Shown: positions 1 through 64,000 of the stretch, in pieces
How the letters are laid out: every line of letters starts with the position of its first letter
How positions within the stretch are numbered: the first letter of the stretch is position 1
DNA from: Candidatus Levyibacteriota bacterium
GTDB lineage: Bacteria; Patescibacteriota; Microgenomatia; Levybacterales; UBA12049
Reading direction: 5' to 3'
Assembly (NCBI GenBank): GCA_038254115.1
Contig: JBBSGK010000004.1
Coordinates: 4,227-68,226, forward strand
Length of the DNA: 64,000 nucleotides
Notes under the pieces: model-generated
Told to the model about the DNA's origin: nothing
The model's database searches: none
Seen by the model: the letters and a program-made list of their open reading frames with translations, nothing else
Made by a program: the position numbers and the translations under genes

Positions 1-1183
1 GATCAAATCCCTTCATGCCATATGTTCCGTTTAGACTGATGTTGTAGGCTATATTCCATGTAAAATCACTAAGTTTGGGATCTATTAAATCAAACGGTAC
101 GATAAAGAACCCTTCGTTAACAGATGGACTATTATATTGAATACGGATTTTTTTATATACATTCCCATTGCCTTCAATAATAACGCGGGACGGATGTCCC
201 TTCCATCCGACCAGCATATGTGATTCAAATGTTTGGTAAGTGGCCGAAACCGGATCAAGTGCATGATCTGCTTTTCCCTGAATAAATAAGGATTGAAATG
301 CAGGATTTTCAATAGTTACCACGGGAGCCGATTGTGCTGAAGCGGTAATGATCTGACCTGAAGCCTTATATGCAATTTCAGTTGCCCGTGAATGCTGCTC
401 TTTCCCAAACCATTGTCCGGGATCGGTAAATTTATCAACAACAAATTCATAGGATTGGGCACCGGTGCCTATCAACTGATAACTCAACGCCAAGTCGTAA
501 TCACTGCGCCAAAATTTGGCATTTAATTGTACAGATAGGGGACCTGAGTAGGTGGTTGAGAGCGTTGTCGGAGTTAGATGTTTATCTGATTGTGATTGCC
601 TGGTAAAATTGCTTGCTTCTAGAACAGTTCCGTTGTTAACTGCATTAAATCCTACTTTTGTAACGTGTTCCATATTGTCATATCGATAGTCCTGTTGAAG
701 GTAGTTATCGGGAGTATCCGATGCAATCACACGTTGACCAGGATCCAAGTCTTCAAATACCCCTTGCTCGCGCCGCAGAAATAATTGCGTTCCTTGATAG
801 GAAGAAGACGGAATTTGAGAACTTATTAAACCATTTATAATGTGTTTAATTGATTCTAGCCTAACGATTGGGGAGGATTTTTCTTCTTCAGCAAACGCCA
901 AAATTGTCCGCGCGCTATCCTCAGTAAAGTGGATAGCAGGAAGGTTATCGGAATTAATTCCGTCCAGGGAAAATGTCAGCAAGTTATACCGGTTATCAAT
1001 TAAATTTTCCATATAATTTCCGGCATTCCAGCTGAGTTGGGTTGCAGTGGAGATTGGGGTTTGTGCTTTTGTCCTGAAATCATTTTGCTTTCTGAGAAAG
1101 AGAATCGTAATTGGTACTGCTAACAAGAGGAATATTAAGAATAACAGGGTAATATATTTTTTTTGACCCAAAAACCGCCGCAT
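1..1183 (-). CDS. hypothetical secreted/membrane-anchored protein, partial (runs off the window start; N-terminus at 1183)
   Basis: Minus-strand frame reads open from the ATG (reverse complement of 1181-1183) to position 1 with no stop. The ORF track omits it because there is no stop inside the window. The N-terminus MRRFLGQKKYITLLFLIFLLLAVPITILFL looks like a signal anchor. It sits downstream of rplL where rpoB is normally found. Confidence 0.6.
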   Translation of the reverse strand, partial: MRRFLGQKKYITLLFLIFLLLAVPITILFLRKQNDFRTKAQTPISTATQLSWNAGNYMENLIDNRYNLLTFSLDGINSDNLPAIHFTEDSARTILAFAEEEKSSPIVRLESIKHIINGLISSQIPSSSYQGTQLFLRREQGVFEDLDPGQRVIASDTPDNYLQQDYRYDNMEHVTKVGFNAVNNGTVLEASNFTRQSQSDKHLTPTTLSTTYSGPLSVQLNAKFWRSDYDLALSYQLIGTGAQSYEFVVDKFTDPGQWFGKEQHSRATEIAYKASGQIITASAQSAPVVTIENPAFQSLFIQGKADHALDPVSATYQTFESHMLVGWKGHPSRVIIEGNGNVYKKIRIQYNSPSVNEGFFIVPFDLIDPKLSDFTWNIAYNISLNGTYGMKGFD

Positions 1184-1230
1184 TATCCCAGTGTAGCACA
1201 CTTAATATACTTAAAATGGTGAAGAGAATA

Positions 1231-1282
1231 CAAAAATAGTATCTAGCATAAGACTAAAAATAATCGTAATACTAGATACTAT
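1231..1282 (-). terminator. candidate rho-independent terminator after rplL
   Basis: Perfect 11-bp inverted repeat ATAGTATCTAG / CTAGATACTAT (1236-1246 and 1272-1282), followed on the minus strand by a T-run. It lies just 3' of the rplL stop. The loop is unusually large (about 25 nt). Confidence 0.35.
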
Positions 1283-1288
1283 TTATTG

Positions 1289-1681
1289 CTATTTGAGCTC
1301 TACTGTAGCTCCTGCTGTTGTGAGTTTTTCTTTTGCCTCCTCAGCTGTTTTTTTGTTAACACCGTTCATTATTTCTTTTGGAGCTGCGTCAACTAGATCT
1401 TTTGCGTCTTTAAGCCCGAGAGTTGGAACCAACTCACGAAGTGCTTTGATAACAGCAATTTTTTGCGCGCCTGATTGTGCGATCACAACATTGAAAACTG
1501 TTTGTTCCTCAGCCGGAGCGCTGTCTCCTGCCGGAGCGGCACCCGCTGCTGGAGCTGCAACTGCCATCGCTGCTGCTGATACACCGAATTTTTCTTCCAA
1601 AGCTTTTACTAAGTCAGAAAGTTCAAGAACTGACATCTCTTCAATTGATTTCATTAAATCGTCTTTATTTATTTTTGCCAT
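1289..1681 (-). CDS. rplL: 50S ribosomal protein L7/L12
   Basis: 130 aa. N-terminal dimerisation helix, Ala/Pro/Gly hinge ([17 protein letters not shown]) and a conserved C-terminal domain ...[21 protein letters not shown]... Confidence 0.95.
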
Positions 1682-1711
1682 ATATTAACACCTCCCTTCG
1701 TTATAAAATTG

Positions 1712-2260
1712 TTAAGCTTGTTTGGATTTCTCAATTGCCGATAGGGTCATTACAAATTTTTGCAGGTTCCAATTTAGTGCGCGGTGAAGTCCTGAGATTG
1801 GACCTTTCATATTGCCAAGAAGTTGGGCGCGGAGAACATCAAGAGGCGGGAGAGTTGAGATTTTGATTACGTCATCTTCTGCAACGATTTTGCCCTCAAG
1901 AATGCCGAATTTAATTAGAGGAAGCTTGAATTCTTTGATGGATTTGGTTATTGCTTTTAGTGGGCCTACAACGTCATCGTACATAAAAAGCGTTGCTGTT
2001 GGGCGACTAAATCTTTCTTTCTCAGCTTCTGTGTCAATCTTTCCTTTAAGCGCGATAAGAAGAAGTGTATTTTTGGTGTTAATGTATTCCGACTCCATAG
2101 ATTTGAGGGATTTCTTAAGTCCTTCAATCTGTTGATGGGTGAGTCCCTGATAATCAGTGAAGATGATGCCTTTGGCTTTTTCGACTTTTTGAAGGAGTTC
2201 GGCGACGATCTGCTCTTTTTTCTTGCGGTTATTACTTACTTTATTTGTTGCGTCTTGCAT
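1712..2260 (-). CDS. rplJ: 50S ribosomal protein L10
   Basis: 182 aa, immediately upstream of rplL in the same orientation. The L10-like N-terminus is ...IVAELLQKVEKAKGIIFTDYQGLTHQQIEGLKKSL... Confidence 0.93.
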   Translation of the reverse strand: MQDATNKVSNNRKKKEQIVAELLQKVEKAKGIIFTDYQGLTHQQIEGLKKSLKSMESEYINTKNTLLLIALKGKIDTEAEKERFSRPTATLFMYDDVVGPLKAITKSIKEFKLPLIKFGILEGKIVAEDDVIKISTLPPLDVLRAQLLGNMKGPISGLHRALNWNLQKFVMTLSAIEKSKQA

Positions 2261-2426
2261 ATATTCCTCCGTAGGATTTATTCCGAATTTTTCGAAACCT
2301 ACTTCTTAGGACTATTAAATTATAGCAGGGGAGGGGAGGATTGTAAATAGCCATTAAAACTGATAACGAATAAGAACTACTGATAAGAGTTTATCCAAAC
2401 AGGTATAAGTTATTGGTAAGAAGACA

Positions 2427-5318
2427 TTATGGTGCAACTTCTCTTGAGATTGTTTCATCCCGCATCAGAAAAGTTGGGGCATTAAGTATAAAATCAAGTC
2501 TCGGACTGATTGTGAGAGATGGGGTATTTGAGTTAGCGCCGCAAAGACTGCGGTTATTTATTAGCTTTCCATTCCCACCATTACCGGCAGCATTCATGAT
2601 AATTGATCCTTCTACATTTAACATTTTATCAGGAGCCGGGCAATTGTTTTTTCCCTCAAGAACAAAATTCTTATCAGTACTGTAAAATCCTTGTAATTGG
2701 CCTGCGGGTTTGGGCAAAGAGTTGCTTGCGGCGCCTACCGATTTATCGATAACGATGTTCCCGCTTGATGAAAATAGAGCAGTCGAGCCGTTTGGAATTG
2801 TAATGTCGCCTTTAACCGTTAACTTTCCATTGATTAGGAATATATAATTTTGGGATACGGTTGTAGGATTAAAGCTTGTAATAGTTACATCGCTATTGGG
2901 CGGGGCAACATAAATTCCATGGGATAAGTTGCTTGGAAGAGCGCAGTTGGAAATGCCACCGCTGCAAACTGATGCAAGATCAATTGTGGTTAATTGTGCC
3001 CCGGATATCTTGTCGGTCAAACTCCCATAACTTGTATGCAAGCGGCCGGTAGATGAGAAGAATTCAGGATACGATGATCCTCCTACGACCCAATTTTTAC
3101 CGGATGACTGACCCGGGGAAAAATCCGGATTTCCATCTCCTGAAAAAATGACTCCAGGGGTTGATCCGATAGCGCTGTCACTCTCTGAGGCAGATGCGCC
3201 TGAGGGAACATTGTCCACAAATCCGCTATCAATCCGAAGGTCAAGATTATAGCCCTGTATCCAAGCAGTGGAGTTATTGAGGGCAAAATTGAGATTTATT
3301 ATATTTCCTGATGCATCACAACTGCCTCCGGTTGTTGGATTGGGAATAGGATTAACGCATCCCGAGCCGGCAGTTACAGAGAATGCTGCTGGTCCGTAAG
3401 GATATACATGGTAATTAGGCGGAACAGTATTGTACGTTATTGTGTAGGTCCCGGAAGGAACATTTGTAAAGGAATAACTGCCATCCGCGTTATTGGCTAC
3501 TGTTATTCCAGCGCTTGGAGAGATACTTATATTTGGTGGTGTTGCAGTATAGTTTAATTCGCCACGGTTACTCTGATTGTCTCCATTTGTATCAATAAAA
3601 ACCTTTCCGGAGATGCTGAAGAAAGCCGTATTTACAGTAGCTGTATTTACAGTAAATGACAGATTGTCGGTACTAGCATTGCAATTTGCGTCACCCGAAT
3701 AGTCTGCTGTAATTGTATGGGTTCCGGTAGTTAAGGATGAGGTAGAGATGTTTGCTGTTTGCGCGGCAAGAGCTACGGGATTACCCATTGATATGCCCCC
3801 GTCATTGAATTGAATTGTGCCTGTCGGAACACAGGCACCGCTTCCTGCAACTGAAGCTGAAAAAGTAACTGATGTTCCTGAATTAGATGGGCTTACCGGG
3901 GAAGAGGTAAGAGTGGTAGTGGTTGCTGCTAATGAACCTGTTGTAGGTGTTGCGGTTGGAGGAGTAGTTGGAACCGTGGTTGGGGTAGGTGTTGCGGTTG
4001 GAGGAGTAGTTGGAACCGTGGTTGGGGTAGGTGTTGGTGGTTGTATTTGTGGAACTGAGCAGCCTGCTCCTCCGCGTCCTCCGGCACCGCCTGTGTTACC
4101 TGAGGGCGGTTGGCCGGCTTGTCCTGCATGTAATCCGTTACAGCCAGAACCTCCAGCTCCTCCGACACGGCCAGGTCCAACTTTATCATTGTAAATATCG
4201 CCATAACCCCCGGCTCCATAACCGGCAATTGGTCCGGCGGGCGAGGCAGTCCCAGTGGCACCGGTGCCTCCTTGACCTCCATCTCCTCCCTTGCCTCCGT
4301 CGCCACCGGCTGTAGTTCCAAGTCCATTTCCGCCATTGCCACCTAACCCTCCTATACCTCCCTTACCATTGAAGCTCTCAGCAATACTAAACGCTCCGTA
4401 TCCTGCAATTGGACCTGTAAATTTTGCGTCTCCATGGGCATTGTTTCCTCCTCTTCCTCCGTTGCCTCCATTTCCACCATTTCCTCCAGATTGGATCCCG
4501 TTTGAGTCACCTCCATTGCCTCCATCGCCTCCAAAGCCCCCCTCTCCATTATATAAAATTCCAAAACTACCTGCCCCATATCCGACTCCTCCAGGGGATG
4601 AGGCAGTTCCGTGGGCTCCCGTGCCTCCTTGACCTCCATCTCCTCCCTTGCCGCCATTCCGTCCTAATTTTCCATTATTTCCATTCCCTCCCCATCCTCC
4701 GGCACCGTTATATACTTGAGCAAAACTTGAAGCACCATAACCGACAGGTGTTACGGATTTAGCATCGCCCGAAGCATTATCCCCACCACGTCCACCAACT
4801 CCTCCATCTCCACCTGCGCTAATTGCGGTTGCATTTCCTCCCTTGCCTCCATTTCCACCCTTACCGTTGTATACCTGAGTCGAGAAAGCTGAACTGCTAC
4901 TTTTGGCATTACCGGAAGCATAATTACCTCCAGTTCCTCCGCTTCCTCCTGGCCCGGCAACACCATTGCTTGTTATATTATCGCCTCCATTTCCGCCTTT
5001 TCCTCCGAGGCCGTTATATACAGTTGTGAGGGTTGTGGCATCACTTTTAGCATTGGCGACTCCGCCTCCTCCTCCGCCCCCACCGGCGCCGAGTGCTTGG
5101 TTGAGAGTTAATAATCCACTTCCACCATTTCCTCCATTTGCTGCCCCTCCTGCTCCCCCTCCTAAGCCTTGAGAATTATTGCAACCTTTTTGTCCTGGTG
5201 CGCCGGAAGCGCCACCTGTACCACAGCCAACTTGGGCAGATAAGGTGGGTACGAGTATAAGAAAAGTGAAGATAAACAGCGTGAGAATAGAGTTATTGAG
5301 GAATGGTTTTCTTGCCAT
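2427..5318 (-). CDS. glycine-rich repeat cell-surface protein (signal peptide, Gly-rich repeats, Pro/Thr linker, Ig-like/Cna-B-like domains, C-terminal domain)
   Basis: 963 aa. The signal peptide is MARKPFLNNSILTLFIFTFLILVPTLSAQ. It is followed by about 390 aa of roughly 40-aa repeats of the form YNGxGGxGGxGG...DAKS. Then comes a PTPTTVPTTPPTAT x2 linker, then beta-sandwich-like segments such as GKVFIDTNGDNQ...SGTYTITY. The gene lies between rplA and rplJ. Confidence 0.85.
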   Translation of the reverse strand: MARKPFLNNSILTLFIFTFLILVPTLSAQVGCGTGGASGAPGQKGCNNSQGLGGGAGGAANGGNGGSGLLTLNQALGAGGGGGGGGVANAKSDATTLTTVYNGLGGKGGNGGDNITSNGVAGPGGSGGTGGNYASGNAKSSSSAFSTQVYNGKGGNGGKGGNATAISAGGDGGVGGRGGDNASGDAKSVTPVGYGASSFAQVYNGAGGWGGNGNNGKLGRNGGKGGDGGQGGTGAHGTASSPGGVGYGAGSFGILYNGEGGFGGDGGNGGDSNGIQSGGNGGNGGNGGRGGNNAHGDAKFTGPIAGYGAFSIAESFNGKGGIGGLGGNGGNGLGTTAGGDGGKGGDGGQGGTGATGTASPAGPIAGYGAGGYGDIYNDKVGPGRVGGAGGSGCNGLHAGQAGQPPSGNTGGAGGRGGAGCSVPQIQPPTPTPTTVPTTPPTATPTPTTVPTTPPTATPTTGSLAATTTTLTSSPVSPSNSGTSVTFSASVAGSGACVPTGTIQFNDGGISMGNPVALAAQTANISTSSLTTGTHTITADYSGDANCNASTDNLSFTVNTATVNTAFFSISGKVFIDTNGDNQSNRGELNYTATPPNISISPSAGITVANNADGSYSFTNVPSGTYTITYNTVPPNYHVYPYGPAAFSVTAGSGCVNPIPNPTTGGSCDASGNIINLNFALNNSTAWIQGYNLDLRIDSGFVDNVPSGASASESDSAIGSTPGVIFSGDGNPDFSPGQSSGKNWVVGGSSYPEFFSSTGRLHTSYGSLTDKISGAQLTTIDLASVCSGGISNCALPSNLSHGIYVAPPNSDVTITSFNPTTVSQNYIFLINGKLTVKGDITIPNGSTALFSSSGNIVIDKSVGAASNSLPKPAGQLQGFYSTDKNFVLEGKNNCPAPDKMLNVEGSIIMNAAGNGGNGKLINNRSLCGANSNTPSLTISPRLDFILNAPTFLMRDETISREVAP
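3947..4040. repeat. 42-bp tandem repeat (2.3 copies) inside the Gly-rich protein gene, encoding the PT-rich linker
   Basis: GTGTTGCGGTTGGAGGAGTAGTTGGAACCGTGGTTGGGGTAG occurs at 3947-3988 and again at 3989-4030, followed by a partial third copy. Confidence 0.8.
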
Positions 5319-5497
5319 AATTTAACTATACAAAGGGGGGAACTAACTTGTCAACGAAGAGCGTAAAGGATGTTAGGGAAATAAAATTTATAATTATTTA
5401 ATAACTTCTCTTCTAAATCCTAGTGTTGGAAGGATAATGAAAAAATACAGTATAGGATTATAAAAGATGATAAAGATTGAGAATTAGAAACGAAGAA

Positions 5498-5992
5498 TTA
5501 CTTAAGGTCGGCACAAACAATATCTGTTTTAAGATCCTGCGCAGATTTATGCACCCTTACAGCTAGTGGAAATTGTTTTTTAAAATCAGCCAGCGTACCC
5601 GTTATATAGTTTGCCGTTTTTCCATTTACAACAGGGGAGAGAGAATATTTTGCATTTTCCGGTTTTTCACAGCTTCCTTCATAAACATATGCCGGATGCG
5701 AAGCCTTATCAGTCGTATTATTTAGATCAACACCTATAAATACTTTTCCATTAACCTCATTGAATGTTACAATTCCGGAGCTTCCTGAATTGTTTTTTTC
5801 CGAAAGATTAGCCTCCATACTGGCTACAATAGGTCCCTGTTTTAAATCAGGAGTAAGATTTGCGGTAGGGGGAGAGGGGTTGGATTGAACGGGCCGGTTA
5901 TTTGTATTTTTCTTGGGTAGGAAAATTATAGATGCTATCATCAGGACAACGAAAATAGAACCAAAAATAAGTATTTTTTTGTTCATGGTCAT
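5498..5992 (-). CDS. hypothetical membrane-anchored/secreted protein
   Basis: 164 aa. N-terminal TM helix IFGSIFVVLMIASIIFL, Pro-rich spacer, and a C-terminal domain with two Cys. It sits between rplA and the Gly-rich protein gene inside the ribosomal cluster. Confidence 0.6.
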   Translation of the reverse strand: MTMNKKILIFGSIFVVLMIASIIFLPKKNTNNRPVQSNPSPPTANLTPDLKQGPIVASMEANLSEKNNSGSSGIVTFNEVNGKVFIGVDLNNTTDKASHPAYVYEGSCEKPENAKYSLSPVVNGKTANYITGTLADFKKQFPLAVRVHKSAQDLKTDIVCADLK

Positions 5993-6041
5993 ATTAAATT
6001 TACCAATTGTTGCCGGAAATTGTCAAGCTGACCAATGTAGA

Positions 6042-6929
6042 TTATGCAGAAAAATTGAGTTTGATTCCGGGGGACATTGTGGATTTGAGCGTGATGTTTT
6101 TGATATTTTTTGCCTGCACTGCTTGGATAACTGCCTCGACATTGTCAACCAATTTTTTCTCTTCAAATGAAATCTTGCCGATTGATAAGTGCATGATTGG
6201 GGCTTTTGCTTCTGTCTTGAAATTGATTTGTCCGAGCTCAAATTTCTTTGCTGCCTCTTTTGGTTTGGGATGGATGGTGCCGTTTTTGGGATTTGGCATA
6301 AGGCCCCGTGGCCCGAGAACTCTTGCAACTTTTGCAAGATGGCTCATGGTATCAGGCGTTGCGATAAGGATATCAAAATCCACTTGCCCCCCGGTAATTG
6401 CTTTTACAAGTTCTTCAACGTGTTTGGGATCCGCAGCGTGATCCGCAATCTCGATTTTTGCCTTTTTTCCTGATCCATGGGGGAGTGTGAGATTTCCTGA
6501 AATTCCCCGCTCCTGCGTATTGATGTGTAGCTCAACTGTTTCATCAAGTTTGGTTCTTTTTGTAGAATTTAAAATCTTCAAAGCATCTGTCACAGAATAC
6601 TTTTTATTTTTATCTACCTGCTTGGCCATTGCCAGATAACTTTCTGAGTGAGGCCTTGCTTTTTTGGAGGCTTTGTATTTTGATGTCTTGACAGTTTTGG
6701 CCGCTTTTTTTTCAGTCTTTGTTTCCTCAGCTTTTAATTCGGACTGTTCTTCTTTCTCTTCATTTACTGATTCTTTTATTGCTGAGTTTTCAACCTGCGT
6801 TGCTTTTTCGGCTTCGCCTTGTTTTTTGGCAGCTTCTATCCTTTTGGCTTCAGCTTTTTGCTTAGCTTTTTTCTTCTGATCTTTTTCGTCTTCTTCAATT
6901 CCAATTGTTTTAACTCTTATTTTACCCAC
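6042..6929 (-). CDS. rplA: 50S ribosomal protein L1 with an N-terminal Lys/Glu-rich extension of about 85 aa
   Basis: The L1 core begins around MAKQVDKNKKYSVTDALKILN... I place the start at the GTG at 6927-6929, which sits 4 nt after a GGGAGG Shine-Dalgarno sequence. The ORF-track start at 6965 is a TTG inside a heptamer repeat and I discount it. The ATG at MAKQVDK remains a possible alternative start. Confidence 0.85.
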   Translation of the reverse strand: MGKIRVKTIGIEEDEKDQKKKAKQKAEAKRIEAAKKQGEAEKATQVENSAIKESVNEEKEEQSELKAEETKTEKKAAKTVKTSKYKASKKARPHSESYLAMAKQVDKNKKYSVTDALKILNSTKRTKLDETVELHINTQERGISGNLTLPHGSGKKAKIEIADHAADPKHVEELVKAITGGQVDFDILIATPDTMSHLAKVARVLGPRGLMPNPKNGTIHPKPKEAAKKFELGQINFKTEAKAPIMHLSIGKISFEEKKLVDNVEAVIQAVQAKNIKNITLKSTMSPGIKLNFSA

Positions 6930-6952
6930 GTTTCCTCCCTTCGGTCGGTCAA

Positions 6953-6983
6953 GTGCAAAGTGCAAAGTGCAAAGTGCAAAGTG
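6953..6983. repeat. heptanucleotide tandem repeat (GTGCAAA) x4 plus a partial copy, in the rplK-rplA intergenic region
   Basis: Directly visible as gtgcaaagtgcaaagtgcaaagtgcaaagtg. Confidence 0.9.
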
Positions 6984-7039
6984 AAGGAATTTTTGTTTTT
7001 AATTATTTTTATTAAATTTAAACTTTTCATTTTTAACTT

Positions 7040-7462
7040 TTAACTTACTTCAACCCCCATTGATCTTGCAGTTCCGGCTACAATTCTTGCTGCCATTTCT
7101 ACGTCATCTGTATTCAGGTCTTCCATTTTGTCCTTTGCGATTTGGCGGGCCTGATCCATGGTGAGTTTGCCTATTTTTTCCCGTCCAGGTTTTTGTGATC
7201 CTTTTTCCTGGCCCATTGCTTTTTTGATCAGCTCGGCAACAGGGGATTTTTTGGTGATGAAAGAGAAAGTCCTGTCTTCATAAACAGTAATCACAACAGG
7301 GATGACATTGCCTTTCTGATCAGCAGTCTTATCATTGTAGGCTTTGACAAACTCCATGATGTTAAGACCATGTGGCCCGAGAGCAGTTCCGACAGGCGGT
7401 GCTGGTGTTGCTCCTCCTGCAGGTAATGCGATTTTAATTAATGTTTTTATTTTCTTAGCCAT
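7040..7462 (-). CDS. rplK: 50S ribosomal protein L11
   Basis: 140 aa with the L11 signature [43 protein letters not shown]... Confidence 0.93.
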
Positions 7463-7474
7463 AATAGTAAGTAC

Positions 7475-7693
7475 TTAGAAATTTTTTCCTTCACTTTTCC
7501 AGATTTTTCTTGTCCCTCTTCTTGCTCCTATCCTACTAAAATAGAATCCTTCTTTTCGAGCCAAGACTAATTCACCTTGAGTAGCTGTTACTCTGAATTC
7601 TGAACGTGTAACAGGCCATTGGCCTCCTTCCAGCTTTTTTACTCTGACACGAATTGGCAAATCTTCCTCTGATTTTTCAGCGCGTAACTTCAT
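7475..7693 (-). CDS. small basic ORF between nusG and rplK (uncertain; could be a leader region)
   Basis: 72-aa Arg/Lys-rich ORF in the 305-bp nusG-rplK gap, where an L11/L1 regulatory leader is usually found. Confidence 0.2.
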   Translation of the reverse strand: MKLRAEKSEEDLPIRVRVKKLEGGQWPVTRSEFRVTATQGELVLARKEGFYFSRIGARRGTRKIWKSEGKNF

Positions 7694-7767
7694 ATTTGCA
7701 AATACATAATAAAAGAATTAACAGGTTTTAGCACAATGAGTAAGTCTAATACCAATTCTTGGCCATC

Positions 7768-8406
7768 TCATATCTTCTTCACCTGTAAAAAGTCCAGCTC
7801 AACGGGGGTTTCCCTCCCGAAGATTGAGACCAGAACTTTTACTTTTCCGCGGGTTTCGTCTATATTGTCAATTGTTCCCAGGAACTCTGCAAAAGGTCCG
7901 TCTGTGATCTTTACTGCCTCACCGACTGTAAAGGCAACTTTGTAAAGAGGTTCATCCAGGTTCATAAACTTCTGAATTGCCTCAACTTCTTTCTCCGAAA
8001 TTGGAGTCGGTTTGTTCCCGGCTCCGATAAAGCTTGTTACTCCCTGAGTGCTTCTTACCATGAACCATGATTCATCATCCAGAATCATCCTGACAAGTAC
8101 ATATCCCGGGAAGATTTTTTCCTGAATTGTTTCTTTTTTGCCCTGGCTGACCTTGATTGTGTTGCGGGTCGGGACAATGATATCAAAGATACGGTCATCA
8201 AATTTCATCGCCTCGGCTCTTTGCTTAAGAGATCTGGCGACTTTGTTTTCATGCCCAGCATAGGTATGAAGAATGTACCATTTAGCGTTATCAGGAACAG
8301 TTACAACTTTTTTCTCGTCGCCTGCAATGCCCGCTGTATCGACAGGATCTGCTGCTTTTTTTTCTTCTTTCTTTTCTTTTGGTTCGGTTGTCTGCGCTGT
8401 ATCCAT
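7768..8406 (-). CDS. nusG: transcription termination/antitermination factor NusG with a charged N-terminal extension
   Basis: NGN domain (KWYILHTYAGHENKV...) and C-terminal KOW (GEAVKITDGPFAEFLGTIDNID...KVKVLVSIFGRETPVELDFLQV). It is preceded by an approximately 35-aa Lys/Glu-rich tail. Confidence 0.9.
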   Translation of the reverse strand: MDTAQTTEPKEKKEEKKAADPVDTAGIAGDEKKVVTVPDNAKWYILHTYAGHENKVARSLKQRAEAMKFDDRIFDIIVPTRNTIKVSQGKKETIQEKIFPGYVLVRMILDDESWFMVRSTQGVTSFIGAGNKPTPISEKEVEAIQKFMNLDEPLYKVAFTVGEAVKITDGPFAEFLGTIDNIDETRGKVKVLVSIFGRETPVELDFLQVKKI

Positions 8407-8408
8407 AA

Positions 8409-8603
8409 TTATCTTAATATCAATCCCATCAATTTTGTAAACGCCAAATCAAGAGCACCTATATATAGTCCGACAAGTACGCTGATTGTTATGACAACCA
8501 AAGTAAGTCTGATGACTTCATCTCTTGTCGGCCATATGACTTGTCTTAATTCGACATAAGTTTCTTGTAAAAATTTAACAGGAGTAGTCATTATATCAGA
8601 CAT
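8409..8603 (-). CDS. secE: preprotein translocase subunit SecE
   Basis: C-terminal ...KFLQETYVELRQVIWPTRDEVIRLTLVVITISVLVGLYIGALDLAFTKLMGLIL matches the SecE TM helix. I trimmed the start to the internal ATG (MSDIMTTPVKF...). The longer ORF to 8699 overlaps a plus-strand promoter. Confidence 0.8.
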   Translation of the reverse strand: MSDIMTTPVKFLQETYVELRQVIWPTRDEVIRLTLVVITISVLVGLYIGALDLAFTKLMGLILR

Positions 8604-8668
8604 CCGCCTAAAACAGCGGATATGCATTGCAATTGTACCAAAATTGCGGGATGGTGTAAAGAAGCATG

Positions 8669-8696
8669 TTGACAAATAAAAAGTTTGTACTACAAT
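8669..8696 (+). promoter_or_regulatory. sigma-70-like promoter (TTGACA, 16-nt spacer, TACAAT) driving small plus-strand ORFs
   Basis: TTGACA at 8669-8674, 16-nt spacer, TACAAT at 8691-8696. It diverges from secE. Confidence 0.4.
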
Positions 8697-8701
8697 CACA
8701 A

Positions 8702-8902
8702 ATGGAGGAAAGCACGCGTATGTTTGAACGAAGATCCAGAGATGAATCTACAGTATTGCCCGAAGTTGTTGAACCACTTAGAAGATTTTTAATTAGGGAA
8801 GGTCGGCAGTATGTGGATCCTGCAAAATTAAAGAAACCCAACCGCCCAAATCCTAGAACCAGACGCAGTAGGCGGAGAAGAGCTGCCGATAAAGGTAATT
8901 AA
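8702..8902 (+). CDS. small Arg-rich basic protein, hypothetical
   Basis: The ATG lies a few nt after the predicted transcription start (MEESTRMFERRSRDESTVLPEVVEPLRRFLIREGRQYVDPAKLKKPNRPNPRTRRSRRRRAADKGN). An alternative start is the ATG at 8720, 11 nt after a GGAGG. Confidence 0.35.
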   Translation: MEESTRMFERRSRDESTVLPEVVEPLRRFLIREGRQYVDPAKLKKPNRPNPRTRRSRRRRAADKGN

Positions 8903-8977
8903 AACTTTATTAAATCAATCAGTTATTTCAAATATTGAATAAAAAGAGTTATATTTTACTGAAAATATATTAAATAT

Positions 8978-9199
8978 ATGGAGCGTATATTAAGAGAAGG
9001 TCATGTTAAGGGAGATGTTATAAGAGTCCGTAGCGCTGGTAATAGAGTTAAGGGAACGGTTGATATGGGTGAAACAGGGCACATAGAAGTTTTATCATCA
9101 GATCAGGCCAAATGGCAATATGATGAGGACGTGGCAAAAAGACGTTCACGGCAGGGAAACGCTCGGCAACAAGGTAGGGGAAGAAGGGGTGGGTCCTAA
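8978..9199 (+). CDS. small Arg-rich basic protein, hypothetical
   Basis: 73-aa ORF with an Arg/Gly-rich C-terminus (RRSRQGNARQQGRGRRGGS). No recognisable family. Confidence 0.35.
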   Translation: MERILREGHVKGDVIRVRSAGNRVKGTVDMGETGHIEVLSSDQAKWQYDEDVAKRRSRQGNARQQGRGRRGGS

Positions 9200-9253
9200 T
9201 TCTTATTTCTCTATCTTTGCAAAAGGAGCAAGAAACATTATAATATCCACATA

Positions 9254-10135
9254 ATGCGTAAAAAGATCCGTAAAGCTGTTATTCCCGCTGCCGGGTTTGG
9301 TACCCGGTTTTTGCCTCAAACAAAGGCCATGCCCAAGGAAATGCTCCCGATTGTCGATAAGCCTGTGATCCAATACGTTGCCGAGGAAGCTGTAGCATCA
9401 GGGATAAAGGATATTATTATAGTGACAGGATCACTGAAGAGGGCGATCGAAGATCACTTTGATGCACCCAATTCAGATCTTATCAAAAATCTGGAAGTAG
9501 CGGGTAAGGACAAACTTCTCGCCCAGACAAGAGCTATCTCTGAGATGGCCAATTTTATATACATCCGCCAAAAAGGCATGTATGGCAACGGGACACCTGT
9601 TCTATCTGCGGAACCAGCGATTGAAGATGAATTCTTCGCAGTACTCTGGGGAGATGAGTTTATTTATAGTAATCCGCCAAGGCTTTCCCAGATGCTTGCA
9701 GTGCACGAGCAGTATGGCGGCGCTGTTATATCAGGTGTGCGGATTGAGAATAAAGAAGACCTAAGGCGCTATGGAATTGCGGAGGTGGAAGAAGTCAAGG
9801 GAAATGTTTTTAAGATAAAGAAGATAATCGAGAAGCCTCATCCCGATAAAGCTCCATCCAATCTTGCAACCCACGGCGCATACATTCTACCGCCTGAAAT
9901 CTTCGGAATCCTGAGAGATCAAAAGCCGGGGACAGGTGGAGAAATTTATTTACCGGAAGCTATAGATCAGCTCATCAAAACAGGCTATCCCGTATACGCA
10001 TGTGAGATAGAAAACGGCAAATATTTTGATACCGGGAATAAGCTTGAGTACATGAAGACAGTAGTCGAGTTTGCACTAAATCATGAAGATATAAGTGAAG
10101 ATTTCCGCACATTCCTCAAAGAGCTGAAGATTTAG
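9254..10135 (+). CDS. galU: UTP-glucose-1-phosphate uridylyltransferase
   Basis: N-terminal KAVIPAAGFGTRFLPQTKAMPKEMLPIVDKPVIQYVAEEAVASGI is the classic GalU nucleotide-binding signature. Confidence 0.9.
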   Translation: MRKKIRKAVIPAAGFGTRFLPQTKAMPKEMLPIVDKPVIQYVAEEAVASGIKDIIIVTGSLKRAIEDHFDAPNSDLIKNLEVAGKDKLLAQTRAISEMANFIYIRQKGMYGNGTPVLSAEPAIEDEFFAVLWGDEFIYSNPPRLSQMLAVHEQYGGAVISGVRIENKEDLRRYGIAEVEEVKGNVFKIKKIIEKPHPDKAPSNLATHGAYILPPEIFGILRDQKPGTGGEIYLPEAIDQLIKTGYPVYACEIENGKYFDTGNKLEYMKTVVEFALNHEDISEDFRTFLKELKI

Positions 10136-10503
10136 GCTTGATCTATTTTTCTAATTCTAACTTTACCATGGTTGGTTAAAGTCCAGGATCTTATACTAAC
10201 AAGGCTTGGTCCATCGGGATCAATTGATGCAATATGGGTTCGTGCATAGCCCCATTTAGTTAGGGTTGACAATGTCTCAAATACACGAGGTTTAAAAGTA
10301 GGGGTAGAATGTGTATCTACAAGTTCGTCAAAGTGGTGTGAAGCAGAGTCTCCTGCCTGACGGTTTAATAACCGCAAACAATCAGCTTCAAACGGACTTA
10401 ATATTTTGGGTACTCTCCGCCTTTTTCCATTCTGCCACTCGTTAATCATCTGGCGTTTTTCTTGTCCTTCCGATTTTTCTCTTTCTACCATAGCGAGCCG
10501 CAT
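10132..10503 (-). CDS. hypothetical protein (Arg-rich)
   Basis: 123-aa ORF, convergent with and overlapping the galU stop. No confident family. Confidence 0.5.
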   Translation of the reverse strand: MRLAMVEREKSEGQEKRQMINEWQNGKRRRVPKILSPFEADCLRLLNRQAGDSASHHFDELVDTHSTPTFKPRVFETLSTLTKWGYARTHIASIDPDGPSLVSIRSWTLTNHGKVRIRKIDQA

Positions 10504-10530
10504 TATAGCATTTATTAATCACATTGGCAT

Positions 10531-10927
10531 TTTTATTTGCACTTTTTGCAGAAAAAGTGCCCAAAACTGCCGCCGGGTCTAGCTCCAGCTTTTTGAAATC
10601 TCACTCGTTCCCTAAAAGAGCCAGTCTTCGCTGCGCTTGCTTTTCCTCTTTTCCTGCCTGCCGGCAGACGTTCACTCATTCATTTCTCATGCAGTCGCTC
10701 GAATCGGCGGATACTATTTAGGCCTACCGTAATTCGGCAATTCGAGCATGCGTTAAAGAAATATGACTAATGAGCGTTAAGAAAACTGAAAAGTGAAGTG
10801 AAACTGAACGTAGTTTTTAGCGAAGAGGAAATATTTCTAGCACGCGCAGACCTGCCGACGCTTTTCGTTCTTTGTGCGCACAAAGAATAATAGAAAAGAA
10901 ATATTGCTGCAAAAAGTGCAATAAAAA
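10531..10927. mobile_element. MITE-like non-coding element of about 397 bp with 21-bp terminal inverted repeats
   Basis: The left end TTTTATTTGCACTTTTTGCAG (10531-10551) and the reverse complement of the right end CTGCAAAAAGTGCAATAAAAA (10907-10927) match at 19 of 21 positions. The interior carries no consistent ORF. A roughly 150-bp internal segment (10566-10716) recurs at 30866-31010. Confidence 0.5.
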
Positions 10928-10977
10928 ACATTATATTTACACAAAGAACAGATGAGAGAATTTGCTATACTAGTTAA

Positions 10978-11628
10978 ATGCCCAGGAAGTATTTGTTGAT
11001 TTTATCAGGAACTATATTATTTTTCATCTTTATCCTTTTCTCATATCTGGTGCACAAGAATCATTTTACTGCAACAGACTTTAATACAACTGTACGTATC
11101 CAAGACCGGATGCCGAGAAGGTTTGATAATATTTTTTCAACATTCAGTGATATCGGAAAAGTTGAAGTGATGTCTATCATTTTGTTAATAGTTTTGATCA
11201 TCTCAAGAAAAATTATCCGAGGTTTGATTGCTGTTGGATTGTACGTCGGATTTCATCTGATTGAGATTTACGGGAAGTTTTTTGTTTCTCATCCGCCGCC
11301 GCCGCAATTTATGCTCAGGACCAAACATATTATTGATTTTCCCCAGTTTCATGTGCGACTTGAAAATTCTTATCCGTCGGGACATGCGGGGAGGACACTT
11401 TTCCTATCAACGATTTTGATAATATTAATATATAACAGCAAAAAATTTTCTAAGGCGCTAAAAATAGGCTTGATCGGTTTAATAGTTTGTTTTGATATCA
11501 CTATGCTGGTTTCGCGCGTGTATCTGGGAGAGCACTGGACATCTGACGTGATAGGAGGAGCGGTACTGGGAGCAGGTTTGGGATTGGTAAGCGGGGGAGC
11601 GCTTACAAAAGCTTGGTTAGAAAGATGA
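10978..11628 (+). CDS. PAP2-family phosphatase (phosphatidic acid / undecaprenyl-PP phosphatase-like)
   Basis: PAP2 motifs PSGH (SYPSGHAGRTLF) and SRxxxxxHxxxD (SRVYLGEHWTSDVIGG); polytopic membrane protein. Confidence 0.8.
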   Translation: MPRKYLLILSGTILFFIFILFSYLVHKNHFTATDFNTTVRIQDRMPRRFDNIFSTFSDIGKVEVMSIILLIVLIISRKIIRGLIAVGLYVGFHLIEIYGKFFVSHPPPPQFMLRTKHIIDFPQFHVRLENSYPSGHAGRTLFLSTILIILIYNSKKFSKALKIGLIGLIVCFDITMLVSRVYLGEHWTSDVIGGAVLGAGLGLVSGGALTKAWLER

Positions 11629-12390
11629 TTTGTTGTTATAATTTTGCGCGCTGGAATCATTATCAGAATTAATGGAATCTCCACCACTAAACAGTGGTGA
11701 ATAATTGGCAAGGAGAAGTAGGACACCTGTAACTATCAGCAGTATTTTAATAGTTTTATTCTTCATAGCCATATAAAAACTAGGATAGGTGTCTGAGAGA
11801 TAGAAGCTATAAATATTTTGAGCCAAGTCTATTCTTATTGAATCACGGTTGAACTCATAAAGGCTTTCAGGATACTTACCTGTAAAGAGGATTGCAAACC
11901 AAGAAATAACCACAGCCACATAGGATCCATTTTGAATAACGCTTTGGAATATTAAATAGGGAATAAGCAAAATAATTCTAATTAGAAAACCAATTAGAGG
12001 AAAGGCCAACAAACGGCTGGGAGCAGTAGGTTTGTCAATTTTCAATGTAAAGATTCCATTATCATCCAGTCCAAATCCCGGATATTTGTCCGTCAACCCG
12101 TAAACATATAGATTTATTTTTGTGGTAAATTTCATATATTTTAGGTTAAAGTCATATGCTGAGTCCCAATATTTTCCGGTAAACAAGATAACAAACGGAG
12201 TCCCAATCATGTATATGGAAGCTACGAGAGAATAGGCAAAATTCACAAATGCAACCGGAATCAAAAGAATTATTTTTATAAGTATTCCTATGAAGGGAAA
12301 AGCAAGAAGTCGGCTGGGGTTTTCATTATTTTTTATAATCAGCTGGGGATATATATTTTGCTTTACGTTTTTCTTTTCGGCCATATCCAC
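11617..12390 (-). CDS. membrane protein with an internal tandem duplication (DUF4389-like)
   Basis: Two homologous halves, each with PSRLLAFP..IG.LI.IILLIP...LFTGKY....Y.FN. Confidence 0.55.
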   Translation of the reverse strand: MDMAEKKNVKQNIYPQLIIKNNENPSRLLAFPFIGILIKIILLIPVAFVNFAYSLVASIYMIGTPFVILFTGKYWDSAYDFNLKYMKFTTKINLYVYGLTDKYPGFGLDDNGIFTLKIDKPTAPSRLLAFPLIGFLIRIILLIPYLIFQSVIQNGSYVAVVISWFAILFTGKYPESLYEFNRDSIRIDLAQNIYSFYLSDTYPSFYMAMKNKTIKILLIVTGVLLLLANYSPLFSGGDSINSDNDSSAQNYNNKSSF

Positions 12391-12447
12391 AGACTAATCA
12401 AGTGGAGCGTACTTGTCAAGCAGGAATAAATATGCTAATCTAGTATT

Positions 12448-12681
12448 ATGAATCTGCAGGACACTTTCTACATTTTGGGAATAGTATTTATGTCGTTCAG
12501 CATTGTGATACTTATCGCGATTGCTATTCTGATTTTTTATCTCAAAAAAAGAGTTGAGGAAATTCATAAATTTGTTGATAATAAAATTGAGGAGATTTCA
12601 ACAGTTACAAATCCAATTAAGAATGCAGTAGGTTTTGCCAGCTCTTTTTTCTCAAGTAAATCCAAAAAGACAAAGAACTAA
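12448..12681 (+). CDS. small single-pass membrane protein, hypothetical
   Basis: 77 aa with one TM helix (ILGIVFMSFSIVILIAIAILIFYL). Confidence 0.4.
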   Translation: MNLQDTFYILGIVFMSFSIVILIAIAILIFYLKKRVEEIHKFVDNKIEEISTVTNPIKNAVGFASSFFSSKSKKTKN

Positions 12682-12689
12682 TAAAGAAT

Positions 12690-13256
12690 TTGACCAAGCT
12701 ATTTATTCCAATTCTTCTCGGAACTGTACGCCCCAAGCGTGAATCCATAAAAGCCGCAAATTTGATTGAGAAAGTAGGAAAGACGATTAAGGAGATAGAA
12801 GTTTCATTAGTCGATCCGAAGGATTACAATTTTCCCTACGATGGCAATGATCCTGAGAACAAAGACCCGCGCTATTCAAAGCTGACAAAAAAAGCTGATG
12901 GATTTTTTATAGTGACACCGGAATATAATCACAGCTTTCCCGGAACTTTGAAAAGAATGCTCGACTCAGAGCTCAAAAATTACATCCATAAGCCTGTTGC
13001 ATTTGCCGGTGTTTCCAATGGAATTTTTGGGGGAGCCCGGGCTATTGAATCGCTCACCCATACAGTACGTGAGATGGGGCTTGTTCCTACTTTTTCAGAT
13101 GTCTATTTTCCGCAAATTCAGAATCTATTTGATGAAAAAGGAGAGATAATTGATAAGGGATATGTGAAAAGAATTGAGAGGGGATTTGCCGAGCTGATCT
13201 GGATGAGCAAAGCGTTGAAGTGGGGACGGGAGAATCTGGAAAGTATTTATCACTAA
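12690..13256 (+). CDS. NADPH-dependent FMN reductase (flavodoxin-like fold)
   Basis: ...FFIVTPEYNHSFPGTLKRMLD... is the NADPH-dependent FMN reductase signature. The 3' end (ELIWMSKALKWGRENLESIYH*) is repeated twice downstream. Confidence 0.8.
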   Translation: MTKLFIPILLGTVRPKRESIKAANLIEKVGKTIKEIEVSLVDPKDYNFPYDGNDPENKDPRYSKLTKKADGFFIVTPEYNHSFPGTLKRMLDSELKNYIHKPVAFAGVSNGIFGGARAIESLTHTVREMGLVPTFSDVYFPQIQNLFDEKGEIIDKGYVKRIERGFAELIWMSKALKWGRENLESIYH

Positions 13257-13921
13257 GAAGTTGCAAATTCAGGCATTGGTATATCCGCAAAGCGTGGTAC
13301 AAGTTCAGGATTAAGTTCCGGATCCCGGACAGCTCTATTTATAAGTATCAAAGATTCTGCAACATTTCTTTGCAACTCTTCAATTTGATACCATGGGCTT
13401 TCTTCATCCCCAAGTGTGAATCCAGCACCATTTAGCCCTAGGTCTTGCAGCGATTCACGATCCAAGACTTTACCGTACTGGTGGTCAGAATGGTAATTTA
13501 TTTCATGTAGTGGTGTCTCATCAGGTTTAAAGCTGTAATTAATTGTTATAGTACGCATGTCATCCCACTTCGCATCGTCATAACTAACATTCCTGCTTGG
13601 CCTCCCATAAATTTCGGCAACTATCCTGCCGCTTCCATATAATGGTAAAGTAGCTGCTCCAAGATTAACTGGTGTTGAGAAAGCTCTTTTGTTATCTTCA
13701 TTGCCAATGACTTTTAAAAGATCGATTCCTCCTTCGACTAATGATTGTTGTCTTTCAAGAGCAGCAATTTGAAACCGTCTATCAGCAGGATCAATCTCGC
13801 CGTTTTTGACTTTATGATGAGTTTCTGCTCGTTTGAGATGCACTCTCTTTTCTATCATTTGAGCCCTGAGTCTTTCGGGATTCATAAGTATATAGTATAT
13901 CACATAAATGCAATATAGCAA
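13253..13921 (-). CDS. hypothetical protein (cassette gene 1; Arg-rich)
   Basis: 222-aa ORF, convergent with the FMN reductase, stop overlapping its stop. No family recognised. Confidence 0.55.
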   Translation of the reverse strand: MLYCIYVIYYILMNPERLRAQMIEKRVHLKRAETHHKVKNGEIDPADRRFQIAALERQQSLVEGGIDLLKVIGNEDNKRAFSTPVNLGAATLPLYGSGRIVAEIYGRPSRNVSYDDAKWDDMRTITINYSFKPDETPLHEINYHSDHQYGKVLDRESLQDLGLNGAGFTLGDEESPWYQIEELQRNVAESLILINRAVRDPELNPELVPRFADIPMPEFATS

Positions 13922-13976
13922 TAGACAAATTGCGTTAAGCCAAATATTATTTAGTCTTATAGATTTTTTTAATTAT

Positions 13977-14072
13977 TTTGCCAGGCGAATCGAAAAAGTT
14001 TACACCGAGCTGATCTCGTTGGCAAAGAGTCTGAAATGGGGACGGGAGAATTTGAAAAGTATTTATCACTGA
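13977..14072 (+). pseudogene. degenerate duplicate of the FMN-reductase 3' terminus (fragment B)
   Basis: In-frame fragment RIEKVYTELISLAKSLKWGRENLKSIYH* versus genuine RIERGFAELIWMSKALKWGRENLESIYH*. Roughly 80% nt identity with 13165-13256. No upstream remainder of the gene. Confidence 0.7.
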
Positions 14073-14872
14073 GCATCGGGATCTTGCGGATTCTCTTCAT
14101 CAGAAATTGGATTAAGCATCTCCCGGAGCTTGCGTCTTGCTCTCATCAGTTTTAATCTGACTCCGTCTTCGCTAGTACCGAGAACATCTGCGATCTCTTG
14201 TATTGAAAAAAGTCCACTTTCAACAAGATTGACTACAATACGAGGGTCAAATATGACATGTTCAGTATGGTTTGGTGAATCCGAATCCGCATTATTTTTT
14301 TGTTTTTTATTATAATATTGTTTGGCTACTTCTTCTCCTAAAGCATTTACTCTGGTTTTTAATGTATCTAATTCCGGAATCTCCTCTAAGCTACTGCATA
14401 CCACGTTTAAAGCTTCAATGATATCACTTTTTAGATTACCCCTCCTGGGCAAATGGGGCAAAAGGGTATATCCAGCACTCACTAATAAATCAACGCGGTC
14501 ATGAGGACTTATGGAATCATCTTCAGTTTTAAGTGCTTTCAAATACATCTTTGCTAAAATACTGGGCGCTACTTTTTTTTGATTCAATGGTATCATTTCA
14601 AGTAATTTTAAAGCTCCTCTTCTTTGGCGGATAATCCACGGATTTTCAGTTTGCCCACTTATACCAGAAAGCAACTCTCTAGTTAGATTCGCAGTTTGCC
14701 CGTTTGACCTCTCAGAATAATGATCCAATTCTGTCCTGATACCGCTCATTAGGAGCTTGCGTTTCGGATCGCGTTCATTCAATAAAAGTGATAATAGGCT
14801 ATCTTTTTCTAGGATTCCTGCGACTAAAATACGATGGGGCTGCATTCTTAATTCTTTTCTCTCGTATTGCAT
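14066..14872 (-). CDS. hypothetical protein with a C-terminal sigma-70 region-4-like HTH (cassette gene 2)
   Basis: 268 aa. The C-terminus LFSIQEIADVLGTSEDGVRLKLMRARRKLREML resembles sigma-factor region 4.2. Its stop overlaps the fragment B stop. Confidence 0.55.
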   Translation of the reverse strand: MQYERKELRMQPHRILVAGILEKDSLLSLLLNERDPKRKLLMSGIRTELDHYSERSNGQTANLTRELLSGISGQTENPWIIRQRRGALKLLEMIPLNQKKVAPSILAKMYLKALKTEDDSISPHDRVDLLVSAGYTLLPHLPRRGNLKSDIIEALNVVCSSLEEIPELDTLKTRVNALGEEVAKQYYNKKQKNNADSDSPNHTEHVIFDPRIVVNLVESGLFSIQEIADVLGTSEDGVRLKLMRARRKLREMLNPISDEENPQDPDAQ

Positions 14873-14903
14873 AGGTAGTGCATTGTAAGAAATAAGAACT
14901 ATA

Positions 14904-14954
14904 ATGTCAAACGGATCGGAGGGAAGGGAGAATTTGAAAAGTATTTATCATTGA
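14904..14954 (+). pseudogene. second, shorter degenerate duplicate of the FMN-reductase 3' terminus (fragment C)
   Basis: MSNGSEGRENLKSIYH*. It matches fragment B at 27 of 28 nt over GGGAGAATTTGAAAAGTATTTATCA. Confidence 0.6.
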
Positions 14955-14958
14955 CTCA

Positions 14959-15621
14959 TCAATTATCATAAACCCTTACTGCAATATCCGGATTTCCGTA
15001 GACTAACGCAGCATCACAAGATCGGAACCAAATATCCAATTGTGTACCGTAACCGTATGTATCATCAATTATAAATCTGTGACCTGCCATCGGACCGGAT
15101 AGGACATCTACATGTGCCCTTTGTGGTTCATCGTTCATGGCAATATCTCCTTCTTTTGCCAATCCCACACCTGAGTTTGTGTCACAATATGCAGTTGATT
15201 TTACAGTACGATCGTGAAAGGTAGAGGATGGATTAGGACTAGAGGCCAACGGATAGGAATCTGTTGTGCTAGCTGAGGTAGGTTCAGTGAAGGTCGGCTC
15301 GGTTTTAGTCGCCGTTTCTTTTGGGGGTGGTGCGGTTATTTCGGGTGAAGCTGTTGGGGGAGGAGCTACAAAAATGGTACTTGTAGATGTATCAGGATTT
15401 ACAAAAATTGTTGTTGAAGTTGGAATTGTACGGGAGGTTGGTTCTACCGCACGCAGGCCTGATGTCACAATAGTTGCACGGTTGTCTACGTGTCTTGCAG
15501 CTGCAACACCTGCGGCTGATTCGGTTAGTGAAACAAATAACATGGCTGAGCGGAATGTTTTTGATCTAAAAAGCCTATTTATCCTATCGGAACGAGCTCC
15601 TTGTTCATGACTTATTCTCAT
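14959..15621 (-). CDS. hypothetical secreted/anchored protein with a Pro/Thr/Ala-rich linker (cassette gene 3)
   Basis: 220 aa. N-terminal hydrophobic segment AMLFVSLTESAAGVAAA, PT-rich stalk, and an approximately 90-aa C-terminal domain. Confidence 0.5.
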   Translation of the reverse strand: MRISHEQGARSDRINRLFRSKTFRSAMLFVSLTESAAGVAAARHVDNRATIVTSGLRAVEPTSRTIPTSTTIFVNPDTSTSTIFVAPPPTASPEITAPPPKETATKTEPTFTEPTSASTTDSYPLASSPNPSSTFHDRTVKSTAYCDTNSGVGLAKEGDIAMNDEPQRAHVDVLSGPMAGHRFIIDDTYGYGTQLDIWFRSCDAALVYGNPDIAVRVYDN

Positions 15622-15675
15622 TTTATTAAGCTCAAAATAACATCTGGGAGCTTATATGTCAAATTATTAAGGCTA

Positions 15676-16380
15676 TTAGCGGATGTCGCTTAGATCCTGG
15701 GGTTTTTTGAATGCGAATTGGTTTATGTAGCCCGGAAGGTATGAAAGCATGCCTTTTAAAAAGCCATTTTTTACGCGTCTGCCATCAACTATAACGGGGA
15801 AACGGATAAATTTTATTTTCCCAAGCTTGTTAACACGGTTGGCAAGGTCAATGTCCTCATTGCTCAATAGGGCGGGATTGAACTCTCCTGCTTTTTTGTA
15901 ATCATCTGATCGTATGGCGAAGTTGAATCCTGTCAGCCAAAAGTGCCCGGCAAAAAGACGGTAGGCTACCATCGCGGTTGGTTGAATAATGTCGAAACAT
16001 ATATTGGTCCACCTAGAACAATCCTCAATTCTTCCAGTACCTGTAACTGCTACTATATTTTTGTCGGATAGAGGAGCTGTCAATTTCTCAATCCAATCTC
16101 GTGGCGCAATACTGTCTCCATCAAGAGATAGAATTATCTCGCCCTTTGCTTTCCGGAATCCTGCAAATCGTGCTGAACCGCGTCCTTTCACAGGCTCTTT
16201 AATTACTTTTAGATCGAGTTTATCTTTATACTTATTTGCAGTTTCAAAAGTTCTATCAGCCGAGCCATTGTCCACGACAATTACCTCATAAGGTTTATCA
16301 GTAGTTTGGTCGATGAGGGATTCAATACATCTGCCTATTGTTTTCTCTTCATTGTAGGCGGGGATAACTATAGATATCAT
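15676..16380 (-). CDS. family 2 glycosyltransferase
   Basis: MISIVIPAYNEEKTIGRCIESL...VIVVDNGSADRT is the GT2 N-terminal signature, with a DGD motif. Confidence 0.85.
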   Translation of the reverse strand: MISIVIPAYNEEKTIGRCIESLIDQTTDKPYEVIVVDNGSADRTFETANKYKDKLDLKVIKEPVKGRGSARFAGFRKAKGEIILSLDGDSIAPRDWIEKLTAPLSDKNIVAVTGTGRIEDCSRWTNICFDIIQPTAMVAYRLFAGHFWLTGFNFAIRSDDYKKAGEFNPALLSNEDIDLANRVNKLGKIKFIRFPVIVDGRRVKNGFLKGMLSYLPGYINQFAFKKPQDLSDIR

Positions 16381-16444
16381 ATTTTATAAATTCCAAGTTC
16401 TAATTACCAATATCTAATAAATTGACAAATTTTACAAGTGCAAA

Positions 16445-17680
16445 TTAAACCATGCTATCTACTTTAGCCAGAGTACGTGTATGTCCATTTTGGTCCCTCC
16501 TTCTTGCAGATTCAGAGGCTGTATGGGGTTTTATCCCTTCTATTTTCATTTTTTGGGCTACAACCCGACGAGAAATACTATATTTAAGTGCGATATCAGA
16601 TGGGGAAAGTCCATCTTCCCGGAGAAGAACAATTAGTTCCTCTCCAGATAATGCCGCAAAAGTCTCAAACTTTTTTTCTTCTCGGGCCGTAGACTTAGGT
16701 TGGCCATCTTGTGTTTGGGAGTCTGGATTAAAATAGCTATTTAATCTATTTATTGCGTTTTCTACAGTTTGCCGCGCTAATTCTCTAGAAATTTCAAGCA
16801 CAGCTCCAACTTCCACATTCGACCTAGGATAACCCCGGTCAAATCCATAAGATAGCACGACGGCTCGGCGTTCTCTTTCCGGAAGAAGATCTAATATTTC
16901 ACCTATCTCTTTAATTTCAGTACTGCTTAATCCCGCAACATCAGGACGTGGAGCTGTTGTCTCTGCGACCCGATCACCAATCGTCGGTGAATCAGAGTCG
17001 CTACTGACATGATCCTCAAGAGCCCGTTCTTGTTGAAAAATTTTGGCTATGTTTGTTACTTCATCTGGTGTTCTTTTCAATTTTGCTGCGAGCTCATCTG
17101 TAGTTGGTTCGCGCCCATTATCAATTAAAAATGCTGTGCTTACATTTTTGATTGCTCTATGTTCCTCGTGTCTATGGGTGGGAATCCGAATGTTCCTACC
17201 CGTGTCCCGTATACCTTTTATAACTGCTTGTCTGATCCACGAAGTTGCATAAGTTGAAAATTTAAAACCTTTTCTGGCATCAAATTTGTCAACTGCATGC
17301 ATAAGACCAAAAGTCCCTTCTTGTATAAGATCCATAATCGGCAATCCATTACCTGTATATCTTTTTGCTATATTTACAACCAATTTTAAGTTGGACCCGA
17401 CAAACATTTCTTTTGCTTTTCTTCCTGCTTCAACTTGAACCTCTGCTTTTCGTTTTTCATCGTCTGATAATCCACCCCTCCGTTTTAATGCAACTTCTGC
17501 TTTTCTACCCCTTGCAATATCACCAGCCAGTTGGACTTCATCAGCCCTGGTAAGTAAAGGATACTTGCGAATATCGTTTAGATATATTGTAAATGAATCA
17601 GCGTTTTCTCTCCCACGACTTGTAGCTCTCCCTCTGCCGGGCATTACATCTCTTTCTGTATGTTGCTCATTTCTTGGCAT
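16445..17680 (-). CDS. rpoD: RNA polymerase sigma-70 factor (RpoD-like) with an approximately 95-aa C-terminal extension carrying an extra HTH
   Basis: Regions 1.2, 2, 3 and 4 are recognisable: YLNDIRKYPLLTRADEV, MFVGSNLKLVVNIAKRY, LIQEGTFGLMHAVDKFD, IRQAVIKGIRDTGRNIRIP, LPERERRAVVLSYGF. A tail follows region 4, containing LSGEELIVLLREDGLSPSDIALKYSISRRVVAQKM. Confidence 0.88.
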   Translation of the reverse strand: MPRNEQHTERDVMPGRGRATSRGRENADSFTIYLNDIRKYPLLTRADEVQLAGDIARGRKAEVALKRRGGLSDDEKRKAEVQVEAGRKAKEMFVGSNLKLVVNIAKRYTGNGLPIMDLIQEGTFGLMHAVDKFDARKGFKFSTYATSWIRQAVIKGIRDTGRNIRIPTHRHEEHRAIKNVSTAFLIDNGREPTTDELAAKLKRTPDEVTNIAKIFQQERALEDHVSSDSDSPTIGDRVAETTAPRPDVAGLSSTEIKEIGEILDLLPERERRAVVLSYGFDRGYPRSNVEVGAVLEISRELARQTVENAINRLNSYFNPDSQTQDGQPKSTAREEKKFETFAALSGEELIVLLREDGLSPSDIALKYSISRRVVAQKMKIEGIKPHTASESARRRDQNGHTRTLAKVDSMV

Positions 17681-17788
17681 AAAATATTATAGTACGCATT
17701 ATACAGGTAATTAAAGCAAAATTCCATCCTCTTATAGGTTTAGGAAAATTTATTATTGGGCTGTACGGAAATAAAAGCTGGTTTTAAC

Positions 17789-19387
17789 TTATTCCCATCT
17801 CATCGTTGCGGGGGGTTTGGAAGTGATGTCATAAACAACTCTTGAAACATCAGGGACCTCATTTACAATTCTTGATGATATTTGCGCGAGCACATCATAG
17901 GGGATACGGCTCCAATCAGCCGTCATAACATCCTCAGAATCATACGAGCGCACAGCTAGGACTTCTGCATAAACACGGGCGTCTCCTTTGACCGCGGTTG
18001 AAAAGCTTCCTGTCATTACTGCAAAGCATTCAAATACTTTGCTGTATTGGTCTGCTTTTTTCATCTCTTCAACCACTATTTGATCTGCTTTCATGACTTG
18101 TGCAAGCCTTTTTTCTGTGACCTCACCCATTATATTTACCGCATGTCCGGGACCGGGCCAAGGCTGCTGCATTACTATTTCCTCAGGAAGTCCTGAGAGG
18201 CGCCCGATTTCGCGTACTTCATCTTTATAATAAGTCCGGTTGGGTTCGATAAGTTTTAATTTCAAACTCTGAGGAAGTCCTCCGACATTGTGATGGGATT
18301 TGATGTGGGATGCATGCTTAGACCCTTTGGATTCTATAACATCTGAGTAAATTGTTCCCTGCCCGAGGAACTCTGCATCCTTATGCTTTTCTGCAATTTC
18401 CTGGAAGATATCTATATAAAGACTTCCGATTATTTTTCTCTTTTGTTCCGGATCTGTTATTCCTTTTAGCTTGTTTAGGAAACGTGTACGTGCATCAACG
18501 ATCACCAAATTTGCATGTATCAAATCTTTAAAAATGTAACTGACAAGCTGATCTGTGCCGACTCTCATAAGACCTGATTCGACATAGACCGGGATAAGAT
18601 TTGGGCCGATTGCTTTTCCTATCAGAAAAGCTGCAACAGTTGAGTCGACACCTCCTGAAACAGCAGCGATGACTTTACTTGTCCCAACTGTCTTTTTAAT
18701 GTCCGCTATTATTTTTTGCGGATCAAGAGAGAGGGGAACAAGATCCTCTTTACAGATCTTTGCAAAGTTTCTCAAAATTTCCAAACCATAATCTGTGTGC
18801 TGCGCTTCAGGATGAAACTGCACGCCATATAGATTTTTATCTGTGTTTTGGACAGCTGAAAATTCAACTGTTTTGGTGACAGCGAGATTTTCAAAACCCG
18901 GGGGAAGTTTTGTTACAGTGTCGCCATGTGAAACAATAACACTTGAAGTTTGGGGAAATCCATTAAGGATGCTTAATTCTTGATTATTAAGTCTTAATTC
19001 TAACTTTTCAGGTCCGTATTCTTTGGTCGTCTCCTCCACCTTTGCGCCCAATACCTGAGCCATTAATTGCCAGCCGTAACAAATGCCAAGAATTGGTGTT
19101 CCTTGCTCAAAAATCTCTTTTGAAATTGTTGGCGCGCCTTTTTCATAAACAGATGAAGGTCCGCCGGAAAGGATAATTCCCTTGATAGTATCACGGGTAC
19201 CACGTGTAGCACGAGTACCACGAGCTTTTTTCGTTTCTTTCCCGTGATACCCGTGGTACTTTTGATACTCGTGATACTTTTGGAGTGTTTCCTCGGGGTT
19301 TACGTATTCTATTTGGACTCCTATTTGCCGGAGGCGTCTCCCTATGAGGTGAGCAGTTTGTGAGCCAAAGTCAACGATGAGGATCAT
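17789..19387 (-). CDS. guaA: GMP synthase (glutamine-hydrolysing) with an approximately 35-aa low-complexity insert in the amidotransferase domain
   Basis: N-terminal GATase (IVDFGSQ...ILSGGPSS...GICYGWQ), ATP-pyrophosphatase SGGVDS motif, and a C-terminal dimerisation domain. The extra segment YHEYQKYHGYHGKETKKARGTRATRGTRDTIKG is not in canonical GuaA. Confidence 0.93.
   Translation of the reverse strand: MILIVDFGSQTAHLIGRRLRQIGVQIEYVNPEETLQKYHEYQKYHGYHGKETKKARGTRATRGTRDTIKGIILSGGPSSVYEKGAPTISKEIFEQGTPILGICYGWQLMAQVLGAKVEETTKEYGPEKLELRLNNQELSILNGFPQTSSVIVSHGDTVTKLPPGFENLAVTKTVEFSAVQNTDKNLYGVQFHPEAQHTDYGLEILRNFAKICKEDLVPLSLDPQKIIADIKKTVGTSKVIAAVSGGVDSTVAAFLIGKAIGPNLIPVYVESGLMRVGTDQLVSYIFKDLIHANLVIVDARTRFLNKLKGITDPEQKRKIIGSLYIDIFQEIAEKHKDAEFLGQGTIYSDVIESKGSKHASHIKSHHNVGGLPQSLKLKLIEPNRTYYKDEVREIGRLSGLPEEIVMQQPWPGPGHAVNIMGEVTEKRLAQVMKADQIVVEEMKKADQYSKVFECFAVMTGSFSTAVKGDARVYAEVLAVRSYDSEDVMTADWSRIPYDVLAQISSRIVNEVPDVSRVVYDITSKPPATMRWE
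19186..19292. repeat. array of 7 octamer repeats GTAYCACG in both orientations (palindromic), in frame inside guaA
   Basis: Forward copies gtatcacg, ggtaccacg, tgtagcacg, agtaccacg, then inverted copies cgtgatac, ccgtggtac, tcgtgatac. It corresponds exactly to the extra 35 aa in GuaA. Confidence 0.6.
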
Positions 19388-19748
19388 TTGTAGTTATTAT
19401 ACAATTTTATCGCACGGATTGGTAGACTTGGGGCATATCGCTTTTTGAAAGAACCACCTGGAAAAGTAGAAGGGAATTAGATTTGAACGCTCCTGCAAAA
19501 ATTAAAAGATAGTATTTCCATATTCTGTAAAACTTCCCGTCGTATTTTTGAGGACATTTTTTGACTGTCTTTTCGGCCTGATCCATAAGTTAAGGGTATT
19601 ATACTGCTAATTGTGAGGATGGCAAGGGTAGAATTGCTTGAGTTAAATTAAAACTAATCTCATAGCAAACTATTTACTAACTCTCTAAATTTATTTCGAG
19701 GCTTGAAAAATAATAAACGATAGTATATAATTCCCTATAATAATTATT

Positions 19749-20750
19749 ATGAGAACTGAACAGGAAGTAAGAAGAGGTTTGGGACAATATAAGAGAGGTC
19801 TAATAAGGGCAACCTGGGATAATCCTACTACTTTTGATCCTGAAGATGTGCGGCGTCATCTTAGAGCAAAAGGAGTACATAGCACATCACCAATTGTTGT
19901 AATTCCTTATGATATAGAGAGCTTGGATAGAGCCGCTGCAGTAGCTGACTCGTCTGAGTGGCAGGACCCGTTTGTTGTCGGTAAAATAAAGAGTGCTAAA
20001 AGCAAAAGGAAAAAGTTGGATAAAGGCGCCTCAATATATGATATCGGATTTCCCACTGTTTTTTATACAGAGTTGCTCGATTTAGCAGTTGTTATAGACG
20101 ATAGTAAAACAAACGAAGAGTTATTTGGAGAAATTTATTCTAGAGGTGCGTTAATTGAATCATTTGCTCATGAACTTACTCACAGCGCGTTTGCGCCTTT
20201 AACCGTTGTGAGTTTTTCTCCTAAAAACGATTCAGACAAAGTACGGGTAAAATCAACCCATGGTATTGGTCAAGCTAGCGAAACAGTAACTCTAAGTCCA
20301 GGAGCTGGTACTGAAAACCTATATAAACCCGTCTGGATTGATGAAGCGCATGCTGTTAAGTTGGCATCAGAAGTGAGAGGCAACATGGTTCCGGAGTCAG
20401 TTCAGCAAAAGCCATGCGTGATGGAGGAGGAAGAATTTGGTATTGATGAGATAGAAATACCCCCCCCATACCTCATCTTTTCTGAGAGTTATCCGGATGA
20501 ACCGGGGGATGTAGGGGGAAGCGTTGCCGGGGTGGGATTGGATACTCTGGAGACCAAGCGACCTGGATTAATACGTGACATTAATAATCTTACGACAGGC
20601 GGATCTATAGTGGATTTTCACAATAGATTAAAGCATAGTGTTGGGAAAGTTCTTTACAAGGCTATTACAACACGTCAGCCATATAAATCATGGGGAAATG
20701 TTCTTGATCAAATCCTTGATCTTTCTCCATCTCCATCATCAAAGCGCTAA
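19749..20750 (+). CDS. hypothetical protein with an HExxH motif (possible metallopeptidase-like)
   Basis: 333 aa, Arg-rich, containing IESFAHELTHSAF. No confident family. Confidence 0.5.
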   Translation: MRTEQEVRRGLGQYKRGLIRATWDNPTTFDPEDVRRHLRAKGVHSTSPIVVIPYDIESLDRAAAVADSSEWQDPFVVGKIKSAKSKRKKLDKGASIYDIGFPTVFYTELLDLAVVIDDSKTNEELFGEIYSRGALIESFAHELTHSAFAPLTVVSFSPKNDSDKVRVKSTHGIGQASETVTLSPGAGTENLYKPVWIDEAHAVKLASEVRGNMVPESVQQKPCVMEEEEFGIDEIEIPPPYLIFSESYPDEPGDVGGSVAGVGLDTLETKRPGLIRDINNLTTGGSIVDFHNRLKHSVGKVLYKAITTRQPYKSWGNVLDQILDLSPSPSSKR

Positions 20751-21015
20751 ATTTATAGAGCGCAAGGGGAAAGTTGCATAGCCAACTTTATTCTTAACCT
20801 CTAAGATGTCTATATACTTGCAATTAAAGGCTAAAGTGCTATAATATAGGATAATTTTGTATTTAAGCTATAATTAATAAATATGCAGAAAATTTCAAGA
20901 CATGTAAACAATATATTCGCGCTGCGTCACAATTCTCTATACATGAATTCAATTTATATAATGCTGAGTACATTGATGGTGTCTGCAAGAGGATTTTTTA
21001 TTAGCTTTGTTATGA

Positions 21016-21594
21016 GTGATAAGAAAAAATAATATGTATTTAAAACTAATAAATTTTTACATTTCATCCAAATATTTTATTGCACGCGTGAGGTCGATCG
21101 TGTTGGGTTTTAAACCGGAAAACTTCAAAAAGCATATTTACGTTATGCCGCATGTCCTGTTTGAAAACTACCGTCAAATGGATATCGGCTCGTATGTATT
21201 CATAAACCATCACACTGTTTTTTCGACCCCTCACGGCATGAAGATCGGGGACTATGTGATGATAGGGCCATATTGTTTGTTCGCAACAGTACATCACGAA
21301 TTTGATGACTACAAGAGCCCTATGATTTTTCAAAAGCCGCGAATAAGACCAATTGAGATAAGGAAAGATGTGTGGATCGGGGCAAAAGTAACCGTTTTGG
21401 GGGGGGTAACCATTGGTCGGGGAGCAATAGTCGCAGCAGGGGCAGTCGTCACAAAAGATGTTGAGCCTTATTCAATTGTCGGGGGAGTGCCTGCAAAATT
21501 GATAAGATATAGGTTTGATAAAGCAAAAATCCGTAAGGCTTCAATGATTAACTTCAAAAACCTCAAACATCAAAAGACAGATTTATGGGGATAG
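21016..21594 (+). CDS. hexapeptide-repeat (LbH) acetyltransferase, sugar O-acetyltransferase-like
   Basis: The C-terminus VWIGAKVTVLGGVTIGRGAIVAAGAVVTKDVEPYSIVGGVPAKLIRYRF is the left-handed beta-helix acyltransferase signature. The true start may be the internal M (MPHVLFENY...). Confidence 0.8.
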   Translation: MIRKNNMYLKLINFYISSKYFIARVRSIVLGFKPENFKKHIYVMPHVLFENYRQMDIGSYVFINHHTVFSTPHGMKIGDYVMIGPYCLFATVHHEFDDYKSPMIFQKPRIRPIEIRKDVWIGAKVTVLGGVTIGRGAIVAAGAVVTKDVEPYSIVGGVPAKLIRYRFDKAKIRKASMINFKNLKHQKTDLWG

Positions 21595-21607
21595 TTTGGA
21601 GACTTTG

Positions 21608-22723
21608 TTATTTTCTCCAGCCATGTATATTTCCAAAAGCGACTAACACCTTTTCTGTTTCTTCTTTCCCCTCATCAAAGCGAAGATCTATTGGAAAAGC
21701 CTGATCATCGGGTCCGCGTAAATTTTCAAACGATTCTAATATATGGTGCATGCCTCTTGCTTCATGTCTACGTAGCCCATTCATATTATCTGGTGTGGTT
21801 TCAAGTGCTCTATAAAAATCGTTTTGCAAATCGGGAACTTCAAGCCAATTTTCATTGTCTCCCACTGCAAATCCTACCCCCTCAAATAACTGAGAATAAT
21901 CATATGCCTCCTTTGATTTTGCAAGACTTGAAAGTCGCAGAGCTCCTGGAGTACTCAACGCTCTGAGTTCGTGTGCCCCTAAGCTATGCGCAACATACAT
22001 TGCTAAAAAAGCAAGGCATCTTTGTGGTGAAATTTTAAATTTTTTTCTAAATTCAGAGTAACCTTTTATTTTATCCACATCTTTTTTAACAGCAGAACCC
22101 GTCCTTATTATTCTTGTTGCAAGTGATCCAGCTGAGTCCTCTGTCTCGGTATCTATTCCTGTTCTCCATAGTTCCCCAGAAGTTTTGTTGAATGGCTGCC
22201 CCCAATCTATGCCTATGGCAAAATCAAGTGAAAAAGTTCCAGCACCAGATCCTCCTTTACAAGAAAGAAAAAATTTTGTATCTGCAATAGGAGCTTTAAA
22301 TATAGTTGCTCTTTCTTTGTCTTTACTTGCAAAGAAATCTTGTCCGACAAGGCTTATCAAGTATCTTGCATTGTGTGAGGCTCGTGAGAATGCAATAACT
22401 GGATCTTCCTCTTCAGAGATATAATTAAATGATCTGGATTTAAAAAAATCAGGTAAATCTGTAACTTCGTGAAGATCATCTAGTAACTTTAGAGCCGGCT
22501 CGCCCAAAGGAGAAGTATGTAGATTCCAGCGCCTAGCATAATTATAGACTCCGAATATGAGATTTGGAGAGATACCCTTTCGTTCACCATATATATTTAA
22601 CCCATCAAATAAACGCATTCCGCGATTTCGCCTTGTCCTGGAATTTTCCAATATAAATCCTTCCGGGGTTAATTCTGGAGGAGTAATATCTTGTGAGCGA
22701 TCTATTTCGTGCACAGTACTCAT
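21608..22723 (-). CDS. hypothetical protein
   Basis: 371-aa ORF with coding-like composition and no recognisable motif. Confidence 0.55.
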   Translation of the reverse strand: MSTVHEIDRSQDITPPELTPEGFILENSRTRRNRGMRLFDGLNIYGERKGISPNLIFGVYNYARRWNLHTSPLGEPALKLLDDLHEVTDLPDFFKSRSFNYISEEEDPVIAFSRASHNARYLISLVGQDFFASKDKERATIFKAPIADTKFFLSCKGGSGAGTFSLDFAIGIDWGQPFNKTSGELWRTGIDTETEDSAGSLATRIIRTGSAVKKDVDKIKGYSEFRKKFKISPQRCLAFLAMYVAHSLGAHELRALSTPGALRLSSLAKSKEAYDYSQLFEGVGFAVGDNENWLEVPDLQNDFYRALETTPDNMNGLRRHEARGMHHILESFENLRGPDDQAFPIDLRFDEGKEETEKVLVAFGNIHGWRK

Positions 22724-22833
22724 TGTAAGAGTATATCATAATAGGACACTAAGAGCAACCTATAGTAGGTATATAATTATTGATAAGTATTGCATAATAT
22801 AAAGAAAGAATAGTAAATAAAAAGGAGTTTTTC

Positions 22834-24468
22834 CTATTTTACAAGCAATGATTGGGTGGAGATTGTTGGTTGATATGTATAGTTTGATTTTGTAACACTG
22901 GATATTTTTGTAGTGTATGTTCCAAGTTCTTTTGAGCGGAGAGAAAATGATACTTTTCCAAGTGAATCTGTAGTTGCGGAAAATGAAGTAATTTTTCCTG
23001 AGGGAGTTGTTATAGTTGCTTTTACTGCCGCACTTGAAATCGGGACATTCGAGTCTTTGTTAACAGCAGTTATAACTGATATTATCTTTCGCTGGCCGAA
23101 GAGTTGTGAAGCATAAGACATCGTGATATCGGAAACAGTCATCGTAAGAGAAGGTGCTGAAGTTGGTACTGCTGTTGTGGGTGTTGGTGTTGGAATAACA
23201 GGAGCCTGAGTAGGAGTGGGAGTATTAATAGAGAGAGGAGATACTGCTTTGTAGGCGTTAATCCGGCCGTATGTCCAGTTGGTTCCTGTTCCTGTAATCT
23301 GTTCAGCTGTTTTTTCGATTTGTTCACGTACACAGATATTTGTTGAGCAAATTCCTTTGGACCAGATTAGGGCTGCAACTCCTGCTGTAAGTGGAGATGC
23401 CATAGAGGTTCCTGACATGGAAGCGTATGAATTGCCTTTGTAAGTTGAGTAAATTGATGACCCAGGTGCTGCCACATCTACCCAGGGACCATAATTGGAA
23501 TAACTTGTTATTGTATCATTTGCGTCTGTTGCGGCTACAGCAATTACATGTATATACGCTCCGGGGTATGATTCTGCAGTGCTTGATGAGTTTCCTGCCG
23601 CTGCGATTACTACACTCCCTTTGCTCCAGGCATAGTCGACAGCATCTTGAAGAGTTTGGGATGATTGTGTTCCCCCAAGACTCATATTTATGACTTGTGC
23701 TCCCTGATCGGCTGCCCATATAATACCGTTCGCGATCCAAGAGTGGTAACCTGACCCATCATCAGCGAGCACTTTTCCATTTAAAAGTACGGAATTGTAA
23801 CCGGCTCCTGCTACACCAGACCCGTTATTGGTCGAAGAAGCTGCAATTCCTGCAACATGAGTTCCATGGCCATTTAGATCTGTAGCATTTGCTGTTGTTG
23901 TGAAATTTGTACTATTTATGACTTTTCCCGCTAAGTCGGAGTGTGATTCTTCAATCCCGGTATCCAGTATCGCAATTTTAACCGATGATGATCCTGTTGT
24001 CAGGTCCCAGGCACTTTCGCTGCCGCTTTTTGCTGCGTCAATTTTGAATAGTCCCCATTGTTGGGATAAAGACTGATCATTGGTTATTCCTAAAACATGT
24101 GCTTTAAAATTGGGCTCAGCGTATTCAACGAGGGAATTATTACTATATTCTGCTACTGCTTGTTCAATATTTCCCGTTTCTATTTTAATTACCTCAGAAT
24201 TTAATTTATTGATCCTTTGTCTTAACTGTGCTCTACGTGTCTTTCGCAAAGATTCTTTGTCTTTTTCATTTACATTTTTTTTATACTTCACAATAATTTC
24301 ACCGGGAGCTGTATTGCCTGTCGCTGTTCCCTTTACGTCAACTTGGGAAGGTTTATTTAATAAGCTAAAAATACCGATTACTAGAAGTGCGATACCTACT
24401 GCGATAGAGATAAAGGGGGTTTTATTGCTTTTTTTAATTCTTTTCCGGCGGACAGACTTTTTCTTCAT
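22834..24468 (-). CDS. subtilisin-like serine protease (S8) with an N-terminal anchor, PT-rich linker and C-terminal beta-sandwich domain
   Basis: Catalytic triad contexts ILDTGIEESHSDL (Asp), HGTHVAGIAAS (His), MSGTSMASPLTAGVAAL (Ser); TPTPTQAPVIPTPTPT linker. Confidence 0.9.
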   Translation of the reverse strand: MKKKSVRRKRIKKSNKTPFISIAVGIALLVIGIFSLLNKPSQVDVKGTATGNTAPGEIIVKYKKNVNEKDKESLRKTRRAQLRQRINKLNSEVIKIETGNIEQAVAEYSNNSLVEYAEPNFKAHVLGITNDQSLSQQWGLFKIDAAKSGSESAWDLTTGSSSVKIAILDTGIEESHSDLAGKVINSTNFTTTANATDLNGHGTHVAGIAASSTNNGSGVAGAGYNSVLLNGKVLADDGSGYHSWIANGIIWAADQGAQVINMSLGGTQSSQTLQDAVDYAWSKGSVVIAAAGNSSSTAESYPGAYIHVIAVAATDANDTITSYSNYGPWVDVAAPGSSIYSTYKGNSYASMSGTSMASPLTAGVAALIWSKGICSTNICVREQIEKTAEQITGTGTNWTYGRINAYKAVSPLSINTPTPTQAPVIPTPTPTTAVPTSAPSLTMTVSDITMSYASQLFGQRKIISVITAVNKDSNVPISSAAVKATITTPSGKITSFSATTDSLGKVSFSLRSKELGTYTTKISSVTKSNYTYQPTISTQSLLVK

Positions 24469-24557
24469 CTATAAAAATATTAAACTATCAAAAGTATTGA
24501 TGTCAAGTTTAGCTTCATTTAACAGTATTATCCACAGAGGTTATTGCTAAGAAGGTT

Positions 24558-24962
24558 TTACTTCGATTTTTTAAAACTTGGTTTGTCGGGTGGGGCGAGC
24601 ATTATATTGATTAAAGTAACTAACTCCTGAATATCAAATGGTTTGTATAGTACCTCAATTTTATGTTTTTTGAGCCAGTTCGTCTTGTCTTCGCCAAGTG
24701 TTGACGCGGTCGCTATAACCACAGGCATTTCTTTTGTCTGTGGGTCAAGCCTGAGAAGATCAAGCATACTCCATCCTCGTTGCGGGCTATCCATGCGGAT
24801 ATCTAAAATAATTAAGTCGGGTGCTTCTTTTTTCAGGCGGTGATAAGCTTTTTCCCCTTCGTGGATAACAAAGACATCATAATCTCCAATCTCCTGTAGG
24901 AGCATATTCATCGCGTCGATAAAATCTACATCGTCATTTACAATTGCAATTCTTCTCTTCAT
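24558..24962 (-). CDS. stand-alone response-regulator receiver (REC) domain protein
   Basis: 134 aa. Phospho-acceptor context DLIILDIRMD and conserved T/K positions (VVIATAS ... YKPF). No output domain. Confidence 0.85.
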   Translation of the reverse strand: MKRRIAIVNDDVDFIDAMNMLLQEIGDYDVFVIHEGEKAYHRLKKEAPDLIILDIRMDSPQRGWSMLDLLRLDPQTKEMPVVIATASTLGEDKTNWLKKHKIEVLYKPFDIQELVTLINIMLAPPDKPSFKKSK

Positions 24963-25020
24963 TGAAGAATTATTCTAAACAAAAAGTACTTATTTAGCAA
25001 TGAGGACTTATTGTCTGCTA

Positions 25021-25764
25021 TTACTGCTTTGTGATGGAGGCGATAATGCTGTCCAGCTCAGACAGTGTAGTTGCATCTGCCGGGCTTGGGGATTTGGCAC
25101 TGATTGCCCCGTATTTAGTAGGGGAACCATACGATGTCCCGGTTGGATTTTTCTGACAAATAGTATATTCTCCGCCTGTATTCCAGCTTCTTCTGTATTG
25201 TCCTTCTTTTCCTGCTATGTCTGTAAAATCTGTGAATGTTTGGGACATTTCAGCCGGTGGATCGCCTTTGTAAGTACAAGTTCCGCCGCCAAATGCTGCT
25301 TGCAGAATATTAATTGTGTATCCGTTTTTACTGATAATCAGTTTGTCCGAAACATTTGTTGTCTCGTGCTTATCAGTCCAATCGGCCGGAATCTCAACCA
25401 TGTAGGGTTTAAAGCTTGTGCTTCCATCAGTGAGCCCTGCCTTTACGGTTTTTTTGGAACCTATTGTAGGGGATACTTCTTGTTTCATAGCTTGCGTAGG
25501 CTGCTCAATAATTGCCTTGGTGGGAGCTGGAGTCGGGGTAACAGTATCTGAACTTTTCTTGGAACTTCCGAGATAATATCCTCCAAAAAGCAACAGGGCA
25601 ATTGCAGCGATGCCAATCATGACCTTCCCAAATACCGGAAAAGGCTTTTTGTTTTGTGGAGCCGGTGGATTATTTACAACAGTAGTCTCTGATTCCGGAG
25701 CAGTTGGGGGAACAGGTTTTGTCTCTTCAGATGCAGGTATCGTATCTTCTTGTTGCGCGTCCAT
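25021..25764 (-). CDS. hypothetical membrane-anchored protein (Pro-rich cytoplasmic N-terminus, one TM helix, extracytoplasmic domain)
   Basis: 247 aa. TM helix VMIGIAAIALLLFGGYYL. Confidence 0.55.
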   Translation of the reverse strand: MDAQQEDTIPASEETKPVPPTAPESETTVVNNPPAPQNKKPFPVFGKVMIGIAAIALLLFGGYYLGSSKKSSDTVTPTPAPTKAIIEQPTQAMKQEVSPTIGSKKTVKAGLTDGSTSFKPYMVEIPADWTDKHETTNVSDKLIISKNGYTINILQAAFGGGTCTYKGDPPAEMSQTFTDFTDIAGKEGQYRRSWNTGGEYTICQKNPTGTSYGSPTKYGAISAKSPSPADATTLSELDSIIASITKQ

Positions 25765-25998
25765 ATATCAAGTATCGCAGAGAATAAATTAAATTACAAT
25801 ATATCAGGCACTTTTATATCTTTCTTGCGATTACATATAAATAATGTTTGCAAAAAATTCAAAATATTTTATATAATCATCGATATAGTAATGATATGGA
25901 GGAAGCTAAATTTAAGTCATTTTGAGCAGGTTTTGATTCTTCGTTCGTATTATCAATAATTTTTTGCATGATATGGTATAAAGAGTAGTGACATATCT

Positions 25999-26757
25999 AT
26001 GAAAATTATTTATATCATTTTTGCCGCAGTAATTGTCTTACTTGTAGTTATTCTTCTAGTTGAAGTTTTGATGGTCATAAGTATCAAGCAGCCTACGTTT
26101 AAAAATCCTGACCGCGCAGCTCAAGTTTTGGGTACTACCGGTGAGAAGCTGACATATGTCGTGTTGGGAGACAGCACAGGAGCTGGCCGGGGAGCGGATT
26201 ATAAGAGGGGGGTAGCAATTCAAACAGCAAAGTATTTGGCAAAAAAAAGAAAGGTAAAATTTGTAAATTTATCTGTATCCGGCGGGACAACTAGAGATGT
26301 TCTGATCGAGCAAATTCCTCATGTGAGTGTATATAAACCGGATTTGGTTCTTTTGGCTGTTGGATCAAATGATGTTACGCATTTAACGCTTGGAAAATCA
26401 CTTGAGAAAGATCTGAACCTTATAATAGAAGATTTAATAAAAACCAATTGTAATGTAAAGATTGTTGTAACAGGGGCTGCGGAGATGGGTGCGATTCCAC
26501 TTTTTCCCCAGCCTTTGCAATATATTGCAGGATTGAGAACACAGCAGTTAAATAAAATTTTTGGTAGAGTGGCAGAAGAAAAAAATATAACCTTCGCGCA
26601 AATTGCCTATGAAACAGGACCGTTATTTAAAAAATATAAAAGTCTTTTCGCTTCAGATGGTTTTCATCCAAACGAAAGTGGTTACGCAACATGGCTTCCT
26701 GTTCTAAATAAATCAATAGATGGCGCCTTGCAAACTCAGCCAAGCCACTGTAATTAA
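25999..26757 (+). CDS. SGNH/GDSL-family hydrolase
   Basis: Block I VVLGDSTGAGRGA, block III GSNDV, block V DGFHPNESGYATW. It has an N-terminal TM anchor. Confidence 0.8.
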   Translation: MKIIYIIFAAVIVLLVVILLVEVLMVISIKQPTFKNPDRAAQVLGTTGEKLTYVVLGDSTGAGRGADYKRGVAIQTAKYLAKKRKVKFVNLSVSGGTTRDVLIEQIPHVSVYKPDLVLLAVGSNDVTHLTLGKSLEKDLNLIIEDLIKTNCNVKIVVTGAAEMGAIPLFPQPLQYIAGLRTQQLNKIFGRVAEEKNITFAQIAYETGPLFKKYKSLFASDGFHPNESGYATWLPVLNKSIDGALQTQPSHCN

Positions 26758-26891
26758 TGTAAATTACAGAAATATGTCTACGCGCTTTCATATATTTTGG
26801 TACACATTATAATAGTATAGCCCCTCCGAAGCTAAAATTAACCTATAGTGTAATTTAATTATATTTTTCTTATTAATGTTATAATTTCAGC

Positions 26892-27464
26892 ATGTTACAG
26901 ATTTTGGGAATAGGGTCGGGAGTTATATGTTTTTTCGGTTACGTTCCGTATCTAAGGGATATTTTTCGGGGGACTACTAAGCCTGAGCGTGCTTCATGGT
27001 TTATATGGCTGGTACTTGGGATTATTGGATTTTTTTCCCAAAGAGCCGAAGGCGCGACTTGGTCACTCTGGCTATCCGGAGTAAATAATATCGGGATACT
27101 TGTTATTGTTATTTTATCAATTAAATATGGGGTTGGAGGTATGCGCAAGAGAGATGTACTGGCATTGGCTGCCGCGGCAGTGGGACTATATCTCTGGTAT
27201 TTAACGCGTCATGCTTACATCGCACTATACATAACTCTTTTTATAGATGCTTTGGGCTACATCCTGATCTACATGAAGTCATATTCTGATCCGGGAAGCG
27301 AAACACTAATCGCCTGGGTGATTTATTCCTTGGCGGGTCTTGCCGCAGCGTTGTCAATCGGCACATTCAATCCCGTTTTGCTTTCATACCCTGTGTACGT
27401 CTTCGTGGTCAATATGATAGTTGTATTGATTCTTCTTTCAAGAAAACAAAAAATCACCAAATAA
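26892..27464 (+). CDS. polytopic membrane protein, hypothetical
   Basis: 190 aa with about five predicted TM helices. Confidence 0.5.
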   Translation: MLQILGIGSGVICFFGYVPYLRDIFRGTTKPERASWFIWLVLGIIGFFSQRAEGATWSLWLSGVNNIGILVIVILSIKYGVGGMRKRDVLALAAAAVGLYLWYLTRHAYIALYITLFIDALGYILIYMKSYSDPGSETLIAWVIYSLAGLAAALSIGTFNPVLLSYPVYVFVVNMIVVLILLSRKQKITK

Positions 27465-27507
27465 CTTTAGCCTTGATTTATTAAGCTATCCTGCTATAAT
27501 TTCGTTT

Positions 27508-28023
27508 ATGGTAGGTTACGAAGCAAGCTCACATTATATTCCGAGAAAAAACAGAGAATTTAAACCTTCGGATACAGATCCTGCGGCAAGAAGACATTTT
27601 AGAGATCTTCATAAAGCAGCAAATGTATGCGGTGAGAAAAGAGTTACTGTTCCTGCGTATACACCCGAGCGCGCCCTTGTTATAAGAAATTTAGTATCAG
27701 ATTATCCGGATGAGACCCCTATAGCAGTGCTTTATCCACGTTCACAAAAAAGAATGGCCAAAAATAGACTACCTTCTAATCAATGGGAAGAATTTATTGA
27801 TCGACTAGACATATATGTCAAAGGACGCATTGCTTCAGTTTTGAGAAGAGCAGGAACATCCTTTGGCACACTTGGTGCTCTTAGAAAGGCTATAGAAAAA
27901 GGAACGCTTCGCGAGCCACAAAGGTTGGTGTCATCAACAGGGAAAATGAATCCTGCGTTAAGTGAAAGGCAAGCTGGATTTCTTGCACAGGCTTTTGGTC
28001 GTCCTCCCGAAGCTTCACATTAG
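27508..28023 (+). CDS. hypothetical protein (Arg-rich)
   Basis: 171-aa ORF with no recognised family. Confidence 0.45.
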   Translation: MVGYEASSHYIPRKNREFKPSDTDPAARRHFRDLHKAANVCGEKRVTVPAYTPERALVIRNLVSDYPDETPIAVLYPRSQKRMAKNRLPSNQWEEFIDRLDIYVKGRIASVLRRAGTSFGTLGALRKAIEKGTLREPQRLVSSTGKMNPALSERQAGFLAQAFGRPPEASH

Positions 28024-28026
28024 CAA

Positions 28027-29211
28027 TTAATTTTTTGAAATCTTATATTGCGATAAAGAGAAGATGATGAATGCCAGGAAGGCCATCCCGCTTCCGAAGA
28101 GGAAAGTTGCAGATGGACTTATCATCGACCAGATTAGCCCCCCGGCAAATGATGCGATAAAAGTGCCGATTGCTGTGATTGTGTAGTAAGCTCCGAAATA
28201 AGTTCCTGACTCCGAACTTTCTATAAATTCTGAAATGTATGCTTTGGAAACACCATCTGTTGCCGCTATATATATTCCATAAATTGGGAATAAAATCCAT
28301 AAGAAGTTGGCTGTTTTGATCAAGCCGAAAAATAAATAAACTATGGCAAAAATTATAAGTCCTCCTGAGAAGACTTTTTTGGCGCCGATTTTATCAGACA
28401 ACTTTCCAAGCGGTGTTGCAAATACGGTTTGCGAGATATTGTATAGAACGTATGCAAGAACTACCAGAGTTGTTGTGAGTCCCAGATCTTTGGCCCGCAG
28501 GAGTAGGAATGCGTCTGAGCTATTACCTGCCGCAAAAAGAAAACTGACAACAAGGAAAAGCTTGAGCCTTGTATCAATCAGGCTCCATTTGAGATTTTTG
28601 AAGTGGAATTTACGCTCAGTTTTAGTCTTTTTAGTTTCTTTCACAAAGAAAAATAACAAAGCAACTGCTATTACGGCCGGGATAAAAGCGATGAAAAAAG
28701 TAAGGCGTATGTTTTCTTTTAGCAATGCTAGCAGTCCGAGTGCTAGCAATGGACCGATTACAGCGCCAAGACTATCAAATGCGCGGTGAAAGCCAAAAAT
28801 AAATCCTTTGTTGTGCTTTTGTGTATTATCAAGCAGCAGACTATCTCTTGCTGCAGTCCTCATTCCTTTTCCGAGCCTGTCAATGAAGCGGGCAAATAGG
28901 ACTAGAGGCCAGGTATAAGCGAGTCCTGTCAAGAGTTTGGAAATTGCTCCAAAAGAATACCCTCCGATAACAAAAGGTTTTCTTTTCTGCATATAGTCGG
29001 AGTAGGCTCCAAAGAGAAATTTGGTAATCGCAGCAGTTGCCTCAGCAGTTCCTTCAATTAGACCGATGACAGGTATTGGTGTATGTAAAACAGATGTCAG
29101 AAAGATCGGGACGATGGGGTAAATCATCTCAGAGGATAGATCATTGAAAAAACTCACAAGTCCTAAGAATAGAACCGGTCGGGGAATTTTTTTGAGGTTT
29201 GGAAAATTCAT
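28027..29211 (-). CDS. MFS transporter
   Basis: 394 aa, 12 TM-like segments, with an MFS-type loop motif (DRLGKGMRTAARDSLL). Confidence 0.85.
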   Translation of the reverse strand: MNFPNLKKIPRPVLFLGLVSFFNDLSSEMIYPIVPIFLTSVLHTPIPVIGLIEGTAEATAAITKFLFGAYSDYMQKRKPFVIGGYSFGAISKLLTGLAYTWPLVLFARFIDRLGKGMRTAARDSLLLDNTQKHNKGFIFGFHRAFDSLGAVIGPLLALGLLALLKENIRLTFFIAFIPAVIAVALLFFFVKETKKTKTERKFHFKNLKWSLIDTRLKLFLVVSFLFAAGNSSDAFLLLRAKDLGLTTTLVVLAYVLYNISQTVFATPLGKLSDKIGAKKVFSGGLIIFAIVYLFFGLIKTANFLWILFPIYGIYIAATDGVSKAYISEFIESSESGTYFGAYYTITAIGTFIASFAGGLIWSMISPSATFLFGSGMAFLAFIIFSLSQYKISKN

Positions 29212-29251
29212 TTGGTTAAGTAATTATATCAAAAAATATTTTACAAATTAA

Positions 29252-30760
29252 CTATCCCAAACTTTTCCTGAGGATTGCAGCTTGAGTGATTAGGTCGGTA
29301 AGTGATCCGTCATCTGATTCCAATTTATCATAGATCTGATCTGTCAAGGTTTTGTGCTTGATTTCATCTTTTGTGACAGGTCCAAGTTTGATTCCAAGAG
29401 TTGTCTCAATTGCTCTTATGTCGTCCAATATTGGTTTCCAACCAGTGGACTTCTTACTCAATTTATTTAGATTATCAATGTTTAGATACCGTCCTGCCTG
29501 GTCCAGATCTTCTGAAATGTATTTGTAATATTTCTTGACGATATCAAGTTGTCCCATTTTTTTTGCGTTTTCCAGGCCGCGGCCTGTTCCTATCAGCTCA
29601 GGAGGAACGCCGATAGAATACAAAGCTGCGGTAAAACCGATCGCGCGTGGGAGTTTCACCTTTCCAACTCCACGCGAATATCCGAAAAGCCCGATGTGCT
29701 GGACCCGTTCACGCCGTCTTGGCAAAAATGCAGCTACCTTATTGATTAGTGGTGCAATTTTTTCAATTGTTTCGCGGTAGTTTTTCTCAAAACAAGGAAT
29801 CAAGCTTTGCAAAATATCTTCATCCTTTCCGGAAATTATCTCGGCCGTTTGCGTCGGAAGGGTGTCTTCAAGATATTTTATGGCTTTGATGACATCTTTT
29901 TTGTCAAAATCATACCTGAAAGCGCTTTGAATGGTAGTAGTGCGGATTCCTTTATATTCATCAGCAAATTTTTCAATGTTTGTCGGATCGATTCCCCCGC
30001 GGAAGGGAAGTACTGCTGCGCCGATTATCGGATAAAAAGGAATCCCAAGCTTTTCAGCTAATTTTCTGTATCTGGACAGGGCAATTTTAATTGCAAAGAC
30101 AGTCGGAACCATACCGAAATTAAGAGCAGGATCGGATCTAGCAACATAAGGGCGGATGTATGATGGTTTCTTCTTGAACTTATTTTCATAAAGACTTATG
30201 TATTTTTCAATTATTTTGTCAGAATTAATTATCGTTTCAACATCCTCAAATAGCGGGATAATCTTGGGATTGGTCAAAATATTTTCCAGACGGTACAGCG
30301 GATGAGTGAGCGAGTGGATCTGCTGATAGGCGACATGAATCTCAAAAATATCCTCAGCATTGGTGGTCATGGGAAGAATTACTTCAAATATCGGGGGAGT
30401 GGGGAGTCCAAAATGCTTGGCGACGCTTGCTGCGCTAGCTACGTTCATAAACGCGCGTCCTATTCTGAATTCTGTTTCGACTTTGGGATTGGGAAGTCTG
30501 AATGTCAAAAATGTTTCCTGCCCGAGAGGATTTTTTTGGAAAAATTCAAAATGCTCTCCAAACAATCTTTCAAGTACTGATTCATCAACCAATTTTCCTT
30601 CCCAGTCCCATTTGTATTCACGGATTCCAAGCTCTGAATATGCTAGAAATGTTTCGTGGGATTCAAAATTGGTCCTGATAAATTCACGGTCATGCCAAAA
30701 AGGCATGCTTGCGTGATCAGGGTGTTGAGTGGCCATAGTGGCTGAGATTTTTCTTTTCAT
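29252..30760 (-). CDS. archaeal-type phosphoenolpyruvate carboxylase (atPEPC)
   Basis: About 500 aa. The N-terminus ...TMATQHPDHASMPF...YKWDWEGKLVDE matches the conserved atPEPC start (TQHPD). Its size is typical of atPEPC, not the roughly 900-aa bacterial Ppc. Confidence 0.75.
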   Translation of the reverse strand: MKRKISATMATQHPDHASMPFWHDREFIRTNFESHETFLAYSELGIREYKWDWEGKLVDESVLERLFGEHFEFFQKNPLGQETFLTFRLPNPKVETEFRIGRAFMNVASAASVAKHFGLPTPPIFEVILPMTTNAEDIFEIHVAYQQIHSLTHPLYRLENILTNPKIIPLFEDVETIINSDKIIEKYISLYENKFKKKPSYIRPYVARSDPALNFGMVPTVFAIKIALSRYRKLAEKLGIPFYPIIGAAVLPFRGGIDPTNIEKFADEYKGIRTTTIQSAFRYDFDKKDVIKAIKYLEDTLPTQTAEIISGKDEDILQSLIPCFEKNYRETIEKIAPLINKVAAFLPRRRERVQHIGLFGYSRGVGKVKLPRAIGFTAALYSIGVPPELIGTGRGLENAKKMGQLDIVKKYYKYISEDLDQAGRYLNIDNLNKLSKKSTGWKPILDDIRAIETTLGIKLGPVTKDEIKHKTLTDQIYDKLESDDGSLTDLITQAAILRKSLG

Positions 30761-30865
30761 GGATAAGATGGATTATAGCAGATTTATTGTGTACTTTTGG
30801 CAGCAAATGTATGCAAAACTGTTTTTTTATATGTTCTTTGTGTGGACAAAGAACCAAAGCCACCG

Positions 30866-31010
30866 CCAAGTCTAGCTCCAGCTTTCGGAATAGCACTCGC
30901 TCATTAAAAGAGTCAGTCTTCGCTACGCTTGCTTTTCCTCTTTTTCTGCCTGGCGGCAGACATTTTTTCGCTTATTTCTCATGCAGTCGCTCGAATCGGC
31001 GGATAATGGT
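30866..31010. repeat. second, partial copy (about 85% identity over about 150 bp) of the MITE-like element interior
   Basis: GTCTAGCTCCAGCTTT...CAGTCTTCGCT(A/G)CGCTTGCTTTTCCTCTTTT...CTGCCTG(G/C)CGGCAGAC...TTTCTCATGCAGTCGCTCGAATCGGCGGATA is shared with 10566-10716. Both copies are in the same orientation. Overlapping ORFs differ in frame and content, so the segment is non-coding. Confidence 0.6.
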
Positions 31011-31155
31011 TTAATTCTTTGGAAATGTGAGCGTTCAAATAAAAAAATTATTTGTATTTTGCGATTGAAACAAATATATTTAGTGAACATTCAAGCAAAG
31101 CACGTTTTGTAAATTGTGAATGAGTGGCATGTGTAACCAGCTTTATAGCATTTGC

Positions 31156-31809
31156 CTATATCTCTCTTCTTCCAGGACCTTCTATTCCTCTGAAAGCAAT
31201 TTCGGGGATCCTGCGTTCATTTTCGATTCCCAGTGTAATTGGATCGAGATCAAATACCATGGCTGATCCTGGTGGAATAGATTCTTCTATTTTTGGTTCT
31301 GGGTCCTCCGGATGTTTGAGTTTGTGCATAATTACACCAATTCCTTCTGAATGACCCATAATGCCAATCGTAAGTCCTTCATTTTTTTCATCCTGGACAA
31401 TTTCCGTAAAAGATTCCCAAATGCGTCGACTTAATTCTTCAGGTGATTCATCATCTTTATCATCTTGATTGGGTACATAAAATCCATTTTCTCCTATAGA
31501 TCCTTCAACCGGTTTTCCAACCCAACTAGGAGATGATATTGCCTGTAGACCTTTAAATGAAGTAAAGCGGGGACTTTTTTGCTCCAACATAGTTAGTAAA
31601 AGTGTGGCTGATGTTTCTGCTCTGGGAGTAGTGCTTGTGTATATAGCATCAAAAGGGGTACTCCTCAAAGAAGTTGCGAGGTTAGCTATTTCACCCTGCG
31701 CCTGAGGCGCAAGCTTTCCAGATGGACTATAAATAAGTTCCTGCCCTGACGCATTCCGTTCACGATTTACGCTGCCATGGCGCATGAGGACTACTCTTAC
31801 ATTCTTCAT
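31156..31809 (-). CDS. histidine phosphatase superfamily protein (phosphoglycerate-mutase-like)
   Basis: RHG motif (VVLMRHGSV) and a second catalytic His (IGIMGHSEG). Confidence 0.75.
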   Translation of the reverse strand: MKNVRVVLMRHGSVNRERNASGQELIYSPSGKLAPQAQGEIANLATSLRSTPFDAIYTSTTPRAETSATLLLTMLEQKSPRFTSFKGLQAISSPSWVGKPVEGSIGENGFYVPNQDDKDDESPEELSRRIWESFTEIVQDEKNEGLTIGIMGHSEGIGVIMHKLKHPEDPEPKIEESIPPGSAMVFDLDPITLGIENERRIPEIAFRGIEGPGRREI

Positions 31810-32110
31810 GATGGGTATTTTACTTTAAAATTGATGGAGATACAACTATGGGGTTTAGGCGAAAAATATTTCAGTGCCATTTGTCGAATTCTTCAAACAT
31901 CTTAAGCCTTTTCTCGGATCCGTCGTATTCTGAATTGATAAATGCAGTTACAATATTTTTAGATTTCAGGTATGAAGAAACAATTTGTATAGCATCAAAG
32001 CCCTGCAAGTCAGCGCCCAAATAAATCATGCTTGTAATATATCAAATTGTATTACCTTTTCCTTACATGTTTTATACCCGCTTCACACCCTGAGGCATTA
32101 TATTGTTGTA

Positions 32111-32413
32111 ATGAAGAAAAGTGAAAATGGAGTACTGGTTAAAAAGCAATCCAGCAATGGTCATCACAATTCAGTAACACCTGTTGTTGCCGGAATGGTG
32201 GGCGCAGCGGTCGGGGCAGGAGTCGGGATTGCCGGGGCAATCGCGATGAGAGATGAGAAAACAAAAGCTAAAATGATCGATGTGCTCCATACTGTATCGA
32301 AGAAAGCCAGTGAGTATATGGATAATATGAAAAAAGAAGCTACAATTCAACTGAAAGATAAAGCAGGGGAGGCAGTTCCGGAAATTAAAAAAATTGCAGC
32401 GGGTAACAGATAA
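32111..32413 (+). CDS. small Gly-rich membrane-associated protein (YtxH-like?)
   Basis: Start trimmed to MKKSENG... Hydrophobic Gly/Ala segment VVAGMVGAAVGAGVGIAGAIAM, then a charged helical tail. Confidence 0.4.
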   Translation: MKKSENGVLVKKQSSNGHHNSVTPVVAGMVGAAVGAGVGIAGAIAMRDEKTKAKMIDVLHTVSKKASEYMDNMKKEATIQLKDKAGEAVPEIKKIAAGNR

Positions 32414-32572
32414 TATGTCTATACTATTTTTTTCATCAATTAGTCTTATTGGATCGGTCATACTTGCTTATCTTTTGATACAACTTGGCCACGAACTATT
32501 GTAGGGATTTAAGAACCTCATTTACCTCATTGCATTTAAAACTTTTTATGTTAAATTAGATACAGTAAAATA

Positions 32573-33280
32573 ATGAAAAAAACCCACTCAACAACTGAAA
32601 AACAGGCAAGTCCATCCTTGGCAAAAATAATATTGGAATTTTTAGGCTTAGTCGTTTTATCGCTACTGCTAGGCTTGTTTCTGCAGAACAATAAAAATGC
32701 AATGCCGTTTGATAGATTTTTTTATGGACTGGCAGATAAAGTTCCTCATGGACCGTTTTTAGACAGCATAATGTCTGTCTTTGATTACAATTTCCTGCCT
32801 ATCAGCGCCCATCCCCAATTTTTTTTAATTATAATGTTGGTTGCAGTAATATATATAGGGTTAAAAAAACCTAAAGATTTTTGGTATATTGTATTAGCGC
32901 TTACAATCGGAGGTATTATAGCGAGGTTAATCATATTTATAGACACTACATTGGTTTATAGACAACGGCCTTGGCTTTTTCTTCCAAACCATGTCAGCAA
33001 TACTTTAAAGGAAGCTCTAAAAAGTTGGACCTCCTATCCCTCGGGGCACACGAGAGATACGCTTATGATTGGGTTGATTGTAAGTTATTTCATACCCAAA
33101 CTTAAATATTTTATGATTTTTCTTGCACTTCTTGTAGGATTTAGCCGGCTATATTATGGAGTTCATTTCCCGACAGACATTTTGTCAGGTTTAATTATCG
33201 GATATTTTGCTTACATAATAGTAATTAAATTAACAGAGTATATAAGAGGACGATTTTATCCTACTCATGGATCAAGATAG
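32573..33280 (+). CDS. PAP2-family phosphatase
   Basis: SYPSGHTRDTLMIG and SRLYYGVHFPTDILSGLIIG. It overlaps convergently with the next gene by 16 nt. Confidence 0.8.
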   Translation: MKKTHSTTEKQASPSLAKIILEFLGLVVLSLLLGLFLQNNKNAMPFDRFFYGLADKVPHGPFLDSIMSVFDYNFLPISAHPQFFLIIMLVAVIYIGLKKPKDFWYIVLALTIGGIIARLIIFIDTTLVYRQRPWLFLPNHVSNTLKEALKSWTSYPSGHTRDTLMIGLIVSYFIPKLKYFMIFLALLVGFSRLYYGVHFPTDILSGLIIGYFAYIIVIKLTEYIRGRFYPTHGSR

Positions 33281-34248
33281 GTGCGCTTCAAAAGAGCTGC
33301 GCTTTCAGGCTTGGGAAAACCTGTAATCACGTTAATTGCGCTTGGTACTATTTTAAATTCGACAGGAGTTTCTCCAAAAAGTCTTGCATCTGCATGCACC
33401 ATCTTTTCTACTTCGGATGTTATTTTAACTTTTTCAGCTTGATATGTTTTTATATCTTTGATTTTCTTGCCGGGGCGTTTAAATAAAAGCCTTAGAATAT
33501 GAAGAGTTAAGCCAAACATATTCATATTAAAAAGGGTCACAGTTAATTTATGATCATTGAGTTTGGCATCCGGAGCAAGCTCAAGCGCAAGCCCTCCTAG
33601 TGGCCCGTTGGATACAGTTACCATAGTTGCTTTTGTTTCGATTGCGCTATTGTCGAGATAAACCTGCGCTCTATGCCCATAATATGAAAAAAGAGCTTTA
33701 ATAATTCTAAAACCGCTTAGATATTCCTTCCTATCAAAAAATCCTGAAAAGTTATAATGCATTTCCGCGTCAATTCCAAGTCCTGCCTGTTCCAGAAAAT
33801 AATAAGGCTTTTCCATTTTTTCACCATTCAATTTTGTAATACTTCCCAAATCAATTTTTCTAACACGTTTTATTTTTATCAATTGTACAGCTTTTTCAAT
33901 TTCCAGTGGAATTGAGAGCATGCGGGAAACATTCATGACAGTTCCGAGCGGGAGTATAGCAACTGTTACATCTGTGCCCACAAGGCCGTTAATTACTTCA
34001 CCTACAGTTCCGTCACCTCCTGCTGCAATTATAAGATCATAGCCTTCTTTTACGCTGTTTCGCGCTAGAACTGTTGCATGTCTTGCATAACGTGTTGGGA
34101 AGTAGTCAACAGGGATCTGGTATTGCTTGAGCATATTCTTAATATCTTCAAGAGTCATTTTTGAATACAGAGGATTTTTATTGCGTTTTTCTCCTGAATG
34201 CGGATTGTAAATTAGTTTGGCTTTTTTGATTCCTTCGTTTTTTTTCAT
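33265..34248 (-). CDS. lipid kinase, DAGK_cat family (DgkB/YegS-like)
   Basis: LIIAAGGDGTVGEVINGL...VAILPLGTVMNVSRMLSIP is the diacylglycerol-kinase catalytic-domain signature. Confidence 0.85.
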   Translation of the reverse strand: MKKNEGIKKAKLIYNPHSGEKRNKNPLYSKMTLEDIKNMLKQYQIPVDYFPTRYARHATVLARNSVKEGYDLIIAAGGDGTVGEVINGLVGTDVTVAILPLGTVMNVSRMLSIPLEIEKAVQLIKIKRVRKIDLGSITKLNGEKMEKPYYFLEQAGLGIDAEMHYNFSGFFDRKEYLSGFRIIKALFSYYGHRAQVYLDNSAIETKATMVTVSNGPLGGLALELAPDAKLNDHKLTVTLFNMNMFGLTLHILRLLFKRPGKKIKDIKTYQAEKVKITSEVEKMVHADARLFGETPVEFKIVPSAINVITGFPKPESAALLKRTYLDP

Positions 34249-34249
34249 A

Positions 34250-35221
34250 TTATTTTTTCACGATAGGTTTTTTATTAAAAATCAGAGTTTTTGAATAGAA
34301 CAAAAGCAAAAATACAGCCCCGAAAAGTATATAAAAAACAAGAGTAATGAAGCGGAAAATCAAAATTGAGGCAAAAGCTTTTTCAAATGCGACGTTCATA
34401 AGAACGAAAACCCCTGCAATCCCACCTTCGGCAAGTCCTACGCCTCCCGGGACGATGCCTGAAATAGCCCCGATGATAATACTCATCGCGTAAATATATA
34501 TGCTTTGCGCAAAGGTTAGTGGCAGGGAATAGGCGCTAACAATAATATATATCATAAGACCTCCTACAACGTTTGAAAATAAACCTATGCCGATATTGAG
34601 CAGAAATGTACCACCCGGTTTGTGATCGCTTCCTTCATGAAGCATGTTTTTTCTGACTCCTTTCTGGGTTGCTTTAAGAGTCATAGCAGGTTTTTTAAGT
34701 TTTTTAACTTTTCCGATCTTACCGAACAATTTGAAAAGTATTTTTTTATTCCAAATCAAATAAATGGTGAGTAGCATTAGTACAAGCGCAATCAAAGCTA
34801 CATTTAATAGAATTCCGTAAACTAAGCTTCCTATAATCGCAATTATTGCCGAGGAGAAAAATACAATCAAAGCCTGCATTACGACTGGTCCTGATGTTTC
34901 TTTGGTATCAACTCCGGTTTCTTCTTTTAAGATTACGGTTCTGAAAGCTTCCCCGCCTGGGATTGATGAGGTAGCTTGTCCTGCAATATAGACTTTGCAT
35001 ATCTGCCAAAAACTTACTTTGATATCATTTTTCCGCAGAAGCAGGAAAAACCGCCATGATTTAAGTAAAGATATTAATGTTGCTAACAGGCATAAATAAA
35101 TAAGCCGTTCTTTTGGAAAACGACTGATTTCTTTAGACAAAACATTTAGATTAACAGCATGGCTCAATGCAAATAGTACGAGAACACCAATGATGATGAA
35201 AATTATAAAACGGTATTTCAT
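34250..35221 (-). CDS. flippase-like membrane protein (UPF0104 / lysyl-PG-synthase TM-domain-like)
   Basis: 323 aa, about eight TM segments, with the central motif ...YIAGQATSSIPGGEAFRTV. Confidence 0.65.
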   Translation of the reverse strand: MKYRFIIFIIIGVLVLFALSHAVNLNVLSKEISRFPKERLIYLCLLATLISLLKSWRFFLLLRKNDIKVSFWQICKVYIAGQATSSIPGGEAFRTVILKEETGVDTKETSGPVVMQALIVFFSSAIIAIIGSLVYGILLNVALIALVLMLLTIYLIWNKKILFKLFGKIGKVKKLKKPAMTLKATQKGVRKNMLHEGSDHKPGGTFLLNIGIGLFSNVVGGLMIYIIVSAYSLPLTFAQSIYIYAMSIIIGAISGIVPGGVGLAEGGIAGVFVLMNVAFEKAFASILIFRFITLVFYILFGAVFLLLFYSKTLIFNKKPIVKK

Positions 35222-35222
35222 A

Positions 35223-35987
35223 TTATGAAGGTTTTACTTTGGGCTGCCATTTGTTGAATAGGAATATTACAATTGAAAGCCAGATAAAACCAACCAGATA
35301 TGCTCCCATTACATCTGAAAACCAGTGGGCTCCCAAATAAATTCTGGATGTACCGATTAGCGAAACTAAAAATGTTAATATCACAAGAAGAATTATGCGG
35401 AATTTATTGCTTGCAGGTAAAGTAAAGGTAAGATAGAGTAAAAATCCAAAAAATCCAACAAAAAACAATACATGACCTGAAGGAAAGCTATCAGGCTTAA
35501 GATAGCGTGCCACCTGGTGTATGAGCTTGGGATTTGGTCTTAACCTGTGAACAAAATGCTTCATAGTGACTGAAATAATTGTTGCTCCGGCTGTTGAAAA
35601 AATAACCATCATACCTTCTTTTTTACGTTTCTTCAGGAATAAGATTCCGGATGTAATAAGCAGCAGGACAGGGCTTATTCCGGGATTTCCAAGCCATGTT
35701 AAAAAATTCATAAGCATGTCAAACCATGAAGCATTGAACTCCTGCACCTCCTGGGTAATTGTTAAGTCTATTGCAAAATACGGTTTTTGTTTGGCAAAAA
35801 AAGTAAGAACTGCAACCGCACCCATAACAGATGCAAGGATAATATATGATGCAATTCTCCGTGCGTTATAGACGCGTTGGGAAACGACCGGTATGTTATC
35901 AACAGGTTTTGTTACTTTTTTAAGTGATTCAACTTTTTCTTCGATTGCTTTTTTTACAACCGGTAATTTTTTCTTTGGTTTTGCCAT
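35223..35987 (-). CDS. PAP2-family phosphatase
   Basis: SFPSGHVLFFVGF and SRIYLGAHWFSDVMGAYLVG. Confidence 0.8.
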   Translation of the reverse strand: MAKPKKKLPVVKKAIEEKVESLKKVTKPVDNIPVVSQRVYNARRIASYIILASVMGAVAVLTFFAKQKPYFAIDLTITQEVQEFNASWFDMLMNFLTWLGNPGISPVLLLITSGILFLKKRKKEGMMVIFSTAGATIISVTMKHFVHRLRPNPKLIHQVARYLKPDSFPSGHVLFFVGFFGFLLYLTFTLPASNKFRIILLVILTFLVSLIGTSRIYLGAHWFSDVMGAYLVGFIWLSIVIFLFNKWQPKVKPS

Positions 35988-36005
35988 ATAATTTATACGA
36001 TTCTG

Positions 36006-36926
36006 CTATTTTACCATAATCGTCAAGGATTTGGGAAAAATTTCGACTTTCAATTTTTCGACCGGATCGAAAAGGTCACCATCGCATTGAAAAGCTTTTT
36101 TACCTCTTAATGAAACTACGGAAATCTCTTTGCCTGAAAGCAATTTATAGTGCGGGCTTTTGTTGATATTTCCTCTTAAAATATTGATTGCTAAATCAAT
36201 CCAGTGCAGAATTCCTGATGCCTGCATAATACCGATTCTGAGTATTCCATTATCAGCTCTCGCTCCCGGAACTGCTTCAATACCTGATTCAATGCGTCCC
36301 ATGTTTGCGATCATGACACTTTTTGCTTTATAAGTTTTAGGTGGTTTTTTATCAATTGAAACTTTATAATATCCTGATGGGGAGCCAAGGCTTTTAAATC
36401 CTCCTATTATATATGCGAAAAATCCGAGTTTGTTTTTTACTTTACGGTCAGTGTTCTGCATCAATTCTGCGTCAAGTCCTATTCCTGCGATGATTGAGAA
36501 AAATATTCCGTTTGCGCGCCCGATATCTATTTTCTGAGGCTTACCCAATAGTGCAACAGGAATTGCTTTTTTATAATCTGTTGGAATTTTAAGATTCTTG
36601 GCAAACAAATTTCCGGTACCTAGGGGGACTACTCCGATAACGGCCTTTTGTTTGCTTACAGCCTGCAGAATCTCCATTATTGTTCCGTCACCGCCGCAAG
36701 CAATTATATGTCTAGTGCCATTTGCTAGCGCTTTTTTTGCGATAGTGCCGCCATTTATTTTGCGCGACGTTTCATATGCTTTTCCATGCCATCCAAGTTC
36801 TTTTGCAATCTCTAAGATTTTATCTTTCCTTTTCTGACCATCCCCAACCCCGCTTACGGGATTGATGATAAATACAGCATTTTTTGGGCCGTTTTTAGTA
36901 TTAATTTTTATTTTTGTATCAGTCAT
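36006..36926 (-). CDS. lipid kinase, DAGK_cat family (DgkB/YegS-like), second copy
   Basis: IIACGGDGTIMEILQAV...IGVVPLGTGNLFAKNLKIP. Confidence 0.85.
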   Translation of the reverse strand: MTDTKIKINTKNGPKNAVFIINPVSGVGDGQKRKDKILEIAKELGWHGKAYETSRKINGGTIAKKALANGTRHIIACGGDGTIMEILQAVSKQKAVIGVVPLGTGNLFAKNLKIPTDYKKAIPVALLGKPQKIDIGRANGIFFSIIAGIGLDAELMQNTDRKVKNKLGFFAYIIGGFKSLGSPSGYYKVSIDKKPPKTYKAKSVMIANMGRIESGIEAVPGARADNGILRIGIMQASGILHWIDLAINILRGNINKSPHYKLLSGKEISVVSLRGKKAFQCDGDLFDPVEKLKVEIFPKSLTIMVK

Positions 36927-37001
36927 AATTTAAGCAGAATGATACATTGTATCATTTAAATTGCAATTAATGTGTGAGATTATCGATTTGATGCAAATAA
37001 T

Positions 37002-37928
37002 ATGTATTGTTATAATGTGAATGTGCAATTCAGTTTTGTCCCCAAAGGTCCCTTTAATTTACTAAACCAGAATAAATACTTCGGCGGTTGGCCCTCCCTC
37101 AACGATGAAAACAATGCGATAGTTCAAGCATTTCCAGTTGAGGGATGGAGCGATTCCGGAGCTGTTGTAATGGAGCAATCATCTGATGGAAAAATAAGAG
37201 GAGAAGTATTGGGTACAAAAAATTCAGAAAAAGCATGGAAGCAGGCTCTTGCAAATATTTCGCTTGATGTAGATGCAAGAAGTTGGCCTGAAGTAGGGCA
37301 ACGCGATCAGGTAATAAAAAATTTACAGGTGAAATATGATTATCTCCGTCCCATACTTTTCAATTCACCATATGAAGCAGCTGTTTCATTTATCATAGGT
37401 CACCGGATCTCAATCAAACAGGGGAGGGCATTAAGGCAAAATATTTCACAGGAGTTTGGTCAGGAGATTAAAATAGGCAATAAGTCATTTTTTGCTTTCC
37501 CAAATCCGGTTGTGATGCAGCGGATTGAAAAATACCCCGGACTTAGCGGCGAAAAAATAGTACGTCTTCAGGGGGTTGCTAAGGCTGCGCTTGAGGGATT
37601 ACTGGATAGAAAATATTTGCGCAGTATTCCGGTTGAAGAGGCACTTTCAAAGATTTGTACGATAAGGGGGATTGGCAAATTTTTTGCGCAGGGAATATTA
37701 CTGCGTGGCGCAGGGCTTAGTGATTTTGTAACAGAGGATGATATTACCCCGCAAGCAATCCAACAGTTGTACAAATTGGATCATGAACCGAATCGTGCTG
37801 AAGTGTTGGAGATTGCAGATAAATGGAAACCATACCGGATGTGGGCGACTGTCCTTATGCATGTTTGGATAAGAAGTGAGGGAGAGATAGTGAGAAGAAA
37901 CACTCCATTCAGTAAAGTAAAGAAATAA
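37002..37928 (+). CDS. HhH-GPD DNA glycosylase (AlkA-like, 3-methyladenine glycosylase II)
   Basis: AlkA-type N-terminal domain followed by an HhH-GPD core (...IRGIGKFFAQGILLRGAG...). Confidence 0.7.
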   Translation: MYCYNVNVQFSFVPKGPFNLLNQNKYFGGWPSLNDENNAIVQAFPVEGWSDSGAVVMEQSSDGKIRGEVLGTKNSEKAWKQALANISLDVDARSWPEVGQRDQVIKNLQVKYDYLRPILFNSPYEAAVSFIIGHRISIKQGRALRQNISQEFGQEIKIGNKSFFAFPNPVVMQRIEKYPGLSGEKIVRLQGVAKAALEGLLDRKYLRSIPVEEALSKICTIRGIGKFFAQGILLRGAGLSDFVTEDDITPQAIQQLYKLDHEPNRAEVLEIADKWKPYRMWATVLMHVWIRSEGEIVRRNTPFSKVKK

Positions 37929-37929
37929 T

Positions 37930-38060
37930 ATGAGCGATATCCCAAATATATCTTTTCAGAAGCTGCAAGTGGCGGATATTCCCCAAATTCATAAGTGGCT
38001 TAAAGAGCCGCATGTACACGCATGGTAAGATAGGTACAAGAAAAATTCTACTGGCGGCAT
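37930..38060 (+). pseudogene. truncated duplicate of the 5' end of the downstream GNAT acetyltransferase gene
   Basis: MSDIPNISFQKLQVADIPQIHKWLKEPHVHAW* versus intact MLNSHKISFRKLEVGDIPQIHKWLKEPHVHEWYDRDKKNS. The 28-nt block ATAAGTGGCTTAAAGAGCCGCATGTACA is identical. A C-to-A nonsense change turns TGGTAC into TGGTAA. Confidence 0.7.
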
Positions 38061-38075
38061 TTATTTTGCGCTCTC

Positions 38076-38915
38076 TTACATTAAACGTGTTTGGGTTTCC
38101 TCTTGGACACGTTTTGAATCAGTTATAAGAACACCCATTAACAGGTCAACCTGATCAGGAGTTAGTTTATTATCTTGTCCCCATTCGTAACGGTCATCTC
38201 TCATTGCCAATTCACGACCCTGGTCTAATATGCCGATTCCAAGAGCATGCTTTACTTTGGCAATTTCCGATGCCAACCTTCTTCTTTCTACTACAGCATC
38301 TATTATCGTAGAGTCTATTTGGGTATTATCCTCGGGTTTTATTTTTACAGCAGAGGTGACATCTGCAAATACAGCATCGAAATTTCTTAATCCTGCTTGA
38401 GTCAGGATAACTTGATCAACCCTATCTAATCCATTTCTATAATCGCTCAAGCGTTGCAGGGAAGAATCGTTACCCCCCTCAATTGGTATTTTGGTGATTG
38501 CTGGATGATGGCGGACAAATACTGCCCAGTTTTCAAACATGTCCCGTGCTGTGTTTAAGCTTTCACTATCAACTTGTCGATTATTCAAAACATGATTTAC
38601 TGTAGTTTGTACTTTTTTGGAGACTTGTGTTATATAATCATTTGGTGGCATTTCTGTAGGTTTGGCGTCCCAATCGACGATGTTACCCAGGGTAACTTCA
38701 TGATGAAACCTCTCCATTGGATTCGTAGGTATTTCCAGCAACATAATGCCTTGTTCCAATGCGCCTCTGTCGCGTCTATCATCGTAGCCATTACTTGCGC
38801 GCAAGCGTCTTCTACTGCTAAAGACGGTAATTGCATCGCTTACTCTATATAAGTCAAGGAAGGATGCTGCGCGGGGCGCATCAGGTTTTGTCGGTTTTTC
38901 AAGTGTTCCCCACAT
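38076..38915 (-). CDS. hypothetical protein (Arg-rich; inserted between the GNAT fragment and the intact GNAT gene)
   Basis: 279-aa ORF with no family recognised. Confidence 0.55.
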   Translation of the reverse strand: MWGTLEKPTKPDAPRAASFLDLYRVSDAITVFSSRRRLRASNGYDDRRDRGALEQGIMLLEIPTNPMERFHHEVTLGNIVDWDAKPTEMPPNDYITQVSKKVQTTVNHVLNNRQVDSESLNTARDMFENWAVFVRHHPAITKIPIEGGNDSSLQRLSDYRNGLDRVDQVILTQAGLRNFDAVFADVTSAVKIKPEDNTQIDSTIIDAVVERRRLASEIAKVKHALGIGILDQGRELAMRDDRYEWGQDNKLTPDQVDLLMGVLITDSKRVQEETQTRLM

Positions 38916-38963
38916 AATGCGTGATTATATACCAGCAGCCTCATTTTGTAAATCTAACGTCAT

Positions 38964-39524
38964 ATGGAGTGCTACAATATGCATATGCTTAATTCTCACA
39001 AGATATCATTCCGGAAGCTGGAAGTTGGGGATATTCCACAAATCCATAAGTGGCTTAAAGAGCCGCATGTACATGAATGGTACGATAGGGACAAAAAAAA
39101 TTCGCTTGAAGAAGTTACCGCGGAGTATACCAAATACATAACAGGGGAAGACAAAATGGATGGATACTTGGTGTGTATTGAAAATAAAGCAATAGGGTAT
39201 ATCCAGAAATACAGGATCTGGGACTGGCCTGAGTTTGCAAAAGCTTTAGGCTATGATAAGTCCACAGTAGCGATTGATATATTTATAGGAGATAAGAAGT
39301 TTATAGGAAAGGGTTTGGGATGTTGTTTTATTAAAAAGTTTCTAAAGGAAATAGTTTTCAAGGAAGAGGGGATAAGGACATGTCTTATTGATCCCGAGCC
39401 GGAAAATAAGCGTGCAATAAAGTCTTACGAAAAAGCAGGATTCCGATATGTCAAAACCCTAGATATCCCACCAGACCCGGGGCTTACTTATTTGATGGAG
39501 ATAAGGAAAGAAGACGCCAAATAG
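38964..39524 (+). CDS. GNAT-family N-acetyltransferase (aminoglycoside-acetyltransferase-like)
   Basis: GNAT core ...IGDKKFIGKGLGCCFIKKFLKEIVF...NKRAIKSYEKAGFRYV. The likely true start is the ATG at 38985 (MLNSHK...), just after a TACAAT box at 38971-38976, which implies a leaderless mRNA. Confidence 0.85.
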   Translation: MECYNMHMLNSHKISFRKLEVGDIPQIHKWLKEPHVHEWYDRDKKNSLEEVTAEYTKYITGEDKMDGYLVCIENKAIGYIQKYRIWDWPEFAKALGYDKSTVAIDIFIGDKKFIGKGLGCCFIKKFLKEIVFKEEGIRTCLIDPEPENKRAIKSYEKAGFRYVKTLDIPPDPGLTYLMEIRKEDAK

Positions 39525-39603
39525 TAATTTAATTTGAATTCTTACCAAACTGTGATGGTATTCAGATGTGGTCCTTAAGATACTTGCCTACGCTTAATGA
39601 GCT

Positions 39604-40065
39604 ATGGAAACCGTATTAATGAGTAAATCAAGTTTTGCGCAGCAAAGAATGGGCCCTGCCCAAAAAGAGTTAGTGGTAATTGAGGCCAAAAAAAAGGCAA
39701 TAGTCCGTGGAGCCGGCATTTTTTGGCTTTTCTCAACTGTCTTTATTTTTTTACGGTTTTTTCTGGAAGCGATCGGTTCTGATCCTCAGTCTTTTTTTGT
39801 CTCGTTAATTTATGTGATAAGCAGTATTTTCCTTTTTCCTTTTTTCGGAATTTTTCCACACCTCAGAAGTGTTTTGCAGCCTGGTGAGCCGACCTTTGAC
39901 CCAATGGCATTAACAGCAATATTTTGCTATACAATTTTGGTGCTGCTCACTATTGGAGTTGCTCCGCTTACAGCCAGGATATTTAAGACAAGAAAGCATG
40001 TGAAAGAGACGGTTGATAATGATCAAATCATAGACCCAACGGTCGCTGAAAAGATAATAAAATAA
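39604..40065 (+). CDS. hypothetical membrane protein
   Basis: 153 aa with three to four TM helices. Confidence 0.5.
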   Translation: METVLMSKSSFAQQRMGPAQKELVVIEAKKKAIVRGAGIFWLFSTVFIFLRFFLEAIGSDPQSFFVSLIYVISSIFLFPFFGIFPHLRSVLQPGEPTFDPMALTAIFCYTILVLLTIGVAPLTARIFKTRKHVKETVDNDQIIDPTVAEKIIK

Positions 40066-40067
40066 TT

Positions 40068-40139
40068 GCAGGGACGCCCAGACTCGAACTGGGAAAAGCA
40101 GTTTTGGAGACTGCTGTGATAACCATTTCACCACGTCCC
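40068..40139 (-). tRNA. tRNA-Trp (anticodon CCA)
   Basis: Reverse complement AGGGACGTGGTGAAATGGTTATCACAGCAGTCTCCAAAACTGCTTTTCCCAGTTCGAGTCTGGGCGTCCCTG. The anticodon loop CTCCAAA and T-arm AGTTCGAGTCT match E. coli tRNA-Trp. The 7-bp acceptor stem pairs. Confidence 0.9.
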
Positions 40140-40291
40140 TAATTGGCCACAAGTGCATTATGGCATGTAGATTATACTAAAAAGCTTACAGGTTAGCTAC
40201 ATCTTCACCTCAGCTTTGACAAACTCTTCGTTGACAATAACAAATCTTGAGATACAATGTAGGTTGATATAGAAAGGAAAACAACAGAAGT

Positions 40292-41431
40292 ATGGCTGAA
40301 AGGATAAGAAAGGGAATGGAAAGGGTAAGGGGTTCGGAAGAATCACCCAAAAAAGAAAAGCCAACAGGAATTGGAACAGGTATTTACCGGCCAAGAAAAT
40401 TACTAACTACTTTTGAGCTTGGAAGACGAAGGATAATTCTTCCACATAGAGGCGAAGAACAACGAGATGATCGAAGGATGCCTAGGATACTTACAGCTGC
40501 TGATATAGAACGAAAAATTGGCGTTGAACAAAGACGCATAGCTGGTACAACTGAAACAGTCGCGTATATGGGTTACAAAGCTGGGGAGGAGGCGCTTGGG
40601 GAAGACCATAAGGTAGATCTGATCATAACATCTACGACTCACCCCACTTCTGAACATGTTTCGAAAGAGATCGCTAAATCGCTAAAGTTGCCGGAAGATA
40701 CCCCGGCAATTGATGTCCATGCGGCATGCTCGGGATCAGCGCTGGCTTTTGCTTATTTACATGAACATAGAGAGGAAATGCTAGGAAAGAGGATACTTGT
40801 TGTAGCATCTGAAAAAATTACTGATACTCTTGTTGATCTGAGGAATGGGGGAGCGGAACTTGATCCTTCGCTCGGACAAACCATTTTTAGTGACGGCGCT
40901 GCAGCAATCGCTTTTACTTTTGGAAAGGACATTAAAACCCATTTTGCGGGCAATGAATCTCTTCCTGATGCAAGAGGAAGAACAGATTTGATAAAAATGT
41001 CTGTTGGAGACAGCTCTTTTGTGGAGCCTTGCATTACTTATCCTGTTGCTCCTTCACCCAGTACTCCTGAATATCCAAAAGGTTTCTTCACACAGGAAGG
41101 CGGGGCGGTTTATGAAGGAGTTCAATCCGCTATACCCGACATAATACGAGATGCAGTAAAGGCATCCACGTGTAGGCCTGAAGAAATAGATCTTGTAGTC
41201 GCGCATTCCGGAAGTAAAAAAATGGTAGAGGCATTAAAGAGAAGATTAGGTGAGTATAAATTGCATGCATTATACAAAGAAGGTAACGTGTCTTCAGTAT
41301 CTATGCTTTATGCTTTGATAGATGCAATAGACGAAGGATTAATTGGGAAGGGAAGTAAAGTGGTCTTATCAGGATTTGGGGCCGGAAGTCCTGATCTTTT
41401 TTCCTCAACTGTTGTAGCAGAGCTTGGGTAA
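40292..41431 (+). CDS. 3-oxoacyl-ACP synthase III (FabH / KAS III)-like condensing enzyme
   Basis: Active-site Cys context VHAACSGSALAF, His/Asn region VVAHSGSKKM, C-terminal GFGAGS. It has a basic N-terminal extension, and the start could be one of the internal Met codons. Confidence 0.75.
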   Translation: MAERIRKGMERVRGSEESPKKEKPTGIGTGIYRPRKLLTTFELGRRRIILPHRGEEQRDDRRMPRILTAADIERKIGVEQRRIAGTTETVAYMGYKAGEEALGEDHKVDLIITSTTHPTSEHVSKEIAKSLKLPEDTPAIDVHAACSGSALAFAYLHEHREEMLGKRILVVASEKITDTLVDLRNGGAELDPSLGQTIFSDGAAAIAFTFGKDIKTHFAGNESLPDARGRTDLIKMSVGDSSFVEPCITYPVAPSPSTPEYPKGFFTQEGGAVYEGVQSAIPDIIRDAVKASTCRPEEIDLVVAHSGSKKMVEALKRRLGEYKLHALYKEGNVSSVSMLYALIDAIDEGLIGKGSKVVLSGFGAGSPDLFSSTVVAELG

Positions 41432-41661
41432 TTTACTAAGATATAAATATGAATCCTCTTTCTATTTTATTGTGGTGTTTGAGTAGACTTGTATGCCTGA
41501 AGCCAGTTATTTGAAATTTCTTTTTGCGCATCAGGAAGACTTATAAATTATAGGAAATTCTATGCTACCAACATATATCTATTGACAATTTATTGTTTAT
41601 AGTTTATACTACGAGACATGAGTCATTTTTCAGAACTAGGGCGTAAAGACATTTAGCAGCA

Positions 41662-42150
41662 ATGGGCGGCAACCCAGAGCCTGTTGCGCCTGTCGATATG
41701 TTAAGCATGCCAAAAAAGGATTTTAGAGCTAACCTACTTGTAACCAGAAGTTTGGAAAGATTTGTAATAAAGGCTTATGAAAGAAGCAATAAATTGTCTG
41801 TTGAGGATGAAAATAGTTATGACTGGGATTTATTGGATAGTAGAATTAGGGAAGTTGATGAAGCAGTAATGAAAGCAGTTGAAGAAAATAAAGTGGGAGA
41901 TGTTATTGTACACTTAGGATACTCTAATTTAAAACAGGATCAAGAAATGTTTGGATTATTAAGTCTTTACTCTGGACAATTTTTAGCAGATGGTCCTAAG
42001 GAAGAGGATGGTTACCGCGTATTTAAAAAATCAACTATTCACGGCTTGTATTTAGAGAGTTTTTCACCCGTAGAGGGCTCTCCTAGAATCAGGCTATTAG
42101 GCGCGAATAAATTACCCCCAAAAGTAAAAGCCGAATTTGGCATAAAATAA
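41662..42150 (+). CDS. hypothetical protein
   Basis: 162-aa ORF with no family recognised. Confidence 0.45.
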   Translation: MGGNPEPVAPVDMLSMPKKDFRANLLVTRSLERFVIKAYERSNKLSVEDENSYDWDLLDSRIREVDEAVMKAVEENKVGDVIVHLGYSNLKQDQEMFGLLSLYSGQFLADGPKEEDGYRVFKKSTIHGLYLESFSPVEGSPRIRLLGANKLPPKVKAEFGIK

Positions 42151-42481
42151 TATTTGTACCAAGCACTCATATCTACAACATTTTTTGAAGAAACTGTATC
42201 TACTTTTACTTGTATACTCCCTGGAATAAATCGGGTTTATGGCGCTCAGGAGGACATTATTTCAACTTTTCTGATTCTTTGTGATCTGTTACCTTTTTAC
42301 AAAATTTGCACCATTTTTTCAAAACAAGCTTTTCAGGTGTTTCCATCTTATTTTTTTGGCTGATGTAATTGCGGCTTTTACAAATAGAACAAACCAAGCC
42401 TATTTTTATTCTGTGTTCTCCCTTTTTGGCCATAATCTAGCTATTATACAATATTTGGAATCAAACTGCCACTACAATTGA

Positions 42482-42553
42482 GCCGAAGATGGGAATCGGA
42501 CCCATGATCTAGTCATTACCAATGACTTGCTCTACCACTGAGCCACTTCGGCA
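42482..42553 (-). tRNA. tRNA-Thr (anticodon GGT)
   Basis: Reverse complement GCCGAAGTGGCTCAGTGGTAGAGCAAGTCATTGGTAATGACTAGATCATGGGTCCGATTCCCATCTTCGGCT. Cloverleaf with anticodon loop TTGGTAA. Confidence 0.85.
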
Positions 42554-42600
42554 TTCGTTTCATCATGTGTGAACAAGCTTATTCTGATGAGTCAGTTTGT

Positions 42601-42684
42601 GCCAGCTGAGGGACTCGAACCCCCGTAGGCCTTACGGCCGCCTCGTCTACAGCGAGGTGCAATTGCCGCTATGCGAAGCTGGCA
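42601..42684 (-). tRNA. tRNA-Tyr (anticodon GTA), long variable arm
   Basis: Reverse complement GCCAGCTTCGCATAGCGGCAATTGCACCTCGCTGTAGACGAGGCGGCCGTAAGGCCTACGGGGGTTCGAGTCCCTCAGCTGGCA. Anticodon loop CTGTAGA. 84 nt. Confidence 0.85.
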
Positions 42685-42686
42685 GA

Positions 42687-42750
42687 TTAGTCGTTAGCTG
42701 TTAGTCATTAGTCGTTGGCTAAAGACAAAAGACCAAAGACCAAAAGCTAA
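42687..42750. repeat. heptamer tandem repeats in the tRNA spacer: (TAGTCRT)x4 followed by (AAAGACC)x3
   Basis: ttagtcgttagctgttagtcattagtcgttggctaaagacaaaagaccaaagaccaaaagc lies between tRNA-Tyr and tRNA-Thr(TGT). Confidence 0.6.
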
Positions 42751-42754
42751 TTTG

Positions 42755-42826
42755 AGCCGAGACGGGGATTCGGACCCCGGACCTGCTGTTTACAAAACAG
42801 CTGCTCTACCGCTGAGCTATCTCGGC
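42755..42826 (-). tRNA. tRNA-Thr (anticodon TGT)
   Basis: Reverse complement GCCGAGATAGCTCAGCGGTAGAGCAGCTGTTTTGTAAACAGCAGGTCCGGGGTCCGAATCCCCGTCTCGGCT. Anticodon loop TTTGTAA. Confidence 0.85.
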
Positions 42827-43025
42827 AAAAAGATTATATGATTTTACCAAACGGGGGAAGCTTGGGCAAGCAGCAAAGAGTTAAGATTTATCAGTATTGT
42901 TCCAGGGGATGCAGATTTTTTCAACAGCCGATCTCTCTTGTAGTTGTCCGCCGACAAATATTAAGAAATGCATACGTGCATTATAATACTTTATGTTTGG
43001 GGGTGAAATTGGAGTTTAAAAAAGT

Positions 43026-43340
43026 TTATCTAGGTTCTCTTCTAGGTGAAGACCTGCGTGGTTGCAATTTTCGAGTAACTAGTGGAAACACTTCTTTAGA
43101 AGCTCTTCTCCTGCCAGGCATTCCAACCGCTCCTCTTAACTCATCAATGGTAGCGGGAGTACCTTCTTGAGTTTTCAGGGCTTGATCAAATTCTTGAGCA
43201 GTTACTATTAGGGTGAGTACACCTCTATCTATGCGGAATGGTGGTTCTATTGGATCCAGACCCATTGCTATTCTCTGGTATTTAGTAGCATTTTCTTGAT
43301 CTGAGCGTGACGGCTCTCTTTCTCCACCTTTTGTAACCAT
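43026..43340 (-). CDS. hypothetical small protein (Arg-rich C-terminus)
   Basis: 104-aa ORF with no family recognised. Confidence 0.35.
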   Translation of the reverse strand: MVTKGGEREPSRSDQENATKYQRIAMGLDPIEPPFRIDRGVLTLIVTAQEFDQALKTQEGTPATIDELRGAVGMPGRRRASKEVFPLVTRKLQPRRSSPRREPR

Positions 43341-43374
43341 AATAGTATAGCTAACTAATTTGGATAAATTCTTG

Positions 43375-43544
43375 CTCTATGATATGGGTTTGGCTGGTAT
43401 TTTCCCGAGCTAAAACTAATTAGGAAGGTTATCCCGTGCACCACGGTGCAAAGGACTTGCCTCATCTCCCACTTGCGCAGGATACCCCAGGATTTGTGAA
43501 CTTGTTGAGAAAAATTATCCAACCAAATATCCAATATCAAAGAG
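43375..43544. ncRNA. candidate structured RNA or small palindromic element (ends form an approximately 20-bp imperfect helix)
   Basis: 5' TTGCTCTATGATATGGGTTTGG pairs with 3' CCAAATATCCAATATCAAAGAGCAA (7 + 6 + 2 + 5 bp). A further helix TGG...TTTTC / GAAAA...CCA and an internal GCACC-ACG-GTGC hairpin are present. The 170-bp ORF-free region lies between hypothetical ORFs. Strand and identity are unknown. Confidence 0.2.
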
Positions 43545-43941
43545 CAAGGATAGTATATGGTGGGTGATGTGAAAAGTCAAGGAGAGTTTATGTTATTTTA
43601 ACGTCTACGTCTTTGCTGAAGTCTATCCATTAGGGAAGGAAGCTGAGGATCTTCCGGTGCGCCATTAGCCCGCTCGCTGCGAGTTATCCGTCTAAGTTTA
43701 TGAACAGCGTAGACTGCGCCAAGCGGTACTGTCAGAGTTGCAAATTCAAGGACTTTTAGAGGAGTGATATTTGCCAATTGTTCTTTTCCCATTAATTATG
43801 ATTATATTTCTTTTTTTGAAAAAGTCAACAACACCAGTTCGTACAGGAAGGACCAAACAGGATAAAGCGTTCTCTGTCCTCCTGAGGCCAACAGCCGAAG
43901 GATCTAGATTATTTGTTCCGCTCAGAATGACAAAAGGCTTA

Positions 43942-45228
43942 CTACATCATGCAGGTGAAGTTGGGGTGATTTTTGTCTGCTTTGAAAAATCCGCCCCATT
44001 CGGTGACTGTGAAGCCCCGCCTTTTAAATCCAGGAAGGTGGGGAGGAGTAACATTTACAGGTTTATCAAGCGCTTTGAAATATAGCGCAACACGGAGCGT
44101 GCTGTCAGGTACCGGCTGAATACTAAGAGGCGCCAGACTATCAATATCCCGCTCCGGCATTACTCCGACAAAATAATATGGGGAGGCGGGGAGCGCCTTG
44201 AGCCAATATTTTGTAAATTGTAACTGTTCTCTTTCATTCAGTCCGAGTTTGGGGAGAATATCATGGAAAAGTTGAGACAAATCTTGGTGTTTTGTCACAT
44301 ATCCACTTTGCGGGATATTTAATAGCTTATCTGGGATAGCAGCCTCCCAGTACAGATAAGGATAAGATGCGCTGTTGTATGAAATTTCACCATCTGGAGA
44401 GGCACTCACGTCCCATCCGCCCATGGGATACAGTGGAATTGTCTGGGTGAATTTGCCAACAGGCTTTACTTCTACATGAATATCTGATTTTTGAGTAGGG
44501 TATAAGTTGATCGCCGGTTTGCACCATGCTGAGAACCAGCGGTTGTTGGGGGTTTCTACATTGAAAGTTTCAAGCTGCAGATTTTTTTTACCGTTGGCCG
44601 GGGGAGTATTGATAATACTCTGCTTGGAAGTATCATCGGGTTTGGGACACATTGTCGAGACCACATTTGGAACAGCCCCATCACTTAAGCGGAAATATAC
44701 ATCAAAAGGGAGGGATTCAGTTGCTTTATTTGCTTTACATGTAGTTGCGCCATTGCGGCAAACATAAATGATCTCGTCATCGGGAACACAAAAATACCCG
44801 CCAAAGTAAGGTTCACCCGGAGGTTTTTCGGGCCCTCCTGCTATGAAATCCATACCGTTCTGACAACCAGGCAGAAGCGGGCCCAACGGATGGGATTTTA
44901 CGTAATCATTGCGGTCACTTATATTTATAAATATTCTATCGCCTGCAGGACTGTACTGTTCCGTTGGTTCTGTGTGAACTGGCTCTTTCTGATAAATGTT
45001 GGATTTTAAAAGTCCGTATGTTTGTCCGTTGTATGTAAGTTGTTTTTGGTTATTTGGGTGGCAGTCGGCTCCCGATCCACTGTCACAGCATGCATATGCG
45101 GCGCTTGATGATGAAGGCGTTTCGTTTTTTGGGGTAATTCCGCCAACTAAGCCATTTGTAAACGCAATTATAATTGCGAGAATGAGAACGATAAATAAAG
45201 CTCCGGCACTTCCTCCTTTTTCTTTCAT
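43942..45228 (-). CDS. hypothetical secreted Cys-rich protein
   Basis: 428 aa. Signal/anchor ALFIVLILAIIIAF; many Cys in the N-terminal third. Confidence 0.6.
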   Translation of the reverse strand: MKEKGGSAGALFIVLILAIIIAFTNGLVGGITPKNETPSSSSAAYACCDSGSGADCHPNNQKQLTYNGQTYGLLKSNIYQKEPVHTEPTEQYSPAGDRIFINISDRNDYVKSHPLGPLLPGCQNGMDFIAGGPEKPPGEPYFGGYFCVPDDEIIYVCRNGATTCKANKATESLPFDVYFRLSDGAVPNVVSTMCPKPDDTSKQSIINTPPANGKKNLQLETFNVETPNNRWFSAWCKPAINLYPTQKSDIHVEVKPVGKFTQTIPLYPMGGWDVSASPDGEISYNSASYPYLYWEAAIPDKLLNIPQSGYVTKHQDLSQLFHDILPKLGLNEREQLQFTKYWLKALPASPYYFVGVMPERDIDSLAPLSIQPVPDSTLRVALYFKALDKPVNVTPPHLPGFKRRGFTVTEWGGFFKADKNHPNFTCMM

Positions 45229-45277
45229 GTGAGTGTACTACTATTCTGCCAACTTCAAATTTGGTTGTCAAGAATAA

Positions 45278-45928
45278 TCAAAAACCAAGAAGCCTCAGTG
45301 AAAAGTTAATGAGGTTTGTAACTATACCCATGAGAGAGAAAGGACCCAAAGGAAAAAATAGAAGAAAAATCAATAAAAACATCCCCATCCTCTGTCCGAA
45401 GGCAAGAAATGTTGCCGCCTCACGTCTTGGCAAAATCATGGCAAATATTTTTGATCCATCAAGAGGCGGGATAGGAATGAGATTAAATACAGCAAGAATT
45501 AGATTGAGAAAAACTATCTCATGAAGAATGTAACCAATAATTCCAAGTGATTTAATCTCATTGAATCCCGCGTGTGGGAATGCCAAATGTATAACAATGG
45601 TTCCGATAATAACCAATATTAAGTTGGTAAAGGGACCTGCAACTGAAACAAGCGCCAAATCTTTTATGCCGTCACGGAGATTGAAAGGATCAACGGGAAC
45701 AGGTTTGGCACCTCCAAATATAACAGGAGATTGGGCTAGGATAAGTATGAGAGGGAGCGCTATACTCATATAAGGATCTATATGAGGCCGCGGATTTAAT
45801 GTGAGGCGACCTGTGAGTTTGGCTGTTGGATCACCGAGCTGGTAAGCCACGTATCCGTGGGCAATCTCGTGAAGGATAGAGGAGTAAACAAGAATAAATA
45901 TACTTATGATCGGGAAAAGTAATTCCAT
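45278..45928 (-). CDS. site-2-protease-like membrane metalloprotease (peptidase M50 family)
   Basis: HExxH motif (SSILHEIAHGYVAY) in a TM helix, and the NLIPIPPLDGSKI motif typical of M50. I trimmed the start to the ATG at 45926-45928 (MELLFPIISIF...), because the longer ORF overlaps rpmB. Confidence 0.75.
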   Translation of the reverse strand: MELLFPIISIFILVYSSILHEIAHGYVAYQLGDPTAKLTGRLTLNPRPHIDPYMSIALPLILILAQSPVIFGGAKPVPVDPFNLRDGIKDLALVSVAGPFTNLILVIIGTIVIHLAFPHAGFNEIKSLGIIGYILHEIVFLNLILAVFNLIPIPPLDGSKIFAMILPRREAATFLAFGQRMGMFLLIFLLFFPLGPFSLMGIVTNLINFSLRLLGF

Positions 45929-45967
45929 ACGTTGAGAATTTAACGATAATATGATATCATAACCCAT

Positions 45968-46204
45968 ATGGCAATGAAATGTACCAGTTGTAAAAAAGGA
46001 ATAATGTACGGACACAATGTGTCTCATTCTAAGAGGCGAACAGGACGCAAATTCAAACCCAATCTCCACGCGACAAGAGTCGGTGTCAATGGTATGAGTG
46101 TCAAGATGAAACTTTGTACCAAGTGCTTGAGGACAATTAAGAAAGTTAAAACTCCAGTAAAGGTTGCTCTTTCCCCTGAAATCCAAGCCGTAGCATCCTT
46201 CTAA
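45968..46204 (+). CDS. rpmB: 50S ribosomal protein L28
   Basis: 78 aa. CTSCKKGIMYGHNVSHSKRRTGRKFKPNLHATRV matches the L28 core (...[20 protein letters not shown]..R.). Confidence 0.85.
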   Translation: MAMKCTSCKKGIMYGHNVSHSKRRTGRKFKPNLHATRVGVNGMSVKMKLCTKCLRTIKKVKTPVKVALSPEIQAVASF

Positions 46205-46242
46205 GGATTGATTTTTCCTATATCAAATGGTATCATCCACGT

Positions 46243-46818
46243 ATGGTAATTGAACGAGTTGATGCACGAGAGCATCCATCAGAAAATGGTCAAGAAATAA
46301 GGGTAGAATTGGATCAAGATCAAGCTACAAGTGTGCAAGAGGCACTTGAACTGTTAAAGGAATCTGAATCTTTTGACGCCCTCGCTCTGTTGGATGCTCA
46401 AGAGAATATGGTGCATGTATTGTCAGGGATAGGCATAGATTCATTGAGGGTATCAGCTGGAAATCAACTAGTTGTAAGGCCAGGACACAAATTGACAGCT
46501 CCTTCTGAAACCACAAAAAATCGGCATTTAACAATAAAACCCATTGTCGAGTTAATAATCACTAGTGATACTCCATCTCCAGTTTCAGGAAAGACCTCTC
46601 CGGTGAAAGTTTATGTTGCAGAATATGATCAATTTCCGCAAAACCATCCATATTTGGCAGGTGCATTTAGAGTCGCACTAAAGGGGGCAGCTGGTTTGGG
46701 TAAACTAACGGGTAAAGTCACTAATAGAATTGGAACCAGTCCACAAGAAGCATTAGACAAAGCACGGGAGGCATTTATAACCGTTAAAACTAAAGCAAGA
46801 AGAAAGTCAGGCTCTTAA
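46243..46818 (+). CDS. hypothetical protein
   Basis: 191-aa ORF with no family recognised. Confidence 0.45.
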   Translation: MVIERVDAREHPSENGQEIRVELDQDQATSVQEALELLKESESFDALALLDAQENMVHVLSGIGIDSLRVSAGNQLVVRPGHKLTAPSETTKNRHLTIKPIVELIITSDTPSPVSGKTSPVKVYVAEYDQFPQNHPYLAGAFRVALKGAAGLGKLTGKVTNRIGTSPQEALDKAREAFITVKTKARRKSGS

Positions 46819-47097
46819 GATCACGGTGCCCCGCGTGAGTAATAATTTCCGAGATTAAATTTTGACATGCCATGATATAATTCGTCTTGCGATGTCAAAA
46901 GAATGTCCTGCTAGAATAGATAGAAAAACTAGTCCTGGAGCAAGTTCTGCAAGGGTTGTCTGTGCAACAGATTGTCTACTCAACAACAAGTTAATAAGAA
47001 TCCAGAACTCTGGAGAAAATCTTACTGTACCGCCAGAACGCATTAGATGTCCTAAATATAAAGTGTTTAAAGATATTAAAATAGACTAGAAATAAGT

Positions 47098-47931
47098 TTA
47101 CGACTTGAAGATATTTATTATTTCTTTAATCTCAGGATAGCCGTTGAGAAAGTCTTTAACACTCATCGGTTTGCCGCCTTCGACTTGTATTTTTTTCTCC
47201 GGTAATAACTTTATTCTTAATTCTTTATTCTTAATTTTTACTATTGTCCAGACAGCCGGCCAGGGATAATAAGCCCTTATCATGCGGTCAAGTTTATCTT
47301 TACTTGGCAAGTTTTCTATATCTATCTGTCCATCAGATTTGCTCAAGTGTTTTGTGAATGTCGCTTCATGGTGATTTTGTTCACTCCATGACAATTCATC
47401 TTTAACATAACTCTTCAATATCTTTTCAATTAGTTTTGCGCCTAAAGCGAATAATTTGGTATGAAGAGTGTCCGTGGTGTCACTATCTAGAATATTCATT
47501 TTTTCCTGTGCGAGAATAGGCCCATGGTCTACATCTTTGTCCAGAACTATGAGGGTTGTTCCTGTTTCTTTCTCGCCATTTATAATTGCTGTCTGGACGG
47601 GAGTCGGGCCCCGGTACGATGGTAGAAGTGAAGGATGGATGTTCACAATTCCTTTTGGAAAAATGGATAAAAGACTTTGAGGTACGATACGGCCAAAATA
47701 ACCTAGCACAGCAACTTCTGCATTCATATCTTTTAATTTTGAGAGAAGATCTTCAGAATTTAAATCTTTCACAGAAATAAATGAGATATTGTTTTTTATA
47801 GCGTAGTGGGGGACTTCGTCAATTTTATTTGCTTCTGTGGTTACAATAAGCGAGAGGTCAAAATTTTCATTGAGCATTTTTATCACAGGGATTACATGTT
47901 TGGAGGAACCAAAAAATACTGTTTTTATCAT
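47098..47931 (-). CDS. fmt: methionyl-tRNA formyltransferase
   Basis: N-terminal formyltransferase domain VFFGSS...IVNIHPSLLPSYRGPTPVQTAIINGEKETGTTL, plus a C-terminal domain. Confidence 0.9.
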   Translation of the reverse strand: MIKTVFFGSSKHVIPVIKMLNENFDLSLIVTTEANKIDEVPHYAIKNNISFISVKDLNSEDLLSKLKDMNAEVAVLGYFGRIVPQSLLSIFPKGIVNIHPSLLPSYRGPTPVQTAIINGEKETGTTLIVLDKDVDHGPILAQEKMNILDSDTTDTLHTKLFALGAKLIEKILKSYVKDELSWSEQNHHEATFTKHLSKSDGQIDIENLPSKDKLDRMIRAYYPWPAVWTIVKIKNKELRIKLLPEKKIQVEGGKPMSVKDFLNGYPEIKEIINIFKS

Positions 47932-47937
47932 ACCTGT

Positions 47938-48525
47938 CTATATCTCCATCTCCTCAAATTCCGTTTCGCCTTTCTCATTTTTTACTGATTTGTAAAGCTC
48001 CGATTTTTGCTCAAGCACTCTTTTGGGAAAGAGAATTCCCTGAAGATGATCGTATTCATGCTGGATAATTACGCTCATAAATCCATCAAATGTCTTCTTG
48101 TGATCAACTCCTTTTTCATCCTGATAGGACAAAACAACCTCATCATGCCTTTTGACAACTCCCCATATATCTTTTAATGAGAGGCAGCCCTCAAGCTGTA
48201 CTCCTTTTTTAATTCCGGATTTTTTCTTTGCTTTTGTTGTTTTGCTGCTTTGTTTAACAGCAGTTTTTTTATTGGGTTTTTCGATAAACTTTTCAACAAC
48301 AGGATTTATAAATATCTTAATTTCGGCATCGGGATTTTCTTTCACAATGAAAATCTGGAGTCCTTTTCCTATTTGCGGCGCTGCAAGACCGACTCCTTCA
48401 GGATCACTTGCTGCAAGAAGCGCTACCTCCATCTCTTTGAGAAGCTTGTGGATGTATTTATCAATCTTGGCAACCGGTAGAGCAGGATTTGCCAAAACTT
48501 CCTGCGGCGCTTGAACAATTTTCAT
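47938..48525 (-). CDS. def: peptide deformylase
   Basis: Motifs GVGLAAPQIG, EGCLS and HEYDHLQG. It lies immediately upstream of fmt. There is a Lys-rich insert. Confidence 0.9.
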   Translation of the reverse strand: MKIVQAPQEVLANPALPVAKIDKYIHKLLKEMEVALLAASDPEGVGLAAPQIGKGLQIFIVKENPDAEIKIFINPVVEKFIEKPNKKTAVKQSSKTTKAKKKSGIKKGVQLEGCLSLKDIWGVVKRHDEVVLSYQDEKGVDHKKTFDGFMSVIIQHEYDHLQGILFPKRVLEQKSELYKSVKNEKGETEFEEMEI

Positions 48526-48799
48526 ATCAACGCTGTAAATTATATCATATTGACACTATAGAATTTATCCTTCATTATTAATTTATGGGAGCAGATAATA
48601 ATGAACGGGTGCTGATGGACAGGCAGGAGTAGAAAGAATACAGCCTGAAAGTCCTACCTCTACATCAGCTGGCGATAAAGTAGGTCGTCCACAAGCTTCA
48701 AGAGGTGAGTCTGGTAGAGCACGTTCTCCTATTAATTTTGGAAATGCACTTCTGGGTGAGGATTCTATTGATGAATCTCGCAGGAGACCAGAGGGAGAA

Positions 48800-49438
48800 T
48801 TGGAATTGTCTGATGTACCCAGAGGACCGCAAGCTGTTGTTTCAAGACCTGATATCAGTGAAAAAGATTGGGAAGCGGCTAATGCCACTCACCGTATCTT
48901 AACTAAGGAAGAAAGAGAAGTGGATAGACCAGGGGAGGGCCAATTAGACAGGTTTGCGCGGATTTCTAGTGAGGCACAGACCTATTCGGATGTAAATTAT
49001 CGGGTTCAGGAAGCAATTGATATTAATCAAGCCCGTGATACTGCCGAAAGATTTGGGCTTGAGCCTTCTTTGGCTGATGATGATTTGGTTTTCAGAAGAG
49101 ATTTGAAAATCGCCGTACAAATTCTTGATGAGCTTGGTTTGGACGGTAAGCAAGTCTATAGTAATGAGGACCAGCGTCGGGCTCTGCAGCAGCTAATAGC
49201 AAGCGAAGTTAGAGTTGGAGGCCATGAAGGACGCGTTATGAGAGCTAAAGCCGCAGTGGAGCTCGCGCAGCAGAAGTTAGATAATGAACAGGCTTTACTT
49301 GAGCGAGAATTACAAGCAAATGCTTCTAGCGAAGAGGAGTTAGTTAGATTGGCTGGTAGAAATGAATCTGACTCTGCATCATCTCCTAGTGCCAATTCAC
49401 CAGTAAAAGATAATCCTAATTCGGAGCCTGATGTTTGA
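48800..49438 (+). CDS. hypothetical protein (Arg/Glu-rich, coiled-coil-like C-terminus)
   Basis: 212 aa with a TTG start as called. The upstream frame is open to 48605 but lacks ATG or GTG. Confidence 0.45.
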   Translation: MELSDVPRGPQAVVSRPDISEKDWEAANATHRILTKEEREVDRPGEGQLDRFARISSEAQTYSDVNYRVQEAIDINQARDTAERFGLEPSLADDDLVFRRDLKIAVQILDELGLDGKQVYSNEDQRRALQQLIASEVRVGGHEGRVMRAKAAVELAQQKLDNEQALLERELQANASSEEELVRLAGRNESDSASSPSANSPVKDNPNSEPDV

Positions 49439-49441
49439 AAG

Positions 49442-51745
49442 TTATTTTCCCCAGATCTTTAAACTATCTTGTACTTGTTTGTCCTGTAGGTCGATGTTTT
49501 TCAGAATATATTGATATGTATTTATTGCTTTTTGATTATCTCCCACTTCGTGGTAAAAAAGGCCCAGGGCAAAGTATGCATCGCGATAGTCAGGCTTGAG
49601 TTTTATGGTATGCTCCAGGATCTCAATTCCTTTTTTGGGGCCCATTGTTTGTCCTGCAAGTACTCCATAGTTGTAGGATATTTTGGCATCATTTGGCGCA
49701 AGCTCCCGGGCCTTTATGATGGAGCTTAGAGCTTTGCCATAATAATTTTTTTCATTGTCCTTCCCACTCTGCGCAAGTGTATAGAAAAGTCTTACGCGGT
49801 TTTTCCAGTAGACAATATTGTTGGGATGAGTATTTATGACATTGTCACTTATTGTGATTGCATCCCGCGATAACTGAGCTGCTCCTGATGCGTCTTTTTG
49901 AAGATATAAAGCAGATGCCAGGGTGCCCAGATTTATGGATAGTTCATCTTTATAAACAGGCTCATTTGGCTCTGCATTGACCGCGTTTTGGAGAGGGGTA
50001 ATTGCTTCCTGATAACTACCTACTTTATCCAGACTTGAACCATTTGCGTAATTCAGATCAGCGCTCCAGTAGCTAAAAAGGTTCTGAAGGAAGAGAGAAG
50101 AAGTAAGAAGTAAGGCTACTAGCAGAATCCATTGGATGATCGAGGTTTTAGATGGGACAGAAGGCTCATCGGAGACAGAGGGAAAGCTTAATACTTTTTG
50201 GGGATTGAGTATTCCGGATAGTATGAATATGAATGCAGGAATTAGGAAAAAGTAGAGATTGATTATTACAACCGAGAATCCGAAGAAGTTGGAAACCAAG
50301 ATTGAAACCCACCCCGCGAATAGAGCAGTAATCAGAATACTCGGAATACTCAGAGAACCAGTTGATCTGACCTTCAGATTTTCAGATGATCTGAGCGGAC
50401 TGTCATTCTGAGTTTTCAGAGTTTTCTGAAAAACTTGAAAAATAAATAATCCAATGATTGCTAGATAGCTTCCCAGACCAAATGCTCCCGTTGTCGCCAG
50501 ATAATTTAGGTATTCATTGTGGGCCTTGTTGTACAGATAATCCCATTCCGAAGTGACATTGTGTTCCACTGGCCGGTATCTGTAATAGGCAAAAGCAAAT
50601 GTCTCAACACCTGTCCCGATAATCGGATTTGCCTTCCATGCATCTATTGCCCCGCGCCAAACCAAAAGACGGATTTTGCCGGAATCAGTTCCTCCGAGTT
50701 CTCCGGCAGCTGGTAATTCGTGGGTTGAAGTTGGATTTGATGATTTTATTTTGTTCAATTCAGGCAAAGTGAATTTTGAAAGTTGTGAAATAGGAACGCC
50801 CGAAAAGAAATTGAAAACTATAAATATCAGATTGAATAGCAGAAAGTATTTTAGGAAATTTTCTTTGAGATATTTTTTGAAAAATAGTATTGCCCAGAAG
50901 ATAATATTTGCAATCCAAAAACCTATAAAACCGCCTCGTGTATCGGTGTAGGTGAGGCAGGCATAAAATAAAGAAGTAAGAAGTAGGAAGTAAGAAGCAA
51001 GGAAAAAATTTCCTGAACCATAATTCTTGATTCTTGATTCTTGATTCTCATGGGATGATTCTGATTTAGATTTTAGATTTCTTAGAAAGTAGGAAATTGA
51101 AAGAGGTATTAAAACTGACATGTATGCAGCAAGCCAAGCCGGCTGACCAAGAGTTGAGAAGATACGGATTGTGGGTTTGAATGCATCAGTCCAGCATGAT
51201 GTATCAAAACTTCCCCTGAAAATATAACAAGTAGGGTCCCAACCAAAATGGGATGGAAATCCCCAAAGAGCAACAATCAAGCCTGAAAATAAGCTAACTT
51301 TTAAGACTTTAAGTACGTGTTTGGTTTCCAGATTGGAGACAAAGGCGTAGTATAGAAATATATAAGAGATGATAGATAACAGGCCGCCGTTAAATCTTGA
51401 GTAATAACCCCAGAGCGAGACATGCGGATCAAGGGAAAAAATTGTTGAGATTATTTGAGAAGCGAGGAAAAGAATTAGCGGAATATCAAGAGGTGTACGT
51501 TGGATGAAGATTCTTTTTTGAAGAATCATTTTTGCTATCCAGGAAGCGCCGATTATGGTTGTTATTCCAAAAGTAAGCCACATTTTTGGAAATTCAAAAA
51601 GTTCTGAAGGGGATCCGCTAAAAACAATGGGGACTAGGAGGAAGAGGGCGTAGAAGGAGAATTCGATAATGCGGTTGCAAAAATTTATAATTTTCATTAG
51701 CGGGATGATGTACGGCAGATAAAACTTCATTTTCCATGGTATCAT
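49442..51745 (-). CDS. O-antigen-ligase-like polytopic membrane protein with C-terminal TPR repeats
   Basis: 767 aa, at least 12 TM helices with a Wzy_C-like core, then TPR-like repeats (...AINTYQYILKNID...). It contains in-frame heptamer-repeat inserts. Confidence 0.75.
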   Translation of the reverse strand: MIPWKMKFYLPYIIPLMKIINFCNRIIEFSFYALFLLVPIVFSGSPSELFEFPKMWLTFGITTIIGASWIAKMILQKRIFIQRTPLDIPLILFLASQIISTIFSLDPHVSLWGYYSRFNGGLLSIISYIFLYYAFVSNLETKHVLKVLKVSLFSGLIVALWGFPSHFGWDPTCYIFRGSFDTSCWTDAFKPTIRIFSTLGQPAWLAAYMSVLIPLSISYFLRNLKSKSESSHENQESRIKNYGSGNFFLASYFLLLTSLFYACLTYTDTRGGFIGFWIANIIFWAILFFKKYLKENFLKYFLLFNLIFIVFNFFSGVPISQLSKFTLPELNKIKSSNPTSTHELPAAGELGGTDSGKIRLLVWRGAIDAWKANPIIGTGVETFAFAYYRYRPVEHNVTSEWDYLYNKAHNEYLNYLATTGAFGLGSYLAIIGLFIFQVFQKTLKTQNDSPLRSSENLKVRSTGSLSIPSILITALFAGWVSILVSNFFGFSVVIINLYFFLIPAFIFILSGILNPQKVLSFPSVSDEPSVPSKTSIIQWILLVALLLTSSLFLQNLFSYWSADLNYANGSSLDKVGSYQEAITPLQNAVNAEPNEPVYKDELSINLGTLASALYLQKDASGAAQLSRDAITISDNVINTHPNNIVYWKNRVRLFYTLAQSGKDNEKNYYGKALSSIIKARELAPNDAKISYNYGVLAGQTMGPKKGIEILEHTIKLKPDYRDAYFALGLFYHEVGDNQKAINTYQYILKNIDLQDKQVQDSLKIWGK
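50971..51049. repeat. roughly 80-bp imperfect palindromic repeat element: (GAAGTAA)n, spacer, (TTCTTGA)n, in frame in the ligase-like gene
   Basis: aagaagtaagaagtaggaagtaagaagcaagg...aaaaaatttcc...ttcttgattcttgattcttgattctc. A second copy is at 55201-55267, and a half-copy (gaagaagtaagaagtaagg) at 50096-50114. Confidence 0.6.
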
Positions 51746-51746
51746 A

Positions 51747-52901
51747 TTGGAAAAACGTGGGCAAGCTGATAGAATAGGTTTAATTATGAATCTCTTGAAT
51801 AGTTTCTACGGTCTTTTTTCTCACGATATCGGTATAGATCTCGGCACTGCAAATACTCTTGTTTTTGTCCGGGATAAAGGGATTGTGATCCGTGAACCGT
51901 CAGTTGTCGCGAGGCAAAAAAAGAGCAAACAAATCATCGCGATTGGAAGTGAGGCCAAGAAAATGCTTGGCAAGACACCTGCTTCTATAGTTACGGTACG
52001 TCCGCTTCATGGGGGAACGATTGCGGATTTTGACGCGACTGTTTCGATGATCGCTTACTACATCAAGCAAGTCCATGAGATGGGGGGAAAATTGACCGGG
52101 ATTTTTGCCCGTCCCAAAGTGGTGATTGGGATTCCATCTGCAGTAACCGAGGTTCAAAGACGTGCTGTCTGGGAAGCAGCTCTCTCAGCAGGAGCCCGGG
52201 AAGCGTATCTTATTGAAGAGCCGATGGCCGCGGCAATTGGTGAGAATATATCAATTTTTCAGTCAAAGGGCATAATGGTAGTCGATATAGGCGGCGGGAC
52301 TACAGAAATCGCGGTTATCTCGCTTGGTGGAATAGTAGTCGGCCGGTCAATGAAACTCGCCGGAGACGAGATGGATCAGGCGATCCTGCATTATGTGCGG
52401 CTTCGCCATGGAATGCTTCTTGGGGAGAGTACAGCTGAGGATATAAAAATAAAAATAGGAAGCGCTGCCCAGAAAAGCGCAAAAGCGCAAAAGCGAAGAA
52501 GCGAAGAAGGGGAAGAAGAGAAGGAAGAGATTAGCCGTACGGCGAAGGTTATGATTGTGAGGGGACGGGATATTGAGACTGGTCTTCCAAAAAGCCAGAA
52601 GATAACTGAGCCTGAAATACGTGAGGCATTATCTCCGATAATCAATCAAATAATTCAAGCCGTTGCCGATGTTTTGGAGGAAACGCCGCCTGAGCTATTG
52701 CCTGATATTCTCGAGCAGGGAATTCTTCTCACAGGTGGGGGCGCCAATTTGGAAGGCTTTGATCAGTTGATGGTTGAACGGGTGCATCTGCCTGTTTTTG
52801 TTTCATCTGATCCGATGACCTCTGTTGTCCGCGGAACGGGAAAAGTTGTGCAGGATGAAAAACTCCTCGAGCGGGTGAAGGTAATTGGGGGATTGAGGTA
52901 G
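51747..52901 (+). CDS. mreB: rod-shape-determining protein MreB (with an approximately 35-aa charged insert)
   Basis: Actin-fold motifs DLGTANT, VIGIPSAVTEVQRRA and DIGGGTTE. The insert QKSAKAQKRRSEEGEEEKEE is encoded by the heptamer repeat (AAAGCGC)n(GAAGCGA)n at 52474-52512. Confidence 0.93.
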   Translation: MEKRGQADRIGLIMNLLNSFYGLFSHDIGIDLGTANTLVFVRDKGIVIREPSVVARQKKSKQIIAIGSEAKKMLGKTPASIVTVRPLHGGTIADFDATVSMIAYYIKQVHEMGGKLTGIFARPKVVIGIPSAVTEVQRRAVWEAALSAGAREAYLIEEPMAAAIGENISIFQSKGIMVVDIGGGTTEIAVISLGGIVVGRSMKLAGDEMDQAILHYVRLRHGMLLGESTAEDIKIKIGSAAQKSAKAQKRRSEEGEEEKEEISRTAKVMIVRGRDIETGLPKSQKITEPEIREALSPIINQIIQAVADVLEETPPELLPDILEQGILLTGGGANLEGFDQLMVERVHLPVFVSSDPMTSVVRGTGKVVQDEKLLERVKVIGGLR

Positions 52902-52921
52902 GAATAAAATTGTTATCCTGC

Positions 52922-53476
52922 TCATGCAGCCGGATTGAGCGCTATCCTACCGGTACGCAGTCCAAAGAAAAAATCTTCCGCTTTTGCCCGTTCATTTTCT
53001 GTGAGTCTGGCCAGGCTTTCGGCAGTTGAAGCATCAATTCTCGCACCGGTCATCATGATAGGAAGAGCTTCCATTTCGTCTACACTCAATTCACGTGAGC
53101 CTAGAGGAATATGGAATGTTGTTCCGTCTTCTTCTGCAACAACATAAGACTTTCTTTCCATGGATGAAGGTCCAATCCCATCTTTACCAGGAATAGGAGT
53201 AAAGGTTGACTTGACAGTTTGAGGACCATCCTCAAACATTACACCGGAACGTGTTAAACCAACTCCTGCTGTATTTGATTTGGCGTTGGGATCCACATAA
53301 TTGAGGCGATATCCACCATCTGATCCTCTGACTTTTATTCCTTCTTTCGCAGACTTTAAATCTCCTAACCCACCATAAAATAAGCTGATGGCCATTCTTC
53401 TTGCATCATCCTTTCTGCTTTGGTCTGGACTTAGTGGTCTTTCTGGTGAGCTTGCCATAATAAGTGGATGATACAT
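52922..53476 (-). CDS. hypothetical protein inserted between mreB and mreC
   Basis: Start trimmed to the ATG at 53474-53476 (MYHPLIMASSPER...). The longer ORF to 53782 overlaps a plus-strand promoter and ORF. Confidence 0.5.
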   Translation of the reverse strand: MYHPLIMASSPERPLSPDQSRKDDARRMAISLFYGGLGDLKSAKEGIKVRGSDGGYRLNYVDPNAKSNTAGVGLTRSGVMFEDGPQTVKSTFTPIPGKDGIGPSSMERKSYVVAEEDGTTFHIPLGSRELSVDEMEALPIMMTGARIDASTAESLARLTENERAKAEDFFFGLRTGRIALNPAA

Positions 53477-53500
53477 TTTTAATAACAGATTGTCAAGACT

Positions 53501-53531
53501 AGCGGTGAAGGTAATTGGGGGATTGAGGTAG
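53501..53531 (+). repeat. duplicate of the last 31 nt of mreB (29 of 31 identical), distal to the inserted gene
   Basis: AGCGGTGAAGGTAATTGGGGGATTGAGGTAG versus the mreB 3' end GCGGGTGAAGGTAATTGGGGGATTGAGGTAG at 52871-52901. Confidence 0.7.
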
Positions 53532-53534
53532 AGA

Positions 53535-53562
53535 TTGCAAATAAACAAAATTGTGGTAGAAT
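53535..53562 (+). promoter_or_regulatory. sigma-70-like promoter (TTGCAA, 16-nt spacer containing TG, TAGAAT)
   Basis: TTGCAA at 53535-53540, then TGgTAGAAT with TAGAAT at 53557-53562, followed 8 nt later by the ATG at 53571. Confidence 0.35.
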
Positions 53563-53570
53563 GCATTTCT

Positions 53571-53882
53571 ATGGGATTAGAAACACAAGATAGATTGGCA
53601 AGAGAAAGAGTACTTGCTACGCTTACATCAATGTCAAATGATGCATATCCATCAAACACACGGCATATAGCTGAAAGAATGGTTCGAGGCAAACCTACAA
53701 CGGGTGATCTGGTAACTGTTTTTCTTGCGTTGGGTCCACTTGAGGAGGAAGGAAAAGTAGAATCTGTTGTAGTTAGACACACAAATCCGGCACATATTGC
53801 TTATCGATTAACCAGAGAATCAGAGCCAAGACGTAGGCGAAAACGAAATAGAAAATGGCCAATAGAGGAAGTTAGAAGATAA
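53571..53882 (+). CDS. small winged-helix-like protein (PadR-like?) with an Arg-rich tail, hypothetical
   Basis: MGLETQDRLARERVLATLTS...TTGDLVTVFLALGPLEEEGKVESVV resembles the PadR wing (LYPALHRLEEEGLI). The C-terminus is RRRRKRNRK. Confidence 0.35.
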   Translation: MGLETQDRLARERVLATLTSMSNDAYPSNTRHIAERMVRGKPTTGDLVTVFLALGPLEEEGKVESVVVRHTNPAHIAYRLTRESEPRRRRKRNRKWPIEEVRR

Positions 53883-54049
53883 TCATCTAAAATTAAACCA
53901 AAATAATACTAGTTATTGACTAGCGGAAGAGTAATCTGTCAGGATTTGTTAAAATTCCTATTGTTCGAGCGTAGCTGACTTTCATTCGCTAAAGCCTCGG
54001 GGGGATATGCAGTTTTGAATTTACAATCAGGGAAGTATATAATACCTTT

Positions 54050-54805
54050 ATGCAGAAGAGGAAGAGTTTTTTCCCCACGTTTTTAATCTTTTTTATACTT
54101 TCTATATTTATTTTTCTCTTATCCCGCTTAGGATTTCTCAACGGATTGACAGGATTTTTGGAGAGGGCAACAGTACCTCTGCAACGTGTAATATTTGGAG
54201 CAACACATTCCGATAAATGGGGAGAGTCTGCAAAATTGAAGGATGAAAATAGTAAATTGGCCTCACAAATTGTAAAGCAATCAGAATTGAAGCGTGAAAA
54301 TCAGGCACTCCGTGATCAATTCCAGACTTCAAATCCGGCGCCCAGAATACTTTTACCGGCAAAAATTATAGGTAACAATGATGGCAGTCTAACAATTGAT
54401 AAGGGACGCGCGGACACTCTAAAAAAAGGTGATGTAGTAGTTATAAAAGACAATCTAATCGGCAAGGTGGAGAAAATTTCAGAACACCTCGCAACTGTAA
54501 GCCTTCTAACTTCAAACATAATCTTTACTGCAAAAACGGCCAAAACAGGATCAGTCGGAATACTGAAAGGCCAATCAAATGGCATGATACTTGATAATGT
54601 TCTGCTCAATGATCATCTTGAGAAAGACGATTTGGTCATAACAAAGGGGGATGAAGATTTATATGGAAGTGGATTTCCGCCTGATCTGGTTGTCGGGAAA
54701 ATTGTTTCGGTAAATAAAAAAGCAAGCAATCTTTTCCAAAGCGCTGAAGTTAGGAGCTTAATTGATTTTTCCAAACTCGAAACAGTATTCATAATTACGA
54801 AATAA
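54050..54805 (+). CDS. mreC: rod-shape-determining protein MreC
   Basis: N-terminal TM helix, coiled coil (ENSKLASQIVKQSELKRENQALRDQF), then beta-rich domains. It lies downstream of mreB. Confidence 0.85.
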   Translation: MQKRKSFFPTFLIFFILSIFIFLLSRLGFLNGLTGFLERATVPLQRVIFGATHSDKWGESAKLKDENSKLASQIVKQSELKRENQALRDQFQTSNPAPRILLPAKIIGNNDGSLTIDKGRADTLKKGDVVVIKDNLIGKVEKISEHLATVSLLTSNIIFTAKTAKTGSVGILKGQSNGMILDNVLLNDHLEKDDLVITKGDEDLYGSGFPPDLVVGKIVSVNKKASNLFQSAEVRSLIDFSKLETVFIITK

Positions 54806-54811
54806 CTTTAA

Positions 54812-55222
54812 ATGGAGATATTATTTTTCATTCTACTTATAATTTCTATTTTCGTGGAATCAACTTTTATAAACTTGCCCCTAGTATTCATTCTTCTGGT
54901 TGTGTTTTGTATCCTCAAAAAAAGCGGCTACGTATTTTTGAGCGCTTTTTTAGCAGGAATTTTACTGGATCTTACAGCAGTCCGGTTTCCGGGAACATCC
55001 AGTATTTTTTTCCTCCTCGTTCTTTTAATGATCATGCTATATCAACGCAAATATGAAATTAATTCTTATCCTTTTATACTTGTCAGCTCGTTTGTTGGAA
55101 CGTATATGTATTTGATTATTTTTAATAAGCATGCTAATTTATTACAGCCATTTTTATGTACCATTTTAGCATTGGTGCTATACTCAGTTCTGCAAATACG
55201 GGAAGTAAGAAGCAATAATTAA
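54812..55222 (+). CDS. mreD: rod-shape-determining protein MreD-like membrane protein
   Basis: 136 aa, four to five TM helices, positioned between mreC and mrdA. Confidence 0.6.
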   Translation: MEILFFILLIISIFVESTFINLPLVFILLVVFCILKKSGYVFLSAFLAGILLDLTAVRFPGTSSIFFLLVLLMIMLYQRKYEINSYPFILVSSFVGTYMYLIIFNKHANLLQPFLCTILALVLYSVLQIREVRSNN

Positions 55223-55284
55223 GAGTTAAGGTCTTGTGGTAAATTTTTCCTTGATTCTTGATTCGTTATTATTAATTCATATCT

Positions 55285-57078
55285 ATGAAAACAGGATACG
55301 CCTTTGGTGAGCATATAAAAACAGAGAAGATCAAAAAAAGAAGATATTCGTCAGGTCCGTCGGATTTTAACTCGCGCGAATTTTTTCTTCCCCTTGCACT
55401 TTTTGGAGCAGCCGTTCTTCTGATATCCAAACTATTTTATCTGCAAGTGGTTAAGGGTTCTGATTTCCGGGCGCTTTCTGATTCCAACCGAATAAGGACT
55501 CAAATTATTCATGCTCCGCGGGGTGCTATATTTGACCGGAACGGTGTCCCGCTTGTAATAAATAATCCGGGATTCAGGCAGGTAAATAAAGACAAATCAA
55601 CAATCTTGACTCGGGATCAGGCGCTGCCTCTTATTGCAAAAGGGGATAAAAATCTCGAGGTAGACTCTCTCAGGAATTATGTCTTAAAAGACAGTCTGAG
55701 CCATGTTATCGGATACATCGGCCAGGTCTCCAAGCCCGAGCTCGATTCAGGGGAGTTTAATGATTACCGTGGTACTGATTGGATAGGTAAAAGCGGAATT
55801 GAGAGGCAATATGAACACATATTGAGGGGCACAGACGGTAAGCAACTGGTTGAAGTCAATGCAATGGGTAATAAAGTGCGTCCACTTGGCACGACCGATC
55901 CAATTTCAGGGCAGGATATCACACTGACGATTGATTCGAAGCTTCAGCAAGTTGTATTTGACGCGACAAAAGATGTAAAAAAGGGCGCTGTTATCGTCTC
56001 CAGCCCGACAGGTGAAATTCTGGCAATGGTTTCGCGTCCTTCTTATGACCCCAATCTTTTTACCCTGGATAAAACTTATAAAGTTGCAACGGATGCAGCG
56101 CATCAAAATGTAAGTGAGATACTTCTGGATTCACAAAATCAGCCGCTTTTGAACAGGGCAATTGCAGGTACATATCCTCCCGGCTCAACATACAAAATAG
56201 TGACAGCCGCCGCCGGACTTAATGAAAATATTATTGATGAGAATTACAAGATACGCGACAGCGGTGTAATAAAAGTCGGGGAGTTTTCTTTTGCGAATTG
56301 GTACTATACGGGTTATGGCAGGACAGAGCCGGGTGAGCTAAATGTAGTCCGTGCACTGGCTCGGTCCAATGACATTTTTTTCTACAAACTTGCTGAAAAA
56401 GTAAGTCCTGACAAGCTATCTGAAATGGCAGTAAAATTTGGTTTGGGAAATAAATCGGGCATTGACTTGGGAGGAGAAGCAAAAGGTTTGGTTCCTACTG
56501 AAAAATGGAAAAAAACTGTAATTGGGGAGGGATGGTACTTGGGAGACACTTATCATTATGGAATAGGACAGGGATTTTTATTGACAACACCTCTTCAAGT
56601 TAATGAATGGACAGAGGTAGTTGCAAATGGCGGGAGTCTGTACGAGCCACATTTGCTGAAAGCTCAAAGTGAAAAGCGCAAAAGCGCAAATATTTTGAAT
56701 GATAAGACGATTTCTTTGATCAGGCAGGGAATGATTGAAAGCTGCTCAACGGGAGGTGTTGCGTGGCCATTATTCAAGTTTAAAGTTCAAAATCCAAAGT
56801 TAAAAGTTGATGGCAAAAATATTTTGGAAGTAAAAGAAGCCAGTGAATCAGCAAAATCTGAAAGCTTGAGAGAGATTGCGGTGGCGTGCAAGACTGGAAC
56901 CGCCCAGCATGGAGGGGAGACGACCCTGCCTCATGCATGGATTACCCTCTTTGCTCCTGCATACAATCCCCAAGTTGTAGTAACTGTTTTGAATGAGGAG
57001 AGTGGGGAAGGCTCAAATGAGGCAGCCCCAATAGCTAAAAAGATATTGGAAGCCTATTTTACAGAAACACCTCAATAA
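55285..57078 (+). CDS. mrdA: penicillin-binding protein 2 (peptidoglycan D,D-transpeptidase)
   Basis: N-terminal anchor, dimerisation domain, and transpeptidase motifs SxxK (PGSTYKIV), SxN (ARSNDIFFY) and KTG (ACKTGTAQ). It contains (AAAGCGC)x2 at 56672-56689. Confidence 0.9.
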   Translation: MKTGYAFGEHIKTEKIKKRRYSSGPSDFNSREFFLPLALFGAAVLLISKLFYLQVVKGSDFRALSDSNRIRTQIIHAPRGAIFDRNGVPLVINNPGFRQVNKDKSTILTRDQALPLIAKGDKNLEVDSLRNYVLKDSLSHVIGYIGQVSKPELDSGEFNDYRGTDWIGKSGIERQYEHILRGTDGKQLVEVNAMGNKVRPLGTTDPISGQDITLTIDSKLQQVVFDATKDVKKGAVIVSSPTGEILAMVSRPSYDPNLFTLDKTYKVATDAAHQNVSEILLDSQNQPLLNRAIAGTYPPGSTYKIVTAAAGLNENIIDENYKIRDSGVIKVGEFSFANWYYTGYGRTEPGELNVVRALARSNDIFFYKLAEKVSPDKLSEMAVKFGLGNKSGIDLGGEAKGLVPTEKWKKTVIGEGWYLGDTYHYGIGQGFLLTTPLQVNEWTEVVANGGSLYEPHLLKAQSEKRKSANILNDKTISLIRQGMIESCSTGGVAWPLFKFKVQNPKLKVDGKNILEVKEASESAKSESLREIAVACKTGTAQHGGETTLPHAWITLFAPAYNPQVVVTVLNEESGEGSNEAAPIAKKILEAYFTETPQ

Positions 57079-57098
57079 AATCTTGCACTTGAATTTTC

Positions 57099-57674
57099 TT
57101 GCCCCCCCTGATAGAATATAGGACTATGAGATTTGAAAAGCAAGATAGAAGACCACATGTAGCAAGGGATGGTCAACGCGGCAGAAGCGAGGAGGGCTCG
57201 GAGCTTCCGGCCGGCCCAAGAAAAAGTTTTTTTGATGCTGTTAACCAAAAGGGTTCTGATATGCGTGATTTAGCCTGCCGAGGGTTACTATATCAGTCAA
57301 CAACTGGCGAGATAACTGTGGGAAGTAATCCCCAAAATGGGCCAAAAGTTACAATAACGGTTGATATTAAGGCAAATCGTGATATGGTGGTTCATAGACG
57401 CATATATCATGATTCCAGCGGCAAGCATCTAAAAAGACATGATGAATTGGAACTTACATCTTCAGACAGGGATCCAGCAACAAGAACTTTCACAAGAATT
57501 AGAATTGAGAGTGAGGATCACATAAGCGGAAAAAAGTCTTTCACCATTGATAATGAGGGACCAGATCAAGTAGTAGACCAAAGCGGTGTAGATTTTGCAA
57601 CAAAAATTCTTAAAGATGCATCCGGTGATTTAAAGCGCTTAATGAGACCTGAGGCATCTGATGAGTTCGCGTAA
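57099..57674 (+). CDS. hypothetical protein (Arg-rich) inserted after mrdA
   Basis: 191-aa ORF, bracketed by the mrdA 3' end and its duplicate. Confidence 0.5.
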   Translation: MPPLIEYRTMRFEKQDRRPHVARDGQRGRSEEGSELPAGPRKSFFDAVNQKGSDMRDLACRGLLYQSTTGEITVGSNPQNGPKVTITVDIKANRDMVVHRRIYHDSSGKHLKRHDELELTSSDRDPATRTFTRIRIESEDHISGKKSFTIDNEGPDQVVDQSGVDFATKILKDASGDLKRLMRPEASDEFA

Positions 57675-57687
57675 CTCTCCCCAAAAA

Positions 57688-57733
57688 GCCAAAAAAATCT
57701 TGGAAGCGTATTTTACAGATCGAAAATAATTGA
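57688..57733 (+). pseudogene. degenerate duplicate of the mrdA 3' terminus
   Basis: GCCAAAAAAATCTTGGAAGCGTATTTTACAGATCGAAAATAATTGA encodes KKILEAYFTDRK*, versus genuine GCTAAAAAGATATTGGAAGCCTATTTTACAGAAACACCTCAATAA (AKKILEAYFTETPQ*) at 57034-57078. Confidence 0.65.
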
Positions 57734-57779
57734 TTCTTCAAATACTTGATTTTTATTAATCTTATGTTATTATTTTGCT

Positions 57780-58115
57780 ATGATTGATAGGGACCAGGTC
57801 CGAGCAAGGTATAGGAGATTAAAGCCTTTTGTAAGCAGTTTAGAGAGCGTACCAAAAGCAGAGCAATTGTGGAGAAACAAAGACCGAGGCGTAATATTCT
57901 CATTATTAAAATATGCAACTTTAGAAGACGCAGTATTAGGTGATTACACTGGGGCAGAACTAAATTTACGTGGGAGATTAAGAGCAAGAACAAAAGTTGT
58001 TGATGATTTTGTCAGAGCTTTTGGTAAGCCAACTAGAGAAAAATTGACTAAAGTGCTGGGAGTACCTAAAAAGGTAATATGGGAAGATCCAAGAATTAAT
58101 AGATCCTCACAATAA
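57780..58115 (+). CDS. hypothetical protein (Arg-rich)
   Basis: 111-aa ORF. Confidence 0.4.
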   Translation: MIDRDQVRARYRRLKPFVSSLESVPKAEQLWRNKDRGVIFSLLKYATLEDAVLGDYTGAELNLRGRLRARTKVVDDFVRAFGKPTREKLTKVLGVPKKVIWEDPRINRSSQ

Positions 58116-58138
58116 GACTGGATTCTGCATAAAGATTA

Positions 58139-58765
58139 TTGTATAATACCGCCATGGTATTAGCAGAAGTAGAAACAGAAGGCAAAGAACAAGATGGGTA
58201 TTTCAGAGTCCGCAGGTTTGTCGCCCGGGTGTCGGATCTGCATGAGCTTCAGGAACAAAGACTTGAAGGTATGAAGATGGAGCGAGGGGTCGGATCGCTT
58301 GATGGCCAGATCGCTATAGTTGAGGAGGATTTGCGTGACAGAGCTGAGCAGACTGAGGTGCAGGATTGGGCAGCCAGAAAGAAGGAGCAGTACGATGCCG
58401 AGTTTACTGGACTTGTGCGCCAAAAAGGGCGACGGGGACAAAGCCTCTCAGCATTAGATGAAGAGATTGAAGCTCTAAGAGGAAGTAAAGAGGTCTTAGC
58501 TCTACGTTGGTACTTAGAAAGTAGGCAGGGAGGGTCGAGAAAGAGGGGCCAAAAATCTCCATCAGCAAATGCGCAGAAACGAGTTGCTGCACTTGGTAGG
58601 GCTATTAAAGATGGAAATTATAGAACACCACAGGGGCATTTTGCAGTAGGGCGAGCAGCAACAGATATTGGAATAGGGCCAAATACTGCCAAAAGAGATT
58701 TTATGAGACTGCCAGCAGATCAAAGAGGGGGACTGACCCTTAGAACAGCCGCTCCTAGAAAATAA
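58139..58765 (+). CDS. hypothetical protein (Arg-rich)
   Basis: 208-aa ORF. Confidence 0.45.
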   Translation: MYNTAMVLAEVETEGKEQDGYFRVRRFVARVSDLHELQEQRLEGMKMERGVGSLDGQIAIVEEDLRDRAEQTEVQDWAARKKEQYDAEFTGLVRQKGRRGQSLSALDEEIEALRGSKEVLALRWYLESRQGGSRKRGQKSPSANAQKRVAALGRAIKDGNYRTPQGHFAVGRAATDIGIGPNTAKRDFMRLPADQRGGLTLRTAAPRK

Positions 58766-58789
58766 CCTCATTATGCTACTATAAATAGT

Positions 58790-59914
58790 ATGCAAGAAAG
58801 ATCATATTGGCTTGGGTTTTCTTCTTTTTCGGGGATTGGGCCCAAGAAGTGTGAAGCTTTATTAAATGAATTCGGCACTGCTGAGGATGCATGGAAAGCG
58901 GATTTTAAAAATCTGGAGAAAGTATTGGGGAAAGCGCTTACCCCAAAGTTTGCAGATTTCCGTGACAGTTTCTCGATAGCAGACTATGAAAAACAACTCC
59001 TAAGGAAAAAGGTGGGATATTTGATTCTTACGGATAAAGATTACCCGTTCTTGTTAAAACAAATCAAGAAACCTCCATTTGTACTTTATTATAAGGGTAA
59101 TATTGAGATCTTGAAACAAGACGTGCCTACCGGTAGGCAGGTTCAGGATGACTATAAATCTATTGCGATTGTCGGGACGCGGCGGATTACTGAGTATGGA
59201 AAACAAGTGACTACCAGTCTTACAATGGACTTGGTAAACAATGGTTTTGTAGTTGTTTCAGGGCTTGCTCTGGGAGTTGACGCTGCAGCCCACAAGGCAA
59301 CTATCTTGAATAAAGGCAAGACAATAGCGGTACTTGGGTGCGGAGTTGATTGCTGTTATCCCAGGGAGAACCAGCAGATTTATGATAACATTCTTGAGAG
59401 TGGGGGAGCGATTGTGTCTGAATATTCTCTTGGTGAGCCCCCCTCAAAAGGATCTTTTCCATCAAGAAATCGAATTATCTCAGGTTTGTCATGCGGCGTA
59501 ATTGTAACAGAAGGATCTGCAGATAGCGGGGCGTTGTATACGGCAGATGATGCATTTGCCAATGGACGGCCCGTATTCGCAGTTCCAGGGCCCATCACAT
59601 CGAGCCTCTCAAAAGGCCCTCATGGATTGATAGGAAAAGGGGCAAAGCTTATAAGCGGGGCTGGGGAAATCATAGAGGAATTAGGTTTCAGAGGAGACAG
59701 AAGAGACAAAGGGGAGAGAGGGGCGAAGAGTTTTAAGGGAGATACAAAAGATGAACAGAGAATTATCGATCTCCTGCAGAATGAAAGCCTGCATTTTGAT
59801 GAGATTGTAAAACGAAGCAAGATCAGGTCTTCAAAACTGGGCGGAATTCTTTCAATGATGGAGATGAAAGGAATTGTAAAAAGTCAGGAAGCTGGCTTTT
59901 TCTGTTTGATTTAG
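58790..59914 (+). CDS. dprA: DNA-processing protein A (Smf/DprA)
   Basis: Rossmann-like DprA core IAIVGTRRITEYGKQ...VVSGLALGVDAAAHKA...IAVLGCGVD..YP, plus a C-terminal winged-helix-like domain. Confidence 0.85.
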   Translation: MQERSYWLGFSSFSGIGPKKCEALLNEFGTAEDAWKADFKNLEKVLGKALTPKFADFRDSFSIADYEKQLLRKKVGYLILTDKDYPFLLKQIKKPPFVLYYKGNIEILKQDVPTGRQVQDDYKSIAIVGTRRITEYGKQVTTSLTMDLVNNGFVVVSGLALGVDAAAHKATILNKGKTIAVLGCGVDCCYPRENQQIYDNILESGGAIVSEYSLGEPPSKGSFPSRNRIISGLSCGVIVTEGSADSGALYTADDAFANGRPVFAVPGPITSSLSKGPHGLIGKGAKLISGAGEIIEELGFRGDRRDKGERGAKSFKGDTKDEQRIIDLLQNESLHFDEIVKRSKIRSSKLGGILSMMEMKGIVKSQEAGFFCLI

Positions 59915-59924
59915 TCAAGTTTTC

Positions 59925-61760
59925 TTGACAAGGTCCCGAATTTCTAATACGCTGATATTAGCTATCAAACATCCTGCCCGTAAACACAAAGTTAAGAAAA
60001 AAAGTATGATACAAAAAATAAAATCCTTCATAAGTAGGATTAACCCCCGCAGTCCAATTGTAATTACCATTATATTCTCAGCTATTTTATTATTTTTAAT
60101 TGTTGTAGCAATTGCGAACCGCAGCGCTCAGGAGAATCAGCTAACAAGCAACTCATTATTGACCCCGACCCCAACTTCTAAATTCGTTCCCAAAAGTGAA
60201 TATATTAAGGGTCAAATAAATGTAAAATTCAAAGACGGTTTGACTGACGCTGTTATAAATGGGAGGTTACTCAAATATAATGCCCAGATCAAATCCACAA
60301 TTTCAGGAATCAACGTGAAGGTCATTGCTGTACCCGTAGGACAGGAAGCTGCAGTGCGTGTTGCCCTTGTAAAAGAGGGAATAGTCAAATACGCAGAGCT
60401 GGATCACATAGCTCACGGGACATTTGTGCCAAATGATGCCAACTTCCCAAATCAGTATGGGCTAAATAATAAAGGTCAAAGTATAAAAGGACATAAAGGA
60501 AAGGCCAATGCCGATATACACATAGAAGAAGCTTGGGATGTTACAAAAGGGAGCGGCATGAATATCGTAATTCTGGATACAGGAATTGATTTAAATCATC
60601 CTGAATTTTCCGACAAAGTCGTTTTGCAAAAAATATTTATAACAAATTCAATTGATGATGGATATGGACATGGAACACATACGGCCGGAATTTTGGCTGC
60701 TAATACTAATAATAATCAAGGAATTGCCGGAGCATGTCCTGACTGCAAGCTAATTGTTGGGAAAGTACTTGATGATACGGCCAGTGGACCATATTCTGTA
60801 ATTTCGCAGGGAATTACCTGGGCAGCCGACAATAATGCAAAAGTGATAAGCATGAGCCTTGGAGGATATGATGATGACAGCACCTTAAGAGATGCTGTGA
60901 ATTATGCGTGGGGTAAGGGATCTGTTTTGATAGCCGCTGCAGGAAACGATAGCACTGCCACTAAGTTTTATCCGGCAGCTGATTCGAACGTTATATCTGT
61001 TGCCGCAACTGATAATAATGACGTTAAAGCAAGTTTCTCAAATTATGGAGATTGGGTTATGATTGCCGCACCGGGGAAAGATATTTTTTCGACATTTCCA
61101 ACGCATGCTTATAATATTCAGAGATCAATTAGTACTGCTTTGAATTACGATTACCTCTCGGGAACATCCATGGCAACGCCTATGGTATCAGGAGTTGCCG
61201 CTCTTATCTGGACAACACCTTATGGAACATCAAACCAAGCAGTTGTGGATAGGCTTTTTAGTACTGTTGATCCGATAACCGGAACAGGCACCTATTGGCA
61301 GAAGGGCAGACTAAATGCAGTCGCAGCTGTTGGGGCTGCTGTTGCAATCCCAACGCCAACTTTAACTCCAAATCCAACTGTCAGCCCGACAGATTTTCCG
61401 AATCCATCTCCATCTGATACGCCAACCGTTACAGTAAATCCTCCTACTTCTACTCCAGAGCCCAGTCAGCCCGTACCTACCTTTGTCTGCGGAGGGTCTC
61501 CTTTCAGTATCTGTACTTCTCCTACTGTTACGCAAGGCCCTGTTATTACAAAAATTCCTAAGAATCCTAATTTGACAGGAGTCCCAACTCCCAACGGACC
61601 CTGCTTGAATCCTAGGGATCCTGGTTTTGTTCAAAAGATACATACCTGGGTCTCGGATGTACGTAAGACCATTCAGGATTTCGTTAACTCTATATTGGGC
61701 AATCCAACAGCTCCGCGTCCTGCTCCTCCCAAGATCGTCCCACCTTGCATTCAGCATTAG
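59925..61760 (+). CDS. subtilisin-like serine protease (S8), second paralog, with a Pro/Thr-rich C-terminal region
   Basis: ILDTGIDLNHPEF, HGTHTAGILAANTNN and LSGTSMATPMVSGVAAL. The C-terminal 130 aa is P/T-rich and low-complexity. Confidence 0.9.
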   Translation: MTRSRISNTLILAIKHPARKHKVKKKSMIQKIKSFISRINPRSPIVITIIFSAILLFLIVVAIANRSAQENQLTSNSLLTPTPTSKFVPKSEYIKGQINVKFKDGLTDAVINGRLLKYNAQIKSTISGINVKVIAVPVGQEAAVRVALVKEGIVKYAELDHIAHGTFVPNDANFPNQYGLNNKGQSIKGHKGKANADIHIEEAWDVTKGSGMNIVILDTGIDLNHPEFSDKVVLQKIFITNSIDDGYGHGTHTAGILAANTNNNQGIAGACPDCKLIVGKVLDDTASGPYSVISQGITWAADNNAKVISMSLGGYDDDSTLRDAVNYAWGKGSVLIAAAGNDSTATKFYPAADSNVISVAATDNNDVKASFSNYGDWVMIAAPGKDIFSTFPTHAYNIQRSISTALNYDYLSGTSMATPMVSGVAALIWTTPYGTSNQAVVDRLFSTVDPITGTGTYWQKGRLNAVAAVGAAVAIPTPTLTPNPTVSPTDFPNPSPSDTPTVTVNPPTSTPEPSQPVPTFVCGGSPFSICTSPTVTQGPVITKIPKNPNLTGVPTPNGPCLNPRDPGFVQKIHTWVSDVRKTIQDFVNSILGNPTAPRPAPPKIVPPCIQH

Positions 61761-61803
61761 AAATGCATAGGCTTGACAACTACTGTATAATCTAGATTAC
61801 GTT

Positions 61804-63876
61804 ATGAAACATTTAGTCATCGTAGAATCACCGACAAAAGCCCGTACTATTACTAAATTTTTAGGAAGTGATTACGACATCAAATTCTCAATGGGGCATG
61901 TCATGGATTTGCCTAAGAGCCGATTGAGCATTGATGTCGAAAATAATTTTACACCTCTATATGAAGTGATAGGGGACAAAAAAAAATTAATAGCTGAGCT
62001 TAAGAGTCTCGCCAAAAACGCAGATACTATCATTCTGGCAACTGATCCTGACCGCGAAGGAGAGGCGATAGCCGCGCATATAAAGGATGTACTTAGCACA
62101 AATTTAAAACTTAAAACTCAGGATTTAAAAAAATTTCAGAGGATTGCTTTCCATGAAATAACGGAAAGCGCGATCAAAGAGGCTTTGCTTCACCCCCGAG
62201 ATATTGACACAAATTTGGTTAATGCGCAGACAGCAAGGCGCGTTCTTGACCGTTTGGTTGGATATGAGCTGTCACCGCTCCTTTGGAAAAAAGTAAGACG
62301 CGGTTTGTCAGCAGGACGTGTCCAGAGCGTTGCTTTGCGTTTGATTGTACAAAGAGAGCGTGAGATTGAGAGATTTGCAAAAAGTAATTACTGGACAATT
62401 CATGCACTATTTGCAAATAAAATCGGGGAAGCTGAATTTGAACTTCTTGAAATAAATAATCAAAGAATTGAATCAAAGGAAAAATTTACTCTTTATGATG
62501 GGGAATATAATGTAAGTAAAACAACTCTCGATTCAGAAAAAAAAGCGCAGGAAATTCTTAACGATCTGAAAGGCAAAGAATTTGTGGTCTCAGACGTTGC
62601 ACAAAAACAAGCCAAAAGAACACCAAGTCCTGTATTCACAACCTCTACTCTTCAGCAGGATGCTTCACGCAGATTTGGTTTCTCAGGAAAACGGACAATG
62701 AGTCTTGCCCAAAAACTTTATGAAGAGGGATTTATAACTTATCACAGGACTGACTCTATCGCTGTGTCCAAACAGGCGATAATAAAAATGCGGGAATTTA
62801 TAGAAAAGGAATATGGACGTAAATATCTTCCTGATTCACCGCGTATTTTTTCTGGAAAACAAAAGAACGCTCAAGAAGCGCATGAAGGAATCAGGCCGAC
62901 TCAAGCTGGTAGAAAGCAACAGGAAGTAACAGGCCAGATGGGTGTTGATTATGGTAAGCTTTATGACTTGATTTGGAGAAGAGCTCTGGCATCTCAGATG
63001 GCGGATGCCATAATTGAGTCGACTTCTGTTCTGGTTGATGCAAAAAACGGTTCATCCAATGTTTACCGCTTTAAAGCAGCAGGGTCTGTTCTCGTTTTTG
63101 ATGGATTTTTGAGACTAAATCCACAGGCTCTTAAGGATAACCAGTTACCAAAGTTTTCGGCTAATGAGATTCTTGTTGAGAAAAACATAAGGTCCGATGC
63201 TCATGAAACAGCGCCTCCTCCCAGATACAATGAGGCCTCAATCATCGCAACTCTTGAGGAAAAAGGAATCGGCAGGCCATCCACATATGCTGCTATTATC
63301 TCAACTCTAGTTGACCGCGCCTATGTTGAACGGGTTGAGCGGAAATTTGTCCCAACACCGATTGGAATGTCGGTAAATGATTTCTTGGTTGCCAATTTCG
63401 GAGATATTGATGATATTCCATTTACGGCCTCGATGGAGGAGACACTGGATGACGTAGCCAATGGTAAAAAAGATTGGGTTGCGATGATGAAGGATTTTTA
63501 TATTCCTTTTGAAAAAGACATAAAAGACGCTGAAGGATCTGAAAGAGTTGCTATTGCAACTGAGGCAACCGATGAAAAGTGCCCTGAGTGCTCATCAACA
63601 CTTGTCATAAGACATGGTAAATTTGGAAAGTTTCTCTCCTGCAGCACTTTTCCTGACTGTAAATTCACAAAAGCTTTTGTTGAGGAGACTGACTCGCTTT
63701 GCCCCAAAGACGCGGGCAAGATAGTTGTCCGCAAAACACGAAAAGGCCGCAAATTCTATGGCTGCGCCAATTATCCCAAATGCGACTTCGCAGCATGGAA
63801 GCTTGAGGATATAAATAAAAGCGCAGAAGAGAAAGAGCGAAAAAGTGCAAAAAAATCCACTGAGAAAAAGAAATAA
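61804..63876 (+). CDS. topA: DNA topoisomerase I
   Basis: TOPRIM N-terminus (MKHLVIVESPTKARTI...DPDREGEAIA), catalytic Tyr region (YITYHRTDS), and C-terminal zinc-ribbon repeats (CPECSS...CSTFPDC, CPKDAG...CANYPKC). Confidence 0.93.
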   Translation: MKHLVIVESPTKARTITKFLGSDYDIKFSMGHVMDLPKSRLSIDVENNFTPLYEVIGDKKKLIAELKSLAKNADTIILATDPDREGEAIAAHIKDVLSTNLKLKTQDLKKFQRIAFHEITESAIKEALLHPRDIDTNLVNAQTARRVLDRLVGYELSPLLWKKVRRGLSAGRVQSVALRLIVQREREIERFAKSNYWTIHALFANKIGEAEFELLEINNQRIESKEKFTLYDGEYNVSKTTLDSEKKAQEILNDLKGKEFVVSDVAQKQAKRTPSPVFTTSTLQQDASRRFGFSGKRTMSLAQKLYEEGFITYHRTDSIAVSKQAIIKMREFIEKEYGRKYLPDSPRIFSGKQKNAQEAHEGIRPTQAGRKQQEVTGQMGVDYGKLYDLIWRRALASQMADAIIESTSVLVDAKNGSSNVYRFKAAGSVLVFDGFLRLNPQALKDNQLPKFSANEILVEKNIRSDAHETAPPPRYNEASIIATLEEKGIGRPSTYAAIISTLVDRAYVERVERKFVPTPIGMSVNDFLVANFGDIDDIPFTASMEETLDDVANGKKDWVAMMKDFYIPFEKDIKDAEGSERVAIATEATDEKCPECSSTLVIRHGKFGKFLSCSTFPDCKFTKAFVEETDSLCPKDAGKIVVRKTRKGRKFYGCANYPKCDFAAWKLEDINKSAEEKERKSAKKSTEKKK

Positions 63877-64000
63877 TTTTATTTAGTGAATTTGAAGGTG
63901 GAGAGCATGAGGTCAATCTCATTTGTGGGACATGGGCCGCCTATTAAAGTATCAATTACATAATGGTAGTCATTTTTCGTAATAGTATAGAATTCCGATA

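Follow-up and report, generated by a model that had tools for sequence, protein, structure and literature searches.

Known Routes to Duplicated Gene Ends

Homology-facilitated illegitimate recombination is said to have been described in 2002 by de Vries and Wackernagel and by Prudhomme et al., and in 2003 by Meier and Wackernagel. The process is rare experimentally and was proposed to drive sequential displacement in the T6SS effector-immunity arrays of Vibrio cholerae and in Rhs/CDI orphan modules (Kirchberger et al. 2017, PMC5361080), as well as to be a source of small variable segments (PMC2884548). In the V. cholerae arrays, a conserved gene is the homologous anchor, incoming DNA brings a gene end together with a neighbour gene, the old end is pushed downstream as a remnant and the newest unit lies beside the anchor, all without a recombinase gene. 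The loci described here, found in the 64-kb stretch of Levybacteria DNA that was analysed (hereafter the window), appear alike in each of these respects. They differ in that the anchors are housekeeping genes (mreB, PBP2, FMN reductase and GNAT) rather than polymorphic toxins, the cargo consists of single self-promoted ORFans rather than effector-immunity pairs, no selective logic such as retained immunity is obvious, the remnants are very short (31-117 nt) and the host belongs to the CPR.

Insertion with long target duplication was reportedly found for restriction-modification genes by Nobusato et al. in 2000. Later examples of restriction-modification inserts, mostly from naturally competent species, include one with a 46-bp repeat overlapping the 3′ end of HI0105 (Furuta, Abe and Kobayashi 2010, PMC2853133). 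The class is defined by direct repeats longer than 30 bp (PMC2853133), an insert shorter than 20 kb and the absence of mobility genes. Similar to the situation described here, the inserts are short and lack mobility genes, the direct repeats exceed the length of transposon duplications and can overlap the 3′ end of a gene, and they are single-copy at the orthologous site of other genomes, which for mreB applies to the 23 related species compared. With an insert of 599 nt, no mobility domains and repeats of 31-32 nt (gapped; 28 nt exact), the mreB locus falls within this definition, at the lower limit of the class, its repeat length being borderline for 30 bp. However, no restriction-modification system is encoded by its cargo, for which Pfam, NCBIfam and PADLOC all gave no match, and the repeats at the sister loci of the window are orthologue-like (85-87% identity, synonymous differences) instead of near-identical to the resident target.

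Integrative and cis-mobilisable elements (e.g., ICESt1/CIME at fda, tRNA-targeting islands and tycheposons) insert themselves at the 3′ end of a gene and supply it with a replacement end. They share with the present loci the direct repeats corresponding to a gene 3′ end, the preservation of gene function and the accumulation in tandem. In contrast, the units described here are single genes with neither integrase, conserved element ends nor fixed polarity, and four unrelated target sequences are used within 64 kb. Likewise, the mobile endonuclease ORFs of fungal mitochondria (Allomyces atp6; Glomus mORFs) are found inserted at the 3′ terminus of atp6, cox3 or nad3, together with a duplicate C-terminal coding segment. 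This gives the same order of gene body, new C-terminal segment, inserted ORF and displaced remnant, with orthologue-like termini, whereas the ORFs inserted here are mutually unrelated and have no LAGLIDADG, GIY-YIG or HNH domain.

Anatomy of the mreB Locus

The features of the mreB locus are as follows.

51786-52901, + strand: mreB coding sequence, the anchor gene, 371 aa (Pfam MreB_Mbl, 1.7e-122)
52870-52901, + strand: repeat copy 1, the working mreB 3′ end (..ERVKVIGGLR plus TAG), with an exact core of 28 nt at 52874-52901
52902-52921: 20-nt spacer from the mreB stop to the convergent stop of the cassette gene, read from the sequence
52922-53476, − strand: cassette gene, an ORFan with two candidate starts, ATG 53476 (184 aa) and ATG 53458 (178 aa, the likelier)
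53468-53496, − strand: promoter-like site of the cassette gene, TTGACA-17-TATCAT, 11 of 12 matches
53501-53531, + strand: repeat copy 2, a non-coding remnant of an mreB 3′ end, reading AGC-GGTGAAGGTAATTGGGGGATTGAGGTAG and lacking 1 nt present in copy 1
53535-53562, + strand: promoter-like site TTGCAA-16-TAGAAT (with TG), starting 3 nt 3′ of copy 2
53571-53882, + strand: small ORF, 103 aa, weakly PadR winged-helix-like (34% identity over 73 aa)
54050-54805, + strand: mreC (with a promoter-like site at 54015-54043), from Pfam MreC and synteny in relatives
54812-55222: mreD, 3′ of mreC
55285-57078: PBP2, 3′ of mreD

The promoter scan also places a promoter-like site (TTGGAA-17-TAGAAT, 51747-51775) just 5′ of mreB, and the site in front of mreC reads TTGAAT-17-TATAAT. 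No terminator-like site was predicted in the spacer that follows the mreB stop codon, and a tRNA or ncRNA at the locus was ruled out.

The repeat at the mreB 3′ end is confirmed as real and non-random. Its exact 28-nt core is found at 52874-52901 and 53504-53531, with a start-to-start spacing of 630. When gaps are allowed, the local alignment grows to 32 nt (52870-52901) against 31 nt (53501-53531), comprising 31 matches and a single 1-nt gap in a run of G; its score of 57 compares to a maximum of 24 in 500 shuffles. The right edge of copy 1 is exactly the last base of the mreB stop codon. No further homology to mreB is found 5′ of copy 2, and the window holds no third copy with up to 6 mismatches. 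The original prediction had given the identity of the copies as 29 of 31 and their distance as 660 bp; the ungapped register 52871/53501 gives 28 of 31, and the copies lie 599-602 nt apart, 661 nt being the span that includes both of them. Its lone antisense gene between the copies is present in the ORF list, and the promoter and small winged-helix-like ORF that it placed directly after copy 2 were both recovered.

An assembler artefact is ruled out, as the window agrees at 100% identity over 20,112 nt, spanning the mreB and PBP2 loci, with a Logan contig from SRR24807095. Logan assemblies use a k-mer size of 31, hence read k-mers should span each junction of a 28-nt repeat. It is extremely unlikely that the locus was assembled chimerically from co-existing strains or a separate small replicon, even though the source is a metagenome-assembled contig and the hotspot varies between lineages, since the independent assembly includes both repeat loci, a 28-nt repeat should not merge paths in a 31-mer graph and the diverged remnants found elsewhere in the window cannot come from repeat collapse.

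The 103-aa ORF has no Pfam match of its own, and its 34% identity is shared with the winged-helix region of a PadR protein confirmed by Pfam. A metagenome scan with this ORF retrieved nothing beyond a distant PadR protein, whose context is unrelated, and the AlphaFold2 model (pLDDT 56) is unreliable and too poor for a fold search. This ORF is probably an older resident of the gap between mreB and mreC.

The Cassette Gene

The promoter-like site TTGACA-17-TATCAT is the best in the region 51500-58200, and its −35 hexamer ends 4 nt from copy 2. The position of this site on the minus strand suggests a short-leader transcript starting just before ATG 53458, and this ATG is likely to be the start of the gene (178 aa, as called by NCBI).

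The encoded protein matched only itself in a word-indexed search of 5.8 billion proteins, and an exhaustive HMMER search of 1.8 billion representatives found no other homologue. One weak match, to a Big_2 repeat protein, is uninformative on function. Searches of Pfam, NCBIfam, PADLOC and PDB gave no matches, the PDB sequence search with the small winged-helix-like ORF also being empty, and the AlphaFold2 model of the ORFan (pLDDT 36) is unusable for a fold search. The insert is single-copy, and its ends carry neither terminal inverted repeats nor a palindrome.

Sister Loci in the Same Window

The original prediction that a like pattern exists at three other loci is borne out. Four further single-gene cassettes of similar build are found in the 64 kb, at the 3′ end of PBP2, at the 3′ end of an FMN-reductase gene (two cassettes, stacked) and at the 5′ end of a GNAT gene, with the following features.

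57026-57728, + strand: PBP2 locus, working 3′ end to 57078, promoter 57089-57117, ORFan 57126-57674 (182 aa), remnant 57680-57728
13161-14954, + strand: FMN-reductase locus, working 3′ end to 13256, then cassette b1, remnant 2, cassette b2 and remnant 3
13253-13885/13921, − strand: ORF of cassette b1
13977-14072: tail remnant 2, 31 codons
14066-14872, − strand: ORF of cassette b2, sigma70_r4-like
14921-14954: tail remnant 3
37930-39101, + strand: GNAT locus, 5′-end remnant 37930-38046, cassette, then working GNAT from about 38985
38076-38915, − strand: ORF of the GNAT cassette, chorismate-mutase-like C-terminus, promoter 38924-38952

The repeats detected at these loci pair 57026-57065 with 57680-57719, 13189-13257 with 14005-14073 and 14921-14954, and 37945-38048 with 39000-39103, while about 0.45 repeats of this kind are expected in shuffled windows. 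The copies are 85-87% identical with short identical runs, and remnant length varies from 31 to 117 nt across loci. The PBP2 remnant at 57680-57728 reads ..AKKILEAYFTDRK*, and the GNAT remnant has its own ATG and a stop at codon 33. A layout of anchor gene, insert and far-side remnant is found at mreB, PBP2, FMN reductase and GNAT alike.

At every locus where a gene tail is repeated (mreB, PBP2 and FMN reductase), similarity stops exactly at the stop codon. Such a boundary is expected if the copies are the ends of genes whose downstream DNA differs and is unexpected for a randomly placed staggered cut. In addition, the stop codons of b1 and b2 each overlap the tail to their left, which suggests that each cassette gene is natively adjacent to that left-hand tail.

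The five cargo proteins are mutually unrelated. Homologue searches covered the ORFs of the mreB and GNAT cassettes among these five, and the GNAT-cassette ORF, like the mreB-cassette ORFan, matched only itself. No end motif is common to the five cassettes. Their GC content (0.39-0.45) resembles the genomic value (0.41), in agreement with related donors. In two cassettes the joints lie 4-10 nt outside the −35 hexamers, which is tidier than random joints predict and counts against an origin by displacement.

No integrase, transposase or recombinase domain is found among the approximately 60 ORFs of the window. Several known classes of mobile DNA were considered and most of them rejected. Insertion sequences, transposons and MITEs do not fit repeats of variable length (31-117 nt), an absence of terminal inverted repeats and a single-copy insert. 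For an integron cassette, there is no attC-type palindrome at the cassette ends and no integrase, and the repeats are locus-specific gene ends. A site-specific integrative or cis-mobilisable element is disfavoured by the lack of a recombinase domain in the window and of a common cassette-end motif, although a recombinase may be encoded elsewhere in the genome. For a homing endonuclease ORF, no nuclease domain was matched and the five cargo proteins are unrelated, although a novel nuclease fold is conceivable, the AlphaFold2 model being unusable. A dif/Xer-type site, considered because of the 28-nt length, is by inspection neither dif-like nor palindromic, and the other loci use unrelated sequences. 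Finally, there is no reverse transcriptase for a diversity-generating retroelement, and the repeat is too short.

Divergence of the Gene-End Remnants

Most differences between the sister-locus remnants and the working copies fall at synonymous positions, with a pooled pN/pS of 0.21. This value rejects neutrality (p = 1e-7) as well as a limit of 0.5 (p = 0.003), which is the pN/pS for one copy decaying and one constrained. When only the segments detected at the nucleotide level are considered, pN/pS is 0.20 (p = 6e-6 for neutrality and p = 0.007 for the 0.5 limit). Supporting this result, remnant 2 of the FMN-reductase locus matches orthologous tails at 24 of 31 positions and the window's own tail at 19 of 31, and remnants 2 and 3 both carry NLKS, the consensus of the family, at the position of NLES in the working tail. 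Divergence at synonymous sites thus identifies the sister-locus remnants, at the level of sequence comparison, as the ends of diverged orthologues and not as decayed local duplicates. The duplication of the mreB end proposed originally would suggest a local target-site duplication; with second copies at the sister loci that are orthologue ends, a displaced remnant from the import of DNA is the preferable description.

Over 28 nt the two mreB copies show no difference and provide no divergence signal for the same test, therefore the reading of the mreB locus draws on the stop-codon boundary and, by analogy, on the sister loci. The mreB tail is near-invariant at the nucleotide level among relatives, one of which differs at 1 of 28 positions, so an imported tail could match over 28 nt. 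A sliding-window scan of mreB for a nearest-neighbour breakpoint gave noise, the relatives all being about 75-80% identical.

The mreB-mreC Junction in Related Genomes

Orthologues of mreB (70-86% identity) were found in 25 Levybacteria loci. In 23 Levybacteria in which the junction was compared, mreC follows mreB within approximately 150 nt in 12, while 0.8-4.1 kb of unrelated cargo separates the two genes in 11. The statement that mreB, mreC and mreD are normally contiguous therefore does not describe this phylum. In the window, the mreB-mreC junction, described originally as an interrupted operon, has a promoter-like site of its own in front of mreC. Judging from these comparisons, the junction is a phylum-wide tolerated insertion hotspot and not a broken operon. 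The junctions between PBP2 and dprA and between the FMN-reductase gene and guaA likewise vary across the phylum; their cargo is unrelated, and mobility genes are absent there too.

The mreB-tail sequence is kept in relatives whether mreC or other genes directly follow. A duplicated tail was found in none of the 23 related Levybacteria, all of which have a single tail, and neither duplicated mreB tails nor gene-end remnants were seen in 25 related mreB loci (about 340 kb) or in six FMN-reductase loci. Protein and metagenome searches found no donor genome and no conspecific empty site, and exact-protein look-ups returned only the source contigs.

Proposed Displacement of the mreB 3′ End

It is somewhat probable that the second mreB copy is a scar, namely the displaced original 3′ end of mreB, left by one-sided recombination with foreign DNA, and by analogy the event at mreB may be of like origin to those at the sister loci. 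The incoming DNA would have come from another Levybacteria lineage and carried a partial mreB with its own 3′ end and a downstream promoter-ORFan unit of approximately 600 nt. On one side, this piece would recombine homologously within mreB. On the other side, where no homology exists, illegitimate joining would take place about 31 nt before the resident stop codon. The pathway could be homology-facilitated illegitimate recombination or, equivalently, the mending of a break close to the gene end with a template whose homology is limited to one side, with DNA uptake as the presumed route of entry. In support, the window encodes DprA, which mediates recombination in natural transformation, 1.7 kb downstream of PBP2.

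The product of such an event would be, in order, the mreB body, a working tail, the new gene, the old tail and the old downstream DNA (i.e., the promoter, the PadR-like ORF and mreC). The mreB gene would be left intact, mreC would retain its own promoters and the new gene would be driven by its own promoter. Repeated rounds would stack cassettes with the newest beside the anchor gene, as may have happened at the FMN-reductase locus. Sequential displacement by homology-anchored illegitimate recombination is thus the best reading of the locus, being an established kind of event for which no description from CPR bacteria is known. Because the mechanism is rare, and five scars are found in 64 kb compared to none in the loci of relatives, an additional, lineage-specific cause would be needed.

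Alternative Origins

Campbell-type integration is unlikely, yet it is the strongest of the competing explanations. A small circle carrying the promoter-ORFan unit and a 31-nt mreB end would integrate by a single crossover at the chromosomal mreB end, through short-homology recombination or a site-specific recombinase encoded elsewhere, and the repeats would represent attL and attR. Identical direct repeats that overlap a gene 3′ end and flank a compact unit are as expected, a gene end borne on an element would also be under coding constraint and thus compatible with the observed pN/pS, and in an E. coli experiment a single crossover of a circle with a partial gene generated flanking duplications of 109-950 bp (PMC3240628). 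Nevertheless, the 64-kb window encodes no integrase or recombinase, and the five cassettes occupy four unrelated targets with no common end motif and no fixed gene orientation. Sister copies at 85-87% identity with short identical runs would also be a poor substrate for a crossover within the repeat, and the origin of the circles is left unexplained.

A local insertion with long target duplication is quite unlikely. Here a staggered break followed by fill-in would have doubled 32 nt of the resident mreB end, making both copies native, which agrees with their identity bar a 1-nt slip in the G run. The cases of Furuta et al. 2010 (PMC2853133) are also matched in repeat length (above about 30 bp), in the absence of mobility genes and in the overlap with a gene 3′ end. 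This explanation leaves unexplained why the repeat ends exactly at the stop codon at mreB and at the other tail loci, and it does not fit sister copies that diverged under purifying selection, remnant 2 being nearer to orthologues than to the resident tail. Moreover, the cargo gene belongs neither to the restriction-modification genes nor to the known defence genes.

It is very unlikely that copy 2 was kept by selection as a functional element, such as an operator or upstream element of the PadR-like gene promoter natively abutting the mreB stop. Such a role would suit a copy separated by 3 nt from the −35 hexamer of that promoter and a tail that is unusually conserved at the nucleotide level across relatives. 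However, it accounts for the retention of the copy and not for its origin, the conservation is explained by coding for ..RVKVIGGLR, the same tail being present in relatives with other following genes, and the sister remnants adjoin unrelated promoters or gene ends.

Implications for Gene Gain in CPR Bacteria

The genomes of CPR/Patescibacteria are small, poor in classical mobile elements and rich in lineage-specific ORFans, and to our knowledge the route by which these bacteria acquire genes is largely unknown. If the displacement reading holds, the scars would provide a readable record of acquisition, giving the homology-anchored side, the position of the illegitimate joint and diverged relatives as donors (pS of about 0.45-0.55). 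They would also indicate that clusters of core cell-shape and cell-wall genes can absorb one insertion after another, every gene being served by its own promoter.

A bolder possibility, which appears improbable, is that a recombinase-independent route guided by gene ends is the main means of gene gain in this Levybacteria lineage. Compact promoter-ORFan units would move between lineages on a short conserved-gene terminus acting as an address label, integrate at the end of that gene, stack and perhaps loop out via the flanking repeats. If true, such units would amount to a mobile cassette without any element-encoded enzyme, and the route would be unusually active here, with five events in 64 kb and joints tight against the cassette promoters.

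If the pattern is general, a scan for gene-end remnants could become a simple, annotation-free means of dating and counting recent horizontal acquisitions in uncultivated bacteria. It could also allow an estimate of the share of the accessory genome that is driven by one-sided recombination after DNA uptake.

Repeated mreB terminus

The original prediction, that mreB and mreC are separated by one minus-strand gene lying between two copies of the mreB 3′ end, is real and its outline description is correct. The features around the repeat are as follows:

51786-52901, plus strand, mreB (Pfam MreB_Mbl, 1.7e-122)
20 nt, spacer between the repeat copies
52922-53476, minus strand, cassette ORF (from the ORF list)
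53496-53468, minus strand, promoter-like site of the cassette gene, TTGACA-17-TATCAT (11/12 matches)
53535-53562, promoter-like site TTGCAA-16-TAGAAT, beginning 3 nt past the second copy
53571-53882, small ORF of 103 aa, past the TTGCAA-16-TAGAAT site
54015-54043, promoter-like site of mreC, TTGAAT-17-TATAAT
54050-54805, mreC, followed by mreD and then PBP2

The 3′ terminus of mreB reads ...GAG CGG GTG AAG GTA ATT GGG GGA TTG AGG TAG, and an exact second copy of its final 28 nt (52874-52901) lies at 53504-53531. Allowing a single 1-nt gap in a G run aligns 52870-52901 to 53501-53531 with 31 matches (local alignment score 57 versus a maximum of 24 among 500 shuffles), and no further copy of the tail is found within the window at up to 6 mismatches. 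In the ungapped register the identity is 28/31 rather than the predicted 29 of 31, and the copies lie about 600 nt apart, not 660 bp. The promoter and small ORF expected directly past the second copy are both present.

The mreB repeat structure is not an assembly artefact. The window comes from an NCBI contig of 70.7 kb, and an independent Logan assembly of SRR24807095 gives a contig that matches it at 100% identity over 20,112 nt (42790-62901), a span that takes in both the mreB and the PBP2 repeat pairs. Logan pipeline assemblies are built with 31-mers; if this holds here, assembly paths would not be merged by an exact repeat of 28 nt, hence the junction k-mers of the integrated arrangement should be present in the reads.

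The promoter-like site of the cassette gene is the top scorer across the entire 51.5-58.2 kb region, and its position favours a start at ATG 53458, giving 178 aa, the length called by NCBI. The gene is an ORFan. Searching 5.8 billion proteins by word index returned only the protein itself, as did exhaustive HMMER scanning of 1.8 billion representatives, bar one weak match to Big_2 repeats in a protein of 769 aa. There is no match in Pfam, NCBIfam, PADLOC or PDB, and the single-sequence AlphaFold2 model (pLDDT 36) is unusable. The description of the 103-aa ORF as winged-helix-like is weakly supported, by 34% identity over 73 aa to the winged-helix portion of a PadR protein confirmed by Pfam; its AlphaFold2 model is poor (pLDDT 56).

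Gene junctions in related genomes

Scanning species-representative genomes with MreB gave 25 Levybacteria/Patescibacteria loci (70-86% identity), all of which keep the backbone of a wzy-like gene (minus strand), mreB, mreC, mreD and PBP2, usually with dprA and topA. The mreB-to-mreC distance is bimodal: the genes abut at about 15-150 nt in 12 loci and are 0.8-4.1 kb apart in 11. The inserts are unrelated genes (a cytidylyltransferase, a sugar transporter, an alpha/beta hydrolase and many hypotheticals), with no mobility genes among them. The PBP2|dprA interval (57078-58790 in the window) is likewise variable, the two genes being adjacent in L001, L006 and L015 and separated by 0.3 to about 3 kb of variable genes in most of the 25 loci (L001-L025), and so is FMN_red|guaA (L028-L033). 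Thus, the gap between mreB and mreC stands, but what had been proposed as an interrupted operon is a phylum-wide hotspot in which each gene of the window has its own promoter-like site. No relative carries a second mreB tail, and no gene-end remnant was detected at the protein level in relatives across about 340 kb (290 genes).

The backbone is conserved and punctuated by fixed hotspots such as PBP2|dprA and FMN_red|guaA. Separately, rplA (6042-6965) and rplJ (1712-2260) are parted by a 963-aa Big_3_5 surface-type protein and a 164-aa hypothetical (2427-5992, minus strand), which splits nusG-rplK-rplA-rplJ-rplL, a cluster that is usually contiguous; this insertion showed no gene-end remnant. 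The gene of the 963-aa protein carries Gly-rich 9-nt periodic repeats and holds a perfect 42-nt tandem duplication (3943-4026).

Sister cassettes in the window

The same pattern had been proposed for three other loci, and the build indeed occurs four more times, at PBP2 (locus A), twice at the FMN-reductase (locus B, cassette genes b1 and b2) and at a GNAT acetyltransferase (locus C):

to 57078, locus A, PBP2 3′ end (working tail ..AKKILEAYFTETPQ-stop)
57089-57117, locus A, promoter-like site
57126-57674, locus A, ORFan of 182 aa
57680-57728, locus A, second PBP2 tail (..AKKILEAYFTDRK-stop)
to 13256, locus B, FMN-reductase 3′ end, then b1 (minus strand)
13977-14072, locus B, second tail (remnant 2, 31 codons), then b2 (minus strand)
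14921-14954, locus B, third tail (remnant 3), past b2
37930-38046, locus C, remnant of the GNAT 5′ end (117 nt)
38076-38915, minus strand, locus C, cassette gene, then the working GNAT gene

Each cassette pairs a single ORF with a strong promoter-like site of its own, the -10 hexamer ending 7-10 nt before the ATG, and two joints fall just 4-10 nt beyond a -35 hexamer. The five cargo proteins bear no relation to one another, the cassette ends have neither a common motif nor terminal inverted repeats, and no ORF of the 64 kb encodes an integrase, transposase or recombinase domain. Their GC content is similar to that of the genome. Five locus-specific repeat pairs were observed versus about 0.45 in shuffled windows. 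Five fresh scars occur in this genome versus none in relatives; from the shuffle and relatives scans, the probability that all four loci fall within the window's 64 of 404 kb, assuming an equal rate in relatives, is about 6e-4.

Predicted -10 hexamer ends and start codons lie 7-10 nt apart at 51775/51786, 53562/53571, 54043/54050, 57117/57126, 53468/53458, 14882/14872 and 38924/38915. Such short distances at many genes suggest that mRNAs in this organism are mostly leaderless or have very short leaders.

Origin of the second copies

Similarity ends exactly at the stop codon in every tail locus, and the GNAT remnant starts with its own ATG, immediately past the stop of the upstream gene. At loci A-C, remnants and working copies differ mostly synonymously (pooled, 27.3 synonymous differences over 50 sites and 24.7 non-synonymous over 211 sites). 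The resulting pN/pS of 0.21 rejects neutrality (p = 1e-7) and also 0.5 (p = 0.003), the lower bound expected if one copy merely decayed while the other was constrained. For the nucleotide-detected segments alone, the ratio is 0.20 (p = 6e-6 and p = 0.007, respectively). With pS at about 0.45-0.55, the paired copies derive from well-diverged lineages.

Remnant 2 matches orthologous FMN-reductase tails at up to 24/31 residues (120 orthologues) versus 19/31 for the window's working tail, and where the working tail reads ..NLESIYH, remnants 2 and 3 retain the ..NLKSIYH consensus of the family; hence remnant 2 did not arise by decay of the present working tail. Both b1 and b2 have a stop codon that overlaps the tail to its left, implying that each cassette gene arrived with the preceding tail and that the following tail is the earlier resident. 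At mreB this orthologue test has no power because the copies are identical. The mreB tail is nearly invariant at the nucleotide level in relatives (L020 differs at 1/28 positions), so that identity could be expected of an imported tail, but equally of a local duplication or of an att-type core. Neither a donor nor a conspecific empty site was found in the collections searched.

Proposed mechanism of capture

The best reading of the second mreB copy is that it is a remnant of a displaced gene end and marks where a self-promoted ORFan was recently captured, independently of a recombinase, at a hotspot found across the phylum; the window would record five such events in all. Recombination anchored by homology on one side is the simplest process giving the layout (i.e., gene body, new end, neighbour gene, old end and old downstream DNA). 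Donor DNA of a related lineage would pair inside the conserved gene; because donor and recipient would differ past the gene end, the distal donor end would be joined illegitimately within the resident gene, 31-117 nt from its end. A break near the gene end would have the same outcome, with too little distal homology for normal second-end capture, which may be why the remnants are short. This homology-facilitated illegitimate recombination was invoked for the sequential displacement of T6SS effector modules leaving displaced 3′ ends (PMC5361080) and for small variable segments in bacterial genomes (PMC2884548). A dprA gene located 1.7 kb downstream of PBP2 would fit with DNA uptake but is no proof of it.

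For mreB, a rival explanation is that a circular molecule integrated by a single crossover, which experiments have documented as a source of such duplications (PMC3240628). The pattern also fits 'insertion with long target duplication', described for restriction-modification genes, where the repeats in some cases overlap the 3′ end of a gene (PMC2853133). A bolder reading, in which the cassettes form a mobile system addressed by homology and unusually active in this lineage, is unlikely. One-sided capture is an event known from other bacteria; here it would occur at housekeeping genes of a CPR (Patescibacteria) bacterium, stacked and with measurable orthologue origin, and a full-text literature search on Patescibacteria and "illegitimate recombination" returned no paper describing it.

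Other features

mreB (52472-52491) and PBP2 (56671-56690) share an identical (AAAAGCGC)n-like stretch of 20 nt, which in MreB falls within a Lys/Glu-rich insertion of about 25 aa (AAQKSAKAQKRRSEEGEEEKEE) located in a surface loop hypervariable among relatives. In the same loop, the MreB of the relative L021 (DATKGO010000007.1) has an in-frame insertion of about 90 aa (8168-8448), resembling the in-frame palindromic elements of Rickettsia; it holds a copy (8358-8387) of a 30-nt palindromic element also found elsewhere in the locus, at 3043-3071, 3434-3462 and 3531-3560.

An intergenic repeat of about 150 nt (10561-10713 and 30854-31005, 81-85% identical, 20 kb apart) lacks a convincing ORF, matches neither a tRNA nor an Rfam family, and could be an unannotated small RNA or small-protein gene pair. 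Finally, a cluster of lipid-gene paralogues (32573-36926) contains PAP2 phosphatases at 32573 and 35223, with a third at 10978, two DAGK_cat/YegS kinases (33265 and 36006) and one LPG_synthase_TM gene.

Follow-up and report, generated by a model that had tools for sequence, protein, structure and literature searches.

Among long simple sequence repeats (LSSRs), heptanucleotide repeats are the most abundant class in many bacteria; slippage of the polymerase is their proposed source (Mrazek 2007, as cited in PMC4679880 and PMC4692102). The cyanobacterial short tandemly repeated repetitive (STRR) sequences are tandem repeats of 7 bp with the capacity to form intergenic hairpins (PMC2670836), TAACTGA direct repeats occur in marine Beggiatoaceae and in some Cyanobacteria and Bacteroidetes (PMC4679880), and the G-quadruplex-forming heptamer repeats GGGAATC and GGGGAYT are found in Xanthomonas and Nostoc (PMC4692102). 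The locus considered here lies in a 64-kb stretch of DNA (hereafter the window) from an uncultivated bacterium of the Patescibacteria (Microgenomates-type), in which the cell-shape genes mreB and mrdA, both essential, share an exact 20-nt word. Both sites are best read as short tandem arrays of this known class, the heptanucleotide LSSRs. The two genes, their arrays, and the two copies of the word are as follows.

51747 to 52901, + strand: mreB, 384 aa from a TTG start in the list of open reading frames (371 aa in the Logan gene call)
52467 to 52544, + strand: lineage-specific charged loop of MreB, AQKSAKAQKRRSEEGEEEKEEISRTA, basic then acidic, from the alignment to PDB 8azg
52472 to 52491, + strand: first copy of the 20-mer, GAAAAGCGCAAAAGCGCAAA, in mreB
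52473 to 52523, + strand: degenerating octamer array in mreB, AAAAGCGC AAAAGCGC AAAAGCGA AGAAGCGA AGAAGGGG AAGAAGAG AAG
55285 to 57078, + strand: mrdA, penicillin-binding protein 2 (PBP2), 597 aa, from the list of open reading frames, with Pfam PBP_dimer and Transpeptidase domains and homologues named PBP2
56659 to 56691, + strand: 33-nt array in a variable PBP2 linker, AAAGCTC AAAGTGA AAAGCGC A AAAGCGC AAAT
56671 to 56690, + strand: second copy of the 20-mer, GAAAAGCGCAAAAGCGCAAA, within the 33-nt mrdA array
56776 to 56808, + strand: second heptamer array in mrdA, AAGTTCA x4.7, peptide FKFKVQNPKLKV, from TRF

The identification of mreB is based on homologues named rod shape-determining protein MreB, the Pfam domain MreB_Mbl, and a match to MreB in the PDB at E=1.6e-99. 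The two copies of the word lie on the same strand about 4.2 kb apart, with unrelated flanks and sharp borders. An earlier note on this DNA had described an identical 19-mer in the two genes; the match is indeed exact and extends to 20 nt, with coordinates shifted by 1 to 2 nt. None of 100 dinucleotide shuffles contained any match within 2 mismatches, and the window holds no further copy and no complementary copy at up to 2 mismatches. The repeat unit, previously taken for a heptamer, is in mreB the octamer AAAAGCGC, for which TRF reports a period of 8 (3.9 copies at 91% and 6.0 copies at 85%). In the whole 64 kb there are only 8 occurrences of this octamer, four of them within the mreB and mrdA arrays. 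The word is read in different frames in the two genes, as had been proposed: its first base is the third of a codon in mreB (KSAKAQK) and the first of a codon in mrdA (EKRKSAN). An origin of the similarity at the DNA level is supported, although the frame argument for it is weaker than was claimed, because a repeat of this 8-nt unit encodes one and the same cyclic peptide, KSAKAQKR, whichever frame is read.

It is barely credible that the identity reflects an artefact of assembly or sequencing. We found nothing in support of this explanation, both genes are in frame with conserved flanks, and orthologous arrays occur in other samples. A chimera is made unlikely by the independent Logan assembly of run SRR24807095, made with a second assembler, which is 100% identical over 20,112 nt (20.1 kb), both sites included. 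The earlier note had also raised the prospect that the 19-mer is common in unrelated DNA, and this is partly so: it occurs in at least 120 unrelated metagenome contigs and 14 viral contigs, at the upper end of control octamer repeats and of the same order of magnitude as these, but at a density far too low alone to account for two copies 4.2 kb apart.

We compared both loops with those of homologues and relatives. The MreB loop is about 20 aa longer than solved MreB in the 8azg alignment, so that an insertion is present relative to solved structures, at about 20 aa and not the 35 aa first suggested. It is carried by 120/120 of the closest homologues among the matches listed, with variable sequence and length, and therefore is not a recent acquisition. 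The octamer array is common to relatives at 78-85% MreB identity, its 8-nt periodicity being found in L003, L241, L242, and L243, and the loops of other relatives hold AACTAAG arrays (L002 and L204) or AAACTAA arrays (L005). These comparisons show that the mreB loop and its octamer periodicity are old. The MreB cluster at 90% identity contains this gene only, and the PBP2 cluster likewise has a single member.

The mrdA site has a different history. No insertion is present there, as the segment is equal in length to that of most of the roughly 80 homologues inspected, and the loop is kept at 33 nt. Its array is built of a heptamer (AAAGNNN) plus one additional A, so that the period is locally 8 (TRF: period 8 x2.4 at 56672-56690). 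The same place is filled by (RAAATCA)x4.4 in L204, (GATCAAA)x5 in L005, (AAAGSGN)x4.7 in L205, L206, and L207, and (AAGAATC)n in L243 and L241, and scattered lineages other than that of the window, at least three of them (P0124, P0134, and P0143), have gained arrays of the AAAGSGN type in this loop. Because the sister taxa L204 and L002 carry a different array in the loop, the state seen in the window is derived and young. Arrays also occupy the position of the second mrdA array in L002, L204, and L206. Between species, the arrays of the mreB and mrdA loops differ in both unit and length.

Given that the same word sits in two genes and that many short arrays are scattered across the window, one might suppose a miniature mobile element or, as the earlier note did, a dispersed family of inserted heptamer repeats. 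We regard this as very unlikely, since mrdA shows no gain in length against most homologues, neither copy is surrounded by terminal inverted repeats or target duplications, units vary from array to array, and the MreB loop is present in all of the closest homologues among the matches listed. A mobile insertion in mrdA in particular is contradicted by the unchanged loop length.

Heptamer arrays are a real feature of this DNA, strongly enriched both in the window and in relatives. TRF reports period 7 at 14 places in the window; at a score of at least 38 there are 7 period-7 arrays against 0.0 expected from 40 local dinucleotide shuffles, and three period-8 rows, representing two arrays (two of the rows are both mreB), against 0.02 in shuffles. 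Perfect period-7 arrays number 12.4 per 100 kb (at least 2.5 copies) and 7.0 per 100 kb (at least 4 copies) in 185 kb of in-lineage DNA, compared with 1.25 and 0.1 in other bacteria, and among perfect arrays in the same 185 kb no period from 5 to 12 except 7 attains 3 copies. The lineage's arrays are typically about 32 nt long, and two thirds of them are coding (in mreB, mrdA, topA, fmt, and a Wzy-like gene). All of the other heptamer arrays listed previously were recovered, at 6951-6983, 42688-42746, 50086-50114, and 50971-51048, and arrays of the window that lie outside mreB and mrdA are listed below.

6951 to 7046, + strand: two arrays at gene boundaries, perfect AAGTGCA x4.7 and TTAACTT x5.0, from TRF, largely in the spacer between the open reading frames 6042-6965 (- strand) and 7040-7462 (- strand)
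42688 to 42746, + strand: spacer between tRNA-Tyr and tRNA-Thr, made up of two heptamer arrays, TAGTCGT x4 and AAAGACC x3.5, from TRF
47209 to 47240, + strand: heptamer array CTTAATT/CTTTATT x4.6 in the formyltransferase gene (47098-47931, - strand), peptide KIKNKELRIK
50086 to 50114, + strand: heptamer array AAGAAGT in the Wzy_C-like gene (49442-51745, - strand), from TRF, coding on the sense strand for the membrane segment LLLTSSLFL, with orthologous arrays in L002 and L204
50971 to 51080, + strand: three arrays in the Wzy_C-like gene, AAGAAGT x4.4, ATTCTTG x3.7, and TTTAGAT x2.3, from TRF, in a hypervariable loop that is indel-rich in the protein alignment
55201 to 55264, + strand: 3' end of mreD and mreD-mrdA spacer with GGAAGTAAGAAGCAA ... 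CTTGATTCTTGATTC, from sequence comparison; the two words recur in the same order at 50986-51048, and relatives have other arrays in this region
62100 to 62118, + strand: short heptamer array AAACTTA x2.7 in topA, from TRF; the topA of L002 has four arrays

The idea of a dispersed heptanucleotide family thus stands insofar as there are many arrays, some of them in essential genes, but these belong to no single sequence family, as their units vary. Short tandem repeats do occur inside essential genes, as the note had proposed, and the 8-nt and 7-nt units in mreB and mrdA are not divisible by 3. The arrays are a habit of the whole lineage and not a mobile element. Units are nevertheless shared more often than a uniform choice would give: among 95 arrays, 1.4% of pairs between loci and 2.9% of pairs within a locus have the same unit, against about 0.085% if units were uniform. 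At these rates the window's 171 array pairs should include a few with a common unit, and they include three. The mrdA loop and topA of L002 have ATCAAAAATCAAAAAT in common, and a perfect 32-mer is common to two arrays of the Wzy-like gene of L204.

We favor, at a probability of roughly one half, the explanation that both arrays are replication-slippage repeats that arose independently, their identity being a coincidence between low-complexity arrays; both slippage as the generating process and the independence of the arrays are what we infer. The arrays arose at the DNA level, most likely through replication slippage, and would be tolerated owing to their placement in hypervariable, hydrophilic surface loops. 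The lineage (Patescibacteria, Microgenomates/Levybacteria-like) produces many arrays of about 32 nt with 7-nt, rarely 8-nt, units. When the unit length of a genic array does not divide by 3, the array is read in all three frames and is kept only if free of stops and acceptable in its residues, and this constraint leaves a small A-rich vocabulary, with the same units at unrelated places; same-unit pairs are expected because units are drawn from that vocabulary. In mreB, the array is an old octamer one, in which (AAAAGCGC)x3 = 24 nt encodes KSAKAQKR, a peptide by now conserved as protein too. In mrdA, the array is a younger remodelling, specific to the window's lineage, of a loop that bears some heptamer array in nearly every relative, and both arrays would have reached the unit AAA(A)GCGC independently. 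Consistent with slippage, the same two loops are array-filled in relatives, with different units. On this reading, the 20-mer is neither an inserted element nor a functional link between mreB and mrdA.

The cross-gene identity itself is best read as either such convergence or a short templated patch from mreB. The latter, which we consider possible if not probable, would be an ectopic gene conversion or double template switching in which the mreB array served as template from a same-strand position 4.2 kb upstream, some 11-20 nt being copied into a homeologous AAAGCGC-type heptamer array in mrdA with no change in length. Several observations count against independence or in favor of copying. 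The extra A in mrdA yields exactly the octamer spacing of mreB, and period-8 arrays are otherwise almost absent. An exact 20-nt match between unrelated flanks demands more than a common 7-nt core, and GCGC-containing units are outside the common A/T-rich vocabulary. The polarity is also that predicted by copying, from an old mreB array, whose periodicity recurs in the four relatives named above, to a young mrdA state absent from L204 and L002, and the retained loop length is expected of replacement rather than slippage. Two more same-word matches specific to the window are likewise separated by about 4.2 kb. A second window-specific match pairs 55201-55264 with 50986-51048, the older copy being at the same distance and in the same orientation. 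The 32-mer in the Wzy-like gene of L204 suggests that homogenisation between arrays is possible. Against copying, AAAGSGN arrays form in the mrdA loop without an mreB donor, as in L206, where the mrdA array has no matching array in mreB; AAAGCGCAAAA has arisen independently in the mrdA loop of L207; the vocabulary model by itself leads one to expect a few pairs of arrays with a common unit in each window; and there is no closer relative by which to time the event. RecA-independent template switching becomes rapidly less frequent as distance grows, and a tract of 20 nt at best just reaches the length that homologous recombination usually requires, both of which also count against a patch.

Does the sharing recur? 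It does not in the six relatives with both genes (L204, L002, L206, L005, L241, and L243): the longest word common to the two loops is 20 nt in the window and 6-9 nt in the relatives, and in the first four of these, for which a null distribution was computed, it falls within that distribution. This bears on the improbable alternative that two genes of one operon share the 20-mer as a functional motif at the nucleic-acid level, for instance a binding site for a protein or small RNA, a GCGC-AAAA-GCGC mini-hairpin, or an uptake sequence. Within the mreB-mreC-mreD-mrdA cluster the two copies occupy one strand, and GCGCAAAAGCGC folds to a 4-bp hairpin of -5.2 kcal/mol (DNA parameters), but the hairpin is weak (z = -2.2, -1.7, and -0.9 for three folded sequences) and only the mreB-context sequence marginally beats shuffles. 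A motif of this kind is further disfavored by the lack of recurrence at both sites, the loops of the six relatives sharing only those short words, by the absence from the window of any further or complementary copy at up to 2 mismatches, by the lack of an Rfam match at the sites, and by the scarcity of the octamer, half of whose few occurrences are in the two arrays.

More tentatively, a lineage-wide period-7 process may lay down arrays of about 32 nt, remodel the loops of essential proteins, and allow arrays to exchange short templated patches over a few kb. The loops so built might include, still speculatively, the MreB hairpin insert, two PBP2 linkers, surface loops of topoisomerase I and the formyltransferase, and the loops and membrane segments of the Wzy-like protein, and the same process could conceivably fill tRNA and gene spacers. 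Exchange of patches would explain the mreB-to-mrdA 20-mer, and also the second pair, which has that same offset of 4.2 kb. If this were true, simple sequence repeats would rank among the main sources of new protein loops in a reduced genome, and the size rule of about 4.6 units would be one that plain slippage does not predict.

How do these arrays compare with the known systems? Like them, the TAACTGA repeats are mostly short, scattered heptamer arrays of 2-6 copies, at times in open reading frames at peripheral positions of the protein (PMC4679880). They differ in having a single dominant unit, in lying mostly just upstream of start codons, and in containing stops in all frames in one orientation; no tandem TAACTGA was found in the window or in-lineage loci. 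The GGGAATC and GGGGAYT repeats resemble the present arrays in their lineage-specific over-representation and in varying in length and sequence among close relatives, yet they are G-rich and intergenic, whereas the arrays here are A-rich and mostly coding, and tandem GGGAATC is not present here. The canonical STRR units CCCCAGT, TTGGTCA, and CAACAGT are absent in tandem from the window and 11 in-lineage loci. Paired inverted arrays, an STRR-like trait, occur in L002 and L019 too, but STRRs use few fixed units and are mostly intergenic, in contrast to the many A-rich units of this lineage. With the phase-variable contingency loci of Haemophilus, Neisseria, and other bacteria, our arrays share a unit that is not a multiple of 3 inside an open reading frame, so that one unit gained or lost would shift the frame; here, however, there are 2.4-2.9 perfect copies, and the genes are housekeeping or essential ones and not surface antigens.

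The closest likeness is to the LSSRs, which consist of head-to-tail units of 5-11 nt, with 7 nt favoured, and are longer than composition predicts (Mrazek, Guo and Shah 2007, as described in PMC4679880 and PMC4692102). The Patescibacteria are not among the phyla reported for LSSRs in those accounts, and a full-text literature search, as far as the retrieved texts extend, returned no report from this phylum. The window's arrays likewise have head-to-tail units and exceed what composition would give, and they differ in being two thirds coding, in occupying variable loops of conserved or essential genes, and in their narrow length of about 32 nt.

An exact 20-mer, GAAAAGCGCAAAAGCGCAAA, occurs twice on the + strand of the window, at 52472-52491 and 56671-56690, which bears out the identical word described in the earlier note, although the coordinates given there were 1 or 2 bases off. 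Searching both strands of the whole window with up to 2 mismatches, we found no further copy except an overlapping register within the mreB array, and 100 dinucleotide-preserving shuffles yielded no 20-mer match at all. The first copy lies within ORF 51747-52901, which is MreB (homologues named rod shape-determining protein; Pfam MreB_Mbl; best solved structure at E=1.6e-99), and the second within ORF 55285-57078, which is penicillin-binding protein 2 (PBP2, with PBP_dimer and Transpeptidase domains), in a mreB-mreC-mreD-mrdA cluster. Across 42790-62901, both sites included, the window agrees 100% with the Logan assembly of run SRR24807095; since a second assembler thus yields both, the chimera considered in the earlier note is excluded as an assembly error, although this assembly probably comes from the same reads and may share a sequencing peculiarity.

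Arrays that carry the 20-mer
52473-52523, + strand: mreB octamer array, AAAAGCGC AAAAGCGC AAAAGCGA AGAAGCGA AGAAGGGG AAGAAGAG AAG in register
56659-56691, + strand: mrdA array of 33 nt, AAAGCTC AAAGTGA AAAGCGC A AAAGCGC AAAT

The repeat unit is not the heptamer first proposed: TRF gives period 8 with unit AAAAGCGC, in 3.9 copies in mreB and 2.4 in mrdA. The mrdA loop is itself a heptamer array plus one extra A, its hypothetical heptamer-only form being AAAGCGCAAAGCGCAAAA. As the earlier note had it, the two genes read the word in different frames, from codon position 3 in mreB (KSAKAQK) and position 1 in mrdA (EKRKSAN). The argument drawn from this is weakened, because the 8-nt unit gives one cyclic peptide, KSAKAQKR, in any frame, so that the difference is a mere phase shift. 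Its conclusion stands on other grounds: the two copies are identical even at every synonymous position, and the period is no multiple of 3. We conclude that the match is real and was generated at the DNA level.

MreB does carry an insertion relative to canonical MreB, of about 20 residues rather than the roughly 35 first estimated: from IGSA to the RGRD strand there are 32 residues, compared to 12 in PDB 8azg. The loop was placed by this sequence alignment, an AlphaFold2 model from a 40-sequence alignment being unusable (mean pLDDT 52.6). All 120 of the 120 best MreB homologues (73-100% identity) have an insert at the same place, always lysine-rich and then glutamate-rich, with varying length and sequence. 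In the window's mreB, this basic-to-acidic gradient is A-to-G drift along one octamer array. The 8-nt periodicity extends to relatives with an MreB identity of only 78-85%.

mreB loops with 8-nt periodicity in comparison loci from relatives
L003: GGAAGCCC AAAAGCCC AAAAGCGC AAAGC
L242: AAAAGTGC AAAAGCGC CAAAGCGC AAAAGCCC
L241: AAAAGCAC AAAAGCGT AAAAGTCC AAAAGGTG
L243: GGGGGCGT GAGGGCGA AAAGGCGC CAAGGCGA

The peptide [KG][SG][AP]KAQKRK is likewise conserved in these four loci. Since both periodicity and peptide are common to relatives at 78-85% identity, the mreB array is old, and it is probably now maintained in part by selection on the protein. At the same loop, another branch carries heptamer arrays: (AACTAAG)x5 in L002 and L204, related sequence in L206 and (AAACTAA)x4.6 in L005. 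The mreB of L204, on a 1.14-Mb contig, is split into two overlapping ORFs (144 and 255 aa; 6683-7881), implying a frameshift upstream of the loop that may be a genuine disruption or stem from a homopolymer error in long reads.

The in-frame insertion claimed for mrdA is contradicted by the length of the segment: LLKAQ-SE-KRKSAN-ILNDK in the window's PBP2 is as long as LLKNQ-KS-KIKNQK-LLNEK in most of the roughly 80 homologues inspected, and in the closely related L002 the segment is 8 residues longer than the window's. Relatives have a 33-nt array at the identical mrdA position, built of units that differ from the window's.

mrdA loops in comparison loci from relatives
L204: (RAAATCA)x4.4, encoding KNQKSKIRNQK
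L002: the L204-type (RAAATCA) array, broken by a 24-nt GC-rich insert
L005: perfect (GATCAAA)x5
L243 and L241: (AAGAATC)n
L205, L206 and L207: (AAAGSGN)x4.7

A neighbor-joining PBP2 tree with the loop left out places the window beside L204 and L002, both of the AAAATCA type, and scatters the three other AAAG-type loops. From this we infer that the mrdA array of the window is a recent remodelling specific to its lineage and that AAAG-type arrays arose several times at this site. The insert of L002 (14704-14727; TCCTTCGGCTCCGCTCAGGACGCG, peptide SFGSAQDA), which is absent from the window, may belong to a real family of small inserts; similar peptides (SSYAKASEDK, SSAKASADK, SFDSAQDK) occur in the MreB loops of homologues P0037, P0079, P0084, P0042 and P0092 and the PBP2 loops of P0128 and P0149.

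mreB and mrdA share a contig in six relatives (L204, L002, L206, L005, L241 and L243), where the longest match between the two loops is 6-9 nt, compared to 20 nt in the window. For the four in which a null was computed (L204, L002, L206 and L005) the match falls within it, and the window lies far outside. L241 and L243 have an octamer-type mreB loop and yet AAGAATC in mrdA. Given six relatives without sharing, no complementary 20-mer copy in the window at up to 2 mismatches, a whole-window Rfam scan that returned only 4 tRNAs and nothing at either site, and only a weak 4-bp hairpin at the 20-mer (-5.2 kcal/mol), we found no evidence for a conserved cis element. We also rejected a diversity-generating retroelement, as the 20-nt identity comes without adenine-specific mismatches or a template/variable repeat pair, and an uptake sequence, as 64 kb contain the octamer only 8 times, and 4 of these copies belong to the mreB/mrdA arrays. 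The match is neither an inserted element, nor a heptamer, nor a link between mreB and mrdA; it is one visible instance of short tandem repeats being produced in tolerant loops throughout the lineage.

Every one of the additional heptamer arrays listed in the earlier note proved real. Relative to 40 locally dinucleotide-shuffled copies, the window holds 14 period-7 arrays at TRF scores of at least 30 (1.6 expected) and 7 at scores of at least 38 (0.0 expected).

Perfect period-7 arrays per 100 kb (at least 2.5 copies; at least 4 copies)
In-lineage, window and eight relatives' loci (185 kb): 12.4; 7.0
Other Patescibacteria-like loci (286 kb): 5.95; 0.7
MreB loci of other bacteria (1.04 Mb): 1.25; 0.1

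The in-lineage density is thus 10 to 70 times that of other bacteria at the same locus. Among periods 5 to 12, only 7 attains 3 copies in the in-lineage set, and 55 of 83 loci had no period-7 or period-8 array at a TRF score of at least 36. A scan of genome contigs with an MreB alignment gave 80 loci, of which only L004 and L005 were in-lineage and the others served as controls. Source names of the relatives (Levybacteria, Levyibacteriota, Patescibacteria group and Microgenomates) assign the organism to the Microgenomates within Patescibacteria, several other names being evidently mis-binned. Long ORFs contain 44 of the 66 in-lineage arrays and spacers 22, at a density about 4.5 times higher in the spacers, which make up about 10% of the DNA. 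The median length of coding arrays is 32 nt (30 of 44 at 29-36 nt; 1 above 37 nt), and spacer arrays share this mode with a tail up to 60 nt. This preferred size, seen in the window, L002-L005 and L204-L207, differs from the mostly 2-3 copies that plain slippage would predict. Coding arrays of the window lie in mreB, mrdA (twice), topA, a formyltransferase gene and a Wzy_C-like gene (five times), where they occupy indel-rich loops and two membrane segments encoded by (CTTCTTA)n; non-coding ones form the tRNA-Tyr/tRNA-Thr spacer, built of two arrays, and lie in other spacers.

Heptamer arrays in intergenic DNA are often paired, one array next to the other (L002 9487-9587 and 13207-13306; L019 9777-9861; L004 6731-6812). 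At L002 9487-9587 and L019 9777-9861 the paired units are near reverse complements, giving long imperfect hairpins that could act as terminators or attenuators. Elsewhere in the window, a 963-aa ORF (2427-5318, - strand), for a repetitive, probably surface protein, is packed with tandem repeats of 9 and 42 nt that have no relation to the heptamer arrays (for example 3943-4036 and 4265-5163; a perfect 42-mer x2.2 and several 9-mers).

The units are drawn from a restricted vocabulary. On the A-rich strand, 95 period-7 arrays were 54% A, and AAGAATT, AAGAAGT, AAAAATC and AAAAATT each occurred five times, at orthologous positions but also at non-homologous ones. Same-unit pairs made up 1.4% of array pairs between loci, a figure inflated by some orthologous pairs, and 2.9% within a locus, compared to about 0.085% with uniform units. 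With roughly 19 arrays, the window offers 171 array pairs, among which a few with the same unit are to be expected; there are three (AAGAAGT, CTTGATT and AAAAGCGC). Similarly, L002 has ATCAAAAATCAAAAAT in both its mrdA loop and topA, and L204 a perfect 32-mer common to two arrays in its Wzy-like gene. The vocabulary may be small because a coding array is read in all three frames and so has to be stop-free and encode loop-compatible residues.

The 19-mer originally reported does recur in unrelated DNA: at least 120 metagenome contigs (gut, seawater, soil and other sources) contain it at 2.4-4.9 copies, in coding and non-coding contexts. It also occurs in 14 viral contigs, where three control octamer repeats matched in composition gave 4, 11 and 4. 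Among low-complexity words it is generic rather than special. However, about ten matches in 2.9 million viral contigs mean that global frequency alone cannot explain copies 4.2 kb apart, and the decisive factor is the local repeat-making habit. About a quarter of the metagenome matches listed share the flanks GGGAGATTTA-CAAAAGCGCAAAAGCGCAAA-TTTTTCCACACT and come from a few JGI samples (including L087, L094, L096, L104, L109-L111, L118, L120, L121, L127, L131, L132 and L134); these are a dispersed repeat family of some unrelated organism.

We put the probability that the mreB and mrdA 20-mers arose independently at about 0.5. AAAGSGN arrays arose repeatedly and independently in the mrdA loop, in L206 beside an unrelated mreB loop; AAAGCGCAAAA in the L207 mrdA loop and the restricted vocabulary also count for independent origin. 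More tentatively, the mrdA 20-mer may have been copied from the mreB array as a templated patch. The 20-nt identity with sharp borders, the extra A that mimics octamer spacing where period-8 arrays are otherwise nearly absent, the old donor and young recipient, the unchanged mrdA loop length and the rarity of GCGC units all speak for copying, whereas a small vocabulary makes same-unit pairs expected in the window and L206 has its AAAGSGN array without a related mreB loop. We also found GGAAGTAAGAAGCAA followed by CTTGATTCTTGATTC at 50986-51048 (Wzy-like gene) and again, in the same order, at 55201-55264 (mreD end and spacer), a state specific to the window; the L204 Wzy-like gene has arrays with both units (AAGAAGT at 5587, AAGAATC at 5642). 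The three same-word matches (15, 15 and 20 nt) thus keep their order at offsets of 4215, 4217 and 4199 nt, for which a rough post-hoc estimate gives a chance of about 0.01; all three downstream copies are peculiar to this genome. An ancient segmental duplication was rejected, as the intervening genes are unrelated and the matches limited to short words. The closest relatives in the collections searched have 79-88% protein identity, and a cluster search there returned no near-identical MreB or PBP2 copy-number variants. Possible short-range copying between arrays and the array size rule both deserve attention.

Several neighboring sites are variable or repetitive in other ways. The last 28 nt of mreB, stop codon included (52874-52901), are exactly repeated 630 nt downstream (53504-53531) between unrelated flanks, and L003 (about 7420-7445 and 9105-9132) has a similar, slightly diverged copy beyond four cargo ORFs, among them a toxin-antitoxin pair (BrnT/CopG). 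Among relatives, the gap between mreB and mreC measures anywhere from 423 nt to 5.2 kb, and its cargo differs from one to the next (L002 and L003 have toxin-antitoxin genes, L241 a metabolic island). On this pattern the mreB 3' end looks like an att-like integration hot spot; no integrase was seen. Pfam gave no match for six neighboring ORFs (52922-53566, 53535-53879, 57099-58762 and mreD). The mrdA-dprA interval is a second variable cargo site: it holds three arginine-rich ORFs in the window (57099-58765; 191, 111 and 208 aa; no Pfam match), dprA directly adjoining mrdA in L002, and different small genes in other relatives (HicA toxin, PaaX/Cas2-like). Two intergenic regions at a distance of 20.3 kb share a dispersed non-coding repeat of about 210 nt (10504-10720 and 30761-31010; about 85% identical, with an exact 32-mer and no Rfam match), which may represent a small RNA, a miniature element or a regulatory region. 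Further exact repeats lie at 37990/39045 (29 nt) and at 14044/14926 and 13221/14037 (15-25 nt), the latter set within three adjacent similar ORFs at 13-15 kb that are likely paralogues.

As two low-complexity arrays with a common word, the mreB/mrdA finding is itself minor, and the background it exposes is more useful. In core cell-shape and cell-wall proteins, heptamer repeats explain the sequence of the hypervariable loops, and they give lineage-specific inserts of Patescibacteria proteins a concrete origin at the DNA level. Alignments, trees and frameshift calls made in MAG annotation will go astray at such loops, and the lineage is a natural data set on why bacteria favor 7 nt as a slippage unit.

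Heptanucleotide long simple sequence repeats are, as Mrazek (2007) is summarized in PMC4679880 and PMC4692102, the most abundant class in the genomes of many bacteria, polymerase slippage having been put forward as their cause, and the arrays described here meet the general definition. They therefore belong to a known repeat class; a full-text literature search of incomplete coverage returned no description of heptamer or tandem repeats in Patescibacteria, which speaks only weakly for novelty. Cyanobacterial STRR are 7-bp tandem repeats that often form hairpins (PMC2670836), Beggiatoaceae TAACTGA repeats occasionally fall within ORFs, at the protein periphery (PMC4679880), and G-rich heptamers occur in Xanthomonas and Nostoc (PMC4692102). 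None of their units stands in tandem here. The arrays of this lineage differ from the known heptamer repeats in their phylum, in being mostly coding and in core genes, in their many A-rich units and in their narrow size.

What the first reader, a model, noticed from the sequence alone, without database searches (positions are those of the whole stretch)
57034..57733. Degenerate duplicate of the mrdA (PBP2) 3' end brackets a single inserted gene downstream of the mre-mrd operon
The mrdA terminus AAAAAGATATTGGAAGCCTATTTTACAGAAACA...TAA (57034-57078, ...KKILEAYFTETPQ*) recurs at 57688-57733 as AAAAAAATCTTGGAAGCGTATTTTACAGATCGAAAATAA, encoding KKILEAYFTDRK*. The 600 bp between them hold one Arg-rich hypothetical gene (57099-57674). 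Unlike the other three loci, this one is on the plus strand. It is the fourth instance of terminus duplication around a single-gene insert.
Basis: seen in the sequence. Interest (0 to 1): 0.7.

Follow-up and report, generated by a model that had tools for sequence, protein, structure and literature searches.

The report
Orphan mrdA gene-end left by recombination
A 40-50 base copy of the end of the cell-wall gene mrdA sits stranded one gene downstream of the real end; it is most likely a scar from two alternative gene sets being joined by recombination in a variable slot of an uncultivated (Levybacteria-like) bacterium, which is a neat but fairly ordinary footprint of gene gain.

Summary
Window 57026-57065 (the mrdA/PBP2 3' end) recurs at 57680-57719 with 34/40 identity. 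The local score is 50, against a null of 18.8±2.4 with a maximum of 26. The second copy reads in frame as PQKAKKILEAYFTDRK*. Nothing else of mrdA recurs, so it is not a longer paralog remnant.

One gene lies between the copies: A, 57126-57674, 182 aa. The same anatomy occurs at three more loci in the window: the mreB end, an FMN-reductase end present three times, and a GNAT 5' end. It also occurs at the mreB end of two related genomes, around a BrnT/BrnA pair.

The repeat always stops at or a few codons inside the gene's own start or stop. Differences between copies are enriched for synonymous changes (20 of 36; expected fraction 0.19; P about 1e-6). The intervening genes are unrelated to each other. 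I found no integrase, transposase or terminal inverted repeats.

My reading is that the mrdA-dprA gap is a hypervariable slot, empty in one relative. Two alternative slot contents from related lineages were joined by recombination that was homologous on one side and illegitimate on the other. This left an orphan gene end.

Which part came in is unresolved. Gene A's only homolog lies in the same slot of another genome. Interest is modest.

The parts
55285..57078 (+). mrdA (PBP2, 597 aa), last gene of the mreB-mreC-mreD-mrdA cluster
   Evidence: ORF; Pfam PBP_dimer + Transpeptidase; 79% identical to the Levybacteria MAG OY970292 protein.
57026..57078 (+). Copy 1: the functional mrdA terminus. 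Repeat core 57026-57065; allele-specific tail ...E T P Q * at 57064-57078.
   Evidence: (D17).
57089..57117 (+). Promoter-like site (TTGAAT-17-TAGAAT with TG) ending 8 nt before gene A's ATG at 57126
   Evidence: This is a consensus match only; the number of sites in the region is not above chance.
57126..57674 (+). Gene A: 182-aa protein of unknown function. 19 Arg, 7 of them in the first 40 residues. Disordered N-terminus, then helix, six beta strands, helix.
   Evidence: called as 182 aa; no Pfam, PHROG, NCBIfam or PADLOC hit; one homolog, P0002, at 35% identity and E=1e-16; model pLDDT 67.6; composition.
57675..57687 (+). Novel junction between the end of gene A (stop 57672-57674) and the orphan. 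The three leftmost repeat codons (57679-57687) are all non-synonymous against conserved A-P-I, so they are probably junction or microhomology rather than true homology.
   Evidence: Codon table; A-P-I-A is conserved in all relatives.
57680..57729 (+). Copy 2: orphan mrdA 3' end (…AKKILEAYFTDRK*). It is in frame, has its own TAA at 57727-57729, and has no upstream mrdA sequence.
57746..57773 (+). Promoter-like site (TTGATT-16-TATTAT with TG) ending 6 nt before gene F's ATG at 57780
57780..58115 (+). Gene F: 111-aa ORFan immediately downstream of the orphan end
   Evidence: no homolog other than itself in 5.8e9 protein clusters.
58154..58765 (+). Gene G: 203-aa Arg-rich hypothetical protein, GC 0.485, the last occupant of the slot
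   Evidence: no family hit.
58790..59914 (+). dprA, the conserved right-hand border of the variable slot
   Evidence: Pfam DNA_processg_A. dprA directly follows mrdA in relative L012.
52870..52901 (+). Parallel locus 1, copy 1: functional mreB terminus (…VKVIGGLR*)
   Evidence: (D19).
52922..53476 (-). Parallel locus 1: gene B between the copies. Minus strand, about 184 aa from 'MYHPLIMASSPERP…' or about 177 aa from 'MASSPERP…'; the independent gene call is 52922-53566, 214 aa. Its N-terminus and upstream region weakly resemble the slot gene of L005.
53501..53531 (+). Parallel locus 1, copy 2: orphan mreB end. 28/28 identical, ends exactly at TAG, and is followed by a promoter-like sequence and gene H (53571-53882).
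13189..13257 (+). Parallel locus 2, copy 1: functional end of the FMN_red gene (12690-13256)
   Evidence: (D8/D9).
14005..14073 (+). Parallel locus 2, copy 2: orphan FMN_red end (TELISLAKSLKWGRENLKSIYH*), after gene C (13253-13885/13921, minus strand)
14921..14954 (+). Parallel locus 2, copy 3: second orphan FMN_red end, after gene D (14066-14872, minus strand, sigma-70 region 4 at its C-terminus) and before gene I (14959-15621, minus strand)
37930..38048 (+). Parallel locus 3, copy 1: orphan 5' end of the GNAT gene, with its own ATG 1 nt after the stop of gene 37002-37928. It carries one TAC>TAA nonsense change.
   Evidence: (D6).
38076..38915 (-). Parallel locus 3: gene E between the copies (279 aa, chorismate-mutase type II domain at its C-terminus)
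38985..39103 (+). Parallel locus 3, copy 2: 5' end of the functional GNAT gene (38964/38985-39524)

Best explanation
The 57680-57729 segment is an orphaned 3' end of mrdA, a recombination scar.

In this Levybacteria-like (CPR/Patescibacteria) lineage, the gap between mrdA and dprA is a hypervariable slot, like the gap between mreB and mreC. Related genomes hold different small, fast-evolving genes there, or none.

I propose that DNA from a related lineage carried a different slot content next to its own mrdA end. It recombined with this chromosome by homology on one flank only, and by an illegitimate join on the other. This could have happened by homology-facilitated illegitimate recombination of a linear fragment, or by a Campbell-type single crossover of a circularised fragment through 30-120 nt of homology. 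The illegitimate join fell about 45 nt inside the mrdA 3' end.

As a result both slot contents were kept side by side: mrdA-[tail 1]-A-[last ~15 codons of the other mrdA allele + tail 2]-F-G-dprA.

Shown by the data:
- The repeat itself and its boundaries.
- That it is not a longer paralog remnant.
- That the slot is variable and can be empty.
- That the same scar type recurs at other genes and in other genomes.
- That differences between copies are enriched for synonymous changes.

Inferred:
- The recombination route, with natural transformation as a plausible entry route.
- The donor being a related lineage.
- The order of events (A incoming with tail 1, or orphan+F+G incoming).

The orphan itself probably has no function. 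The 40-nt direct repeat could allow rare RecA-mediated loss of gene A. Gene A encodes a real, selected protein of unknown function.
For: 1. The repeat is highly non-random and is confined to the gene end.

2. At every locus the repeat stops at, or a few codons inside, the gene's own boundary. mreB stops exactly at TAG. FMN_red stops at the stop codon +1-2 nt in all three copies. mrdA stops 4 codons before the stop. GNAT runs from the in-register ATG or within 5 codons of it. The inner boundary varies from 28 to 119 nt. This is what homology between two alleles with different neighbours predicts.

3. Pooled over the loci, 20 of 36 site differences are synonymous against an expected fraction of 0.19 (P=1e-6). 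The mrdA core has 4 synonymous and 0 non-synonymous differences. All orphans keep frame and stop, apart from one nonsense change in the GNAT orphan.

4. At two of the four synonymous mrdA sites the orphan carries the state common in relatives (ATC, GCG), so the change is not concentrated on the orphan. Both tails are within the range of natural PBP2 ends (FTK, FTKR, FSDKK, FTENK, FTEKK, FTE…).

5. The slot is variable. Nine relatives carry different genes between mrdA and dprA or the next conserved gene. L012 (78% PBP2 identity) has mrdA directly followed by dprA, and L013 has mreB directly followed by mreC.

6. Gene A's single homolog is in the same slot of L007. This fits exchange of slot alleles among related lineages.

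7. There is an independent parallel. In L012 the mreB end recurs after an inserted BrnT/BrnA pair (score 40 against a null maximum of 28). The same orphan is present, more decayed, in L005.

8. The intervening genes are unrelated to each other and their GC content is genome-like, 0.38-0.49 against 0.405.

9. No integrase or transposase was found among about 50 ORFs scanned, and there are no terminal inverted repeats.

10. Experimental precedent: single crossover of circular molecules with truncated homology gave 109-950 bp duplications of the lacZ end in E. coli (PMC3240628). HFIR has been proposed for orphan arrays behind conserved genes in V. cholerae T6SS and Rhs loci (PMC5361080). Patescibacteria are reported to be naturally competent and to keep homologous recombination genes (PMC12455944), and dprA is present here.
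Against: - No empty-site or alternative-allele strain of this organism is available. The nearest PBP2 is 79% identical, so neither donor nor recipient has been seen.
- For the mrdA locus alone the codon argument is weak if the three leftmost repeat codons, all non-synonymous, are counted: 4 synonymous against 4 non-synonymous.
- The pooled synonymous excess is partly expected even after an in-situ duplication, because one copy stays under selection.
- A sliding-window comparison of mrdA with eight relatives showed no mosaic breakpoint. The relatives are too distant for this to be informative.
- Five scars in 64 kb is many for a process that is rare in laboratory systems.
- No microhomology can be demonstrated at the junction without the parental sequences.
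Confidence: 0.6

Rival explanations
1. In-situ duplication. A foreign gene was captured at a staggered break or by replication template-switching inside the mrdA 3' end, and the 40-50 nt between the nicks were copied on both sides as a long target-site-like duplication. The downstream copy has since decayed.
For: The topology is the same as a target-site duplication. The mreB copies are 28/28 identical. The three leftmost codons of the mrdA orphan and the nonsense codon in the GNAT orphan look like decay. The L012 and L005 orphans carry 1-nt deletions.
Against: - The duplicated segment ends at the gene's start or stop codon at every locus. Random staggered breaks do not predict this.
- The differences are enriched for synonymous changes.
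- The functional copy, not the orphan, carries the rarer state at two mrdA sites.
- The tails beyond the core differ completely (ETPQ* against DRK*), and the stop codons differ (TAA/TGA) while staying in place.
- The 28/28 identity at mreB is uninformative, because a relative with 79% PBP2 identity is 27/28 identical there.
- Lengths vary from 28 to 119 nt.
Confidence: 0.2
2. Site-specific integrative element. The insert is a minimal or degraded island that integrated into the 3' end of mrdA through an integrase acting at an att site, carrying a replacement gene end, in the way e14 or phage 21 integrate in E. coli icd. The two copies would be attL and attR.
For: Direct repeats made of a gene end, with the element supplying a slightly different terminus, are the classical signature. 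Integration of e14 creates a 163-bp pseudo-icd (PMC6379469). The three-copy array at FMN_red resembles tandem integrations.
Against: - There is no integrase, recombinase or transposase in the insert or among about 50 ORFs of the window.
- The inserts are single genes, unrelated to each other.
- The repeated sequences are different at each locus, so one site-specific enzyme cannot explain them.
- There is no match in phage or plasmid collections.
- Gene A has a homolog in the same slot of a relative without any repeat.
Confidence: 0.07
3. Assembly or amplification artefact. Two co-occurring strains with different slot contents were stitched together by the assembler or by chimeric reads.
For: The sequence comes from a metagenome-derived contig. 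The organism is seen in one sample only.
Against: - Two assemblies (an NCBI contig of 70.7 kb and a Logan contig) agree base for base over 13.8 kb. However, they probably share the same reads.
- Four of the five repeat pairs are imperfect (80-94% identical), so a k-mer graph could not have collapsed or joined them.
- The junction follows gene A's stop by 5 nt, with no shared sequence that could mislead an assembler.
- The same kind of scar is present in unrelated samples: L012 (ENA ERZ25039516) and L005.
Confidence: 0.03

Closest known systems
3'-end ('C-terminal') displacement arrays: Rhs, CdiA and V. cholerae T6SS effector-immunity loci, with orphan modules (PMC2935791; PMC5361080)
   Same: A conserved gene is followed by variable modules. 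An incoming module recombines through the conserved part, and the previous module is pushed downstream while keeping a short fragment of the conserved gene's 3' end. Successive events give arrays, as at the FMN_red locus here. HFIR is the mechanism proposed for these loci.
   Different: There, the variable part is the toxin tip of the conserved gene itself plus an immunity gene, and displacement has an evident selective logic. Here the conserved genes are housekeeping genes (mrdA, mreB, an FMN reductase, a GNAT). The variable modules are separate ORFan genes with no toxin or immunity signature, and the gene's own tail changes by only 3-4 codons.
Homology-facilitated illegitimate recombination, and single-crossover (Campbell-type) integration of circular DNA with short homology (de Vries & Wackernagel 2002; Prudhomme et al. 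2002; PMC3240628)
   Same: One-sided homology is enough to add foreign DNA. Single crossover of a circle with truncated homology duplicates the gene end (109-950 bp in E. coli). The products have exactly the topology seen here.
   Different: Those are laboratory events with engineered substrates and are very rare (about 1e-10 in E. coli). Here they are natural, fixed events with shorter repeats (28-119 nt), and there are several per 64 kb. The route (linear HFIR or circle) cannot be told from the product.
Prophage or island integration into the ends of protein genes (e14 and phage 21 in icd; Rac in ttcA)
   Same: The gene end is duplicated as attL/attR. The element supplies a near-identical replacement end, leaving a pseudo-end of tens to hundreds of bp.
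   Different: Those need an integrase and a specific att core, and the insert is a whole element. Here there is no integrase, the inserts are single unrelated genes, and each locus has a different repeat.
Minimal mobile elements of Neisseria (Saunders & Snyder 2002; PMC3787668)
   Same: There are fixed slots between conserved genes that hold different genes in different strains, exchanged by transformation and flanking homology. The mrdA-dprA and mreB-mreC gaps behave like this across relatives.
   Different: Exchange of minimal mobile elements is a clean replacement by two homologous crossovers and leaves no duplicated gene end. Here the exchange was additive and left a scar.

Membership tests
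Terminal-displacement / orphan-module arrays (Rhs, CDI, T6SS effector-immunity type) | A fragment of the conserved upstream gene's 3' end is retained in front of the displaced downstream module | tested here: met
   The orphan at 57680-57729 precedes F and G. Orphans also precede H, D and I.
Terminal-displacement / orphan-module arrays (Rhs, CDI, T6SS effector-immunity type) | The variable module is a toxin domain plus a cognate immunity gene | tested here: not met
   A, B, C, F, G, H and I have no Pfam, PHROG, NCBIfam or PADLOC hit. D has only sigma-70 region 4 and E has a chorismate-mutase domain. The parallel case in L012 is a BrnT/BrnA toxin-antitoxin pair, not a polymorphic toxin.
Terminal-displacement / orphan-module arrays (Rhs, CDI, T6SS effector-immunity type) | Orphan modules match full modules of other strains | tested here: inconclusive
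   Gene A has one homolog in the same slot of L007. F has none. No genome with …FTDRK*-F was found.
Site-specific integrative element (prophage, ICE or island with attL/attR in a gene end) | An integrase or recombinase is encoded in or near the element | tested here: not met
   None in the insert or in about 50 window ORFs.
Site-specific integrative element (prophage, ICE or island with attL/attR in a gene end) | Flanking direct repeats contain a common att core shared by elements of the family | tested here: not met
   The repeats are locus-specific gene ends with no shared sequence.
Transposon / insertion sequence with target-site duplication | A transposase gene and terminal inverted repeats | tested here: not met
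   No transposase. The only inverted repeat near the ends of the insert is 10 nt at 90% complementarity.
Transposon / insertion sequence with target-site duplication | A short target-site duplication of fixed length, identical at the time of insertion | tested here: not met
   Lengths are 28-31, 34, 40, 69 and 104-119 nt, with 80-100% identity and differences enriched for synonymous changes.
Diversity-generating retroelement (template and variable repeat at a gene's 3' end) | A reverse transcriptase nearby, and mismatches confined to adenines of the template repeat | tested here: not met
   No reverse transcriptase among the scanned ORFs. The six mismatches are C/A, T/A, T/C, G/A, A/C and C/G.
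Minimal mobile element-type variable slot | The same pair of conserved flanking genes holds different intervening genes in different genomes, including empty sites | tested here: met
   The contents between mrdA and dprA differ in L002, L003, L004, L005, L007, L008, L009, L013 and L015, and the slot is empty in L012.
Minimal mobile element-type variable slot | Exchange by two flanking homologous crossovers that leaves no scar | tested here: not met
   A duplicated gene end is present.
HFIR / single-crossover integration product | One junction lies in homologous sequence and the other is illegitimate, at microhomology | not testable with these tools
   This needs the parental (donor and recipient) sequences. 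No relative closer than 79% PBP2 identity exists in the searched collections.

The most novel reading that the evidence does not exclude
Levybacteria-like CPR bacteria might possess a systematic, and possibly dedicated, pathway that adds single promoter-bearing ORFan genes next to conserved genes through very short (30-120 nt) homology to the gene's end. It would work like a natural 'suicide-vector' or cassette system without an integrase. The gene-end scars, five in 64 kb here and others in relatives, would then be its regular signature, and a countable record of gene gain by transformation in uncultivated, genome-reduced episymbionts.
Probability: 0.1. Interest if true: 0.7.

Novelty: new member of a known kind. 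Interest (0 to 1): 0.38.

Why it matters
CPR/Patescibacteria have tiny genomes, are mostly uncultivated, and carry many lineage-specific ORFans whose origin and mode of acquisition are unclear.

These scars are direct, sequence-level evidence that genes are added at fixed slots between conserved genes by recombination with DNA of related lineages, without mobile-element machinery. Alternative slot contents can accumulate rather than replace one another.

Because the scar is recognisable from sequence alone (a gene-end fragment in frame, ending at the stop or start codon, one gene away), it could be counted across metagenome-assembled genomes to estimate how often such additive recombination happens.

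For annotation, the practical points are:
- 57680-57729 is a pseudogene fragment, not a small ORF.
- mrdA's last four codons are allele-specific.
- Gene A is a real protein-coding gene of unknown function.

Tried and rejected
- Longer mrdA paralog remnant: rejected. Only 41 nt match, and there is no PBP2 similarity in any frame of 57079-57800.
- Extension of the repeat through the promoter to the next start codon (57079-57135 against 57730-57795). The −35-like 'ACTTGA.TTTT' and an in-register 'CTATGA' are suggestive, but the score of 18 is not significant (202 of 3000 null pieces reach it).
- Similarity among the intervening proteins A-E and the neighbours F-I: none. Similarity of the insert DNA to anything else in the window: none.
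- Phage or plasmid origin of the insert: no match.
- Rfam: only four tRNAs in the window and nothing at the locus. There are no intrinsic terminators in 56900-58300.
- Strain-level presence/absence. The genome scan, the metagenome scan and the 5.8e9-protein search found no PBP2 more than 79% identical. Exact-protein look-ups for mrdA and F found only one further contig, identical over the 13.8 kb fetched around mrdA.
- Mosaic breakpoint in mrdA, by sliding-window identity to eight relatives: no signal, because the relatives are too distant.
- Orphan mrdA ends in ten relatives: none.
- DGR, integron, transposon and integrase readings: rejected on their defining features (see the membership tests).
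Full report
**1. Observation**

The window around the finding encodes mreB (51747-52901), mreC (54050-54805), mreD (54812-55222) and mrdA/PBP2 (55285-57078). Three hypothetical genes follow (57126-57674, 57780-58115, 58154-58765), then dprA (58790-59914), a subtilase and topA.

The last codons of mrdA recur 654 nt downstream. Positions 57026-57065 match 57680-57719 at 34/40, ungapped (family D17).

The match is far beyond chance:
- The local score is 50. Against 1798 random window pieces the null is 18.8±2.4 with a maximum of 26.
- Against shuffles the null is 20.2±2.3 with a maximum of 30.
- Self-blastn of the whole window gives E=4.5e-5.

In frame the two copies read APIAKKILEAYFTETPQ* and PQKAKKILEAYFTDRK*. 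No other piece of mrdA, as DNA or protein, is detectable between 57079 and 57800. The 'longer paralog remnant' alternative is therefore excluded.

An independent Logan assembly of run SRR24807095 is identical over 13,794 nt covering this locus and the mreB locus.

**2. It is one of a series**

Self-comparison of the window gives only a handful of significant short-range direct repeats. Apart from a repeat protein and tRNAs, they all have the same anatomy:
- The mreB end (52870-52901) recurs at 53501-53531, 28/28 and ending exactly at TAG. Minus-strand gene B lies between the copies.
- The end of an FMN_red gene (13189-13257) recurs at 14005-14073 and again at 14921-14954. Minus-strand genes C and D lie in between.
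- The first ~40 codons of a GNAT gene (38985-39103) have an orphan copy at 37930-38048. The orphan has its own ATG 1 nt after the preceding gene's stop. Minus-strand gene E lies in between.

The five intervening proteins are unrelated to each other. A, B and C have no family hit. D has only a sigma-70 region 4. E ends in a chorismate-mutase domain.

**3. The surroundings in related genomes**

The organism is a Levybacteria-like CPR bacterium. The best PBP2 match is 79% identical (MAG OY970292), and nothing closer exists in GTDB species representatives, JGI metagenomes or 5.8 billion protein clusters.

Across relatives, mrdA…dprA and mreB…mreC are conserved neighbours, but the genes between them differ in almost every genome. 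They include small wHTH-like proteins (my reading of the sequences, no family hit), HicA/B and BrnT/A pairs, pilins, membrane proteins and a desaturase.

Empty sites exist. L012 (78% PBP2 identity) has dprA 97 nt after mrdA. L013 has mreC directly after mreB. These gaps are therefore hypervariable slots.

Gene A is an ORFan. It has only itself among 5.8e9 clusters, and one homolog among 1.84e9 representatives read exhaustively (P0002, 35% identity, E 1e-16). That homolog lies in the same slot of L007, immediately upstream of dprA and with no mrdA-end repeat. A is therefore a real, fast-evolving gene that belongs to this slot in the clade. It is not an obvious foreign intruder. Gene F has no homolog at all.

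**4. A parallel in other genomes**

In L012 the mreB end (4327-4363) recurs at 4991-5025, 84% identical and including the stop. The score is 40 against a null maximum of 28. It follows an inserted BrnT/BrnA pair and lies next to the 3' end of the convergent slot gene that is also present in L005. L003 and the window carry a minus-strand gene in the same position, with at most weak similarity.

L005 carries the same orphan in a more decayed state. The scar type therefore recurs independently in this clade and can persist for a long time. No relative has an orphan mrdA end.

**5. What the scars say about mechanism**

Three features are informative.

(a) The outer boundary of every repeat coincides with the gene's own boundary. 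This is the stop codon for mreB and FMN_red, and a few codons inside for mrdA and GNAT. The inner boundary varies from 28 to 119 nt.

(b) Differences between copies are enriched for synonymous changes: 20 of 36, against an expected fraction of 0.19, binomial P=1e-6.
- In the mrdA core AKKILEAYFT all four differences are synonymous.
- FMN_red copies 2 and 3 differ only synonymously.
- All orphans keep frame and stop, except one TAC>TAA in the GNAT orphan.

(c) At two of the four mrdA synonymous sites the orphan has the state common in relatives and the functional copy has the rarer one. Both tails, ETPQ* and DRK*, are within the natural range of PBP2 ends.

Together these fit two alleles of the gene end that diverged while each was functional in its own genome. 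Their homology naturally ends where the gene ends, because their neighbours differed. They fit an in-situ, target-site-like duplication followed by decay less well.

There is no mobile-element machinery:
- No integrase, transposase or reverse transcriptase in about 50 ORFs.
- No terminal inverted repeats.
- No common att core.
- No phage or plasmid match.
- The GC content of the inserts is genome-like.

**6. Best explanation**

I read this as additive recombination between alternative slot alleles of related lineages. One junction was made by homology in a conserved flank. The other was illegitimate and fell a few dozen bases inside the conserved gene's end. As a result both slot contents, and a stranded gene-end fragment, are kept.

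The product is what homology-facilitated illegitimate recombination or a Campbell-type single crossover with short homology yields. In E. coli, single crossover with truncated homology produced 109-950 bp duplications of the lacZ end (PMC3240628). HFIR is the mechanism proposed for orphan arrays behind conserved genes in Rhs and V. cholerae T6SS loci (PMC5361080).

Uptake by natural transformation is plausible for Patescibacteria (PMC12455944). This is inference.

The polarity at mrdA is open. Either [mrdA 3' part…ETPQ* + A] came in and displaced the old end with F-G, or [orphan end + F + G] came in behind a resident A. The L007 homolog slightly favours A-type genes being old residents of the slot.

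My confidence in the overall model is about 0.6.

**7. Rivals**

- In-situ duplication at a staggered break or by template switching: 0.2.
- A degraded site-specific element of the e14/icd type (PMC6379469): 0.07.
- Assembly artefact: 0.03.
- Chance similarity is excluded.

**8. Gene A itself**

A is a 182-aa protein with 19 Arg (7 in the first 40 residues) and pI 7.0. The model built from the two-sequence alignment has pLDDT 67.6 and pTM 0.63. It shows a disordered N-terminus, a long helix, a six-stranded antiparallel sheet and a C-terminal helix.

Structure searches give no convincing relative. Its function remains unknown. Conservation with P0002 shows that it is under selection.

Promoter-like sites with extended −10 elements end 8 nt and 6 nt upstream of the A and F start codons. 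This suggests short-leader or leaderless transcripts (consensus matches only).

**9. Novelty and verdict**

The phenomenon belongs to a known kind: recombination scars in which an orphaned gene end marks displacement or additive integration. Here it is seen at housekeeping genes of a CPR genome, with ORFan cargo, and unusually densely (five events in 64 kb).

It is useful as a marker of how these reduced genomes gain genes, but it is not mechanistically surprising. Interest is about 0.38.

Noticed in passing
window 50086-50115 and 50973-51002 (inside ORF 49442-51745, minus strand); L002 669-720 & 1567-1618; L005 751-908 & 1465-1610; L003 890-1003 & 1670-1783: The large Wzy_C/TPR membrane-protein gene upstream of mreB contains two heptanucleotide tandem arrays about 700-900 nt apart, at equivalent positions in all relatives. 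The heptamers differ between genomes: (GAAGTAA)n, (AGTAAGA)n, (AAATCCG)n and (GTTTCGA)n. In L003 no long ORF spans the region. This may be frame-shift-prone (phase-variable) sequence or recurrent simple-sequence evolution in transmembrane segments.
   Followed up: partly
L005 7378-7425, L012 8321-8346 (inside mrdA); PBP2 proteins P0005, P0010, P0015, P0018, P0019 etc.: Many PBP2 orthologs of this clade carry an (AAAAATC)n heptanucleotide array in frame, encoding 'KNQKSKIKNQK'. The window's mrdA lacks it and has 'KAQSEKRKSANI' there instead. This is another case of 7-nt repeats inside coding sequence in these genomes.
   Followed up: no
L002 2490-2604 and 5891-5996: A 116-nt AT-rich sequence (73% identical, E 3e-11) occurs upstream of mreB and again just upstream of mrdA (overlapping the 3' end of mreD) in the Levybacteria MAG OY970292. 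It could be a repeated intergenic or promoter element.
   Followed up: no
L004 2661-2696 and 4222-4257: A 38-nt internal piece of mrdA (encoding KAWKQKTFGENW) recurs at 84% identity 1.56 kb downstream, inside a minus-strand pilin-like gene (E 5e-4). It could be another recombination scar that is not at a gene end, or it could be chance.
   Followed up: no
window 2427-5318 (minus strand), incl. 3943-4026: A 963-aa protein with one Big_3_5 Ig-like domain and long Gly-rich 9-nt-periodic repeats (GGX-like). It includes a perfect 42-nt tandem duplication at 3943-3984/3985-4026.
   Followed up: no
window 14066-14872 (minus strand) and 38076-38915 (minus strand): Two of the 'slot' genes are domain fragments attached to unknown N-terminal regions. 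D has only sigma-70 region 4 at its C-terminus (residues 222-249). E has a chorismate-mutase type II domain (residues 199-272) after about 190 residues with no match.
   Followed up: partly
L012 4416-5004; L005 3590-4142; L015 8838-9344; L005 7830-8105: Toxin-antitoxin pairs (BrnT/BrnA, HicA with its partner) occupy the same mreB-mreC and mrdA-dprA slots in relatives. This shows that the slots also take up classic mobile cargo.
   Followed up: partly
window 57614-57659: An imperfect 26-nt palindrome (73% complementary) lies inside the 3' part of gene A, just upstream of the junction with the orphan. Its significance is unknown.
   Followed up: no
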